A stretch of 64,000 bases of DNA from Anthoceros angustus (GCA_010909165.1 VJWM01000106.1:186001-250000); one strand, 5' to 3'; numbered from the stretch's first letter, positions 1 through 64,000 are shown. Numbers and translations: made by a program. The notes: a model not told the origin generated them from the letters alone.

Positions 1-290
1 CTTTCCGCATCCACCATGCTCCCACATTTTGCGTACATCCCAACCAGAGCTGTTCCCAAAAACACATCCGATGCCCAGTCGTGTGCCACCATGTCGGCAT
101 GAATTTTTCTGCCATACTCCAGATCCACAAGGCTTCCACATGCTTTCAGCACGCTGAGCAGGATCTGCTTGCTTGGCTTGCCTCCTCTCGTCTGTAGCTC
201 CTTGTGTTTTCTCAAAGCTTGCCGGTGCACATCCTGAGCCTCCCTTGAGATTGTGGCGTCCCAGGCCAAGACACTGGGTTGTGCCAACAT
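1..290 (-). CDS. PLS-class PPR protein, 5' part (runs off the left edge; absent from the ORF track)
   Basis: Manual translation from the ATG at 290: MLAQPSVLAWDATIS...ILLSVLKACGSLVDLEYGRKIHADMVAHDWASDVFLGTALVGMYAKCGSMVDAE, which are typical P-L-S motifs. Confidence 0.85.
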   Translation of the reverse strand, partial: MLAQPSVLAWDATISREAQDVHRQALRKHKELQTRGGKPSKQILLSVLKACGSLVDLEYGRKIHADMVAHDWASDVFLGTALVGMYAKCGSMVDAE

Positions 291-493
291 ACTGAACTAC
301 GAGATGATTTTCTAGCTGGAGCAGACGCTATAACATGTACATACTGCTTCAACGTGGGGTGTTTCCTTCCTTGACATGCACATATTCTGCAGCTGGTGTT
401 TGAGTCCTTGTAGAAGAGGAAGGCCCAGCAAAGACTCAGAGCTGGGGATGCCGCTGATGAGCAGTCTGTGTGGCACGTAAAGGACGCAACATT

Positions 494-3400
494 ATGTTCT
501 CCTGTTCCGTTACAAGCGTCGGCGAGCAGGCGTCGGCTGGCCTCTCGTGTCATGTGCTTGATATTTGCAACACTCGGATACTCCTCGAGTGCCCTCTTGA
601 TCTGAATGCTTCTTTGCTGTTTTTGCCTGCTCTGACTGCCGAGCGTGGCGCGGATGGCCTCTCTGCCCTTCCAGACCCCGATGCTCAGCATGTCAGCAAG
701 AAGCAGAAGGTGGTGGACAGCTCGTCGTGGTCGTCGAAAGAGGGGGGCTTGCCACATCCTTTCAAGGAGGTTCACAGGAAGGTGTTTGTTGAGCAGGAGC
801 CATGGTACAAGTTGGCCGACCTTGGGACCCTGGACTGGTCCTCCATCGACGCTGTGTTGATTTCAAACCCCAAGGCCATGCTGGGCTTACCGTATCTGAT
901 GCAGAAGCCTGGATTTTGTGGCAAGGTATCTCGTTTGCAAACTGTTTTTCATTCGTCTGTGCTCCTGTTGTTGCTGCTGCTGTTTTTTTTACTTTTTGTG
1001 TCGGAATGGTGGTGGCTCTCTGAGCTGATGCTTCCTGTTTGTTCAGGTGTATGTTACTGATGCCGTAGCCAAGCTTGGCCAACTTATGATGGAGGAAATT
1101 ATTGCATTGCATGTGGACTACACTGCACAATTCGGAACATCAGACTCTGGGCAGCGTCCCCTTTGGCTGGAGCTAAGCGTGCTGCCAAGACTAAAGGACT
1201 TGGTTGTTGGTGCCAAGCCTTGGCATAAGTGTAACTGGCACCCAATTTACAGGTCAAGCTTGTCTCTCAGTTTGAGTATGTGCATTGACTACTCTGCGTT
1301 GCTGGTGCATGCGATTGTGCAGACTGGTGGTGTGAGCGTTGTTTTACTGTGGTTAGAACAAGAATATCTACTTCAGCAGAATGATGTGACCAATTTATAT
1401 GGGGTGTTTTTTTCTTGTGCAGTGCAGGAAATCTGAGGACTTGCATGAAGATGCTGCACCGCCTCCGATATGGAGAGGTTGCTAGCATAGATGGGTACCT
1501 GGAGATCAAACCTGTGAGCTCTGGCCAAGGAGTTGGAACAGCAAACTGGATCATCACGGGAGCGGATACAAGACTTGCTTACATTTCAGGAGCTTTGTTT
1601 TGTGATAACCATTCTAGCATCTTCAATGCTGCAGCTCTTTCAGGCAGCCATTTCCTGCTGTTTGGAGAAGTAGAACCCGTAGACATAGAGCCCAGTTCGT
1701 CTCTTCTCAAGATTGATGGGGAGACATGCTCCGAGAGTGTAGATTGTGTCCCTTCTGAGAATAAGGCTGGCACTGCCGTAGGAGGGGATTCCCGAGCTAA
1801 GCCACCACCGGCTAAGAGGTCAAGTAGTTCACGAACCCCTTCCTTGCGTAACGTCTCCAATGCAAGGGTGCTGACACAGAAATCGCGCTCAAGTGAGAGC
1901 GAGTCACCACCAGTGCCTCCACCCAAGTTTTCTAGGCAGGGGAGCTCCAACAGTTATGCTACCGCTCAGCAGATTCTAACAGTGGAATGGAAGTTGAATT
2001 TAACTGCAATTTGCAAGGCTGTTTTAGATGCCACAACCTCAGGGGGTTGTGTTCTTATTCCAGTTTGGCCTTCTGGGTTCTTCATGGAGCTGATTGAAGA
2101 GATATCGTCTTCTCTGTCTGCAGGAGCAGTGTGAGTGTCTTTACGTCCCATCTGATGAAAGCAGCTTGTTGCAACTGCAAGTTTATTGTCGTTAGTTTAT
2201 GAAAGGTTGCTAGGCATCTCACCACCGTCTACTTATGCGCTATTTTGGGATGCAGAACAGTGCCCATGTTCTATATATCACCAGCTGCTGAGGAGTTTTT
2301 GGCTTATGTGAACACCATACCAGAATGGTTAAGTTGTTCGCGGCAAGAAAAGGTAGTTTCAAATACAACTCTCTTTCTCAGATGTCATGTTTGTTGAGGT
2401 TATGAGTTACAGGTTCGTATTTGACAATTTGGTGCCCTCAGAAACTGACCAGCACGTACACTGACCTCTCCTCCCAAACCACTGCTGCAGTTGTATGCGG
2501 GAGATCCTCTGTTTCGCCACATTGATCTTCTTCAAGATAAAAGGCTCCGTCATTTTTCTTGTTTGAGCTCACCTGAGCTTCAGTACGAACCCTTGCTGCC
2601 TCAGCCTGTTTACTTCAGCAATGCTTAAAATGTTGTTTCATGTTAATGCTTAAATTTTTGAAAGCTAACTGACTGTGATGTTGCAGACGGTGCTGGCAGG
2701 AACCGTGCGTAGTATTCGCATCACACTGGAATATGAGAATGGGCCCAGCTGTCTATTTGCTTGAACATTGGCGTCAGAATCCTCTAAATCTGCTTATCAC
2801 CCTGGAGGTTCGCAGCCAAGCTATTTCCTGACTTGAGTCTGGTGGGTCTTGACCAACAACTAACACCCCCTTGACTAATGTTGAGGCTTTATGGATGCAG
2901 TCTAATCTGGCAGTGGAGCTTGCCCTGGCACCATTTTTACCAATGGCTATGAAATCTTTGCATTTCCCAGTCCCTTCGAGGTTACGGTACGCTCTTCCTT
3001 AATAAGCTGTCTTGCCTTCCATCATTTGAGAAACCATGATACCATACTCATATGTGGGTCCCTTCTTATGGCAGTCCACAGGAGGTTGCGTGTTTGATAA
3101 AATTGGTGCAGCCTAACTCAGTGCTGGTGAGTCACAGCCATCTTATTCTTGCCGGCAGGAGGTGCTGCTAGAAATAATTGTAAGGCTTGACCATCTCCAC
3201 CTCTTAATGCTGTTCTGGGGATGATATTGTGTAGCTTCCAGGCACAGTACGAGAAAATCTGGATGGAATAGTGGCAACGTCATTTAACAGCAAATTTCTC
3301 CAGTACTGTGAAACGGGGAGGCCAATCTACCTGTCTAACGTCCAAAAGCATGTAACTGCCGACATGTCTTCGGACGTAGCTGCCAAAATGCACTTGGAGG

Positions 3401-3780
3401 AGCTGAAACTTGGAAGGTCTCCTGGTACATACATCTGGGGAGAGTTAAGCTGTAAGGATGGGAATTGGTCCTTGGATTATCCTCGTTTGACTCGACCCCA
3501 CAAACCCCGTCTCCGGTGGGGTAAGCTCAATTTGGAGAAGCTTTTGGCAGGACTTAAGGAGAGAGGTTTGGTCTGCATCTATATGAAAGATGAAGTCAGG
3601 CTTGGGGGAATTGGAAATGTGTCGGGAGAACGAGCAATTGTAAAGACTAGTGTTGTAGACATAGTTGCACCATACGAAGGGAGGATTGAAATAAGCGCCA
3701 ATGAGACCCATGTCAAGGTCAGTCATCTTGCTACTCGGTTGCTTGTTACGGAAGCTTTGAATAGCGCCCTTGAATCCTAA
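494..3780 (+). CDS. INTS9: Integrator complex subunit 9 (MBL/beta-CASP fold), multi-exon
   Basis: N-terminus CHVLDICNTRILLECPLDL; IDAVLISNPKAMLGLPYL; YVTDAVAKLGQLMMEE; SSGQGVGTANWII; GGCVLIP; last exon ends at 3780. GT-AG introns separate the ORF pieces. Confidence 0.85.
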
Positions 3781-4133
3781 AGTGAAACAACTTGAACTTC
3801 AGTGGTGCCGTGGTATCCATTTTGTGTGTGGTGTTGCATCCAATACCCTGCTTAACCCCTAAGTGACCGGGCTATTTTTCAGATTTTTTGAGGTCGATAA
3901 ATCTCTATTTTTTCCTCTGCCTGATCTACTGACCGTTTTCTTTTTCGGGCTCGATGGCAATTACCGGCTTCTCTTCCTCTTCCTTCCCATTCATGTACAA
4001 AAGTGACTTTTTGATGCACCATGTTTCGGAGACCTAAAATAAACATATTTCTTGAAAATGAGAGCGTTGCAGAAGTGAGAAGTTACAGCGTCACGATGGA
4101 TTGTCAAAAATGCTATAACGTTCCAACTTGTTA

Positions 4134-4298
4134 GTAATTCATCCGGATAGGTTTGCAAGTTCCTCTCATTTTCTCACTCACTTTGTTCTTGCCTTGGAGT
4201 TCGATTCAGCTTGCAAGTAATTCATCTGATAGCTTTGCAAGTTCCTCTCATTTTCTCGCTCACTTTGCTGTTGCCTTGCAGTTCGATTAAGCTTGGAA
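4134..4298. repeat. Tandem duplication, ~83 bp x2
   Basis: gtaattcatc...ttgcaagttcctctcattttctc...gttcgatt.agcttg occurs at 4134 and 4217. Confidence 0.85.
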
Positions 4299-4562
4299 GA
4301 TGTGGGATATAGGTTGTGTGACTTGGATCCATAGACATTGTAGGATGTGGTTTGTGTGACATGGATGCATGCACGCAAGATTCTTGTAAAAATGGTTCCA
4401 CAATTGGGACAAGTAGCATCATAACCATTTAATCAAGAAGCAAGATAGGATTTGTGAAACAAGTGAGAACATGCATTTAGTTTTATGATCACTTGTTTCT
4501 TTTAAATATGATATAGACAAATGTTACACTTATGAAGTGCATCACCATCAAAAATAATCTTT

Positions 4563-4754
4563 TTATTTAACGTGATCACTATTAACACCAAAAAATATCA
4601 AAATATTGATTGGTCTCATAATTTTACTACCATCCAATATAATACAAAAATTAGGACGATCCCACCGAAAACCTCTTTCACGACTTTGAGAAATTTTGTT
4701 AATCTTTTTATGTGCTCTCTTCCACGCAGCTTGATAGATATTACAAGTACCCAT
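4563..4754 (-). mobile_element. Possible degenerate hAT (DUF659-like) transposase remnant
   Basis: WDRPNFCIILDGSKIMRPINIL loosely resembles the hAT motif W..xGCSIxxDGW...RxxINFL; lies in AT-rich intergenic DNA. Weak. Confidence 0.2.
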
Positions 4755-5763
4755 GTGGTTTACTCACTCAAGCTCAAAAGAATACATCAGCATCCCGTCA
4801 CCATGTACATATTAAGTTGTTTTTTTTTCTTTTTTTAAAGAAAGAAGCTACTACTTTTGTGCTTTTCTTGTAGGAGTTGCATCATTTTTGTTCTTGATTG
4901 TCTGGAGTTCTTTGTGTGTTTGGGTTGTTTTCCGCTCTCCAAGCTTGTTTTGCCTTCAGGGTTTGCTATTTGGTTTCCAATCACTTTAGTTGTGCAGCTA
5001 CATTCTATCTTCCAATCACTTTAGTTTTGCAAACTTTGGTTGCTCCGTTGACTCTCTATCAAGGAGCTTGATTGTAATATCTTCTAATTATTAATGGTGT
5101 ACAAATTGTTCCTATGAAAAAAAACTATTTTTCTCGTGATTGTGTACCAAAATAAATATCCGCATATCTTCTCCCACAAGACAAGACCAGGGGAGAAAGT
5201 CGCCGCACAACAATGTGTTATATACCAATTGAATTGAGGATTTGATCGACTCCTATAACGAATATTTTATGTACCTACGTAAGACTGGAGACCAATCCTA
5301 TAAGCGGATAATGTAATGTATATGAGACTAGAGATCATCCTCCATAATAGGTAGAGCAAGCGAGCAATGGTGCTGCCTTGGGTTTAATGGTACTACTTGT
5401 ATGTGCCTAAAATCCATAGAAGGTTCATAACACATATCATGTCATGAACAGAACATACTATGACTGTGGGCAACATTTAGCAAGGATTACAATCGACAGG
5501 GGTGAGTAGTCGACAAACCCCTCGGGGTCAAACGGAACACGGTCATGCTTGGAGAACTCGAGGGCCGGGAACCTTTCTCTTTGTGGCTGCTATGCATAAC
5601 TATGAGAACCCAATTTTGATAGATTGTTCCTCTACCCAATACAGGTAGGAGACAGTACCTATTGACAAGGGGACAGAAGTCCGGCATTGCGGACAAACTG
5701 GACTGCAGCAGACTACCTACCTACTTAGATTACAGGTGTATGTAGGTGTAATCAGGCAGATCA

Positions 5764-8700
5764 TCAGAGAGGGCGTAGGCTCAATGGCCTTTCAACTGCT
5801 ATTTCGAGAGGACTTGGAACTCTCAAATTTGCATGGGGAGCAGGCAAGGTTTCAACAGACTCTAGTCGCCTAAACACCTCCAGGGCCATCTCGCTATGCA
5901 GCTTGAGGCAATGCCATGCCATCTGCACAACCCGGTGACCCTGTTAATTAGCCCAGTAGTCTGAGCTAGCCACAATGGAAGGATGCGGGTCCTGTGCTTA
6001 CCGTGTTACATTCTGCGTCGGGGTCATCTCCTGCAATCCGCATGGCCCATTCTCGAATCCATTCTAGCCCGTTCGCAAGTGCAGCATTTCCTCCTCTCAG
6101 CGCAGCCCCAATGTCGGCGGGATGCAGTGCTACTAGCACCCGGGATGCAGCGTAAACCGCAGCCCGCCTAACGAACGGTTCGGGGTGGTTGGCGACACTT
6201 CTGTACCTCCAACCCAAATCCAACATTCGTATGGTAAGTCAGTAACTTTCATGACGAACCAGCCTACTTAGATACATTTCCGCATTAGAAGGAATGACTT
6301 GGTAATAACGCACCTTGAGCTTAAGAGGTCCAGGAGATGTCCCCCGAGTGGGGGAGCCTCTGGTTGCAACGATATACATTCCATGCAGGTGCCTAGCATG
6401 GACAACATTTGTGCTAGAACGATGAAGTCCCTGTTCACGAAGTCCACTCCATGGCTCTTCTGATCATACCTCCTCATAACAGGTAACATGAACGCTGCAG
6501 CTAAATGTGCAAATCCATGTCCTGAACGTGGGGCAGCAGGAGGACCCCCCATCCTCTCTTTGCGAAGCTGCATTGAGCGATTACCCCACCTTCGGGTCAC
6601 ACCTGGTATCCTATCTCCGACCCTGACTGGTATATCTCTTTCATACACTGGACCCCAGCTTAATAAAGTCTCTGTGCCGTGTGAAACATCCATCCAAGGG
6701 CCCGAACCCGAAGGACCCTTGCTACTCCCTGGTCCATACCAGGATAATTGATTTGATCCTGGAACTTCTTCAATAACTGAACGACCGGAACTCTGAGTGG
6801 CGCCAGCAAGCTCTCTCGGAGCATCTGCAGCCGTGAGGAAATCATGACACGTGGTGAACATAACAAGAATATATTCTGTTGTGCACAACCTACAAACTGT
6901 GGTAATATTGAATGGATGCAAAGAAGCCATCGTGACTGATGACCTACCTGACATCACACTAAGAATCAAGAGGCGCTGGCTTATATCAACCTGGGCCGAG
7001 TACAGCTCCCTCACCAGCACTTCGACTGTCTTCATTGGGGAGCAAACAAGCAAACTTACAAGAGCATTATGTCTCCTTATCTCGGCAGATTCTTCCTCCC
7101 CTTCCACAGCAACATCGCTACATCGAACATGGACCAAAGCATGCGTCAGATCTTGGGCGATGATTTCCAACTCATCTGGCTTTGCTCGGATAAGCTTATC
7201 CAAAACTTGCAGGGCTTTCTCCACCTACAAAAAGTTCCAAAAGTCAACAACTTGGACATAAGAATTTGGTAATCACCTACAACTTTTGACATGGAGGATG
7301 CCAAGTTTTTGTTTCAACAAACAACTCACCGCATCAGGATGATCTCCTTTCCTTAGATCAGTGGCACATTCCGTAAGATGTACAGGGAATTTCCCTCTAT
7401 CCAAATCCCCAGTGTCATCTGCCATGTCGTACGGCTGAAATTCACTTTCAGAATCAGATGCGCCACTTCCTTCAGCATCATCTAGCCCATCGTAAGGGCT
7501 GTCGTCCAGATAGTTCACAACCACATCTGGATCATCCTCAATCTGTTGTTTCTTACGCCCTGGTTTTGTTGATCTTTCCTTCTGTTCTCCCGGGCTTCCA
7601 CTCTGTTCCTTCACATCATCCTCCACTGGCACCGCTCCAGCACTGAGATCTAGTGCTGCAATCACTGACTCAGATGAACCTTTTGTGTTTCCTCTGCTGG
7701 TATCTGGCATGAGGTTATCCCAATCAAGAAGATCCCTTTTTGTCTCCTTGTCACGCTCATTAAGCCACAAGGGGTTTTCGGGAGTTGCAACGATTGATAC
7801 AGCAAATGCCACCCGAGCTGCCATGTCTTGTATCTCTGCAATGGGACTGTGCAACCTGTCTATGACAAAATCAACAAAATGTCAAAAGAATTACTTAAGA
7901 CACAGGAATAACCCCAATCAGAGACACGTCACGAATGTCAAAGAGACACAAATCCCTCAAATGCTCACTAACGCAGGTCACATGTCTTACTTGTAATTCC
8001 ATCGAACACAAATTTCTGCAAGTTTTCCGTACTGTTTAACTGCTCCCTATTCATTGCTTGCAAACAAAATCCAAGAGCAGCAGTCACATCTGTGTAGAAG
8101 AGTTAAATGTCCCAAGATCAACCAAAGTGTGTGGAAGCACAAAGAAGGCAACACAACAATTGGTGATTAGACAAGCACAAAACAACTGAAGTTTGCAAGG
8201 ATACAGGCCTGGTGACGTAGTGGAGCAGATTGTATAAAACGCACCGGAGACCATGTCTCTGCAATGCGCTTAACTGCTAACTTGTTCAATCCCCTCTCTG
8301 ATACTTGCTCATTCCCCAAAACACCATAATCCAGCAGCCATTTTAAGCAACGAACTGGAAATACTCTTGACAGCAAGAATGTCTCCAACAGTATATTACT
8401 GAAACAATAAAAGTTACGCAGCAATCACAGTAGATTAAAAATACAGCAGGAGTGTTTTTTTCAAAACAAGGCATACACACTCTATCCACCAAATTGCACC
8501 TGTGCATTGGCTGATGGAGGTCGCCAAACAGACTCCATAATATAGAACGGGCCTGAACATTGGAGATGTCTGTAGCTTCCATCTCCCTCAGTAGCATTTC
8601 TGCCCATCTTTCCATTGCGTGCGAATCTTTAAAGGAATCAGCAACCAATTGCCAGGGAGTGGATGGTACATGAACTGGGGAACTTGTCACTGCCTGTGCT

Positions 8701-10283
8701 ACATATTCAGTCTTACTATGTATTCCTGTGTCCTCTTGAACATACTGAAGCAACAGAGGAATCATCTGCGAAGCAACAACATCTGGCCCACCAGTAAGAT
8801 TAGTGCCGAAACAGATGCCATATTTATATTCACCAATTTCTGACTTATTCACTGTTTCCACGTGAACAGAACACAATTGATGGCCTTGAACTGGTAACAA
8901 AGAACAGAAAATCCCTGAATGTACCTGCATGTCCACGTCTGCAAAGACGGGCTAGTGTCTCAGCGATGAAGCTGAAGACAGGATCAGACCCTTTCAGACT
9001 TCCTGAGATGTCCACCCATCGTTCCTCTGCTGTTGTCAGCAGCTGTGATGTCACGATGGTGAAGTAAAATCTGAATAGTGAAGGGAAGACCACACCACTC
9101 TTCGTGTTTTTCTTCTACAGAGTCTGGCAAAACAATGAGAAAAGAGCAGGGGAGGATACGGAGAGCGCAGCTCTGCTGGAGCGCTCACTTCCACCCTGTC
9201 AGGAATGGATGCGACTACTTGTGCCACTTTCCGTAACAGTTGCACATCAAAGGTGTTCATCCTCGACTCCACACGAGTATGAGCAGCACTCTCACTTTCC
9301 TGCTTGGTAATGTCTACAAAGGACATTGCAATGCCTTTAACACCCAAACTCCTCACGAGGATTAACACTAGCAGGCTGGAAACCAGAAGCAAATTTCTAC
9401 GTTAGGAAACGATCCACACACACCACCTTAACAAACCAATGATCGTAAAACTTATCCACGTATCAAAACTAACCGTTCAGCTTGCCGAGATGCAGCCTTG
9501 GAATCCCCTGGTTCCTGCATCAAAGGATCTGGTCTAAGCATGGGAACCAGAGCGAGCAAAGAATCCACTGGGCGAGCGTTGATGAAGAAGGCATCAAAAT
9601 ACACATCCCGTGCTGCAGTTGGAAAACATGCCAGCCAGTCGGGAGCCACCTCTACACAAGTCATCACACCAAGTAGCACTCAGCACCAAGTAACCGGAAT
9701 TCTCAAGCAAAAAGCAACACCAAAACTAAGAGGAGAGGGAGAAATACTCAACGGTCCAACAACACATTGGCTAGCCCGGAAAACAATCCACTGCGACAGA
9801 ACAACATCCACAAAGCTGCTTCCACCTCCTCCTCATGGTTACTCGCCAGAGCTAGCCCCCGACACGCAGCAGTAAGCTGCAAGATGATCAGAATCCAATG
9901 TTGGCCCAAGCATTCAAACAAATGAAAAAAAACGAGCAATATAAGCAGTCTAAGCCATTCCAATACCTCCTCGATGGCACGTATCGTACCATCCTCCGGC
10001 CAGTCTGCAGACAATCAGCAATTACCACCGAATAAGCACCCGGCGCCACAACTCCGTAACCTATAACCATCTCTCAGGCATGTTCATCCGAATTACCGTA
10101 CGGAGGAGGTCCAGAGGAGCCGTGCAGAAGCGAGGCTACTAAATGCAGGCCTGCCATGACGCAATTCACGTCTTTGGCGTCCACTATGACATATCTCAAC
10201 ATGCGGATTAGGTCCCTCAGCATCTCCTCCACGCTCCTCGAACCGGCGAAGAAGACGTCTTCCAATTCTTCCTCCTCCGCCAT
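5764..10283 (-). CDS. TELO2: TEL2/TELO2 (TTT complex, PIKK co-chaperone), multi-exon
   Basis: IAETLARLCRRGH; TPENPLWL; acidic stretch then FQPYDMADD; KLIRAKPDEL...LVHVRC; HPEPFVRRAAVYA; last exon MAWHCLKLHSEMALE, stop at 5764-5766. ATG of MAEEEELED at 10283. Confidence 0.85.
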
Positions 10284-10622
10284 AGCTCCTCCAGTTGTCC
10301 GCCACAGACGATTTTCGTTGTACCAAGCAACTGATCTAAAAGATCCCAAGCGAAGCTAAATATGTACCAAGCTTATACACGAAGCGAAGCAAACAACCCG
10401 TCTAAGAAAAGCCCAAGCGAAGCTGATACAAGCGTGGTCGTTTTTGGGCGGGAAACCGGCGAGGAAGGAGGTCCAGCCAGCTGAGACGCGCTGGTGTACA
10501 GACATAGACGTATCGTCATGGAGCACATGAGACGTGAGGCGCAAATCAGACTGCCCTGTTCCTTTTGCTAATTCACCTTCTTCCTTGCATGCGCTTCCGG
10601 CTTTCAATTCTGTTGCGTTTTA
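10284..10622. promoter_or_regulatory. Putative bidirectional promoter between TELO2 and SMC6
   Basis: About 340 bp separate the divergent starts; inferred from gene orientation only. Confidence 0.5.
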
Positions 10623-13600
10623 ATGGTCTGTCTTTCCAACAGGCTGCAGGATGCGGCTCCGGAGGATGACGAGGTCGTGGGGTTCCGAGGGCCGGCGGCA
10701 AGGCCGTCTTTGTTTGGAGGACCGGGTGGTGTGAAGGGGTTGCGCTGCGAGGTGGAGCTGGGGTGGGAGGGTTTTGCAGTGCCGGACATGGACATGGAAG
10801 ATGAAGAAGGGTGCGGGGAGCAGGGCATGGAAGAGGAGGAGGAGGAGAGTGGGGAGAAGGCCGGTTTGATTAGGAGAATCAAAGTGGAGAACTTCATGTG
10901 CCATAGCAACCTGACCATTGAGCTCAATGAGCATGTGAATTTCATCACGGGGCAGAATGGGAGTGGCAAGAGCGCTCTGCTTACTGCTCTGTGTGTGGCT
11001 TTCGGCATTAAGGCGAAAGGTACGCAGCGGGCTAATACGCTGAAGGACTTCATCAAGACGGGTAGCTCCTACGCTCTGGTTGCTGTGGAGATGAAGAATG
11101 AGGGGGAGGATGCTTTCAGGCACGACGTTTATGGGGATACCATTTGCGTGGAGCGGAGGATCACCTCTTCGGGGACCAGCACGTTTGCGATCAAGGATTG
11201 TAAGGGCAGGAAGGTTGCAACCAAACGAGATGAGGTTGTGTCGTTGGTGGAGCACTTTAATATTGAAGTGCAGAATCCTTGTGTTATCATGACCCAGGAT
11301 AAGAGCAAGGAGTTTCTCCATAACGGAACGGCGAAGGATAAGTTCAAGTTCTTCTTCAAGTCCACGTTGCTGCAGCAAGTGAGTGAGGTTCTGACCCAGA
11401 TAAGCGAGAAGCTGGAGAGTGTGAGTGGCACTGTGGTGGAGTTGGAGAAGGGACTGGAGCCTCTGAATTTGTCGCTGCAGCAGTTGGCTGACCGGATTGA
11501 GAAACGACTGGAGATGGAGGGGTTAACTACGGCGATTGCAGATATGCAGAAGAAGCTGGCCTGGGCATGGGTTTGTGATGCTGAGAAGAATTACGAGGAA
11601 CAGTTGGAGAATTTGGAGAGGTTCAGGGGCAGAATGCCAACCTGCCAGAAGCTCATAGACGACTGTAAGGCCGAGCTGGAGAGGTGCACAGAGGCCCATG
11701 TTGAAAGTATGGCTCGGATTACCGCCATGCTGGACAATGCGCAAAGCATGGGGCAGGAACAAGAACTTGTCGCCAGGGAGTACGAGGAAGCTGCTAGAAA
11801 AGTGGCCTCCATCGAAGAGGATTCTGCGGTGAGGAGAAGAGCCATAGACAAGATAAAAGAGAATATCAGGGCTCTCCAAGGGGTTTCTGCTGAGTTGCAA
11901 GCCAGATTTGCCCGTGACACCCAAGCTGAGATGGAGGCAGGGCGAGTAGAGATGGAGCGTGTGAGAGCAGATCTGGATGCTGCAAAGGCTGAAGTTGACG
12001 CAGCTGCGCAGCTGGAGCAAGATTTGCAGAACGAGTTAACCAGCGCTGCAGAAGCTGTCAGGTCTATTGTGACTGAGCTGGAGGAGAAGCAGAGGGCGGT
12101 TCGGGACTTGGATGCCTGTGTGGTGCGTCTGCAGAGGGCGCAGACAAATACAGTGACAGCGTTTGGAGGTGAGAACGTACTCAATGTCTTGAGAGCCATC
12201 GAGCAACGGTGGCAGGGCTTCAGCAGGCCTCCTATAGGGCCCATTGGAGCTCATGTTTCTCTGTCTGGAGATAATTCCTGGTCCCTAGCTGTGGAAGCGG
12301 CTGTCGGGGGGCTTTTGAATGTCTTCGTGGTGCATAACCACCAGGATCTGCTTCTGCTTCGAAGGATCTCGACCGACTGCCGGTGCAAGCTAACGATCAT
12401 GATCTACGATTTTGATCGGCCTTTGATGTCGCTGCCTCAGCACATGCTTCCAGATCCTAATCTCACGACTGTCATGTCGGTCATCAACACCGACAATGCC
12501 ACGGTGATGAATGTCCTCGTTGATCAAGGCTCGGTCGAAAGGCAAGTGCTGGCGGAAAATTTTGATGCGGCCAAGGCTATTGCATTTTCGAGAGGAAGAA
12601 GCAATGTGAAAGAGGTGTTCACGAAGGATGGAATGAAGCTGTTTCTGAGGAGGGGTGTGGAGACCTCGCTGCCTAAAGACAAGAATCTTCGATCCGGAAG
12701 GCTTGGGGTTCGGTTTGATGAGGAGATCGAGAGGACCCGTCGCGAAATCGCGGAGGCCAGGGAGGTGATCGGATCTACGCAGCAGAGGAAGCGAGCAGCC
12801 GAAAACTCGAAGGCACAGTTGGAAGCTGAGAAAAATCGAGCCAAGAGGTCCAGGGTTGAAGCTCAGCATCGTCTGAGCGAGAAGGAATCATTCCTGCAGG
12901 AGCTCCAGGCAATAGCCAACTCACAGATCGCGGAAGCAGATCAGCCAAACACAGAAGAGATCGAACAGGACATCCGGGAGGCTGAAGCTGAATTGGAAGG
13001 CAAAGAAGCCGAGCTCCAGAAGATGCAAGTTCAGCTTGTGGTGGCACAGAGCAACTGTGATCGAGTGAAGAGCAACCTGCATGCCATCCGAGCTTCAGCC
13101 GACGAGAAGTCGGCTATCGTCCATGAAGCTGAGCAGGAGGTTCTAGCTCGGATGTCGAAGGTGAAGGAGGCGGAAGAAAAAGTAGCTCACTACGAGAAAG
13201 TGATGAAAGATCGAGTGCTAGCTGACATCCGCGAAGCGGAGGAAAAGGCTGTAAGTTTCAGGGAGCTGCAAGAGGAGCAGCGGGCGAAGGCTGAACAAGT
13301 ATGCGCCAGGAAGGACGTGAGCTTGGACGACGGTGCGACGCCGGAAACCTTGCAAGAAGAGCTCAGGCGGTTGCTAGCCAAGCAGAGAGTGCAAGGTGCG
13401 AGCACCGACGATTGCCCCGTCGAAGATCTCCAAATGCAAGCTCTTAAACTGCAGAAGAAAATCCTCAAGAGAGGAGCCGTCTACCATGGCATCAAGAAGA
13501 AGCTCGAGATGATCAGAACAGCCTTGGAGACGAGATACCAGTACTTCGGCAGGAACTGTCTTTACCTCAAAAGACAGCTCCACTGGAACTTCAATTGCCA

Positions 13601-13976
13601 CCTCCGCAAGACCGGATGCACAGGCCGCGCCAAAGTGGACTACGAGAACGAGACGTTGGAGTTGTGTGTGACCTTGCCTCAAGACTCGTCTCACAGCGCC
13701 GTTCGAGACACCAGAGCTCTCTCTGGAGGCGAGCGATCCTTCTCCACCCTGGCTTTCGCGCTGGCGTTGCACCAAATGACGGAGTCTCCTTTCAGAGCCA
13801 TGGACGAATTCGACGTCTTCATGGACGACGTAAAGAGGAAGATAAGCCTTGCAACTGTCGTGGATTTCGCTGTAAACCAAGGCTCGCAGTGGATCTTCAT
13901 CACTCCGCACGACATCAGCTCCGTTGAGGCGGGACCTAAGGTGAAGAAGCAGCAAATGGCCAACCCTCGGCCGTGA
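10623..13976 (+). CDS. SMC6: Structural maintenance of chromosomes protein 6, one uninterrupted 1117-aa ORF
   Basis: Walker A GQNGSGKS; KGTQRANTLKDFIKTG; Q-loop region NPCVIMTQDKSKEFL; coiled coils and hinge (PPIGPIG); signature LSGGERSFSTL; Walker B AMDEFDVFMD. The exact start is uncertain because of a possible acceptor AG near 10641. Confidence 0.95.
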   Translation: MVCLSNRLQDAAPEDDEVVGFRGPAARPSLFGGPGGVKGLRCEVELGWEGFAVPDMDMEDEEGCGEQGMEEEEEESGEKAGLIRRIKVENFMCHSNLTIELNEHVNFITGQNGSGKSALLTALCVAFGIKAKGTQRANTLKDFIKTGSSYALVAVEMKNEGEDAFRHDVYGDTICVERRITSSGTSTFAIKDCKGRKVATKRDEVVSLVEHFNIEVQNPCVIMTQDKSKEFLHNGTAKDKFKFFFKSTLLQQVSEVLTQISEKLESVSGTVVELEKGLEPLNLSLQQLADRIEKRLEMEGLTTAIADMQKKLAWAWVCDAEKNYEEQLENLERFRGRMPTCQKLIDDCKAELERCTEAHVESMARITAMLDNAQSMGQEQELVAREYEEAARKVASIEEDSAVRRRAIDKIKENIRALQGVSAELQARFARDTQAEMEAGRVEMERVRADLDAAKAEVDAAAQLEQDLQNELTSAAEAVRSIVTELEEKQRAVRDLDACVVRLQRAQTNTVTAFGGENVLNVLRAIEQRWQGFSRPPIGPIGAHVSLSGDNSWSLAVEAAVGGLLNVFVVHNHQDLLLLRRISTDCRCKLTIMIYDFDRPLMSLPQHMLPDPNLTTVMSVINTDNATVMNVLVDQGSVERQVLAENFDAAKAIAFSRGRSNVKEVFTKDGMKLFLRRGVETSLPKDKNLRSGRLGVRFDEEIERTRREIAEAREVIGSTQQRKRAAENSKAQLEAEKNRAKRSRVEAQHRLSEKESFLQELQAIANSQIAEADQPNTEEIEQDIREAEAELEGKEAELQKMQVQLVVAQSNCDRVKSNLHAIRASADEKSAIVHEAEQEVLARMSKVKEAEEKVAHYEKVMKDRVLADIREAEEKAVSFRELQEEQRAKAEQVCARKDVSLDDGATPETLQEELRRLLAKQRVQGASTDDCPVEDLQMQALKLQKKILKRGAVYHGIKKKLEMIRTALETRYQYFGRNCLYLKRQLHWNFNCHLRKTGCTGRAKVDYENETLELCVTLPQDSSHSAVRDTRALSGGERSFSTLAFALALHQMTESPFRAMDEFDVFMDDVKRKISLATVVDFAVNQGSQWIFITPHDISSVEAGPKVKKQQMANPRP

Positions 13977-14623
13977 AAGCAATTCTTGTCTTTCGTATCG
14001 ATACCTATTCTTTTTGCCCTCGTATTCGAGAGGTTCCATAGATTAACACATTACGACGAACATGATTGTCTAAATTACTCCCTCTTCTGGGAAGCTACAG
14101 GTCATGCTTCTAAATTTATGGCCAGTTTTAATTAAAAGTTTAGGGTTTCGTATGATGAATTTTGCTTCCCGTGAAACCCTGGCGCTCGGTTTTGCGAACC
14201 ATCTTTCAAGCGAGAGCGATCTTTGTACATTTCGACACTCTGAGACGTGGAAGGCGACGGGAAGGAGTGGCGGAGGGGTGAGGGTGGCGATGCGGAGCAG
14301 AAGGATGCGAAATTTTGCTGCCTTGTGGTGATCTGTCTTGTTGTTGTAGAACCCGGTGTAACAGCCTGGCGGAGGGCTGCCCGTCGAGAGCGCTGGCGTC
14401 GGAAGAACCAGCTGCGGAGCCTCCGGGCGAGCCCGCGCAGGTCGATGGCCAGGTCGGGAGGCTGCAGCATTTTTTTTTGCATGAGCAGAAGCGTCTGGGT
14501 TTGTTGTTGCATCCATCTAGGAATGTGAGCTCTTGAGACAACACGCACGGTTTCTTGATGCTGCCGGTGTCCCTGCAATGTCTCCAGGCGGAGGCTGCGC
14601 CGGCGCTGGCGGAAGCTTCCACA

Positions 14624-17600
14624 ATGACGGAGGTAGCCGCAGCCGTCCCGGATCCTGGTGTTCCTCGGGATGAGCGCCGGCGCGACCGGTCCGAGGACGG
14701 GAGGAAGGAGAGGAGCGGGGAGGACAGGCGGCGGGACCGGGACTCCAGAGAGCGCAGGGATGATAAGGCAGGTCCACGGGACGAGAGGGGGGATGAGCGC
14801 GGCCCTCGTCGGAGCGGGGAGCATCATGAGAAGAGGGGGAATCATGAGGGGTCAGGGAGCGGTTCGGAGAGGAGGGACAGGGATAGGGAGCACAAGAGGA
14901 GGAAGACTCCCAGTCCTCCAGCTCACAGGGACCGGCGGCACAGCCCGGTGCGCCGGACTCCGCCCTACAAGAGGACACGGAGGGACGACGACGTTCTTGC
15001 AGGAGATATGGCGTTCCCTGCAGACCGAAGGTAGAATCTCTTATGTGATGTCGATTTGCTGCCGTCTGCTTTGGGGGATGCTGTCCCCTTCCTGGGACTG
15101 CTCTCAGCGTGGGGGCAGATATTTTTAATCGTTCGTGAGGGTTTTTGTGCTGTGCTACTTCTCTCTGTTTGAAGAGGCGAACCTCATTCAGCTGCCAGGG
15201 GGCGAACGTCTGAACTATCTGAGATTTTGCTCTGGAGTCCGATTTGAGATTCATTCCTTGTTGTGTGGATCTCAAGTCGGACCTCTGAGCTTTATATCTA
15301 AAGAGATACCTGTGACATCCCAGCAAACTTGCCTACGACCAATCACCCAGTCAACAAAGCTGTGTTGACCCTTAAGCTTCATCTTATTATGTGCACCAGG
15401 CCCTCATGATTTGAAGTGATACAAGCTGAGTGGTTGCTCTGTTAACCGCACATCTGCTGTCAAGTCCTGAAAGTATGTGGTACAGGCAGTTGGTGATCAT
15501 GAGGGCTTCCTTGTGAAGATTATGCCGGCCTGCTACTACTCCATTGCGCTTTAGATACCTCTTTAGCTTCAAGTCAGACATCTCACATTGCCTGATGAAT
15601 TTTCTTGATCTGTCTTCTTTTTCCCCTCTGAAGTCTCTGTTAAACTTCTCAATTTTCTCAGTCCTTCACATTTTTTTTAACTTATCTGATCTATCTGAGG
15701 ACCTCTTCCCAGTAGTCCAGTACCCTATGGTCCATCGGAAATCCTGTTGATATCTTTCCCACTGTCCTTAAGGAGTGCACGGGTTTCCAGCATTGATGTG
15801 GAAAGTTCCTGTCAGGCAAGGCGATCGATGCGTAAGAAATTTTTGACCGATTTAAGAGGATGGGATTCTTCCAGAGATGAATATTCAGCAGGATTGAGGC
15901 GACCATCTCCAGACTTGGCAAGCGAAGTTGGGAGTCTAATTAGCAACTGCACGGGTGTATCCATGCAACCTGTGTTCTTGTTCCTATGAGACCTCACATG
16001 TTGGTTCAAATGTCTGTATGAGCTGTATGACGAGTTCCGGTTAGAAGGGAATGATCTGCAACCTGCTTCCAGATTGTTGGCCTCGTGTGTGGCCTGGCAT
16101 ATGGGCTAGCTAACCTTCTTTGTCGTAAAGTTGGGTTCTACTAAGGAGCAAGTGGGAATCACATTGTCTGTCATTTCTGACGTGTTGCTGCCACCAGGCA
16201 TGGATATGATGGAATGGGCCAGTATGACAGAGCAGGAACTCTGGGAGGACGAGGGGGCTTTGGGGATGATAGAGTGCGACATCCAGGCTCTCGAGGTGTG
16301 GGGATTGTTTGATACTGCACTTCAAATGGGCGTACATGGCTGAGCAATGTTTTGCTGTTGGTGCCTGACTAGTCTGTCTTTGTCTTTACTTTTGTGAGTG
16401 CCCTGTGTGGGATTGAGGGGACTTGCTTATGGTAGCTTCAACGAAGTTACTGTTCAGTGGTGTGCTCATGGTGATAGTGTAGTGTGAAGTGTGCAAATTT
16501 TAGAGTCTGGTGTTGGCACAGCTCAGTCTAGTGCAGCAACTTCAGTGGGGCTGTAACTCCTATCGTGCTGCACTATTCTTACTCTCTACTGTACAGGCTG
16601 GCAGGGTCCTGGTCGGAGTGGCTTCAGCGATGGGCCCCACCATTCATCAGGCATGTATGGTGGCTTGCCGAACCGCAGGTACATCATTTCTCCATAACCG
16701 GTTGACATCTACAAGGGATCATGCTCTTGAAAACAGCTTTTTCAGGCATACTTGTTAACTTTTGCAGGGAAGGCCTTATGACCTACAAGCTCTTTATTGC
16801 GGAGTTAGAAGATGACATACTTCCAGCAGAAGCTGAACGAAGGTGTGTTCTCTCTTTAGGTCTCGACAACTTTCAGGTTTCATTGTCCTGGACCCTTTTT
16901 ACTCTTCTGGAGCAGCCCAATGGAGTCTCATCACGAATTGTGTAGTGAGGTGGAAGCCCACATAATTGAACTGGATAATCAAGAGAGTTGTGGTCTGTCT
17001 GACCAACAGATATGAGGAGTATAAGGCCGAGTACATAACTACTCAAAAGCGGGCCTACTTTGCCCAGCATAAAGATGATGAGTGGTAAGCATGAATTCAG
17101 GCTCTCCACCTCAAAATCTGAAGCCTTGACCATGTACAAGGCCATTAGGCTTGGCAGTTTAGGGTTCTAGTCTCTTTGTACTTGCCTAGATGAGCGGGAC
17201 TGATGTTGCCGGTGTCCTCTTCTCAGGCTAAGGGAGAAGTATGATCCTTCAAAGCTGGAGAATGTGCTTCTGCGGTAGCACTACTGAAACCTCATGGTTA
17301 TCTAACCTTTCAATCCACGCATAAAGGAGTTGGTAGAGGATGCCTCTCACCTTTGTCTCTTTACAGGAGAAATGAAAATGCCAAGGCGCTAGCAAAGGAC
17401 TTTCAAGCTGAGCTCGAAGCTGGGACTTTGGATGTGTATGTGAATCTTACCTCCCCTAGTTGTTTATTGTGAAATGTGAGGGAAGCACATTGGTTTCAGT
17501 GGATTCTGGTATCTGGCGTCACACATGACTAGTGGTTGTGCAGAGGTCCAAGTGCAACAGGAAGTCGGGCAGCAGACGGAGCCTCAGAAGAAGACACAGA

Positions 17601-19537
17601 AATGGGTGGGAAGAGGCGTCGGCCTGCCAGAGCCCAATCAAAAGATAAGGAGTTAGATGCCGCTCCGAAAGTGTCATCGATCAGTGGTGACCCTAAAAGG
17701 TTTCCAAAGGACATTGACCAAGCCCGGGCCTTGATAAAGAAGCTGGATACTGAAAAAGGGATTGAGGGCAACATACTGACTCAAGATAATCAAAATGTAG
17801 AGGGGGATAGATCACTGAGTGGTAGCTCTGCAGGGCATATTGTGATTGTAAGAGGGGCCAACCAGGTGAAAGGTTACGAGGGTTTGGAACTTCTCGATGT
17901 GATACTGACATATTTATGGAGGGTTCATAGCTTGGATTACTATGGAGGAATTGAGTTGCGAGAGGCTGCCAAGGGATATCGTCATGTGAGAAAGGATGCC
18001 AAAGTTGCAGACGAGCCAGGGTCTGTGACTGCTGCCGATTGGGAAAAGAAAATTGATGGTACATGGCAAGCAAGGCTGCAGGGCCGTGACTTAATTGAGT
18101 CAATGCTGGGCAGAGAGAAGCTGGAAACTGCGGCAAATGATGCTCTGGATCCGTTTGTTCGGAAAATTAAGGATGAGAAATATGGCTGGAAATACGGGTG
18201 TGGAGCTAAAGGTTGCACCAAACTGTTCCATGGACCAGAGTATGTACACAAACACTTGAAGCTGAAACATCCTGAACTAGTCAGCGATGTTATTGCAAAA
18301 TCTCGGCACGACCTCTTCTTCCAAAATTATATGAGGTAACAATGATGTCTCCTTGAGTCTCTGGACCTGTATCTCCAGTTGTGTTGGAACTTTGACAATC
18401 TTAGGTGGTCATTCAACAGTGATCCAGATGCTCCAGGAGTCTCAGCTAATGTGGCATTTCAGCCATCTCAGGTTTGTGCTTTCTTTGCAACAATATCTTT
18501 TCCTACAAAATATGCCTCAGAATTGTACCTACACCGTCAGTTCTTCCAAGGCTCTGCACTAGCAGCGCTAGCTGTCACAACGAACTTGTTTTTTACCTGC
18601 TTTTTTCCTGTTTTTAGAGAGACAAAGGCGGCCGTAGGCGACGACATGGTGGTGGCAATGGTGGTATTGGTGGTCCTGCAGAGCGCATGTCAGGTGACCG
18701 AATGCAGATGCTCGCACAGGCTCCTCATGCAGCAGGCAGAAACCTTAGGGATCCGGAACGCTTTGAGCGTCGAGAGAATGATAGGTTTGACCGACCTGGA
18801 GTTGAGGATGAACGATTTGACCGAGGTGGTGAACAGTCTCCTTCTAACAGAGAGTTTGCACCTTCGGGAATGGTGCCACCTAATCTTGATGCTATGGGAG
18901 GACCTCAGGGCAGTTTCGATGCGTCCGGTGATACTCCGATGTTTGATCCCTTCTCTGGTCCTCCAATGCGTGGGCCTCCTGCGTATGGATCAGATATGCC
19001 CCCGCCTCCCCCAGTACTCATGCCCGTACCGGGTGCTGGGTGAGTAAAGCTCTTCACTAGTGTTTTCTGGTTTTGTTTTGCAGTGAGATTTGTCCTCGTC
19101 TTTCCTCTGCTAATGTGCGGAGAATGTCTCTACTTCCTGCAGGCCACTAGGTCCGTTTGTCCCGGCCCCTCCTGAGGTCGCCATGCGGATGTTGAGAGAG
19201 CAAGGTGGTCCACCTGCCTTCCATCCTGGTCCATTCGAGCAAGCATTTGATGGAGAGGCAAACGGAGGGGGTCACGGACGCAGGGGTCGATCGCATCATG
19301 GTGGGGGTCACATGGGCGGTGGGTTGATGGATAACCCGCCACTCATGGTCCCCATGGGCCAAGCTTTGCGTCCGGACCCACGTCATGTCCGAAGGTAGCG
19401 ACTTAACTTTCGTTTGGGCCCGTACTCTTCCGAGCTCCAAGTTTGCCATCCTGACCTCGACGTATTTGATGTGCAGTTACCATGATCTAGATGCACCGGA
19501 AGACGAAGTCACCGTTATTGACTATCGCAGTCTTTGA
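14624..19537 (+). CDS. SE: SERRATE / ARS2 (miRNA processing, cap-binding complex adaptor), multi-exon
   Basis: RDRRHSPVRRTPP; GLMTYKLFIAELEDDILPAEAERR; YKAEYITTQKRAYF; C2H2 finger CGAKGCTKLFHGPEYVHKHLKLKH; C-terminus YHDLDAPEDEVTVIDYRSL*. Confidence 0.95.
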
Positions 19538-19926
19538 CCGTTCAGATTGCGTTCAAAGTCGCTTCGAAAGTTACCCTGGAGACTAAATCTTCACATGTAC
19601 CGTGGGCAGTAGGTAGATTGCTTTATGATTATGCATTCTTTGATTTCCTGAGCCATTAGTCTGTAGGCGGGGAAGACAGGAGCACGGCTGCATCGGCTCT
19701 TTGGCGGGCACCCGCTTGCCTGCCAGTACTAAGAGCTAGCAAGCCAGACTTGTTGACGCAGGGGTTGGATCCCGAAGTGGGCACTGCTGCTAGTTGAGTT
19801 AAGACTATGCGGATCAGTATAGTATTTTCCTGTTTCGGTACGAACGGAAGCTTTTGACCGTGGCTTGTGTGGCACGAGCAAAACCTCCCGTGTCTCTAAA
19901 TTCGATGGCTAGACCATGATCTTGTG

Positions 19927-22791
19927 TCACAAGTTGATAATAGTTAGTGTTTCACTGTGTTCGTTACTCCCAACCAAAAAACTATGCACCAGTCCTTCCA
20001 TATCTGTCCACCAGCTCTGGCCTGGCTGCTTCCATGCCCTGATAGTTTTTCTCTTGGCCTGCATCTTCTGTGCCTGCTCCCACATCCGGGCACTTGTATA
20101 TATTCTCGACATCAACACATATGCTGCAGCATCTTTGCTGTGCAGCTTCGTTGCTTCATCGAAAGCATGGCATCCCACCTCCACATTCCTCCACTTTCGA
20201 CATGCACCCAAAAGAGTGTGCCAGACTGCAGAATCAGGCTGTACAGGCATTGCCCTTGCCAAAGCAAGTGCCTCATCCAGTTGTCCTGCACGACCCAGGA
20301 GATCCACCATGCACGAGTAGTGCTCTGTCGAGGGGGTGATGCCGTAATGTCTGCTCATAGCCTCAAAGTACTCTCGACCCTTGTTCACTAGACCCCTGTG
20401 ACTGCACACTGTTAGGACACTGAGGAACGTGATGCCGTTTGGCTGTATGCCATCCTCTCTCATTCTAAGAACCAACTCAAACACCTCTTCAGTGTCTCCT
20501 TGATTGGTGTATCCTGCAATCAGGGCATTCCAGGCTGTGTCATCTCGTTCGGGCAATGCCTCGAATACCTGTCGTGCATCACCCATGCTACCGCACTTTG
20601 CATACATGTTCATTAGACTACCAGCTACAAGCGGATCAGCTTGGAGCCCCTGTTGCTTAATGTGTGCATGGAGTTGCCTTCCCACATACAAAGCTGCGAG
20701 ATTTGCACATGCCTGGAGGAGACACACAAATGTCACAGAGTCAGGTGCGAGAATACCATCAGCTTGCATAGCACTGTAGAGACGAAGGGATTCCTGGCCC
20801 ATGCCGCTCTGGGAATGTGCTGCTATCATGGCACTCCATGTGACCAAATCTTTGTGAGGAAGTCTGTCGAACACGCGCTGGGCATTCTCTAGGCTGCCAC
20901 ACTTTGCATACATGTGTACCAAGCTGCTGGCTAAAAATACATCAGCTTGAAGGCCTCGTTCTCTGATCTCTGCATGAAGCTGCTTTCCCTGTTCCAACGC
21001 CAGGGTGCCCACACTTCCACATGCCTGCAGGAGGCACACGAATGTCACAGAATCAGGCGGAAGAATGCCTTCTCCTTTCATACCCCTGTAAAGATGAAGG
21101 GCTTCCTGGCCCATGCCCTGCTGGGAGTATGCTGCTATCATGGCATTCCATGTCACCACGTTTTTTTCACTAAGTTCGTCAAACACAAACTGAGCATCCT
21201 CTAGGCTGCCGCACTTTGCATACATGTTCACCAGACTACTGGCTACAAACACATCAGCTTGAAGTCCTCGTTCTCTAATTTGTGCATGAAGCTGCCTCCC
21301 CTTCTCCAAGGCTGCAGTGCCTACACTTGCACAAGCCTGCAGTAGGCACACAAATGTTACAGAATTGGGTGTAACATGACCTTCTTCTTCCATAGCCCTG
21401 TAGATACGAAGGGCTTCCTGCCCCATGCCCTGCTGGGAATATCCGGCTATCATGGCACTCCACGTCACCACATTCTTTTCACCGAGACCATCAAACACAC
21501 CCTGAGCATCCTCTAGGCTGCCGCATTTTGCAAACATGTTTACCAAGCTGTTTGCGACTGACACATTAGCCTCAAGTCCCCGTTCTATAATTTGTGCATG
21601 AAGCTCTCTTCCCTTCTCCAATGCTGAGGTGCCCACACTTGCACATGCCTGCAGTAGGCACACAAATGTCACAGAATCGAGTTCAACGACGCCTTCTCCT
21701 TGCATGACCTTGTAGAGACGAAGCGCCTCCTGCCCCATGTCCTGCTGGGAATACCCTGCTATCATGGCATTCCAAGTCACCACATTCTTTTCCACAAGTG
21801 CATCAAACACCTCACGAGCATCCTCTAGGCTGCCACACTTTGCATACATGTTCACTAAGCTCCCGCCAACAACTGTATCAGCTTGAAGTCCTCGTTCTCT
21901 AATCTGTCCGTGAAGCTGCTTCCCCGTGTCCAAAGCCGTGCTGCCTAGACTTGCACATGCCTGAAGGAGGGACACAAATGTCACAGAACTGGGTGCAACA
22001 ATATCTTCTTCTTGCATAGCCCTGTAAAGCTGAAGGGCTTCCTCCCCCATGCCATGCTGTGAATACCCTCCTATCATGGCATTCCACGTGACCACATTCT
22101 TCTCACTAAGTCCGTCAAAAACCCTTCGAGCTTCCTCCAAGCTCCCACACTTCGCGTACATGTCCACCAGGCAACTATAGACAAACAAATCAGGCTCCAG
22201 CCCACTGGCCAACACATCAGCATGCACCTGCTGCCCAGATTTCAAATCTCCCCCCCTTGCACAAGCCTGAAGGGCTGCCACGAACACATGCCCATCTGGC
22301 CTTTCACATGACATCCTCATTCGACGATACAATTGCACAGCCTGCTTATCCTGTCCGTGCTTAACATGCGCAGAGATCATGGTGGACCACGTGAAGGCAT
22401 CTGGCTCGGCAACCATGGTGAAGACATCCACAGCTTCTAGCAATCTGGCATGGGAAGCATACATACGCAGGATGTGGTTGCACAGGAACGTGTCCGATTC
22501 ATACCCCTTCTTCACGGTTAGTGAATGAACAAACCGACCCAGAGGAAGATCCTTCTTCCCCACACATTCCTTCAGCACCATATAAAACAGAGATCTGGAG
22601 ATACGACAGTTTGTGTGCGTCAGAACTCCCAGAGCCTCGACAGCTTCGGGGAGCCGCCCCTGCTGACATAGATTCCTAACGGTCTCAGCCGTTACACTCC
22701 TTTCGTATCCTGCAGGCACGCTCGAGTGGAATATCAGTGCAGCACGACCCATGTGCGTATCCAGCGCATCCAACCCCGCAGGCTTGTACAA
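19927..22791 (-). CDS. PLS-class PPR protein (PPR1), E1/E2 plus WW-type PG box, no DYW domain
   Basis: 954-aa ORF of P-L-S triplets ending KQPGQSWWTDMEGLVHSFLVGSNEH...*. The ORF opens on TTG; the first ATG is at 22752. Confidence 0.93.
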   Translation of the reverse strand: MYKPAGLDALDTHMGRAALIFHSSVPAGYERSVTAETVRNLCQQGRLPEAVEALGVLTHTNCRISRSLFYMVLKECVGKKDLPLGRFVHSLTVKKGYESDTFLCNHILRMYASHARLLEAVDVFTMVAEPDAFTWSTMISAHVKHGQDKQAVQLYRRMRMSCERPDGHVFVAALQACARGGDLKSGQQVHADVLASGLEPDLFVYSCLVDMYAKCGSLEEARRVFDGLSEKNVVTWNAMIGGYSQHGMGEEALQLYRAMQEEDIVAPSSVTFVSLLQACASLGSTALDTGKQLHGQIRERGLQADTVVGGSLVNMYAKCGSLEDAREVFDALVEKNVVTWNAMIAGYSQQDMGQEALRLYKVMQGEGVVELDSVTFVCLLQACASVGTSALEKGRELHAQIIERGLEANVSVANSLVNMFAKCGSLEDAQGVFDGLGEKNVVTWSAMIAGYSQQGMGQEALRIYRAMEEEGHVTPNSVTFVCLLQACASVGTAALEKGRQLHAQIRERGLQADVFVASSLVNMYAKCGSLEDAQFVFDELSEKNVVTWNAMIAAYSQQGMGQEALHLYRGMKGEGILPPDSVTFVCLLQACGSVGTLALEQGKQLHAEIRERGLQADVFLASSLVHMYAKCGSLENAQRVFDRLPHKDLVTWSAMIAAHSQSGMGQESLRLYSAMQADGILAPDSVTFVCLLQACANLAALYVGRQLHAHIKQQGLQADPLVAGSLMNMYAKCGSMGDARQVFEALPERDDTAWNALIAGYTNQGDTEEVFELVLRMREDGIQPNGITFLSVLTVCSHRGLVNKGREYFEAMSRHYGITPSTEHYSCMVDLLGRAGQLDEALALARAMPVQPDSAVWHTLLGACRKWRNVEVGCHAFDEATKLHSKDAAAYVLMSRIYTSARMWEQAQKMQAKRKTIRAWKQPGQSWWTDMEGLVHSFLVGSNEHSETLTIINL

Positions 22792-23168
22792 GCTGTTCAG
22801 CCAAAAAACCTATTGAGAGCTCTTCCTCTGTTGCCTTCTTGGGCAGGCTGGCTCTCTTGCAAGGTGCTGCAGCCCGGGGGTAGGGGAGGTACGGGATACT
22901 GTCCGTGCATACATATCTTCTGAGACATGAAGCTCGCACTGCTTGTATGTATGTACGTAGCGGTGAGCGAAGCCTGCTTTAAAACCGTGGTCTTAAAAGA
23001 TTGCGGATTTCGGAGGTGGCAAATGCAAGCTTGCTTGCATGCTTGTGGTAATAGAAGCGCAATCCGGTGCGGCGGTGCGAGGATGGTTATTATCATAACA
23101 GCAGGAGAGAGTAAACAGTTAGGCAGAAAATCGCGTTGTATTCAACTGAAAGGGCTAGATACTATTTG

Positions 23169-25381
23169 CTACTCTGTGCGTTTGATCTTGAGCGGTAGTC
23201 CCTTGTATGGTGAATTGAAAGGAAGCTTCATGGTCGGCCCGTCCTCCAAGACCTGCCACCTATAGAACAGAAAACATGCAAGCCCTGAGACAGGAAATCG
23301 GTGAAAGCATGGATGACGAGCCAGGCAACGGTGTCGTCGTCGACTGACCTGAACTTGGTGACGAGATGGTGAAGGAAGACAAGGACCTCCACTTTGGCCA
23401 GCTCATTTCCCACACACAGATGCTCTCCTGCTCCGAAGGGTGCGTATGAGGTACCCCTTCGTGGTGCCTAGCCACGAGCATTGGACATGCTTGTCAGCTT
23501 GTGTGTGTGTGTGTGTGTGTGTGTCCCAAGCTTTTAACTGCTGCATCGGATCTCACCTCAAATCGTGAAGGATCGAACTTGTCTGGCTCGGGCCACATGT
23601 TTGGATCCAGGTGGACGTGTGTAACTATGGGTCTCACTTTCCAGCCTTTGGGAATGATGAAACCTGTGCAGCACAGTGAGCTGATGAGAGTCGGTCAGTA
23701 GCAATGTTTCCACAACCATGCGGGACGAGGATTCACCTTTGTATTCCACATCAACCACGGCCTCACGGACAATGACATCGGAGATTATGTGGGCTAGTCG
23801 CAGTGCCTCCTGCATCACCTGTAGGACATTTCCCTCAACTTCAGATCAGATGCCCGTCTCCAGTGGGACCAAGCAAGCAGGCACGGGCCTGTGTTATGTA
23901 CCTTCGGGGAGAGATCCATGTCCTTCAAGTCATCCCAGGTGAGAGGCTCATCCACGCCTTTCCTGGCCCTGATGCTGTCCTGCTCAGCCTGCTCATGCAC
24001 CATCATCTTGGCCTGGTGATTCTCTATGGCTTGTTAAGCCCTGTTGCGCTAAACTTTGTTAAGCATGGGCTGGAACGCACCTTGACAGCTGCAAGGAGAG
24101 GGGGATTGTCGTGGAGAAACTTGAGGACCCATGCGAGAGCACTGGCTGTTGTACCGTTGGAGGCAACCAGGATACCGATGATGTTATCTGCCAACTCATC
24201 ATCACTCAAGGGATCTTCCTGTAATCGATCAGCTTCCATCAGAAACGAGTCCAAGAGATCATCAGGCGTCGAGTCCTTTGCTATCTCCCTCTTTGCACGC
24301 CGTCTCTGCACAAGACCCTCGAGCTTGGCCACAACTCTTTGCCGAGACTGCAGCCGATCAAGGTGACAGGTGAGCGATTTAGCAGACACCTACAGTGGCT
24401 CCGGTCCTTCCTACGCGTACAACAGCCAGAATCTGAACGAGATTGTCTCCCTGAAACCTGGAGGGTCTTGCGCCATTGGAAGCCAGGAAGATTGATGGGG
24501 AAGATGGATGTGAATCCCCTCTCCATCTCAGTGAAGAGAGCAGAAAGCTCCTGCACCTCTGGTGTCCGACATTCCAACCCGAACACGGTGAACATGCCAA
24601 CCCCGAGCGTGAACTGGAGATGCACATGCAGCAGCAAGAATGTGGTACACTTGTGATGGTCATGTCGCTGCAAAGCCAATGGGTGCAAGTACAATCAATG
24701 AACCAGATTGCCTACCTGCTCAACTGCATAGAGGAAGGAAGGAATAGTGGACTCGGGTGCCCATGAATTGAGGGTCATCAGAGCCAGCTCTTCGATGCCT
24801 GCAACCATATGCTTGAGTGCCCCAGGAAGCAGGTGTCTGAGATGCAATTTGCGAGTCCGGGAATGCGCATCTCCGAAGACGAAGTTCACATATTTGGGTC
24901 CAAGAATAGTTGTGACGATCTTGGGATATATGGGCTTCAACTCTTCCGACTTGGTCACCATCACGAACTTAAAAGCCTCTGCAGACGTGGTGATCACAGT
25001 CGGCCAGCCCAGCAGGTGGGTCTTGTACACCTCCCCGTGTCTGCAACCACGAACGTAACATCCTCATTGTAGCATCTTCACTCCGTTTGCCTTTGATTCA
25101 TGAATCCAAGCTAATTATGACAAATGAATTCACCTCCTCGAACGTTCAGTTGAGAAGCCGGTGGTGTCCTTGATGAAGTCCCACGTTTCTCCAATGACAG
25201 GCCATCCCATGGTGCCTGGGGGCAGATTCAGAGGCTTCAGGCTGAGCATGGGCCAGCCATCCCGAAAGCTTATGTACCCGTAACTGCAACACCACCAGAA
25301 CGTGGCTAACGTGACCACTGCTGTGACAAGCAGCAATGGCACGATCCGGGCTACGCTGGATAACAACGGTAGCCAATCCAT
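23169..25381 (-). CDS. Cytochrome P450 CYP-a, CYP85 clan (CYP707-like), multi-exon
   Basis: TM anchor then [14 protein letters not shown]; [11 protein letters not shown]; K-helix EALR; [13 protein letters not shown]; heme motif [16 protein letters not shown]; last exon [29 protein letters not shown]. Confidence 0.92.
23501..23524. repeat. (GT)12 microsatellite in a CYP-a intron
   Basis: Read directly from the sequence. Confidence 0.95.
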
Positions 25382-25654
25382 CTGCAGGCGCAGAGCTCGG
25401 CAAACTTCCACGCTCTGTGAAGTGCACTACTGTGCAGTAACATGAAGAGCATCTCTTGACACACTTCTGAAAAGGCATGGCCTATGGCCCGTTTGGGACA
25501 ATCCAAAGTTTTATAATTTTTTTCTCTTTTCAAAAGCTGAGCTGGAGATCCACCGTGGCCAATGGAGCTCCGGGTCCGCCCGCGACATCGGCGAGTCCGT
25601 GCTATCGGGCTCCAGAGGACTACGACACGAGGTTCCGCCATCACCAGGGTGAGC

Positions 25655-25870
25655 ACTGAGCACTCCTACACCGCCTTCGACGACGAGGCTGCTTGGTAGC
25701 CTTCCTACCCTGATTCCTACCATCTTCCAGGCGTACGAGTACGAGGGAGGCAACGGCCTCTACACCTTCGCGGAGGAGGACACCAAGCCGGCCAACAACG
25801 GAGCTGTACATGTTTTGCCTCCTCCGAAGCAGATGCAGCCTGGGGAAGGGTTTGTGCTGCGGGTGTGGAA
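25655..25870 (+). pseudogene. Fragment of an unidentified coding-like sequence with an inverted homolog at ~28980-29215
   Basis: ctgagcactcctacaccgccttcgacgacgaggctgct and gcctctacaccttcgcggaggaggacac match the reverse complement of 28980-29215. Translations HSYTAFDD / HSYTTFDD and LYTFAEEDTKPAN / LYTFAGEDTGKPAN. Confidence 0.45.
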
Positions 25871-26357
25871 GCGGCCGTAAGTGGAAGGAAGTTGTTTCAG
25901 CTGGCATCGCATGCTTTCGTTTCAGATGTAGATGCGATCGAGGATCACAGAGGCTTGTGAGGGCTTTTGGTGTGTCAAGCTTAGGCAGTCGGGAGGCTTG
26001 TGCCGTTGGCTTGCCCATGGGGCCGCATCAGCAGGCTCAGCACTCAGCAGCCGAAGCCGATCGGGCCTTCGCTGCAGAGGCGGGGGGCGGATGAGCAGAA
26101 GGGCTGCCAACTTGGCGGACGCAGCCAGCTGGAGCGCCAGCTCGGCAGGGTGGCCTACCCAGGCGTCGGGTCGGACCCAGTGCCACGATGTCACCTACAG
26201 GGAGCCGGTACCCGCTCTCTCTCTACAAATCGTTCCCCGACAAAAGGCCCGGGCGACCCGGTCGGAAACCATTTTTTACATTGTGGACGGCTCCGTACTT
26301 TTCGGATCTCGCGCACGAGACGGGTGCAAGTCTAGGGAGTTGGGCCAGCTCCGAGAC

Positions 26358-27202
26358 CCCGTCGCCTAAGGCTAACGCAAACTTAATGAGCCCTGCCATT
26401 CGTACCGCCCGTGTGGCCACGCACCCCGATGCAAAGCCGAGAGCATGAGGCCGGCATGCGGGCATGCTTCTCTTTCTTTCCGCCGTCTCCTTTTCCGGCA
26501 ACGGGGCGTCCGTCGTCGCTCCTCTCAACGGCCCCGTCCGCGCTCCTCTTATGGTCACCCATCTCTGGTCTCAATATGTTCACTCGATCACGAACTCTCA
26601 CTGTCCTGTTCATTTTGAACATACTGTAATAGATTATGTTTTCTCACATGCAATAAAATCAGCTACACGGTCAGCAGGAATGTAAGCGCGCTTCACATTC
26701 ATGTGCATTTTCATCTTCCCTCATTCATTTTCATGATTCCCTACAGCCTATGACAAATGCTCCTTGGTGAAGATGCCGGGCTCCGGTGTCTGCACTTGAG
26801 TGTGAGGCAAATGTTCCATTCCGCTGACATCACAATTTTGGAGAGACTCCGCTTGCTCGATCGTGCCGTCAAGCTTCCTCCGAATCGAGCCGCATTAGAA
26901 CGGGTTATAAATACTTGAAACGCTGCGTTTTGGCGCATAAGGAACGAGAAGGGATGGGGAAAAAGGAGACCAGGCGGGTGGCGGTGCGAAAGGACGCGTT
27001 GAAAGGAGCGCGGGCGGAGCCGTTGAGAGGAGGTGGAGGGAGCCCTTGAGAGGAGAGACGACGGACGCCCGTTGCGGTAAGGGAGACACCGGAAAGAAAG
27101 AGAGGCATGCCCGCATGCGGCCTCATGCCTCGGCTCAGACGGGTGCGTCACGGTGCACGAATGGCAGGGCTCATTAAGTTTGCGTTAGCCTTAGGCGACG
27201 GG
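26358..27202. mobile_element. Non-autonomous Mutator-like (MULE/foldback) element, 845 bp
   Basis: Terminal inverted repeats of ~200 bp whose outer 46 bp are perfect (26358-26403 vs 27157-27202), flanked by an exact 9-bp direct repeat CTCCGAGAC (26349-26357 and 27203-27211). Confidence 0.85.
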
Positions 27203-27344
27203 CTCCGAGACGGGTTCCAGTTTAGGGTTTTGGCTTGGGAGGCTCTTTTAAGGTACGTAGCTATCATTTTCATTTTTTCAGTTATTTTTTCTTTTATTTT
27301 TTATTTCACGTACTAACGTCTTGTTGGTTTTGGAGCCACATATT

Positions 27345-27439
27345 GAAGTCAGAAGAGTAGACGTTATTAATAGGCGAGATGGGAAATCCCACCTACCCCT
27401 AAAGTCCGAGGAGCAACATCCCAAAAAGGACTAAATGTG
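27345..27439 (-). mobile_element. ~95-bp 5'-truncated copy of the RLE-LINE 3' tail, with a target-site duplication
   Basis: The reverse complement matches 50590-50692 (…cccatctcgcctattaataacgtctactcttc). Flanked by tttggagccacatatt (27329-27344) and tttggagccatgtatt (27440-27455), 14/16 identical. Confidence 0.7.
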
Positions 27440-27774
27440 TTTTGGAGCCATGTATTCATGGCCCCCGATGGTGAACTTCCGGTCAAGGCCCCAGTTACCC
27501 TGCCGAGCTGGTGCTCCAGCTGGCTCCGTCCGCCACGCTAGAGTTTTAAGTCGGTAAACACCAGTTGGAATGTCAAAGAAGCGACATCACAGAAAAAAAG
27601 GGGTGAAACTTCTGGGAAACTTCTGGATGTCCCAAGCGGCATACCATAATAACCAAGTTGATTCGTCTAGTGTATAAGCAAATGGCCATGAAATACATGT
27701 CACCGTGAAAACCAAGCTGACCAGATGGCACCTACAGCCACGATGGCACCTACAGCACATGGAGTTTCCAGTTA

Positions 27775-27837
27775 CCCGGTATCCCTTCTCTCTACAAACC
27801 CTAGCCCGGTATCCCTTCTCTCTACAAACCCTAGCCC
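27775..27837. repeat. Perfect 30-bp tandem duplication
   Basis: cccggtatcccttctctctacaaaccctag x2. Confidence 0.95.
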
Positions 27838-27984
27838 CTCCTGAACCCAATATGTTGCATGTACTTCAGGCTCTTCTCCTCCGCGCTTGTGTGCATGCCA
27901 TTCCTCTCGGTCACTAGGCGTCTACATCTCCGTGCCAACGCTTCGTTCTTGCCATCATTTGCTCCATGGTGTGTACTTTTGTTT

Positions 27985-28382
27985 TGCTAACATGTTCTAT
28001 TTATGCTTAGAGTTTCCTATAATTTGTAATACTTGTGTGTTATATGGCTAACATGACTTATTTATATTTATAAGTAAATCTAACTTTATTTTGTATTACT
28101 TTTTTTCTTTATGGATAACATTACCTACATATTGTTAAGGTTTTCTATATTTTGTAATACTTATCCATTATATGGCTAACATGTTCTATCTATGGGTAGA
28201 GTTTCCTATATTTTGTTATCATTGTTCGTTATGTAGTTAACGTGTCTTATTTATAGTTAGTGTTTCCTATATTTTGTAATACTTGCCTCTTATATGGCTA
28301 ATATGTCCTATTTATGGTTAGTGCCTCCTATATTTTGTAATACTTGAACCTTACAAGGCTAACATGTCCTATTTATGGTAGA
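27985..28382. repeat. AT-rich ~61-bp minisatellite, about 6 degenerate copies
   Basis: Unit approximately gctaacatgtcctatttatggttagagtttcctatattttgtaatacttg...ttatatg. Confidence 0.85.
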
Positions 28383-30022
28383 CATTATTTTGAGTTGCCA
28401 CCTGCCAAGCCGGATGTGGACTACAAAATGGCAGCATTGAGAGACCACAACAACTTGCTCCCCCATGATTATGCCTCCCATTATAGGACATTTTGGAAGA
28501 GACCATTCTATAACCTATAAGGAGTCCAAAACAACAAGTGAACATACGTTATGGTGAACCAACCATATTATTCGATGTTTTGAGAGAGAACCGCAACATG
28601 AATCGAAACAACAATAAGTGACACAAAGAGCAAAAATATGGTAATAATTAAAATATCTTATAAGAGACCCAATTAACAGTAAAAAAAATCAGAATGTCAA
28701 TAACCAACCATATTAGTCCAAGAAAACCTCAATATGGACTGAATATGTGGCTCACAATGGAAAAAATAAGGTGATTATCAGAATAATGTATAAAAATAAT
28801 AAATTATGATAAGCCATCTGAATATTGGTAAAGTAACCATAATAATAAAAAACTATAATTTGTTAGAAATCCATATTCACAATTTAATCGAATAATAGGA
28901 CAGAAATGCAATGTTGTTGCTGAGCCTATTGATGTGGTCCCATGAGCACGTTCACGGCACAGCCTCTCGCATGTAGACGCACCAAAATCTTCCTCAGGCT
29001 GCATCTACTGCAGAAGGAGGCCAAAAAGGTCTGTGGTTGGCTGGCTTGCCCGTGTCCTCCCCAGCAAAGGTGTAGAGGCGATGCCTTCCTTGTATGCCTA
29101 GAAGAGCAGTCAAGCCCTTTGTTAAAGTCGGTATGACACTCCGCCCGAAAGGAGTCAAGTGTAGGAAGTCTGCTGAGCAGCCTTGTCGTCGAAGGTGGTG
29201 TAGGAATGCTCAGATTGGTGACAGCCAAACTAGCCATTAGTGGCTATGAAGGGCAAGCCCGTGCCATCGGGCTCCAAAAGATCGTCCACGGTCTCCATAA
29301 ACTAATCTGGAGTGCTCCCAAAGAATTCAAAGCGGCCAGATGGTAGTTGCAGAGTCCCAATCGAAGAGCTGCGAGCCCGAGCTTACATCGTCGTCATAGG
29401 TTGTCATACCTGTAGACGAGCAGCATCACAGCTAGCTCCTGCTCCACATCTCCTCCTCCCGGTTGCATGCCCTTGTCACCTTGCCGAGTGTCACCGTGCG
29501 GCAAGACCTTGTCACCTTGCAGTGGCGTGTCGCCAGTCGGCTCGCCACTGGAGTTTTAAGTCGTTGGACACACGGAGTTTTAAGTCGTTGGACACACCCC
29601 GTTGCAGTGTGGAGGGACATCACAAAAAAAAAGGAATGAAACATTTAAATGTCCCAAAGGACATGCCATAAGTTATACACTTAGACCGCTCAACTTAATT
29701 TTTTTACTGTTTTTAATTCATGATAAATTTCTTCCATCGTGTGAGGTTATATTGATTGTAGAATGGTAGACTCATTCCATAATCCCGTGTTCAGGGGGCC
29801 TTGGCAAGCTTGCCACTCCGTGCCCGTTCTCTACGCGCGCCAATCTCCTCTACGCGCTTTCACACATGCAATCCAGCCTGAGGTATCTTGTCTGGTCAGG
29901 CAATCGATGAGGGGAAATAGGGTACAGCGCTATACAGAAACAATCGACTTAATTGCGTTGTTCAATCGTCTCCTCTTTTGCAGCTGGTGGCCCTGGTGGT
30001 GCGCAAAATATCAGTTTCTGGA

Positions 30023-32977
30023 CTATGTTGGTAAACTGGCTCCCTTCCTTAGCTTTACGGTTAGATTTTGCAGCAGGTCACACAGTTGTTCATGATCTGG
30101 GTGGCGGCCATCTCCCACTAGAAACGTGTGGGCCTCCTCATGAACTTGGATCCACGTCCTGCCTGGCTCCTTCCATGCACCTTCCCTTCTTCTCCAGCCC
30201 TCCACCATCTTTGCCTTGTCCAAAAGGCCAGCAGCAGCATAGATCTGCGACATTAGTACATACGCGGCAGAATGCTTTGGTTCTAGACTCACTGCCCCAA
30301 GAAATGCCCACTGGCCCAAGACAATGTTGCTATGCTTCCGACAGGCAGACAGCAGACACATCCACATGGACAAATTGGGGTGCAATGGCATGCTTGACAG
30401 CAGATTCTCTATCATTGTGAAGTATCCTGCACGCCCCAGAAGGTCTATCATCGTCACGTAGTGATCAATGTCTGGATGTAATCCATGATCTCTCGTCATG
30501 GATTCAAAGTACTCCAAACCTTTGTCTAATAGGCCAGCATGACTGCAAGCCGAGATGAGTGAGAGAAACGTGATTCCATTGGGATGAATACCAGCAAGCT
30601 GCATGCTCTCAAAACAGTGCACAGCCTCTTGGCCTAGACCATGCTGAGCATATCCTGTGAGCATTGTATTCCATGTAACCACGTCTTTCATGGCTAAGCT
30701 GTTGAACATCTTGGAGGCTTCATCCAAGCTCCCACATTTTGCATACAGGTCCACCAGACAGCTACCTATAACCACATCTGCTTCCAGTCCCTTCTCCCGA
30801 ATCTGAACATGGAGCTGCTTTCCCTGGTCTAACGCTCCGATGCTGCCACAAGCTTTCAGGACGGATGCAAAGGTCACAGAATCAGCTGGAGTGATGCCCT
30901 CCTGGTTCATACTTGCATAAAGAGCAAGGGCTTCCTGTCCCAGCCCTTGCTCAACATATCCCACAAGCATCACAGTCCATGTCACAACATCTTTCTTGGA
31001 TAAAGTGTCAAATACCCTGCGGGCCTCGATTAAGCTCCCACATTTTGCATACATGTACACCAGGCAGCTCCCGACAAGCACATCCATTTCAAAAAGTTGT
31101 TCCTCAATCTGGAGGTGAAGTTGCTTCCCCTGATCTAACGCCCCAATGCTGGCACATGCCTTGAGTAGGCACGCAAATGTTACACTATCCACTGGAGTCA
31201 ATCTCTCCTCTTGCATTCTAGCATACAGAGTAAGAGACTCTTGAACAAGCCCAAGATCTGCATATCCCGAGATCATGGCAGTCCATGTCACTACCGTCTT
31301 CGAGGTGAGATTGTCAAACACCCTAGAAGCCTCATCCACACAACCACATTTCGTATACATGTCCACCAGAGAGCTCCCCAGAATGGGATCACCTGCCAAG
31401 CCTTTCAACTGAAGCTGTCCGTGAAGCTGCCTTCCCTGCTCTAACGCTCGCAAGCTGCCACAAGCCTTCAGGAGGGACGCAAAGGCAACGGAATCAGCAG
31501 GGGTGATACCCTCCTGCAGCATACTCGCATAAAGCGCAAGAGCTTCCTGCGTAAGCCCTCGCTCAACATAAGCGACAACCATGGCAGTCCAAGTTACCAC
31601 ATCTTTCATCGGCAAATGTTCAAACACCAAACATGCATCATCCAAGCTCCCACACTTGGAATACATGTCCACCAGACAGCTCCCGACAACCACATCATCT
31701 CCCCATCCCTGTTCCTCAACTCGGGCGTGTATCAGCCTCCCCTGCTCCAAAGCTCCAATGCAGCCACACGCCCGAAGGAGACAAACGAACATCACATGAT
31801 CAGCTGCAGCTAATCCTTCCTCCTCCATATCTGTATAAAGTGCAAGTGCCTCCTGACCCAACCCATGCTCAGCATACCCTGCAAGCATGGTAGTCCATAT
31901 CACCACATCCCGCCTGCTCATCCCATCAAGCACCCTGCGGGCATCACCCAACCTCCCACATCTCACATACATATCCACCAGGCAGCTCCCCAGAACCACA
32001 TCCCCTTCCATCCCACTCTCCAAAGCCCGAACATGAACCTCCCTCCCCAACGCCAACTCCCCTGTGCTCCCGCACGCTTTCAGCAAACAGGCAAACGTGA
32101 AACCATCAGCCTTCCTCCTCATCTCCTCCTCCATCCTCCCATACAGGGCAAGTACTTCCTCACCCTGCCCATGCAGCACATACCCTGCAAGCATAGCATT
32201 CCAAGTCACCACATTCTTCACCTCCAATCCATCAAACACCCTGCGGGCATCCCCCAAGCTTCCACACTTCACATACATATCCACCAGGCAGCTCTGCACA
32301 AATCCATCAGACTCCACGAAACCCCTCAAAACATCTACATGCACCTCCCTCCCCACCTTCAAGTCCCCTCTCCTGCCGCATGCCTTCAGCACCGCCACAA
32401 GTACATGACTGTCCCCGACCTCCCCCGACTCTCGCATCCTCCTGTACAACGATATGGCCTCCGCAGCATCCCCATGCTCAGCATTTCCATAGATAATAGC
32501 AGACCACAAATACGCGTTGGGCGCTACCATCTTATCAAACACCTGCCTCGCCTCCTCCAACCTCCCACAACGAGCAAACTCCCGGATCACATGGCTGACC
32601 AGGAACTCGCTACACCCGTACCCATTCCCCACAACAAGACCATGGATCCCCCTCACCCCCTTCTCCCCACCAACACAACTCTTCAGCACCCAATACCACA
32701 GTGCCGAAGGCACATAATCCCCTCGATGCACCAAGCTCTCCAGAGCCCCAACACCTCCCCCCTTCACAACCCCACTCTTCTTTTTCTTCTTCCCCTGTTG
32801 CGTAGTTCCGATTCCGTCTCCAGCAGCTTCCACACACTCCTCATCGAAGGTAAATCCTTCCTTCCTTCCTGTTCTTGTAACCAGGACATGCAGATTCCTG
32901 GCTGCAGCAGCGCCAGCACCAGCTTGCATAAAAATGCCGCTGCTGCGTCTTGCAACCACGACAAGGCTGTGCAACAT
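30023..32977 (-). CDS. PLS-class PPR protein (PPR2), E+ subclass, probable organellar presequence
   Basis: 984-aa ORF with an R-rich, acid-poor N-terminus and PLS triplets; ends WKEPGRTWIQVHEEAHTFLVGDGRHPD...KLRKG; no DYW domain. Confidence 0.93.
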   Translation of the reverse strand: MLHSLVVVARRSSGIFMQAGAGAAAARNLHVLVTRTGRKEGFTFDEECVEAAGDGIGTTQQGKKKKKSGVVKGGGVGALESLVHRGDYVPSALWYWVLKSCVGGEKGVRGIHGLVVGNGYGCSEFLVSHVIREFARCGRLEEARQVFDKMVAPNAYLWSAIIYGNAEHGDAAEAISLYRRMRESGEVGDSHVLVAVLKACGRRGDLKVGREVHVDVLRGFVESDGFVQSCLVDMYVKCGSLGDARRVFDGLEVKNVVTWNAMLAGYVLHGQGEEVLALYGRMEEEMRRKADGFTFACLLKACGSTGELALGREVHVRALESGMEGDVVLGSCLVDMYVRCGRLGDARRVLDGMSRRDVVIWTTMLAGYAEHGLGQEALALYTDMEEEGLAAADHVMFVCLLRACGCIGALEQGRLIHARVEEQGWGDDVVVGSCLVDMYSKCGSLDDACLVFEHLPMKDVVTWTAMVVAYVERGLTQEALALYASMLQEGITPADSVAFASLLKACGSLRALEQGRQLHGQLQLKGLAGDPILGSSLVDMYTKCGCVDEASRVFDNLTSKTVVTWTAMISGYADLGLVQESLTLYARMQEERLTPVDSVTFACLLKACASIGALDQGKQLHLQIEEQLFEMDVLVGSCLVYMYAKCGSLIEARRVFDTLSKKDVVTWTVMLVGYVEQGLGQEALALYASMNQEGITPADSVTFASVLKACGSIGALDQGKQLHVQIREKGLEADVVIGSCLVDLYAKCGSLDEASKMFNSLAMKDVVTWNTMLTGYAQHGLGQEAVHCFESMQLAGIHPNGITFLSLISACSHAGLLDKGLEYFESMTRDHGLHPDIDHYVTMIDLLGRAGYFTMIENLLSSMPLHPNLSMWMCLLSACRKHSNIVLGQWAFLGAVSLEPKHSAAYVLMSQIYAAAGLLDKAKMVEGWRRREGAWKEPGRTWIQVHEEAHTFLVGDGRHPDHEQLCDLLQNLTVKLRKGASLPT

Positions 32978-33390
32978 TCCCCGCAGGACCGCCCAGCATC
33001 GTCCATTTCTTCACTCGCTGCAGATATGCATAAATGTCAATCCCAGCAAACAATCAGCTCCGAGCATGGCCTGGAGTTCTCCGATGAACGTATACGATAA
33101 CATTTGACAACTCTGACATGCCATGCCAAGATGCAAAGGCGTGCGCAAACTGATACGATCCAAGTGGCAAGGACCCGAAGAAAGCCGTGAAGTTCTGCGA
33201 GAGCAGGACGGTTTGCTCGTACCCAACTTGATCCTGGGCACGCGAGATATCGTCGATATGACAGGGAATATCTGCACGGAGTGAGCAACGCAAAGGTCTG
33301 CCCTGGCAGTTTTGAATCCGAGGGGAACGACGCTAAGCGCTTGCTTGCTTGGGCTCGGCAAAACAGGCATTGCCATGTGTAGACAGAATT

Positions 33391-35551
33391 CTATTGGATG
33401 CGTGTGATCTTGACTGGGAGGCCCTTGTATGGTGATGTCAAGGGAAGTTTGGTTGTCGGCCCGTCTTCCAAGACCTGCCACCTACAGAAACCGTAGTAAA
33501 GTTCAGAGAGATTTTGCGATTCATGTGATCGGCAACACTGTAACAGTGCTCCAGCCGTTGGCTGACCTGAACTTGGTGATGAAATGGTGCAGGAAAACAA
33601 GGATCTCCACTCTGGCCAGCTCATTTCCCACACAGAGATGTTCTCCAGCTCCGAAAGGTGCGTACAAGCTGCCCCTCTGTGGTGTCTGGCCATTCAGAAG
33701 CTGCGTGTCAGCTTGTATCTCTGTCCCAGATCCATAAGCTAGCATGCATAGTCTGCTATACCCACCTCAAACCGTGAAGGATCGAACTTGTCTGGCTCAG
33801 GCCACATCTGTGGATCCATGTGGAAGTGTGTGACTACAGGCTTCACCCTCCACCCCCTGGGAATGACAAAGCCTGTACAGAGCAACACAGTTAGCTGATG
33901 AGCGGCGGTCATCAGCAGAGATGTATCCGCACTCCATAGGCCATGACGAGACCTGTGGCCCACCTTTGTATTCCACATCTACCACGGCCTCTCGGGTGAC
34001 CACGTCGTAGAGGAGGTCTGCTATTCTTAGAGCTTCCTGCATAACCTGCGTTCCTTGACTTGGTCAGGGATATGTCCTGTCCGCCTCGTCCCCAGGGGTA
34101 GCAAAGCATGGCATACCTTGTAAGTGAGAGACATGTCCTTCAAGTCATCCCAGGTGAGGGGCTCGTCCATGGCTTTCCTTTCCTTGATGGTGTCCTGCTC
34201 AGCCTGATCATGCAGCACAATACTGGCCTGGTGATGGTTCCAGACTTGCTAAGCCTGTGCATTCCTTTCTACGGTCAGAAACGGACCTTCACAGCTTCTA
34301 GGAGAGGGGGATCGTCATGAAGAAACTTGAGGATCCATGTGAGCGTTGTGGCACCCGTAGCATTGGACGCAAACAGCAGACCGGTGACGTTGTCTGCCAC
34401 CATATTATAAGTCAAGGGATCTTGCTGTGAGGGATCAGCTTCCATCAGAAACGAGTCCAACATATCATGAGGTGTGGAGTCCTTTGCCATGTTTCTCTTT
34501 GCGAGCCGTCTCGCTATCAGCCCCTTGAGCGTGTTCAACACTCTTTGCCGAGACTGCGACCAAGGCCAGGGCTTGAGCACACACAACGTCATACAGGACT
34601 CACTTCATCAAGCTTGCATTTGACTGTCACCTGGAGGCTCTGGCGCCATTGGGTGCCAGGAAGGTTGATGGGAATGATGGTAGTGAACCCCCTCTCCAGC
34701 TCAGTGTACTGTGAAGAAAGCTGCCTGGCTTCTGGTGTCCGACTCTCCGATCCGAACAGAGTAAACATGCCAACTCCAAGAGTGAACTGGAGATGCACAC
34801 CAGCAACAGGCACTAGTACATTCGTGAATTCATATTCATTGCAAACACATCTCCGAACTCAGCTGCTCTGGCCTACCTCCTCAACAGCAAAGCGGAAGGC
34901 AGCAATGGTAGACCCCGACGCCCAGGAATTGAGCGTAATCAAAGCCTCCTCTTCAATGCCTGCAACCATATCCCTCAGTGCTCCAGGAAGCAGGTGTCTG
35001 AGAGGCAACTTCCGCACGCGGGAGTGAACTTCTCCCCACATGTAGTTCACATAGCTCGGTCCCACAATGTCCGTCACCACCTTGGGGTACACATTCCTCA
35101 GCTCCTCCGCCTTGCTCAGCATCACGAACTTGTAAGCCTCCGCAGATGTGGTGACCACCGTCGGCCAACCCAGCAGGTGCGTCTTGTATATCTCTCCATA
35201 TCTGCAACTTGCAAGCAACAAGGTGCTAATGTCAGCCTCTCCATAGCCAGCTTCCGTGCTGCATTCATGCTCATCGCTCGTCCTCATCCACCCTTGTAAG
35301 TTTCCAGAATTCCACCTCCTCCACCGCCTAGCTGAGAAGCTGGTGCTGTCCTTAAGGTACTCCAGCGTTTCCCCGATGACGGGCCAGCCCATCGTGCCTG
35401 GAGGCAAATTCACATGCTTCAGGCTGGGCCAGCCGCCCTGGAAGCTCATGTACCCGTAGCTCCGAAACCACCAGAGTGCTGCGAGCATGGTCCCCGCTGT
35501 GGCCAGCAGCCCCAGTACACTCCATGCTATGCTGGATAACAGCGACTCCAT
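33391..35551 (-). CDS. Cytochrome P450 CYP-b, CYP85 clan (CYP707-like); closest paralog of CYP-a
   Basis: [14 protein letters not shown]; EALR; [13 protein letters not shown]; [16 protein letters not shown]; last exon [29 protein letters not shown]. Confidence 0.92.
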
Positions 35552-35923
35552 TTGCACATACTGCAGACAAGAACTTGAAGCACAACAAACGCCAAAGCTC
35601 TGCTCAAGGAAGAAATGGCAGCATCCACATGACTGAATGGAATGTGGCAGGAAAGCCAATTCAGAATCCGACTCACACTTCAGCACTTCCCAGAGTCATC
35701 CTTGGTCAACACCGACCTCGGCTTTTCTAATGCAGAGCCCGTATCTCTAATATAAAAGTACAAATGGCGTCGTCTCCTTTTGCAGGTGACGACGCTGCCA
35801 GTGAGATGCTGGAAAGTGGAAACCACGTGTCCCTCTAACAGGAATGCACATCTGCTGCAGCAGAGGCGGTTACACAAATGGTGCAAACAGAAGTCCTTCA
35901 GCATATCTACAGACTACTTCTCT

Positions 35924-38070
35924 TCACTCTGTGCGGGTGACTCTGAGGGGCAAGCCTTTGAAAGGAGCGATAAAAGGAAGCCGCATTGCAGGACCCGTCT
36001 CCAGGACCTCCCATCTGAGCAACAGCACTGGTCAGAAGCTGAATCCCGTTTCACAGTCGGACGTGTGTGAAAGCGCAGGAAGGAAGGTGCTGGACCCACC
36101 TGTACTTAGTAGTGAGGTGGTGGAGGAAGATGAGGATTTCCATTTTCGCAAGCTCCTGTCCCAGGCACAGACGTGGTCCTGCTCCAAAGGCTGCGAAGCT
36201 GCTTCCAGGTGTAGTCTGCAAGATAACGTTTGGCGTGGTTGGTACATCCATGTTGTTACAGCTTACGGCCACTGCCGACCTTTGCATCATCCTGCAGAAA
36301 CAGGGCGTCTCACCTCGAACCTAGAAGGATCGAACTTAGTGGGTTCTGGCCATAGGTTCGGATCCATGTGGAAGGGCTTGCTGGAAGGCATGACTTGCCA
36401 TCCCTTTGGAATAACAAATCCTGGTCCACCAAAGGGCAGGGATGTAGCTTAGAAAATGCAGCGAATAGAAGCTGCAAACATAATGCAGATTCCAGCTGAA
36501 GTACCTTTGTATTCCACATCCTTTGCAGTTACGCGAATGGTGTTGGGTAGCACGTTTGCGACTCTAAGGCTCTCCAGCAACACCTGCAGACAAGGAAAGC
36601 TTGCTGCATCAGTCATCAACCATGCCATTGTCTACAACTAGCACTCATGGTCAGATCCGTGAATACTCTCGAAGTGTAAACCATGGCCTTGAGGTCCTCC
36701 CAAGTAAGGGGCTCATCCAGCTGCTTTCGGCTCCTGATCTCCTCCTGCTCTGCCTGGTTCACACAGGAAAGCAGTGTAATCCCAGCAACTCTTGTCTCTA
36801 AAGGTTGCACTACATGACTGAACAGCTTGTCATGAATATCTCACCTTTACAGCCTCTAGAACATGAGGATAGTCATACAAATACTTGACAATCCAGCTCA
36901 AAGCTATGGAAGTGGTTGAATTGGATGCGAACAAGATGGCAACCAAGTTATCTACTATCTCATCATGCGTTAAGGGATCTTCGGAGGCGGGTTTCTCAGT
37001 TTCAGCAATGAAAGTGTCGATGAAGCCATCAGGTTTGGAGTCATCCTGCCTCCTGCCATTCTTTCTTTTCCAGATCAGCTTCTCAATTGTATCTGACACA
37101 ACCTTCCGAGCCTGCCATCGCAAGCCAGTCAGGGTCCAGGAGTTCTCATCAGTCTCCTGTCGAAGTGAAATGCGAATTCACATCCCAAACCTGCATGCTC
37201 CGATAGTATTGTGTGCCTGGGATGTTTAGAGGGACGCGGACATTAATTCCATTTTCAAGCTCGACGTATTTCTGTTGCAGCAGCTTCACCTCCGGTAAAT
37301 TGGAGTCCGATCCTAGCGCAGCCCTCATCCCCACAGACAGGACGTACTACAAGCACAGACAGCAATTGCACCCGTCACAACAAAGCCAGCACGTTGCTTG
37401 TTGGATCCTGCGAGTATAATCATCCACAACCAACCTCCTGAACAGCAATTCGGAAGGCCGGAAGCGTGACTTGGGGACCCCATGACCTGACAAACGTCAA
37501 TGCCTCTGCTTCCACGGCTGCCACATTATTCTTCAACGCCTCTGGCAGCAGATGCCTGAGAAACAGTTTCCGTAAGCGCTGGTGATGCTCTCCAGTAGCA
37601 AAACTAACCGACAGAGGACCCACGATGGTTGTGATGGCCTTGGGAAAGATGGGCTCCATTGTCTCATACTGTGCTCCCAGGATGAACTTGAAAGCCTCGG
37701 GGGATGTTGTCACCACTGTTGGGCGCCCCATAAGATGGGTCTTGTATACATCCCCGTATCTGTTTGCATGACAAATTGCTGATGGATCACTCCAATCCAA
37801 CAGGAATCACCTCAGCCGTGCTGTTGAGACTTCGATCATGTACCTTTTGTGGGTCGAGGCGAATGATTCTGGATCCCTCACCAGTGCCAAGGTCTCCCCA
37901 ACTATGGGCCATCCCAGTGTGCCCGGTGGTAGATTGAGACGCTTCAGACTGAACCTACCATCCCGAATGTATCCATGGCGTTGTGACCACCACCAAGCAA
38001 CAAGCATGGAGAGCCCGGTTGCTATGAGTGTGAGAACACCCCAAATCAAAGATACACCAACAGACTCCAT
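35924..38070 (-). CDS. Cytochrome P450 CYP-c, CYP85 clan
   Basis: [14 protein letters not shown]; [11 protein letters not shown]; ESLR; [13 protein letters not shown]; [15 protein letters not shown]; last exon [29 protein letters not shown]. Confidence 0.92.
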
Positions 38071-38443
38071 CACCTCCTGCACCCGCAAACCAAGTTCTAA
38101 GTTTTCCTCACAAGGATTCAGATGTTCTTCAGGAGAAGGCAATCAGCGTCAATCATGCAGGTGGAGACACAAATTGGCGTCGCCCCTCCAGAGCACCACA
38201 CCATTGCCAACGGGAACGTTTGGAAGGCTGAGACCTTGGACGGGCTGTGAGGACCAGGACTTCACAAGTGTCAGTGGAAACGCCGCTGTGGCTGGCGTAC
38301 ATCAGAAGCAGGATATGATATGTCAGCTTGGTTTACGTTTAGGAATGTGGACCTCGCAACCTGGTGGTGATGCTGGTGGTGATGCTGGTGGTGGTGGTGG
38401 TTGGTGGAGGGTCTTCGGCAGATCCGACAGACGGGACGGGAGG

Positions 38444-38540
38444 TTATCCGTGGATCCGTACGTCATCCGGAACGGCTACGTCAGGAAGTCGAAGGATTTT
38501 TCGTTCCAAGTGAGCTCTTTGCTAGGTAGCGCCATCGGTG
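38444..38540 (-). pseudogene. Degenerate copy of the PGK 3' coding end
   Basis: 38449-38488 is 36/40 identical to 42372-42411; it translates LPDVAVPDDVRIHG* versus [14 protein letters not shown], with TAA at the same position. Confidence 0.75.
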
Positions 38541-38846
38541 AAGATCTTGTTGCGCCCAATCATGGCTCACCATAAACAATGTGCACCAGGTAGTGCACAA
38601 ATAGAAGAAGAATTTTATTCAAGTCCGCTGAGGACGAATTCAGAAAGCGCTTCTGCATCCTGATGAGTTATCTGGCAATCTTTGATCAATCTGATTGCTG
38701 ACTGTCGGATGTTGAATCACCATGCTCAACTATATGTGCCTGATGAATCCTGTGCGGCCTCGCAGAAACAGTCATCCCATCATAGATCGAATGGATGTGC
38801 TGACAGATGCAGGCACATGTGAGATGCCTGCCATAGGAGTGCAGAT

Positions 38847-41540
38847 ATGGGCACCGTCCGTGGCGTAATCAGCCCAGCTGGGTTTAAGCAGGGCGCAGTA
38901 GGTTCGTCGTATGCTCCTAGGAATCATGGTTGCCCCGCACGCAGGGCAACAGCTTTTCTGGACCCAGCACAAGAAGATTGGTGGGATAACAGGTGCTGGA
39001 GGAAGGGGTCCTGGCAGCTGGCTGCTCTGGAAACACAGGTGGGTCGTGGTGCCCCTACGTCCAACTGTAGGATCCGGGATCATCGTGGCCTTCCTGGGCC
39101 TGCGGGATACGATTGGGGCGTGAATGCTGACACTGTGAGCGAGCTATGTGATCAGGAGCATCTCACGGAGGCTGTGGAGGCTTTGGGAATTCTGGTGCAA
39201 ACAGACTGTTACATATCTACATCTTTCCTTTATGATGTCCTGAAAAAATGTGTGGTGAAGAAGGACCTTATTCTGGGTCGCCGTGTGCATGCTTTCACGG
39301 TGCGAAAGGGGTATGGGTCAGATACGTTCTTGAGCAACCACATTCTGCGGATGTACGCTTCTCATGGCAGGTTACAAGAAGCGATGGATGTGCTCACCGT
39401 GGTGGGCAAACCAGATGCCTTCATGTGGTCGTCCATAATTTCTGCCCATGTGAAACACGGCCGAGACAAGGAAGCCATAGAACTGTATCATGGGATGCGA
39501 CGGTCCAGTGTGAAGCCAGATGGGCATTTGTTTGTGGCAGCTCTTCAGGCTTGTGCAAGGGGAGCAGACCTGGAAACTGGGAAGCAGGTGCATGACGACG
39601 TTCTGGCCAGTGGGGTTGAGCCTGATCTGTTTGTTTGTAATGGCTTGGTGGACATGTATGCAAAGTGTGGCAGGTTGGAAGATGCTCGAAGGGTGTTTGA
39701 TGGACTGGGTCATAAAGACGTGGTGACATGGACAGCTTTGATAGCAGGATATACCCAGCAGGGAATGGGTCAGGAAGCCCTTGAGCTTTACAGTGCTATG
39801 CAAGAAGAGAGCATAGCTGCACCCAATTCTGTGACATTCGTGTGCCTCCTGCAGGCGTGTGCATATGTAGGCGCTACAGCTTTAGAGAAAGGGAAGGAGC
39901 TTCATGCACAAATCAGAGAACGGCGTCTTCAGGCGGATGCGGTGGTAGGTTGCAGCTTGGTAGACATGTATGCAAAATGCGGTAGCTTGGAAGATGCTCG
40001 AAGAGTGTTTGACGGACTTTGTCAAAAGGATGTGGTGACATGGACAGCCCTGATAGTAGGATATTCCCAGGAGGGCAGGGGGCAGGAAGCCCTTCACATT
40101 TACAGTGCTATGCAGGAATGCTGCATCACTTCACCCGATTCTGTGACATTTGCGTCCCTCCTCCAGGCATGTGCAAGTGTTGGTACCCTGGCCTTGGAGA
40201 AGGGAAAGAAGCTCCATGCGCAGATACGAGAACAAGGACATCCTCTTGATGTTGTTGTGGGCTGTAGCCTGGTGAACATGTATGCAAAGTGTGGCAGCTT
40301 AGAGGATTCTCGGGCCGTGTTCAATGGACTTGGTGAAAAGAACGTTGCTACATGGACTGCTCTCATAGCAGGATATGCCGAGCAGGGCATGGGCCAGGAA
40401 GCTCTGCGACTTCACTGTGCAATGCAAGAAGACGGCATGGCAGCACCCAATGCTGTGACATTGGCCTGCCTCCTGCAGGCATGTGCAAGTGTGGGCACTC
40501 CGGCCTTGGAGAAGGGGAAGCAGCTTCATGCAGAGATTGGACAACGAGGGCTTCAGGCTGATGTCCTTGTATCCAACAGCCTGGTCCACATGTATGCAAA
40601 GTGTGGCAGCCTGGTAGACGCTCGTAGACTGTTTGACCTGCTCCCTAAAAAGGATGTGGTAACATGGACCTCTCTGATAGCAGGATACTCCCAGCAGGAC
40701 ATGGGTCAGGAAGCCCTCCATCTCTACAAGACTATGGAAAAAGAAGGCATTCTTGCAGCTGATGCCGTGACCTTTGTGTGTCTCCTGCAGGCCTGCGCAA
40801 ATGTGGCAGCTTTGCATCTGGGAAGACAGCTCCATGCTCAGATTCAAGAACTGGGGCTTCTCTCTGACATGAACGTAGGCAACAGTTTGCTAAACATGTA
40901 TGCAAAGTCAGGGAGCATGGCGGACGCAGAGCAGGTGTTTGCAGCATTGCCTGAACGAGACCACGTTGCCTGGAACACTCTGATTGCAGGCTACACCCGG
41001 CAAGGAGACAGTGAATCCGTCTTCCACTTGTTCCACAGAATGCAAGAGGATGGCAAACAGCCAGCCAGCATGACATTCATCTGTGTACTAACAGCGTGCA
41101 GTCATGCAGGTCTAGTAAACAAGGGGCGGGAGTACTTCTGGGCTATGAGCAGACAGTATGGCATCACTCCCACGACAGAGCACTACACATGCATGGTAGA
41201 TCTCCTGGGTCGTGCTGGCCATCTAACCGAGGCACTAGCTTTACTCAGGACAATGCCTGCACTCCCTGACGCTGTAGTCTGGCACACTCTATTAGCTGCA
41301 TGTCGAAAGTGGAACAACGTGCAAATTGGTCGTCATGCTTTCGATGAAGCAGTGAAGCTGGACAAGGGAGATGCCGCAGCATACGTGTTGATGTCAAACG
41401 TGTATACGGGTGCCCACATGTGGAAGCAGGCACAGGAGCTGCAAGCCAAGAGGAAAGCTGTCAGGGCATGGAAGCTGCCAGGCCAGAGCTGGTGGACAGA
41501 CATGGACGGACTGGTGCATAGTTTCTTCTCTTGCACATAG
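38847..41540 (+). CDS. PLS-class PPR protein (PPR3), WW-type PG box, truncated; close paralog of PPR1
   Basis: 897-aa ORF ending KLPGQSWWTDMDGLVHSFFSCT*; N-terminal motifs align residue for residue with PPR1. Confidence 0.92.
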   Translation: MGTVRGVISPAGFKQGAVGSSYAPRNHGCPARRATAFLDPAQEDWWDNRCWRKGSWQLAALETQVGRGAPTSNCRIRDHRGLPGPAGYDWGVNADTVSELCDQEHLTEAVEALGILVQTDCYISTSFLYDVLKKCVVKKDLILGRRVHAFTVRKGYGSDTFLSNHILRMYASHGRLQEAMDVLTVVGKPDAFMWSSIISAHVKHGRDKEAIELYHGMRRSSVKPDGHLFVAALQACARGADLETGKQVHDDVLASGVEPDLFVCNGLVDMYAKCGRLEDARRVFDGLGHKDVVTWTALIAGYTQQGMGQEALELYSAMQEESIAAPNSVTFVCLLQACAYVGATALEKGKELHAQIRERRLQADAVVGCSLVDMYAKCGSLEDARRVFDGLCQKDVVTWTALIVGYSQEGRGQEALHIYSAMQECCITSPDSVTFASLLQACASVGTLALEKGKKLHAQIREQGHPLDVVVGCSLVNMYAKCGSLEDSRAVFNGLGEKNVATWTALIAGYAEQGMGQEALRLHCAMQEDGMAAPNAVTLACLLQACASVGTPALEKGKQLHAEIGQRGLQADVLVSNSLVHMYAKCGSLVDARRLFDLLPKKDVVTWTSLIAGYSQQDMGQEALHLYKTMEKEGILAADAVTFVCLLQACANVAALHLGRQLHAQIQELGLLSDMNVGNSLLNMYAKSGSMADAEQVFAALPERDHVAWNTLIAGYTRQGDSESVFHLFHRMQEDGKQPASMTFICVLTACSHAGLVNKGREYFWAMSRQYGITPTTEHYTCMVDLLGRAGHLTEALALLRTMPALPDAVVWHTLLAACRKWNNVQIGRHAFDEAVKLDKGDAAAYVLMSNVYTGAHMWKQAQELQAKRKAVRAWKLPGQSWWTDMDGLVHSFFSCT

Positions 41541-41607
41541 GACTCGTCATCGAACACATGTAATGATGGAATTCGAATTTCTCTGGAAAAAACTGGCACG
41601 CTACATT

Positions 41608-41847
41608 ACATTTCTCTCCAAACAACAAGAATGATCTTTGCATTCAATCAAAGATTGTCCAGCTGCTTGAACGGATTGTTCTAGCATCTGATCTACATTT
41701 CCCCGGGAAGAAATGGTATGTTACATCCTCTCCAACCAACAACAATCTGGCGAATTTTGCATTCAATCAAAGTGATCCGGACTAACCTAACGTGTCACAC
41801 ATCCCTCTCCAACCAACAAGAATCTCGTGTCATTGCTTTGCATCAAT
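41608..41847. repeat. Three degenerate direct repeats in the PPR3 3' flank
   Basis: ctctccaa(a/c)caacaa(g/c)aat...ttgcat(t)caatca near 41614, 41728 and 41804. Confidence 0.7.
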
Positions 41848-42366
41848 CACTCGGCCGCAAGAATCGTGGTCCGGGAAATCAGGCTATGGAGTTCTCGTCG
41901 AGGAATCCTCGGTCGGAGGCGTTGATCTGATTGCCGGATAGCAGCCTCGTAGCCTCCGCATGGTACTGGCATAACTCTGAGAAATCGCTGCTCTAAAAGG
42001 GTGGAGCTGCTGACATTGTAATAGGAACAGGATTCTGGTGCCGATGACATCCACGAGGTATCACTAATTTGTTCTGAAACGCCACTTGCACGCCAACCTC
42101 AAACACCTTGCCATCAGAGGAGGTTTCTCATTTGGCATTCGCAATTCAGATACAAGCTTGCAAGGGAAGCTACCTGAATACGAAAATCCTATCTTCAACT
42201 GCTGTCCTCGTACTTGGACAGAAAGAGAAGGAAGATAATCTAACTGTAATTGTGCTTGGAGGCTAACATTGGAGTAGCCTGATGAGGTCTTGTACTTTAC
42301 AGGTGTCGAGGGAGATGCACCCCGCAGTGTGTTGGGAATCGGATTGGAGAGAAAGGAATGTAAGAT

Positions 42367-44371
42367 TTACGCGTGGATGCGTACGTCATCCAGAACGGTT
42401 ACGCCAGGAAGGACCTTGCCTTCCAAGAGCTCCAGGCTAGCGCCGCCACCTGTTGAGATGTGGCTCATCTTTGCTGCCACACCTGCTTGTTCCACTGCTG
42501 CCACAGAGTCCCCTCCGCCGATGATGGTTATGGAGCCCTTCTCCGACAAGTCTGCAAGTGTGCTTGCAATGGCATATGTTCCCTTGCTGAACTTGTCGAA
42601 CTCGAACACTCCCATCGGCCCGTTCCACAACACCATCTGCAGAAGCGCGCGTTGTGAAGAGAATTAGTCTCTCAGACCCGACACAACTGCGCTTCACTTC
42701 CTGGGGCCCTGCTAAACCAATATACCTTCGCAGTTTGGAGAACTGACTGAAACTGTTTGATGGATTCCGGTCCAATATCCAAGCCCATCCATCCTGCACA
42801 GAAGTGTGTGGTTTCAAGCAGCACGTCCAGGTGCGTACAAATGGCCATTTTTGGAGCCTGCAGATGATCGATCACAGATACACATCATTGACCTGGGCTG
42901 TGTACTCACCGTCAGGGATGTTGTAGGACTTGCATAGTTGGGTCTCAGCATCCGCAGAGAACCTGTTGGCGGCAACGATGTCGCATGGAAGAACGAGCTC
43001 CACGCCCTTCTGCTCGGCCAATGCGGACAAGTGTTGAGCCAGTCCCAGCTTGTCCTCCTCCACCAAGGATGAGCCAACGTCATAGCCCTTAGCCTTGAAG
43101 AAGGTGAACACCATGCCTCCGCCCAGAACCACTTTGTCGCACTTTTTCATCAAAGATTCGATCACTGTTATTTTGGATGATATCTTGCTGCCTCCAACCT
43201 GCATGCATCCCAAACACTCCGCCCAAGGCAATCAATCAGATGAGTAAGGAAGCCACTCCAAGTCCACTTCAGAAGCCAAACACGAAATTCAGCCATTACA
43301 GCATGACTTACAATGGCCACAAACGGGTGTGGAGGATTCTGAATGGCAGCAGAGAGATAACTCAGCTCCTTCTCCAGAAGAAACCCAGCAACCCTTGCGC
43401 TGACATAAGTCGTAATCCCCGACGTAGACGCATGAGCTCGATGGGCAGTGCCGAACGCGTCACTGACATAGAAATCGATCCCGGTTGCCAGCTGCTTAGA
43501 GAACTCTATGTCATTGGCCTCCTCCTCCTTGTGGAACCGAAGATTCTCCAACAACAGCACTTCTCCAGGCTGCCCAGCACAGGCAATGCATGCATTCATC
43601 AAATTCCCCTCCCAGGCCACACATCTACCAATAACCATTAAACTCACAGCAGCCAGAGCTTCCGCTTACTTGCAACGCTCCAATCTGCTTTGCCACCTGG
43701 GGCCCGACACAGTCACTGGCAAACTGCACCTCCTTCTTGAGCAAGTCCGACAGCCTGCCCGCCACAGGCTTCAAGCTGAACTTCTCCTGCGGCCCGTTCT
43801 TGGGCCTCCCCAAGTGGGACGCCAACACAACCCTGGCGCCGGCATCCACAAGGTAGCGGATGGTGGGCAGCGAGGCCCGGACCCGGGTATCGTCAGTGAT
43901 GCTCCGCTCGTCGTCCAGGGGCACATTGAAATCCACCCGGACGAAGACGGCCCTCCCCTGCAGCTCCTGCACCGGAATGTCCCGCACCGACTGCTTGCCG
44001 TAAGACGCCGCGGCAGCAGGCCGCTGCACGTCGCTGGGGCCGTCCTCCTCGCCCGGTAACCTGGACGTGGGGCTCAGCTCCGGGTCCGCCACATTGCGCT
44101 CTTGCTTCGACGAGATCTCGGCTCTGGGACTGGGCGTGCACCTGGCGGGTGCCCTCGCTGGCGCAGTCCCGGCTGGAAACCCAGCTGCTGGCCTCGCTGA
44201 CCCTGTGCATTTCAAGCTCCGAGCCAGAAACCGTGGGACGGTGAAGACATTCTGCGGCTTCCTGTTGCTACTGCTGCTGCTGCTGCTGCTGTGGGCAGTG
44301 CTGACACAGACGTGGGCTTGGCTGCCAAATGCCGCCCTGGATGTGATGCTCACCTTCATTGCAACAGCCAT
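42367..44371 (-). CDS. PGK: Phosphoglycerate kinase with an N-terminal transit-peptide-like extension, multi-exon
   Basis: VRVDFNVP; SHLGRPK; LLENLRFH; [12 protein letters not shown]; GGSKISSK; WMGLDIGP; WNGPMGVFE; GGGDS; [18 protein letters not shown]-rich N-terminus. Confidence 0.95.
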
Positions 44372-45046
44372 TTTGGCAGAGCAGATTTTGCGAAATGCAA
44401 TTCCCCCGACTTGCCTTCATAGCCTGCCACCAGCGAGTCGCGAGCAAGCCGGCCTCCAACATGCAAGCAAGACGGGCGCCCTGGCACCTGGCATCTTCCA
44501 CGGCAGCCACTTGGACTTGGAGTATGCGGAGTTCGACGTGCATTCTTCATATATCATAGCTCAGCCTTCGAATACTCCTAACTTTGTGACATACCGTGTA
44601 GAAAGTTTATGTTGCGTAGGGAATTGGTTCCTAATATTAGTGGGATACTTCATATACACGTTTATTTATAGATAAATTTATATTAATGTTTTAGAATAAT
44701 TGGATATTATTTTTAGAAATTTTACCATGATCATGTTCTCCTGTTCTTGTGGGTCAAGAGAAATTCTCGAAACATGAACTGTGAACAAGTTTGCCATTGC
44801 ATGTCTAACGCCGTACGTGCGGAAGACTCTAAACAGAAACGCTTTATTAGTTATGTATTTCTCCTTGTGATTCGAGATATTCAAGGGGATTTTATCGGAT
44901 GAAAGAAGATGAGATCGACAAATAAAACTAGACAATAAATTTAAATTATTATTAATTTATTAAAACAGGTCTCTTTACCCCAGTTTCTAATGATGTTAAG
45001 TAGGATGATTTATTGAGGTGAAAGAACGATGGAAAGAGACCATCTA

Positions 45047-45111
45047 GGAGGGGACAACAAATGGGGACCTGGGGGTCGGAGGGGACAACAAATGGGGACC
45101 TGGGGGTCGGA
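45047..45111. repeat. Perfect 31-bp G-rich tandem duplication
   Basis: ggaggggacaacaaatggggacctgggggtc x2; six runs of four or more G (G-quadruplex potential). Confidence 0.95.
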
Positions 45112-45615
45112 GTGAAGAGGAGCAACTGAGCTCCCTACCTAAAGTACAATTTCTCACTTAGACGAGTATTAACTTTATTCAAGATTGGTGTAATAATGGT
45201 CATACTTTTATGCTATATACCCTAATCTTCATCCAGTTATTGTTGTGGCTCCATTTGCAACGAGAGCGCTGCCACTCTCTATCTCTTCACTGCAACAGTG
45301 GACATTCGGTAGTTTATTCAAACTTATTTGGATTAACACTAGCTAGCTTAGCATTTTGAATTTAACTTGACTTATGTTTTTTAACCTCAATATTTGTATA
45401 TAGTATATCAATGTAATCCTAATTTGACAGAAATTATTATATGTTCAACTAAGCATGAGATGACGTTATCACATTTGCAGCACTTGTCATCAATTGTGCA
45501 CACATGTATTTTAATGTGATTGTCGAGGCTGTTAATTGACATGTTCTTTAAATCTGCTGGTGAGATTGTTGGGGCATTTATTTTTTGCATTCCATCTTTT
45601 ACACTTTCTAAGAAA

Positions 45616-46197
45616 TCATTTTTCAAATGTCCTTTGGACTTTGCATGTTTGATCTACCAATTTTAGCTCTGTAGGTGAGATAATTGCTCTATTCGTTTTC
45701 AAAGAATAGTGATAGTTGTGTTTGTAGTTGCAAGCTTGAGGATCTTTGCAAAGTCCATTCACAAAGTCTTGACATAACGGCGCATCATCACTAGTTTTAA
45801 TATGCCTATATGGACATCTTTCTTTCGTGCAAAGTCCATGATCAAGGAAATATTTGCAATCTGGCATCCTTCCCGCTATCACTTGATGAAGTAGCTGACA
45901 ATTCTCATCTATGCACCTATTATTTATATACCTATGACATAAAGAGACTTTTTCTTGGGCATGGATGTAAGCACACATTTTTCCTTTTGGACAAAAACCG
46001 AATCTCATAAAGACCTTGCAATCTTTGTCTTTTGATTTCAAAAGACTTATGTTTTCCCTTACTGAATGTTCTTGTAAAAAATATTTATTTTCTCTAAGAT
46101 TAACAACCTTGTCAGGTCTCTGAATGTTGGCATAGATTTCGAACCATGTTTGTAAATTAGGCCAACGTCTTCTGTGCTTGTATTTGAGTGTCCTCAT
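45616..46197 (-). CDS. Intronless protein with four tandem CCCH zinc fingers, ZC3H3/Red5-like
   Basis: CKVFMRFGFCPKGKMCAYIH, CHRYINNRCIDENCQLLH, CKYFLDHGLCTKERCPYRH, CQDFVNGLCKDPQACNYKH, with linkers EKVSLC, VIAGRMPDC and DAPLC typical of ZC3H3-type arrays. Confidence 0.75.
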   Translation of the reverse strand: MRTLKYKHRRRWPNLQTWFEIYANIQRPDKVVNLRENKYFLQEHSVRENISLLKSKDKDCKVFMRFGFCPKGKMCAYIHAQEKVSLCHRYINNRCIDENCQLLHQVIAGRMPDCKYFLDHGLCTKERCPYRHIKTSDDAPLCQDFVNGLCKDPQACNYKHNYHYSLKTNRAIISPTELKLVDQTCKVQRTFEK

Positions 46198-47027
46198 AGC
46201 AGTGTCCTAGTGTGACCACAATAATAAAGGCTATTTCGCTTAGTTAGGAAATACTCTGAACTCACCTGATATGTATAAAAACGAGCTTGCCTTTAAATAG
46301 GAATAAGGTGCGAGGCATATATGTTTGCCTTATATTATGTGGAACAAGATAATGGAACAAAAATAGTGGATATTATCTCCGTCCACGCTGAAATTCTCAA
46401 AAATGATATGCTTGAAAATTATGTGCGTCTAGTTTTTATATATATATTTACATATATGTATATATATTTAAATACTTAGTTTAATTTTAATTTTACTTTG
46501 CCTTATGGCTTGCACTTGAAGACAAAAAATCCAATATGTACAAAAGAAGCTAGTAGCACAACAAAAGCTTAAACAAGAGTTGTGAGCACTAGACAAGGTG
46601 CAATCTAGTACACGCATAACAAGGTAACAGGGCATAACTCTAGAGCCCTTATGTAGGAATAAGGTGATCCGTTCTAATAAGGTGGTTACCAATTTGATAA
46701 TATAGTATTACATACTTGCACCACTAATCCGTTTATAGTATAACGATTCTACACCACTAGACCCTAAGATACTTTTTATTGTACACTTGCACACTGAGGT
46801 TGTTATCCTGCTAACTTATCTAGAACAATCTTATTTACACCTGCAATTCACAACACTTCAATTCAACTCGAGTTACCATTTGTGCCACCGTATTGGCAGT
46901 TTGGCACTATTTCCTCACGATAATCCATCCATACATTTTTTTTGGGTAAGGTAACTATACGTGTCTTCCTCTGTGCATAGGAGAGAGTCATGTTACACAA
47001 GTGAAAGCTGAATTTATTAGTAAACAA

Positions 47028-47124
47028 ATGAAGGACGTGAAGCCTTGGGACGAAGAGACGGACATGGTACAATTGGAAGAACATGTTCGTAGGGTCCAAA
47101 TACCTGGTCTTTGGTGGGGTGCCT
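47028..47124 (+). pseudogene. EF1B: Isolated exon fragment of translation elongation factor 1B (beta/delta)
   Basis: [32 protein letters not shown] is followed directly by the donor gtaagt; no other EF1B exons are visible. Confidence 0.85.
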
Positions 47125-48187
47125 GTAAGTATAAATCACAACTAAATTTTTAGCTCATCATATTTCGGTGTCTAATAATAATTCTCCTTCCAATCTTTAG
47201 TCATATTTCTGATTTTCTTGCTGGGTTTGCAACACTCAATACAAGTCTGTCGGTATAATAAAAATTTTTATATTTGAATCAATATATTTTTCTTCTAGAA
47301 TTTTGTGCTAATAATTGATGTAACAGAAAAGTATGAAATTTACCCATGTAGAACATGATGAATTTGCCAAAAACTTAACCCAAGAATACCAAAACGGCTC
47401 AAACCCTTGTAAAGGATGGTAGAGATTAAAGATCTTTACAATATTTTTGAAGAGACCTCAAGCCCGGTAAAAAAGAGCATCCAAACCGGAGACCTTAAGG
47501 TTAAAAACAGAGCAACCAAGCTCCAGTGGCTCGAGTCAGCTAAAGCGCCTACGATGTGAAAAGTTGGGAGATTGCCTACATACCACCAACCTCGGTGGTA
47601 TGAAGATGCATCTCCCGCAGGTATGTACATATAAAGCGGTTTCACTTGTGTGGAACACCGGCATCTCGAATCCCGAAACACCGCCAAACTCTAGAATTGG
47701 AAGACTCTTTTAGACTTCATTTCATGGAGAGACTCCTCCAACTGCAGCTCGGTCCTGAGGCCCAGACAAGGCCACGGCCATGGCAACATCCTACCTCACC
47801 CAAATTTGTAACTTGAGAAGCTCGTTTGGATCGATTGAAATGGATTCACCAGCGTGCTTTGCAGCTCAATGTGCTGCCTCGGGGAACGAGGATTCGAAAT
47901 TTACAGCGCTTTGGGTTCCAGTTGGCAGCTGCAGAGGCAGAGGCCGAGGCATTGGGGGAAGAACTGTGGGTGTGGAGGTGTTCATCAGGGCCTCCCCAGT
48001 TGTGACCGCGCTGAGAACGCGTTGCGCCTCTCCACACTGCGCTTAGCGGACACGGCACTCGATTTCGGGATGGGAATCCACGCGGATAGGGTTTGCCTTG
48101 CATTTTGCAGGCTCCAGGGCATTCCTGTCCGAAAATGAGTGGAAAGCATGAAGGCTTTCGGGGGTTGGAGAGTGGAGACTCTGGCCA

Positions 48188-49658
48188 GAGGAGCTGCCCG
48201 AGACTCTGCTGGCTAGCGTCTTGAAGTCGGTTGTTATTCCGGATTTCCTTGACAGATGAGCTGAAATAGCGTGTGATGCGATTCGAGATATTGCGGATAG
48301 AGGATCTGCCCGGACTGCGCCATGCGCATGTGCGATCCGAGGGATGTCGGATAGGGGAGCTGACCGAGGATGTGATGCCATCCGGGAGATGGCGGACCAA
48401 GGAGCTGCCCGAGGATCTGCTGGTCCAGGAGAACGTCTTAGCTCCGTTACCGGCCACACAGGAGCTGCCAGAGAATGGGGTGGAAATCGTGTTCGGACAG
48501 CTTCCCGCACTGCGTCTGGCACAGGTGCGATCCGGGAGATCCCCGATGGAGGAGCTGCCGGACGATCTGCTGGAGCATATCTTCGCTAGGTTAACGGCCG
48601 TGTGCCTGGCACGGCTGCGATCAGTGTGCAGGGCGTCGAACAAATGTGTCACTTCTCATGCTGTGGCCGGTCCACAGAAGCCCTGGTTGCTCTTCTGCCG
48701 CACGATGCCTCGCTAGGAATCGCACTCGGCGTCTGTCCGCCTCCGCCGCAACAGCGGCTTCCGCAAGAGAGTCATGTTCCGCGCCTTGGACCCGGTTTCT
48801 TCCCGGTGGTACAAGATGTGGCTTCCCATGGCCGGATGCGGCCAGGTGGAGCTGGGCAAAGGCGGAGGTTGCTCGGCTCTGGTGCTGCTGCGGGAGCGGT
48901 CCTGGAAGGAGTCACATTGGCACTACTGGGTGGGCAATCCCTTACGCGGCGGGCGCTGGGAAACCTGAGAAACCTGGCTCCCGCATCACCTGATCGTGGA
49001 CGACCTCACCAAGGGTTTCAAAATCCTTCGCTTCCGTTTACGAGCTGACTATTATACGGCGTCCATCTATGATTCTGGTGAGCGCCGGTGGAGGAAGGGG
49101 CATGGACAGTGGTTCTTGGTGGCTGGGGACCTTCACCTGGCAGGTTGTACCACGTCCAAAGACGTAGTCCACTGGATGTTCAAAGGCGAAGACTGCAGGC
49201 TTGTGGACACTTTGGGCTACGTGGAGGAGCAGGATCGGTTTCAGAAATTGTATCATGGTTTCTTGAGCCCATGGGTGACTTCCAGGCGACTGCCTTCCTC
49301 TTTGTAGACAGCACGGTGGACGACAATGTGGTGGACGACACTGTGGACTGACGTCACAGAGCTCCTGCGCTTCTTGAATTCAGAGATTGCGACGAGTGGG
49401 GGCATCGTCAGGAGTGGGAATTTCATCTTTGCCAGGCTTTCGCAGGGCAAGGATGCGACTGACGTCCACGAATCCAGACTCATGCCAGAACCCGTGATCG
49501 ACTTCGATCCTGAGCGCCTCCAAATTGCAGGGAGTTTGGGCATGTTGGACCCACGTAAGCTCTGTATTTTGATATATGATTTGGATGTAAGCACGAGAGC
49601 GGGAATAGGTGCCCGGACGTACTACGCACTCGGAGGAAGAGCCGTATCAACCGCGTGA
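48188..49658 (+). pseudogene. F-box protein pseudogene with three in-frame stop codons
   Basis: F-box ELPDDLLEHIFARLTAVCLARLRSVCRA. ORF pieces at 48273, 48774, 48996 and 49326 share one frame, separated by TAG (48714), TGA (48966) and TAG (49305). Downstream motifs ALDPVSSRW, GNPL, FKIL and IYDSGERRW are F-box-associated-like. Confidence 0.8.
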
Positions 49659-49968
49659 GTTTTCGATTGCCACTTTCCTCCCCCGGTTTGATGTTAGAAA
49701 CCCGTGAGCTCTTAATCTTGAGATTAGATTCATAACGAATGAAATTTTTTAAATTCAAATAAAATAAATTTCTTCTTCTTCTTTATATTACATCGTTAAG
49801 CGGGTTTTAAAAAACTGGATTAATTATATCTTTTTAATTAATTTTAAATTTTAAATTTTCAAAATAATATAATACCAAAGGACATACTCTCGAGTTCACG
49901 TTCGCTTGGCTATGTTTTCAATACTTAGGTCATATAGGCAGGTGGGCACCTAGCTAGCCTCATTCCAT

Positions 49969-50692
49969 TTGTTCGCTCCTTCTACGGTTCTCCGGCCAAT
50001 CTCTACTATCAACATGGTCCTCAAGGCGTTTGCCTCCACTCCACTGGATTTTTCCAGACGGAGCCATTATACATTGCGTAATGGCGTGTCACTCAGGGCG
50101 GACCTTTTTTATACTAGGGGGGAGCAAATTTATATCGTTGATGTGGTTGTCACAGATCCCACGAGAGACTCTATAAGCGAGCATGTCATCATCAACCCCC
50201 CGGGCTGGGCGGCGGAAGGATGCGCAACCCGCAAGACTCACAAGTACTCTACTCTCCAAGACGGCCATGTTTTCATCCCCCTCGCCCTTGAGACTCATGG
50301 GGCTATGGGCAAGGACTTCTCTAGGTTAATTAAGGAGTGTGCCAAAGCCTATCATAGCCAGTGGAATTGGAGGGCCTCCCCTTTCCTCCGTGGTGGCTTT
50401 CGCCAAGCCCATAGCTCGCAGAAGCGCCGGCTAACGCTGTTTATAGGACAGCTACGTGCGCAGGACTAGCGGCTTCTTCGGCACCGGTGGTAGGTAGGCC
50501 CTTCATCATCCCTGATCACAATATCATTGGTGCAGTAGGTAGTTATGAGAAAGGCATTCGAGGGGACTAGGACTTCCCCTTTTACTATTAGCCCTTTTTG
50601 GGTTGTTCCTCCTCAGACTTCAGGGGTAGATGGGATTCCCCATCTCGCCTATTAATAACGTCTCTCGCCTATTAATAACGTCTACTCTTCTC
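49969..50692 (+). mobile_element. 5'-truncated non-LTR retrotransposon with a restriction-like endonuclease (CRE-like), plus 3' UTR
   Basis: RADLFYTRGEQIYIVDVVVTDP (PD-D/ExK type), AA...RKTHKY, FIPLALETHGAMG; frameshifted tail; no RT or zinc knuckle in the window. Confidence 0.75.
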
Positions 50693-50742
50693 GGTTTTTC
50701 ATATATAGGTAAGAGGGACAGTGCGACCTGTCCTACACGGAG

Positions 50743-50878
50743 TTCCTTATACAAAGTTCTAAGCGCGTTTATAAAATTATTGAAGATCACACCTGCATTC
50801 ATAGAGTTGCAATTCCTTATACAAAGTTCTAGCCGTAGTTGTAAAATTATTGAAGATCACACCTGCATTCATGGAGTT
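50743..50878. repeat. 70-bp tandem duplication
   Basis: ttccttatacaaagttcta...taaaattattgaagatcacacctgcattcat.gagtt x2. Confidence 0.9.
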
Positions 50879-52027
50879 ATATAGCTTCAACAGCTATCGT
50901 ATTACGTCATCTAAATTGAACAGGTTCAAGACCTGGTAGTTGTGGTTGAGGAGCGGACAGACTTACGGAGGTTCGAACGTCGCATTACGTTAACCAAATG
51001 GAGCAGGTCCAAGCCCTCCTCGCCGTTGTTGAGGAGGGGCCAAAATTCACTAAATACGACGCGGCCAATCGCAAGCGGAAAGCCTGTCAAAGATGCCGAG
51101 TTGCGGACTATTTCATTATAAGGCACTGAGCGACGGGGAAGTAGTAGACACAGTGAAAGTTTGCCCTTTTCCCACATACTCCTTCCTCACGTCTAGTATG
51201 TGCTGTAAATCTACCGAGCTGCTCTAGGCGAGCAACCTCAAATTACTCCTGTTGTAAGGCCAGCGAGAGTCACTCTCGTATGTACGATAATGCCTCCCTG
51301 CTATACAAATCCTGGTTGATGATGGAATAATGAACGGCAAGTCCAAGTCTTCATAATCACAAGCCGCAAGGTCGGCCAGTATTCTGTTCTATCCACGTCG
51401 GTTGATAGAAACGCATTAAATTCCGAACACTGCACCACCTGGGTCATAACCAGAGTAGAATGAGCAAGTAGCAGATGATGGCATGGCCAAGAGATGAAAG
51501 ACTGGAACATCTTGCAGAGTCAGCCATCCCCAAGATACAGCTTATACCTGTAGGCCGTTCTCTTCTCATGCAACTGCGAATCTGCCTGTCCTCCTCTCCT
51601 TCTCACACTCTTGAAAGGAGCAGAATGAACAGGAGAGAGCTGGATCTCTGGGAGGTGGTGAGTACGAGACGTCATAAGCACCACGATGCCCTACATTAGT
51701 CCGCCACGGTTATCCAGTGCCAAACCCTTTGAACTGATAGCTCTCAGCTTTCGAAGGTTGTGAAGCAGACATCATGCACAACACTCAATGATAACTTCAC
51801 ATTGTCAGAGAGGTACTCCACTTACATCAGAAACCTCCGGGCAGTGCTGGGTGCTATAAAGGTAACAGAAACAGGCATGTGACTCGAGATAATCTGGGCA
51901 CGAACTGCACCCGGCTTCATGAAAAAAGGACCTGCCAGGTAATGCATTGTTATGGAGAAAAAGTTGGTTAGTCACATGACCTCTTCCGATCACCTGCAAA
52001 GTAAATACCTGGAGACTGTGGCTTGCT

Positions 52028-54802
52028 TCAGGCTTTGAGACAGTCGGCTCCTCCTTTCAACTTTGTGCTCAACTCTTCCAGCAGCTCATACAGCACTGCT
52101 TCTTGTTTGTGCCTACGGTCCCCCACCAGAAAAGAGTGCACCTCTTTCTCATGCTCAATCCAGCTTCGCCCAGGCTCCTTCCATGCACCTGCCCTCTGTC
52201 TCAACTCATCAATCTCCTTTGCTTTATGGCACATGCCAGCATCAGCATACATGTTAGACATGAGCACGTAAGCTGCAGCTTGTCTAGGCACTAATTGGAT
52301 GGCACCATCAAAGGCTCGCCGCCCGACTGCCAGATTACCATGTTTTCGGCAGGCGCTCAGCAAGCACAACCATACAGGCAGATCCGGCTGCATTGGCATT
52401 TGTGACAAAAGATCTTCTGCCTTCTCAATGAGGCCTGCCCGGCCAACCACATCTATCACACAAGCATAATGCTCGAGGTCTGCAGGAATGCCATAGTCTC
52501 TGGTCATGCTTTCAAAGTATGCCACACCTTCTTCTACCATGCCGGCATGACTGCAGGCAGATAGGAGTGCCAAGAATGTCACTCTGTTGGGTTGCAAGCC
52601 TGCACCACACATTTCGTCATAACATTTCATACTCATTTCACAAAGGCCTAGACGGGAGTACCCAGTCATTAGTGCCGTCCAAGACACCACGTCCAGCTCA
52701 GACAATGAGTCAAATACACGCTGAGCATCAGCCATGCTCCCACATTTTCCATAGGCATGAATCAGACTGGTTGCCAGAGACAGACTGCACTCCAATCCAC
52801 TTTCCACAATTCTTCTGTGAGTTTGTTCACAGATGCCGAAGGCCCCTGTACTGCTGCATGCTTCCAGAACGGAGATATATGTTGCCTCTTCCAACTGCAC
52901 GCCTGACTCCAGCATCTGCCCATAAATCTGCAATGCTTTTTCTCCTTGCTCATGCTGAATGTAGGCAGAAATCATACCAGACCACGACACTACATTACGC
53001 ACTGACATTTTATCGAACACCTGCTGTGCATCCGGAATGCTTCCGCACTTTGCATACATGCTGACCAAACTGCTACCAACAAAAACGTCAAGGTCAAATC
53101 CCAGCACAGAAGCTGCAGCGTGCACACCTTTGCCCTGTCTCAGAGACTCGGCCTTCACCATTTGCCCATCCATAAATGTACTTTCCTCATTTTCAGCTAA
53201 GCTGGCACATCCTTGAAGAGTGCTGACAAAAGTGCGTGTATCTGGTCTCACACCTTCCTCTTGCATTTGCAGGTAAGTCTGCAAGGCCTTGTCTCCTTGA
53301 CCCTGCTGAGCATAAGCTGCAAGCATGGCATTCCATGAAACCACGTTACGTTGAGACAACCTGTCGAATACCTGCTCCGCATCCATGATGCTCCCGCACT
53401 TTGCATACATACTCACAAGAGTGTTACATAGGAAAATGTCTGATCGCACACCACTGGCTGTGGCTGCAGCATGTATTTCCTTTCCCTTCCTCAGTGAGCA
53501 CACCTTGACACTCAGCCCATCTAGTGCACTTTCCTCCTGTTCTCCAAGTGTGCCACATGCATTTAGGGCACTAACAAAGGTCCATGCATCTGGCTGCACG
53601 CCCTCTTTCTGCATTTGAGCATAAACCTCCAAGGCCCTTTCTCCTTGGTTCTGCTGAGCATAAGCTGAAAGGAGTGCATTCCATGACACTACGTTGTGCT
53701 GAGACAGACAATCAAAGACCTGCTGAGCATCCATGATGCTTCCACACTTGGCATACATACTCACCAGAGTGCTACCCAGAAAGACATCTGAATCAAAACC
53801 CCTGGCAGTGGCTGCAGCATGTATCTCTTTCCCTTTCCTCAGAATGTCAACCTTGGCAGAGTGGACATCTGACAGTGCACCCTCTTCATTCTCAGCAAGC
53901 AAGCCACAGGCTTGCACTGCACTGACGAAGGTCCGAGAATCGGGTCTGACACCTTCCTCCAGCATCTGCTCATAGATACGCAATGCTTTTCCTCCTTGGT
54001 TTTGCTGAGCATAAGCTGCCAACATTGCATTCCATGAAACTACGTTGCGCACAGGTAACCTATCAAACACCTGTTGAGCATCCATAATGCTCCCACACTT
54101 TGCATACATACTGACCGAAATGCTACCCACAAATACGTCAGACTCAAACCCAAGCTTCAGAGCATGGCTGTGAATCCGCCTACCCTCCTGCAGATCTTCT
54201 AATTTGCTGCACGCTCTCAGCAGGCTCACAAATGTATACTGGTTGGGCTGCACACCTTCCCTCTGCATTTGCTCGTAGCATGACAGGGCTTGCTGGCACT
54301 GATCAGCGTTGACATAGCCCGAGATGATGGCTGTCCAACAGTGAACTGTTCGGTATGACAACCTCTGAAATAGCTGGAAGCCATCTGCAAAACTTCCACA
54401 GTTAACCAGAGTGGTAACCACAAAGTCCCCTAACACGGTGTCCAACTCTAACCCGTTTCTAACCAAATGCGCATGTACCTGCTTGGCCTGAGCGAGAGCT
54501 TTGGCCTTTCTTTTGGCACAAGCCTGCAGAAGCTGTTTATACATGTCAACCGAAGGCACCCTGCCCAGTTGGTCCATGCGGACCAGGGCAAGGAGGGCAT
54601 TGTCCAGCCGGCCCTCTTGGCGTAGGCTCGCTAAATCAAATGCCACCTTGGAATCAACAACAGAGTCCTTCGTACTGCATCTGTGAAGTGCCGTGCTGCC
54701 GTATCTGGCAGCTAGCCATCCACAACTTGGTAGCAAAGACATTCTCAGAAACGTGACTCCTTCCAACCTTAGCCCGAAAGCTGAGTGGGAATACGTGAAC
54801 AT
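52028..54802 (-). CDS. PLS-class PPR protein (PPR4) with elongated L motifs, E+ subclass
   Basis: 924-aa ORF; ends WKEPGRSWIEHEKEVHSFLVGDRRH...KLKGG; no DYW domain; presequence-like N-terminus. Confidence 0.93.
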   Translation of the reverse strand: MFTYSHSAFGLRLEGVTFLRMSLLPSCGWLAARYGSTALHRCSTKDSVVDSKVAFDLASLRQEGRLDNALLALVRMDQLGRVPSVDMYKQLLQACAKRKAKALAQAKQVHAHLVRNGLELDTVLGDFVVTTLVNCGSFADGFQLFQRLSYRTVHCWTAIISGYVNADQCQQALSCYEQMQREGVQPNQYTFVSLLRACSKLEDLQEGRRIHSHALKLGFESDVFVGSISVSMYAKCGSIMDAQQVFDRLPVRNVVSWNAMLAAYAQQNQGGKALRIYEQMLEEGVRPDSRTFVSAVQACGLLAENEEGALSDVHSAKVDILRKGKEIHAAATARGFDSDVFLGSTLVSMYAKCGSIMDAQQVFDCLSQHNVVSWNALLSAYAQQNQGERALEVYAQMQKEGVQPDAWTFVSALNACGTLGEQEESALDGLSVKVCSLRKGKEIHAAATASGVRSDIFLCNTLVSMYAKCGSIMDAEQVFDRLSQRNVVSWNAMLAAYAQQGQGDKALQTYLQMQEEGVRPDTRTFVSTLQGCASLAENEESTFMDGQMVKAESLRQGKGVHAAASVLGFDLDVFVGSSLVSMYAKCGSIPDAQQVFDKMSVRNVVSWSGMISAYIQHEQGEKALQIYGQMLESGVQLEEATYISVLEACSSTGAFGICEQTHRRIVESGLECSLSLATSLIHAYGKCGSMADAQRVFDSLSELDVVSWTALMTGYSRLGLCEMSMKCYDEMCGAGLQPNRVTFLALLSACSHAGMVEEGVAYFESMTRDYGIPADLEHYACVIDVVGRAGLIEKAEDLLSQMPMQPDLPVWLCLLSACRKHGNLAVGRRAFDGAIQLVPRQAAAYVLMSNMYADAGMCHKAKEIDELRQRAGAWKEPGRSWIEHEKEVHSFLVGDRRHKQEAVLYELLEELSTKLKGGADCLKA

Positions 54803-54945
54803 GAACCAGACATAAACCTCCCACCACAGATTATTGAACCCTTTTCAACACAGTCTGAAGAGCTGAATCAGTCACCTTCACTCGCCAGCATTTGCGACCA
54901 CTTCACAGGTCATCCATCACGTGTAACACTCAGACTTCTTACATA

Positions 54946-55111
54946 GTTAAATTCCAACACAAAACTCCCAAACCCACATCCCCCCATGTGTGGCACAAGA
55001 GCCAGACAACGAACATCAAGGTGACAATGTTAAATTCCAACACAAAAATCCCAAACCCACATCCCCCCATGTGTGGCACAGGAGCCAGACAACGAACATC
55101 AAGGTGACAAT
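54946..55111. repeat. 83-bp tandem duplication between the divergent PPR4 and GEX2-like genes
   Basis: gttaaattccaacacaaaa...cccacatccccccatgtgtggcaca.gagccagacaacgaacatcaaggtgacaat x2. Confidence 0.9.
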
Positions 55112-55376
55112 GCATCACCCGGACCTTGACTTAGGTTTTGAATCTGAAGTGATGCTCATTTGATACTTGGCGGTACCTGCGGCGGTCCAAATTAACTGTT
55201 TCTGAAGACGTCGGTGTTGGCAGAAATTGGTCTTCTGGGTTTGTGCACTTACAGCTTCATCGTCCTGGAGCTTCATGATCCTTGATCGATCATGAAGCTC
55301 CGGGAGAATGGGGGATGGGAGTTCAGATGGTTGGCCGCATCACTACAATTTTGACAATCTCTGAAAACAATTTCAG

Positions 55377-58300
55377 ATGCATGTCTCTGGGCGGGTTGCC
55401 ATATGTCTTATTTTGATAGCGTGCAGTTCTTTCCACCACAAGTCTAGCAGGAGCAATTGTGAGTATCTTACTTGATTTGGGATTTGGTGGGTGGTCTTTG
55501 TTTTGTGAAGCTGACCGAATAAATTGTGCTTTTGCAGACGGCTGTGTCTCGGCATTTGCTCGAAGTCCTGGTGGGTCTGCTACTTCTGCAGAGGAAGTTG
55601 CTGATGCTAGTTATATCTTCAATCACGCCAATTTTTGTATGAAGCAACAACTGCCTGATGAATATCCAGGCTGGGCTCCAGTCAGAGTTGGCCAAGCATT
55701 CACTTTTACTTTTCCAGTTTACTATGACACTTGGTGCGCTGTCGATGCTTTGCACCGGAACCTTGGCTCAGGAATCACCTGCAACAATGAGTGCAACGTC
55801 TGTGCGAAACCCTATACCTCGAGCACTGGGAACTCATTTGATTTCAACATGTCTTCCATCTTCAATAGACGCTCTCTGGAGGTTCTGGATCATGGAGCTG
55901 GCCAGAATGACATTGGAGGCCTGGCTTGTAATTTTGCTTTTGACATGGACAAGGATGCGGCCGCCACTGCAACCTGTATTGCAAGAAACCAACTTGCCTC
56001 GTTTTATGATACTTGGAGGTGGACCCTGACTGTTGCAGGATCTTCGTCGGCAGGGGACCCGCCTTACGTGGACATGGGTGCATATTTGAACATCAAGTTT
56101 CTGGCAGGTGATCAACCCAGGTTGGGATACCATACCCAGTGGCTTCACTCCTCAAATGCAGGATGTGTCTAATTTCAGGCTAGCTCAAGGCAACATTTTA
56201 CTGTTCTGTATGGTAGCCCCCTTTCGAGAGCTTCTCTAGGAAAGTCTTGCTGGTTGCATTGAATTTGGTGCTCAGAATTCTGCCTGTGTGGTCTTGACTC
56301 CTAATTTTGGGGCATGGATACTCGAGGCTTTGTATGTATCAGTGGATAGTGCCTTTCACTGCTTCCACAGGTGTTGCCAGTGCTGTGTGAAGAGTTTATA
56401 GGCTGTATGATGCCTGGAAGCTGAACTTGTAACTTGCTGATGTATCTCTTGGTAGTTAGTCCTTACACAGCTACAGCCGTACACAAACTTGCTCATTTGG
56501 GTGGAACAGGTGAAATCGTGTTATCGCAGAGTGATGTGAAGATGTTGAGCCCTTTTGAGCTGGTTGCAGGAGATTATGTAGTGTTTACTGTTGACTTCTA
56601 TGATGCATATAGGAATAAGGTAGGATATCACACCACTGGGCGGCCCAGCACCAGCAGCTGGCAATGGATTTATGGGTTCAGTGGCACGTCTTCTCGCGGA
56701 GTAGACTCCATGAGTGCCAATGGACTCATTTCTCATCCTCCAACCCTTGACGGAGAATTGACCCTTACATTCCAAACCAGCTGTGCTGGCAACTACACAC
56801 TGAGCTTGGGCGCCCTAGATCAGTTTCTGGATGGTGCACCTGTGAAGTTTAGTGTTATTGCTGGTAAGTATCTTTGTATATGTCATTACAAATATAGCAG
56901 CTTATGGAGCTTCAGTTGGTTTGTAAGGATGACAGGATTGTATGCGTTCACAGGCCCACTTTCTGTATCTTCTTCTCGTGTGGAACTTCGAACATCTCAG
57001 ATCATCGCTGGAAATAAGATGCTCTTGACTGTTTTCCTTTTGGACTTGCACTCAAACGCTGTAAACGCAACATACCAGATAGTTAAGGATTTCACGGCAG
57101 GCACAAAAATCTGGGACTTTTATTTGTATGAAAGCATCCCTCCAATCAGTATTGTAATAGGTCGAGACAATGTGTCACTCGTGATATCCTTCGTCCCAGT
57201 CATTGCCAGAACTTTCCGCATCCGCGTGGGAACTTTTAGCATCCAAGTTTCCAATTCTCCTGTTCCATTCTCTGTCACGCCTGGTAAGATAGTTTTATGC
57301 AGTTGAATATATGTTGACCTGGGATAGGTCTTACTCCTTGTTGAACCAACAATTCAACTCTTTTGATGAAGCATGCAGATGCAGTGTATGGTCCAACATC
57401 TGTTGGTCATATTACGAAGAAAACCTTCACTGCAGATGATATTTACTTTTACATGGGTATTACCCAATTGGATGTTTACTCCAATTTTGTTGGGGCCACT
57501 TCGGCTTGGACTTGCTACCTTACTAAAGATGGTGCCAGAATTTTCCCCTCTTACACTTTGAGATCGCAGGACGTAACAAAAGTAGATCAGCTGCTTTCAA
57601 TCTCTACTCCAACAACGGAGGGTCTGTATCAACTGTATGTTACTACCTTGGACGGCCTTGCACTTGGTGGCTGTCCATTCCAGATTACAATCCTTCCAGG
57701 TGCGCATACAGGGGGCCTAGTTCCTACTCAGTTGCAAGTGCTTAAGCAAGCCTTGAGGTCGTGCTTTGGACAAGCAGGTTGCAGGTTGTTAATCAGATGC
57801 TTGCCTTAGAAGGATTGGTGGAGCTTGAGGCATACTGGAGGACTGAACATACACCTTTGAATGTTTTACTTGGCAGGTGAAGTTTGGACGGCCCAAAGTG
57901 CTGTCAGCTTTGACCAGCAAGGCCCATTTTTTCCTGGGGCTTTGATATATGTCAAAGTCAGGCTAGTTGATGCCCACCGTAATGTAGTAACTGTTAGTTC
58001 GTCTTTGAAAATGCTGAATTTTCTATGGAAAGCTGTAATCAGGCGAACGGATGGGATGATTGTGTCCACACCCGTCCTCACTGTGTTGAAAAACAGTTCT
58101 GACGGTAGGCATCTGTATGCAGTCTACTTTGGATCATTGTGGAATGCTTATTTTCAGCTCCTTGACCTGGACTAATTATGGAGTTGTTCCAGGATTTCAG
58201 AGACTCTCTTTTCTTGCACCCAACGTATCCAACAGCATGTACAAGCTTCACGTGGGCAGCTCTGATGTTGAGTTCCAGTATTCCCCCTTGGATCTGCTCA

Positions 58301-61300
58301 CAACTGAAAGTAAGAACCTTCTAAAGCCCACCCTTGTGCGCAACTTCTTGGCTCAATAGTGACTCGGTGGATACAGGTCCCTCGTTGAACGTTCCCAGCT
58401 GCACTGGACAATGGGGGAGCAACAAAATCACTGCTGGTGCAACAGCATACTTATACGTCACTCTAGCTGATAAGTTTGGCAACAGACTGAAGCTCACGTC
58501 TGACAGGTTGCACCAAGTTGAAAAGATGATAAATATCACCATCTATCCAGCAATGTGGCCGTTGCTGCCAGTGCCAAGTCTGTATGTGCACGGTTATAGT
58601 GCACAACCATCCAAGCTACAGTACTATGGCCGTGCTGTTGTTGAGTTCATCCCCCAAGTAGCAGGCCAATATCGGTTGCAGGTTCAAGAGTCGAACAGGA
58701 GTATTGGAGGAGCCCCTTTCGTGTTCACCGTGTTTGCAGGTTAGGGAACGCGAAATGAAAGTCCTCCATTGTCAGTAAAGAGAGAGACGAGAGAGAGAAT
58801 TGCTTATGCTGCTAGCACGCGGTGAACTTTCTTCTGGCCATATTGCAGGTGACATATCGGTTACTGCAAGTACAGGATTTTGGTTTAACAACAAAAGCAC
58901 CTTCAACCCTGGTGATGAAGCTATCTTGAAAATCAAAGCTATGGACACCTTTGGGAATGTTGTCAGCTTTGCCACTGGGGTGCAGAAGCCTAGTGTTAAC
59001 TTTTCAGCTCTGATCTTGGAGACTGAGCCAACAGCTGTTCCAGTAACTGTATACCCACCACAGGATGGGTCTGGATATCACACTGCCTCCTTCTACCCAG
59101 TATACCCAGGCAGCAACTTTCATTTGCAAGTCGGAAGTGGCAAGTACTATATTATGGGGTCGCCATTTCTCTTCAATGTCAAAGGTAACCTGTGAGGTTT
59201 AGTGCGAGATATGGTGACAGTGCTTTCAATGCAGTCCTATTGTTTAAGCCTGAGGATGAAGGAGATCTTGAAGGAATTTTAAAATGGTGATGACTGAAAT
59301 CAGTTCAAATTGGGCAGGGGCTGTCTCAACAACCAGTTGCACAGGAGTTTTTTCTCAAAGTGAAGCCACATATGTAGCCGGATCAGTGGTCTATTTCGTC
59401 CTCTCCCAAAACGATGCACTCGGAAATCCTGTTCCTTTATCAGTCGACAGCCAATACTACCGCAAACTTTCTCCTTCTGTGTACAAGATCGTGGGCGGCT
59501 TCAAAATTCCTGTGCCGACTGATGATATGAAACTTAAACCATTAGCTACTTCATCAACAGCAAGCAATAATTTTACGATTTCCTTCACGATAGCGGAAGC
59601 TGGGAGCTTGCAACTTGTAATCATGGATAAAGATTTCTTCAGCGTATACGGGTCACCCTTCTCTTTCACTTGCGCACCAGGTATTTTGTTGTATCACAAT
59701 CTCTTGCAAGTCTGCTTCCTGAGCACCCGAGTGCAAGAGTGTTAAAATTCCAACTCGTAACTCCATAGGGATCATTGAATCCAGTTATAGACATACTGTG
59801 CAATTTAATGTGTAGGGCCTATAAATTCAACCAGGACCATTGTACAACCGGGTATATATGATATAGTCGCAGGGGCTGTGACAACCTTCGAAGTACAGTT
59901 TGTGGACTCCTATGACAACCCAACTGGTGACTCGGCTTCTATACACCTGGTTGTGAGAACGTTCACAGTGAAAGCCAACATTCAAACAGAAGTGAAAGGA
60001 GTGGATGTTTCTGCAGTCCCTGCATCGCTTGGGTTGTTCAATGTGACTTATGTCTTGTACACAGCAGGCCTTTACCTATTACAAGTTACTGCCTCAGACA
60101 ATAGACATAGTCCCTTATTGATGGGCGTACAAGGAGAGGTTGCCAGAACATATAACAGGATTGTGTTTGCAGGTATGTCAGACCATGGGTTCAAATGTCA
60201 CAGTTTTGCAGGCATGGGCAGATTATCTACTGTGTAAAGCTTTGTAAACACGCATGAAAGGATACCATCCTTCAACGATTCTCTAATTCTAGCTCATCCC
60301 TATGCAGGCCCAATGTATGTCCCATATTGCTTTGCATCGGGGGATGGGTTACAAGGTGAGGTTGTCTAGCCTTCAGATCGTTCTGTATATCTGCTTCCAC
60401 AATGGTCGATGTTGTATTGTCCAAACACTTTATCCGTGTTCATGTTCTTCTTCAGGTGGGGTCGTAGGAATGCCGCAGCAATTTAGTGTCAGTCTGTATG
60501 ACATGTACAAGAATCCCTATCCATCAGGAACTTTGAATGTATTTTTTGAACCCGTCACTGTACCAGTAAATGTGAGTTACTACTCCGGATATGCAACCAT
60601 TCAGTACTCATTCCAGAGGATTCCCATCACAGGCTCAACCATGGCCATGTTTGTTGTTAGTGGTGTTGGATTCAAAACGACTGGTATTCCAAGGAGTCCG
60701 TTCACTATTCAATTGATACCAGGTTTTTCTTGTTTGTTTATGTCATGAGGGAGTTGCTTCTTTCCATTGGTCACAAGCTAAGCTTGGGAAAAAAATGTTG
60801 TCTCTGCAGGACCTATTTCGGTGCAGAGCTGCACAGGGTTGTGGTTGAACCAGCAGAACAATTTTGCAGCGGGTATGCTGGGTCGCCTTCTAGTATTTCA
60901 AAGGGATAGATATGGAAATGTTGTAGCTGGCACCTCTGGCTACTATAATTTTCTAGTATGGGTTGCTACTTCGAATGGACTTGTGAATACCTCAGCTACA
61001 GTTAAGATGACCCCATACAGCGTATTAGAGCAAGGTTCACAGTTGATCACCTTCACCCTTACTGTCCCTAATCAGTACATCATTCAAGTTGGGAGTTCTG
61101 ACAAGCCTTTTACTCCTATTCTAGGCTCTCCATTTGTGTTCTCCTACACAGCAGGTTGGTCTTTCAGCACAGAGGGATCTCTCTGATTCATGAAGTAATT
61201 CAGGGGTCACGCTCACTGGATTTCACCATGTAGTGCTGGAGTCTCATGGCTAGTGCTCACCAAGTTCCATTCACATTCAGGATCGCTGTATCTTCCCTTT

Positions 61301-64000
61301 TGCATAGGGCATTGGCTAAATTATACATCAGAGATCATCGCGGGTGATGAAGGGGTATTTATTGTCTCACCAAGGGATGCTTGGAACAATGTTCTCGACA
61401 ATGTTGCAACCAATATGTGGGTAGTTATGGTGGCCAAACGAGATAGCCCAAAGAAACATCTGGACCTTGCCCGTTTGAATGTTCAGAAGCAGTCTGACGA
61501 TATTGTCATCAGCTTCTTAATTGAAAACAGGGGAGACTACCTCCTGTATGTGGGAGACAAAACAACAAGAATTCGAGGATCACCGTTTCATTTCAATGTG
61601 ACGACTGGTATGACCAGAGCTAGTTGCCCTCAATTGGGAATTACTAATTTGTCACTTGGGTGTAAACTGGTATATCTGGCGAGAACACTTTCATAAGTAA
61701 GACACGTTTTGTGCTCCTCTGGATTTGCAGGAATTGTGGACTTGAGTTTGTCTTATGCAACTGGGGAGGGGCTTTCTCGCTTGGCAACAGTGAGCTTGAG
61801 GAACGAAATTGTGGTGCATTTACTGGATCACTTTGGCAATGATGTTACTGAGAAGGAGAAGTTACTGAGCCTTGCTGTCTCTGGCCCAGGGAATGTGGCG
61901 CTTATTAGTTTTACTGACCTGGGAAGCGGATTATACAGTGCAAGTTACACCACAAGCAGTACTGGCATATACAAAATCACCGTGAAATATCTTGGTGCAA
62001 ATTTGATTGGTAGTCCTTTTTCAATTCATGTCGTACAATCTGGTACTTCCTCCACGTAGTTCATGTTGTGTTCATGCACAGATTCGACCTAGTGCTGGTC
62101 AGGCATTGAATGTCACAGAAACTGCAGGAGGAGTGCGAGCATCTTACTGCAAGGCATTTATTTCACCAGCAAGTGCCAATGTGCAGGCAGGTGAAGCAAC
62201 CTCCGTAACTATACATGCGTATGATGCCAGGGGCAATGCACCGTCAGCAGTCGATTACGACTTTGCTGTGGAGGTCAATCCACATCCCAGTATTAGCTCT
62301 GCGTACTTCACCGCGCATCTCCAGAAGGCAGCTGCAGGAAGCTTCCTCGCTACACTGAATGTGACAGACGCTGGTGATTATACACTGTTTGTTACCCTCT
62401 TCGGGACAAGGATTGGAGGGGGACCGTATGACCTGCTGGTTTCTCCAGGTGGTCACTCATCCATCTCAGCTTAATGCTTATCCTCTAGTGCAGGTTGCTT
62501 TCTTTACAGTGCATCAAGCACACAACATCGTCATGCATGACCTTTTATTTGCTGTTGTCCTACACACCAGCAAGCTGGGCAGTGGAGACGAGTGAGGCAA
62601 CTGGCTCAGGCCTTCAAAATCAGACTGCTGCAGTTGGATATGCACTTGCAGTGCAACTAAGCGATCAGTATGGAAATTTCATCACGATGGCAACGGAGGG
62701 AACATTTCCTGACAGCTTCTCAGTTGATGTGGTGGGGGATGCTGTGGTTAATTACTCTTCCAAGCTGATGCCCAATGGAAATGGAACATATTCTGGAAGC
62801 ATTGACTGGACTCATACAGGCGTGTATATTGTATATGTTCACCTGGGCAAACAGCAAGTCAAGGATAGCCCCTTCTCAATCACTATCTCCCCTGGTAGGC
62901 TTCCCGATTTTCGTAGTTCACCCTCAAGGCTCATCAGAAGTTCAGGTGAAGTGCAGTGGAGTGATACAGGACCGCTATCCTTGCAGGTTCAGTCTTTGTC
63001 CCTTTATGCATCGGCTTGGGTTCAGGTTTAAGAACAGCAATAGCACAGAGACCACAGCATATCTGGGTGCAGCTTAAAGACGTCTTTGGCAATGATCCAT
63101 CTGACGGCATCGATGAAGAAGGAAACTCGGTTGCGTTTTTTTTTCTCATTGGAGACAATGGCCAGCAGCCAAACGATTTCAAAAGGCTTACTAGCGGGTT
63201 ATACTATGCGATTTATGTTGTTTTCGAGGTTGGTCAATATCAGCTATCAATCAAGTCATCTAACGACTTGCACATCAGTTCCAGCCCGTTCGTAATCGAT
63301 GTGACATCAAGTAAGCCAAGGTTTTTGGGGGTTAGTCTTGATTCCAAAATGACACATTTGATGGATCTTCTGGCTACTGCAGACTATCTGCAGGATGTCC
63401 CAGCTGGGCCTGTTCTGTGTTCTTTCAAGAGTCTGAGTGCAAGCACTGTCCTATTGCTGCCGTACATCTTGTCAATGCCCTCGTCACTAAAATCTGTAGA
63501 AGACCATCCAGTTCCTCTCCAAGGGTATTTTCCCAGCTGTTAGTTTACGCTTCACGATAGCATGGCAACCAGTGTGCTAAATATGTCCGCTGTTCAACTG
63601 AAACAGGGGTTTACCATGCATGGAGGTGGGCTACAAGGATGCGAATGTGCATTTGAGTGTGACAGTGTCCGCTTCGCACGGACTTCTATATTTCGTACCG
63701 ACAATGGCAGATTTGTGGATACAAGTGACTGCACAATCTCAAGCTTCAATACTTATCGCAAGTACACAGGAAGCATATGATGACCAAGCAAACAGGGCGC
63801 TGCGGTTCTCAGGATCTATCCCAGCCATAGGTGCAGCCCTTCAGGCAATAGCATACACAGGGTACAAACATTTTGCATTGAACTTTGAGAGCCACGGTTT
63901 CAGGCAGTGGCTTAGCTTGCTACGCTGATTAATTGCTAAACCTGGTCGTGTTTCTTTGCAGGGCTAAGCACTACAATGGAAATGATACGATTTCTTTGCA
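55377..64000 (+). CDS. GEX2: Very large secreted/membrane filamin (Ig-like)-repeat protein, GEX2-like; more than 20 exons, runs off the right edge
   Basis: Signal-peptide-like exon MHVSGRVAICLILIAC; about 15 repeats with D.FGN/YDN and G(S/A)PF.(F/I).V..G motifs; then SVEDHPV...LRFSGSIPAIGAALQAIAYTG|AKHYNGNDTI, resembling the GEX2 membrane-proximal domain as recalled. The C-terminus is not in the window. Confidence 0.6.

Follow-up and report, generated by a model that had tools for sequence, protein, structure and literature searches.

Three tandem CYP707-related P450 genes of Anthoceros angustus whose I-helix lacks the catalytic acid

We suggest that three tandem cytochrome P450 paralogues of the hornwort Anthoceros angustus, here called CYP-a, CYP-b and CYP-c, belong to a clade sister to CYP707 (the ABA 8'-hydroxylases, CYP85 clan), and that they probably encode ER-anchored oxidases that depend on NADPH-P450 reductase (CPR) and O2, act on a small terpenoid and deliver protons in an altered way. 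The genes lie in the window, by which we mean the whole stretch of 64,000 nucleotides analysed (GCA_010909165.1, VJWM01000106.1:186001-250000). Their I-helix reads A-S-N-(G/A/S)-T-(T/G), in which, set against the P450 consensus (A/G)Gx(D/E)T(T/S), the acid is missing and the threonine present. This consensus is frequent in P450s and not obligatory.

Gene models, transcripts and I-helix register

Each gene was modelled with nine exons; the 24 introns, 71-114 nt in length, are GT-AG without exception. The limits given in the first-pass annotation match the gene ends exactly, 23169 being the stop of CYP-a and 38070 the ATG of CYP-c.

23169-25381, minus strand: CYP-a gene, 9 exons, 493 aa (splice model, all introns GT-AG; Pfam p450 on exon pieces)
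25381-25134, 25040-24716, 24613-24458, 24347-24081, 23988-23902, 23818-23737, 23663-23557, 23467-23349, 23259-23169, minus strand: CYP-a exons
33391-35551, minus strand: CYP-b gene, 9 exons, 489 aa (splice model)
35551-35316, 35201-34877, 34786-34631, 34553-34287, 34203-34117, 34045-33964, 33872-33766, 33685-33567, 33481-33391, minus strand: CYP-b exons
35924-38070, minus strand: CYP-c gene, 9 exons, 484 aa (splice model)
38070-37844, 37759-37435, 37346-37191, 37111-36845, 36753-36667, 36583-36505, 36420-36314, 36215-36100, 36014-35924, minus strand: CYP-c exons
24147-24164, minus strand: CYP-a I-helix motif A-S-N-G-T-T, in exon 4 (register set against BM3 AGHETT)
34353-34370, minus strand: CYP-b I-helix motif A-S-N-A-T-G (translated gene model)
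36911-36928, minus strand: CYP-c I-helix motif A-S-N-S-T-T (translated gene model)
23737-23818 (a, EALR), 33964-34045 (b), 36505-36583 (c), minus strand: exon 6, holding the K-helix ExxR (EALR or ESLR across the three genes)
23349-23467 (a), 33567-33685 (b), 36100-36215 (c), minus strand: exon 8, holding the heme-binding loop (canonical spacing, no CYP74-type insertion)

The proteins carry the hallmarks of the P450 superfamily. Pfam p450 (PF00067) matches exon pieces of the genes, the heme loop FGAG(EH/PR)LC(V/L)G fits F-x-x-G-x-x-x-C-x-G and retains the heme cysteine, and both ExxR and FDPSRF, a meander motif of the PERF type, are present in 3/3 proteins. Each begins with a hydrophobic membrane anchor followed by an LPPGT(M/L)GWP hinge of the PPGxxGWP type. 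The first-pass annotation had described ExxR, the PERF-like motif and the heme cysteine as intact and the frames as free of shifts, and the complete nine-exon models with their 24 canonical introns agree.

All three genes are intact, transcribed and correctly spliced, and RNA-like contigs cover each of them. CYP-a is represented by a spliced 1652-nt contig of run X2, whose mismatch counts against a and b are exactly those expected for gene a. In the same run, an identical contig (record 14) has introns 1, 2 and 3 of CYP-b excised just as modelled, and the intron-8 joint is likewise found there, in contigs outside the listed pieces. For CYP-c, all eight introns are excised in precise agreement with the model, both in run X2, from the same organism, and in run X19, from a related one, the X19 contig having a word depth of 957, a figure that is no measure of expression.

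An exon-4 profile aligns A-S-N-x-T-T with A264-G265-H266-E267-T268-T269 of P450 BM3, and in this register the acid is replaced, the threonine is kept and the asparagine takes the "x" position (H266) in all three proteins. Positions and register thus agree with the initial reading of a non-canonical ASN-(G/A/S)-T without the catalytic acid. In CYP-b the whole oxygen-activation stretch is LLFASNATGA; in CYP-a numbering the motif residues are Ser306 and Asn307. The alanine, asparagine and threonine codons of the motif differ synonymously among the copies. As judged from the sequences, the ASNxT motif exceeds chance, but the three copies have it by common descent and do not count as independent.

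Distribution of the motif and place of the clade

The first-pass annotation had raised the prospect that ASNxT is standard in some characterised family. The motif occurs in 0 of 165 aligned I-helix stretches from the 150 nearest cluster representatives, in 0 of 48 closer fragments (matches in 90% clusters) and in 0 of 80 metagenome loci. Nearly all surveyed relatives, among them about 120 representatives of CYP707 type, read FAA(Q/R/H)DTT, and only nine of the 165 stretches have neither D nor E at the acid position. A metagenome scan with the I-helix segment returned canonical CYP707 loci exclusively; an earlier scan with the exon-4 alignment, its patterns chosen from variable stretches, gave no matches, and a profile search with exon 2 added two matches, both on contigs with the canonical FAAQDTT of CYP707. 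A word search with a 275-aa ORF of gene b, which stays in frame through exon 1, the intron and exon 2, matched only a fragment of 158 aa (P0001) and one CYP26A1, from a snake, the length window probably having left out relatives of about 490 aa. The single additional carrier is a Logan contig (L001, run SRR33208241), which reads FASNQTT and has two apparent lesions. In the public collections searched, the ASN clade comprises the window genes, this contig and the corresponding genes of three organisms that are close relatives.

CYP707A was the top-scoring relative in every search. It has in common with the three genes a nine-exon layout, intron positions, FDPSRF, motifs of the FGxGxHxCxG type and an ER anchor, and differs from them in its I-helix, FAA-(Q/R/H)-D-T-T there as against FAS-N-(G/A/S/Q)-T in the ASN clade, and in overall sequence. 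The closest relatives, several of them partial sequences, are all named ABA 8'-hydroxylase or CYP707A, and identity to them is 33-38% (up to 38.6%), which lies below the amino-acid identity of about 40% customarily taken as the P450 family line. Five intron positions (after exons 2-6) coincide with those of a canonical CYP707 contig (L002) that spans exons 2-7 only.

In a tree of few full-length sequences, the ASN clade has a support of 100/99, the canonical CYP707 clade including Selaginella 100/99, and the node joining the two 99/97. The ASN clade is the sister of the sampled CYP707 clade and is not nested within it, the sample holding no named bryophyte CYP707, and its stem branch is long (0.5). 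One Selaginella protein (P0021, isoform X1) is out of frame beyond residue ~348. Natural acid-less I-helices are seen elsewhere in the tree, in Ipomoea proteins within CYP707 (annotated as "ABA 8'-hydroxylase 4-like", FAAQGTT) and in an outgroup clade, the next one out from CYP707 (IAGQITT/ISGHATS), but these differ from the ASN clade in being of independent origin and without the Ser-Asn pair. Cluster names gave no identity for the outgroup clades; we take the acid-less one, as a guess, to be CYP722. Other acid-less motifs are AGSATT of MAX1, ASQANT of CYP7A1 and AGNATM of P450nor.

The lineage-specific CYP85-clan subfamily proposed at the outset thus has a counterpart in the tree: this is a distinct clade, and it is under purifying selection. 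Amino-acid identity is 70% for a/b, 51% for a/c and 52% for b/c, synonymous divergence of c from a and b has reached saturation (dS about 2), and pairwise dN/dS among the three is 0.19-0.29, far from the value near 1 that had been named in advance as contrary evidence. The asparagine, cited in the first-pass annotation as invariant and as an argument for selection, stands where CYP707 relatives have Q, R or H, which are polar themselves, so that Q to N at the x position is a conservative change. AARDTT, given earlier as the CYP707A motif, is one variant, most CYP707 relatives reading AAQDTT. As aligned, the real departures from CYP707 are a serine in place of alanine at position two of the motif, and G, A, S or Q in place of D at the acid position. 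The latter varies within the clade (G/A/S in CYP-a/b/c, Q in L001) while the threonine is invariant, a pattern that fits relaxed constraint at the acid position and not a newly fixed catalytic residue.

Proton delivery and competing readings

Along the stem branch the clade lost the acid of its I-helix pair (D to G/A/S/Q) and gained a serine before x, with the threonine retained. The enzymes most likely draw on NADPH-P450 reductase and O2, CPR dependence having indirect backing from the ER anchor and the PPGxxGWP hinge; the substrate is probably a small terpenoid, for example a sesquiterpenoid or apocarotenoid acid resembling ABA, or some other terpenoid of hornworts. Protons would then have to reach the iron-bound oxygen via the threonine or the new Ser/Asn, or else through ordered water or some polar group on the substrate, and protonation may be slowed or re-routed and in this manner shape the product. 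Model P450s do rely on the acid to an important degree, so an ordinary cycle cannot be taken for granted. In favour of the proposed oxidase stand CYP114, which uses O2 although it has no such acid, and an engineered BM3 variant with ten mutations, E267V among them, which reportedly yields drug metabolites.

The ASN clade may nevertheless carry out atypical chemistry, for which CYP114 is a precedent. In this enzyme of bacterial gibberellin biosynthesis the pair acid is naturally absent (Ala or Val), the threonine is kept, and hydroxylation proceeds with O2 and ferredoxin; the absence of the acid is needed for ring contraction, and its restoration in A261D confines the enzyme to hydroxylation. 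The window genes resemble it in having replaced the acid by a small residue (G/A/S, with Q in L001) and kept the threonine. They are not kin to it, CYP114 being a P450 family from bacteria that works with a ferredoxin of its own and for which the contraction of a ring in ent-kaurenoic acid is proven. It is conceivable, if rather unlikely, that the loss of the acid serves non-hydroxylating chemistry within the O2/CPR cycle: hampered protonation would tilt the enzyme towards ferric-peroxo or carbocation routes, along which a terpenoid acid would undergo C-C cleavage, deformylation, ring contraction or rearrangement. CYP17A1 T306A, in which proton delivery is perturbed, loses hydroxylation and keeps substantial C-C lyase activity, and A-S-N plus threonine has been held through saturated synonymous divergence, both of which speak for such a role; yet the unfixed acid position (G/A/S/Q) makes no specific new catalytic residue evident, and acid-less P450s can also act as plain hydroxylases. 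The first-pass annotation had likened the genes to peroxide-using or isomerising P450s such as CYP74 (allene oxide synthase, hydroperoxide lyase) and CYP8A1 (prostacyclin synthase); on this reading the hornwort proteins would need neither O2 nor reductase and would use the asparagine as catalytic distal residue. The likeness lies in an I-helix that departs from the consensus and lacks the acid-alcohol pair, with an asparagine that in those enzymes acts in catalysis; moreover, BM3 His266, at the position of the hornwort asparagine, has been described as near the heme iron and mobile upon substrate binding. The analogy does not hold up in detail. CYP74 has nine residues inserted into the Cys loop and a rebuilt I-helix groove, and a catalytic asparagine facing the peroxide goes with loss of the threonine; CYP-a, CYP-b and CYP-c have a Cys loop of canonical length, no rebuilt groove, the threonine, the ER anchor and proline hinge that CPR-dependent P450s typically have, and an asparagine that aligns with BM3 H266 and stands in for the already polar residue of CYP707. 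The catalytic asparagine of CYP8A1 presumably sits at the threonine position and not at x; a literature check on its I-helix site found nothing. We regard this peroxide-type reading as quite improbable.

The genes could also be hornwort CYP707A orthologues, ordinary (+)-ABA 8'-hydroxylases in which the loss of the acid is a tolerated quirk. The strongly supported position as sister to the vascular-plant CYP707 clade, the common nine-exon structure with its intron positions, and the KEGG labelling of such hornwort genes as CYP707A are all in keeping with this, but identity is under the family line, the stem branch is long, forty A. angustus paralogues are too many for one hormone-catabolic step, and one hormone survey found phaseic and dihydrophaseic acid in a lycophyte only and not in bryophytes, so that we give the orthologue reading a low probability. 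That the copies are decaying or functionless duplicates with a drifting I-helix is very improbable indeed: the acid position does differ between copies, and the sole distant carrier is the contig with two lesions, but against this stand the three intact reading frames, the 24 canonical introns, the low dN/dS and the spliced transcripts, including the RNA-like contig of the related organism. The reading that we prefer is a CPR- and O2-dependent terpenoid oxidase with altered proton delivery.

The published "CYP707A" expansion and the surrounding genes

The paper on the A. angustus genome (Zhang et al. 2020, PMC7027989) reports 40 tandem-rich "CYP707A" homologues named by KEGG, and accounts for desiccation tolerance partly by this unusually large "ABA 8'-hydroxylase" gene set. 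The description fits the present genes; function is assigned there by KEGG name only, and the available passages and supplement parts make no mention of the I-helix. For the subset studied here, the ABA-catabolic annotation is doubtful because the oxygen-activation motif is unlike that of every sampled CYP707 and identity lies below the family line. It may be, although we consider it a long shot, that in the ASN clade plants have their own equivalent of CYP114-type catalysis, in which the lost relay acid would allow CPR/O2-driven peroxo or carbocation chemistry on a terpenoid acid of hornworts, ABA-like or not, with C-C cleavage, ring contraction or rearrangement as outcomes; the "ABA 8'-hydroxylase expansion" would then be a toolkit of specialised metabolism and not of hormone catabolism. 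If the loss of the acid alters the outcome of the reaction as in CYP114, the clade would offer a natural plant system for the steering of P450 chemistry by proton delivery, and if the outcome is unaltered it would be one more case of a dispensable acid, as already known. The genes could also open a way into hornwort terpenoid metabolism.

The 64-kb neighbourhood holds no terpene synthase, and nothing in it hints at the substrate. A biosynthetic gene cluster built around the three copies was considered and rejected, as their neighbours in the window are PPR, SMC-like, Tel2 and ARS2 genes.

Gene structure and transcription

We suggest that the three CYP707-like P450 genes, CYP-a, CYP-b and CYP-c, belong to an acid-less sister clade of CYP707 within a hornwort expansion that has already been reported. 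Splice models, based on stop-free segments shared out among the paralogues and on GT..AG pairs that preserve the frame, give nine exons with identical phases in each gene:

25381 to 23169, minus strand: CYP-a, 493 aa, nine-exon splice model
35551 to 33391, minus strand: CYP-b, 489 aa, nine-exon splice model
38070 to 35924, minus strand: CYP-c, 484 aa, nine-exon splice model

All introns (24/24) are of the GT-AG type, with lengths of 71-114 nt. Every product begins with a hydrophobic stretch ahead of LPPGT(M/L)GWP and contains a K-helix ExxR (EALR or ESLR), FDPSRF and a heme loop, which takes the same ten-residue form in CYP-a and CYP-b and a different one in CYP-c; individual exon pieces match Pfam p450. 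The span 23169-38070 proposed in the first-pass annotation is exact, 23169 being the final stop-codon base of CYP-a and 38070 the first ATG base of CYP-c.

Of the words sampled from 33391-38070, 58% occur in X2, an RNA-like run of the sample that also yielded the best-matching DNA run; this is approximately the exon share. One X2 contig (record 14), with zero differences in the pieces listed, skips introns 1, 2 and 3 of CYP-b, and in combination with other X2 contigs it skips all eight CYP-c introns; every joint coincides with the splice model, and its CT..AC ends correspond to GT..AG on the minus strand. The CYP-b intron-8 joint is also present in X2, in contigs not identifiable among the pieces listed. 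The same eight CYP-c joints occur in a single contig of X19, an RNA-like run from a related organism, at a word depth of 957, a flat per-contig figure that is no measure of expression. Another contig of X2, 1652 nt long, has 16 differences from CYP-b in exon 7 and 16 in exon 8, and is identified as a spliced CYP-a transcript because these numbers exactly match the CYP-a versus CYP-b count in those ranges. Spliced transcripts therefore exist for CYP-a, CYP-b and CYP-c alike. Three further, closely related organisms have DNA contigs that span the CYP-b/CYP-c pair with roughly 6% differences, indicating that close relatives have the same arrangement. One X2 contig runs unbroken through 35316-36014, from CYP-b exon 1 over the intervening 372 bp to the last CYP-c exon; either transcription reads through here or the assembler has joined UTRs that overlap.

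The I-helix motif and its distribution

The I-helix motif lies in exon 4, which is 267 nt long and in phase 0 at either end in all three genes:

24147-24164, minus strand: CYP-a I-helix motif (A-S-N-G-T-T), exon 4
34353-34370, minus strand: CYP-b I-helix motif LLFASNATGA, exon 4
36911-36928, minus strand: CYP-c I-helix motif (A-S-N-S-T-T), exon 4

Profile alignment of the three exon-4 peptides places A-S-N-x-T-T on A264-G265-H266-E267-T268-T269 of P450 BM3. In this register Gly, Ala or Ser takes the place of the acid in the acid-alcohol pair. The alcohol, Thr, remains, and the variable “x” position is occupied by the Asn. Gene models and register thus bear out the original observation of an ASNxT motif without the acid in three CYP707-like P450s. 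The copies differ synonymously in their Ala (GCC/GCG/GCA), Asn (AAC/AAT/AAT) and Thr (ACA/ACG/ACC) codons.

The survey for ASNxT advocated in the first-pass annotation found it in none of the matches examined from three collections. An exon-4 profile search against 1.84 billion cluster representatives returned 896 matches, and the motif was absent from all 165 aligned stretches of the best 150. About 120 of these 150 are CYP707-type (FAAQDTT 68, FAARDTT 30, FAAHDTT 20 and a few variants), and the best matches include proteins named “abscisic acid 8'-hydroxylase” from Quercus, Selaginella, Ipomoea, Nymphaea and Anthurium, to which CYP-a, CYP-b and CYP-c are 33-38.6% identical over their full length. 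The acid is missing from nine of the 165 stretches, among them FAAQGTT, IAGQITT and ISGHATS. FAAQGTT is the reading in a protein cluster from Ipomoea batatas and I. trifida (P0069, P0153-P0156) whose members are bona fide CYP707A4-like; here the acid was lost independently, within canonical CYP707. ASNxT was likewise absent from 48 matches from 90% clusters in an exon-4 ORF search (of which the 37 that were new have FAAQDTT throughout) and from 80 confirmed loci in a scan of JGI metagenome contigs with patterns including DN..(G/A).L(F/V)AS, all of which read FAAQDTT or FAAHDTT.

The single further carrier found is L001, a 3.8-kb Logan contig from run SRR33208241 reached via an exon-2 fragment (P0001). 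Its gene is homologous, has nine exons and an FASNQTT I-helix, and is 55-59% identical to CYP-a and CYP-b and 47% to CYP-c. L001 has TG where AG is expected at the intron-6 acceptor (2503-2581), and its exon 8 is interrupted by a gap of one base (2860-2875); this copy is either a pseudogene or affected by contig error.

Phylogenetic placement and selection

The placement that the first-pass annotation had called for was carried out with IQ-TREE (LG+C20+F+G4) on 24 rows: four ASN-type sequences, 15 CYP707-type sequences of at least 300 aa, two other clades recovered by the search and a snake CYP26A1 outgroup. Rows with tandem-duplicated models were omitted, and the sample comprises few full-length sequences and no named bryophyte CYP707. 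In this tree the P450s carrying ASNxT (the ASN clade, 100/99) are sister, at 99/97, to canonical CYP707 including Selaginella (100/99), and may be either orthologous to CYP707 in hornworts or a paralogue that arose earlier. L001 joins CYP-a and CYP-b (99/98), which implies that the split of CYP-c from CYP-a/CYP-b predates the split from the organism of L001, and that the motif has been retained in both sub-lineages. Only four columns cleanly separate the ASN clade from CYP707 in this small sample; at one of them, CYP-a residue 306 in the I-helix, the ASN clade has Ser and every CYP707 sampled has Ala. The C-terminal third (residues ~349-509) of one Selaginella row, P0021 (XP_024528875.1, RefSeq “isoform X1”), aligns to no P450, suggesting a gene model that is mis-spliced or runs out of frame; this tail was trimmed.

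Amino-acid identity is 70% between CYP-a and CYP-b, 51% between CYP-a and CYP-c and 52% between CYP-b and CYP-c, with Nei-Gojobori dN/dS of 0.29, 0.20 and 0.19, respectively; dS is 0.59 for CYP-a/CYP-b and saturated, at ~2, for CYP-c against either. None of these ratios is near 1, the outcome that would have told against the first-pass annotation; its proposal of a lineage-specific clade under selection is supported.

Predicted chemistry and genomic setting

The first-pass annotation drew a parallel between this Asn and the catalytic one of CYP74 and CYP8A1, P450s that use peroxide or isomerise. The parallel is unsupported: the sequence features described for CYP74 and CYP8A1, among them the nine-residue Cys-loop insertion of CYP74, are missing from CYP-a, CYP-b and CYP-c, which keep the Thr and have an anchor and a proline hinge as in ER P450s. 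Asn at the x position is a conservative change, since aligned CYP707 relatives already carry a polar Q, R or H there, and the substantive I-helix changes of the ASN clade are the loss of the acid and the Ala to Ser replacement. The corresponding BM3 residue, His266, is described as near the heme iron and mobile upon substrate binding, so that the Asn may conceivably take part in the distal water network. Variation at the acid position itself (G/A/S/Q across the clade) speaks against a catalytic residue having become newly fixed there. A precedent for an acid-less, Thr-retaining I-helix is CYP114, all members of which have Ala or Val in place of the acid and hydroxylate with O2 and ferredoxin. 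An engineered BM3 variant with ten mutations, including E267V, still makes drug metabolites. The best-supported reading is that ASN-type P450s are O2/CPR-dependent oxidases with predicted alterations in proton delivery. That such alterations steer the product is a minority possibility suggested by analogy: ring contraction by CYP114 needs the absence of the acid, A261D confining the enzyme to hydroxylation, and in CYP17A1 T306A, where proton delivery is perturbed, hydroxylation is lowered and C-C cleavage remains.

The Anthoceros angustus genome paper (PMC7027989) reports 46 CYP85-clan genes, and its Supplementary Table 28 has 40 genes KEGG-named CYP707A, many with adjacent identifiers; the gene-family expansion is hence already published. 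The passages of paper and supplement retrieved by term search say nothing about the I-helix. A hormone survey detected phaseic and dihydrophaseic acid in the lycophyte only; their absence from the bryophytes tested is weak evidence against a large capacity for ABA 8'-hydroxylation.

The neighbours of the three genes in the 64-kb window give no pathway hint. They comprise an SMC-like ORF, Tel2-like and ARS2-like pieces, and four PPR-E genes interleaved with the P450s, whose mutual identity of 48-63% suggests a local tandem family:

19927-22791, minus strand: long, intronless PPR gene with C-terminal E motif
30023-32977, minus strand: long, intronless PPR gene with C-terminal E motif
38847-41540, plus strand: long, intronless PPR gene with C-terminal E motif
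52028-54802, minus strand: long, intronless PPR gene with C-terminal E motif

The SMC-like ORF (10623-13976, plus strand) is uninterrupted over 1117 aa, unusual for an intron-rich region, and has an SMC_N / AAA_23 match and a weak SMC hinge match. Between CYP-a and the next PPR gene sits an element of ~850 bp (26355-27205) that looks like a foldback element or MITE, with 49-nt terminal inverted repeats that are 98% complementary and a second, inner pair. At 27979-28381, within an AT-rich island, a 61-nt unit is repeated in tandem in about six copies of 67-80% identity.
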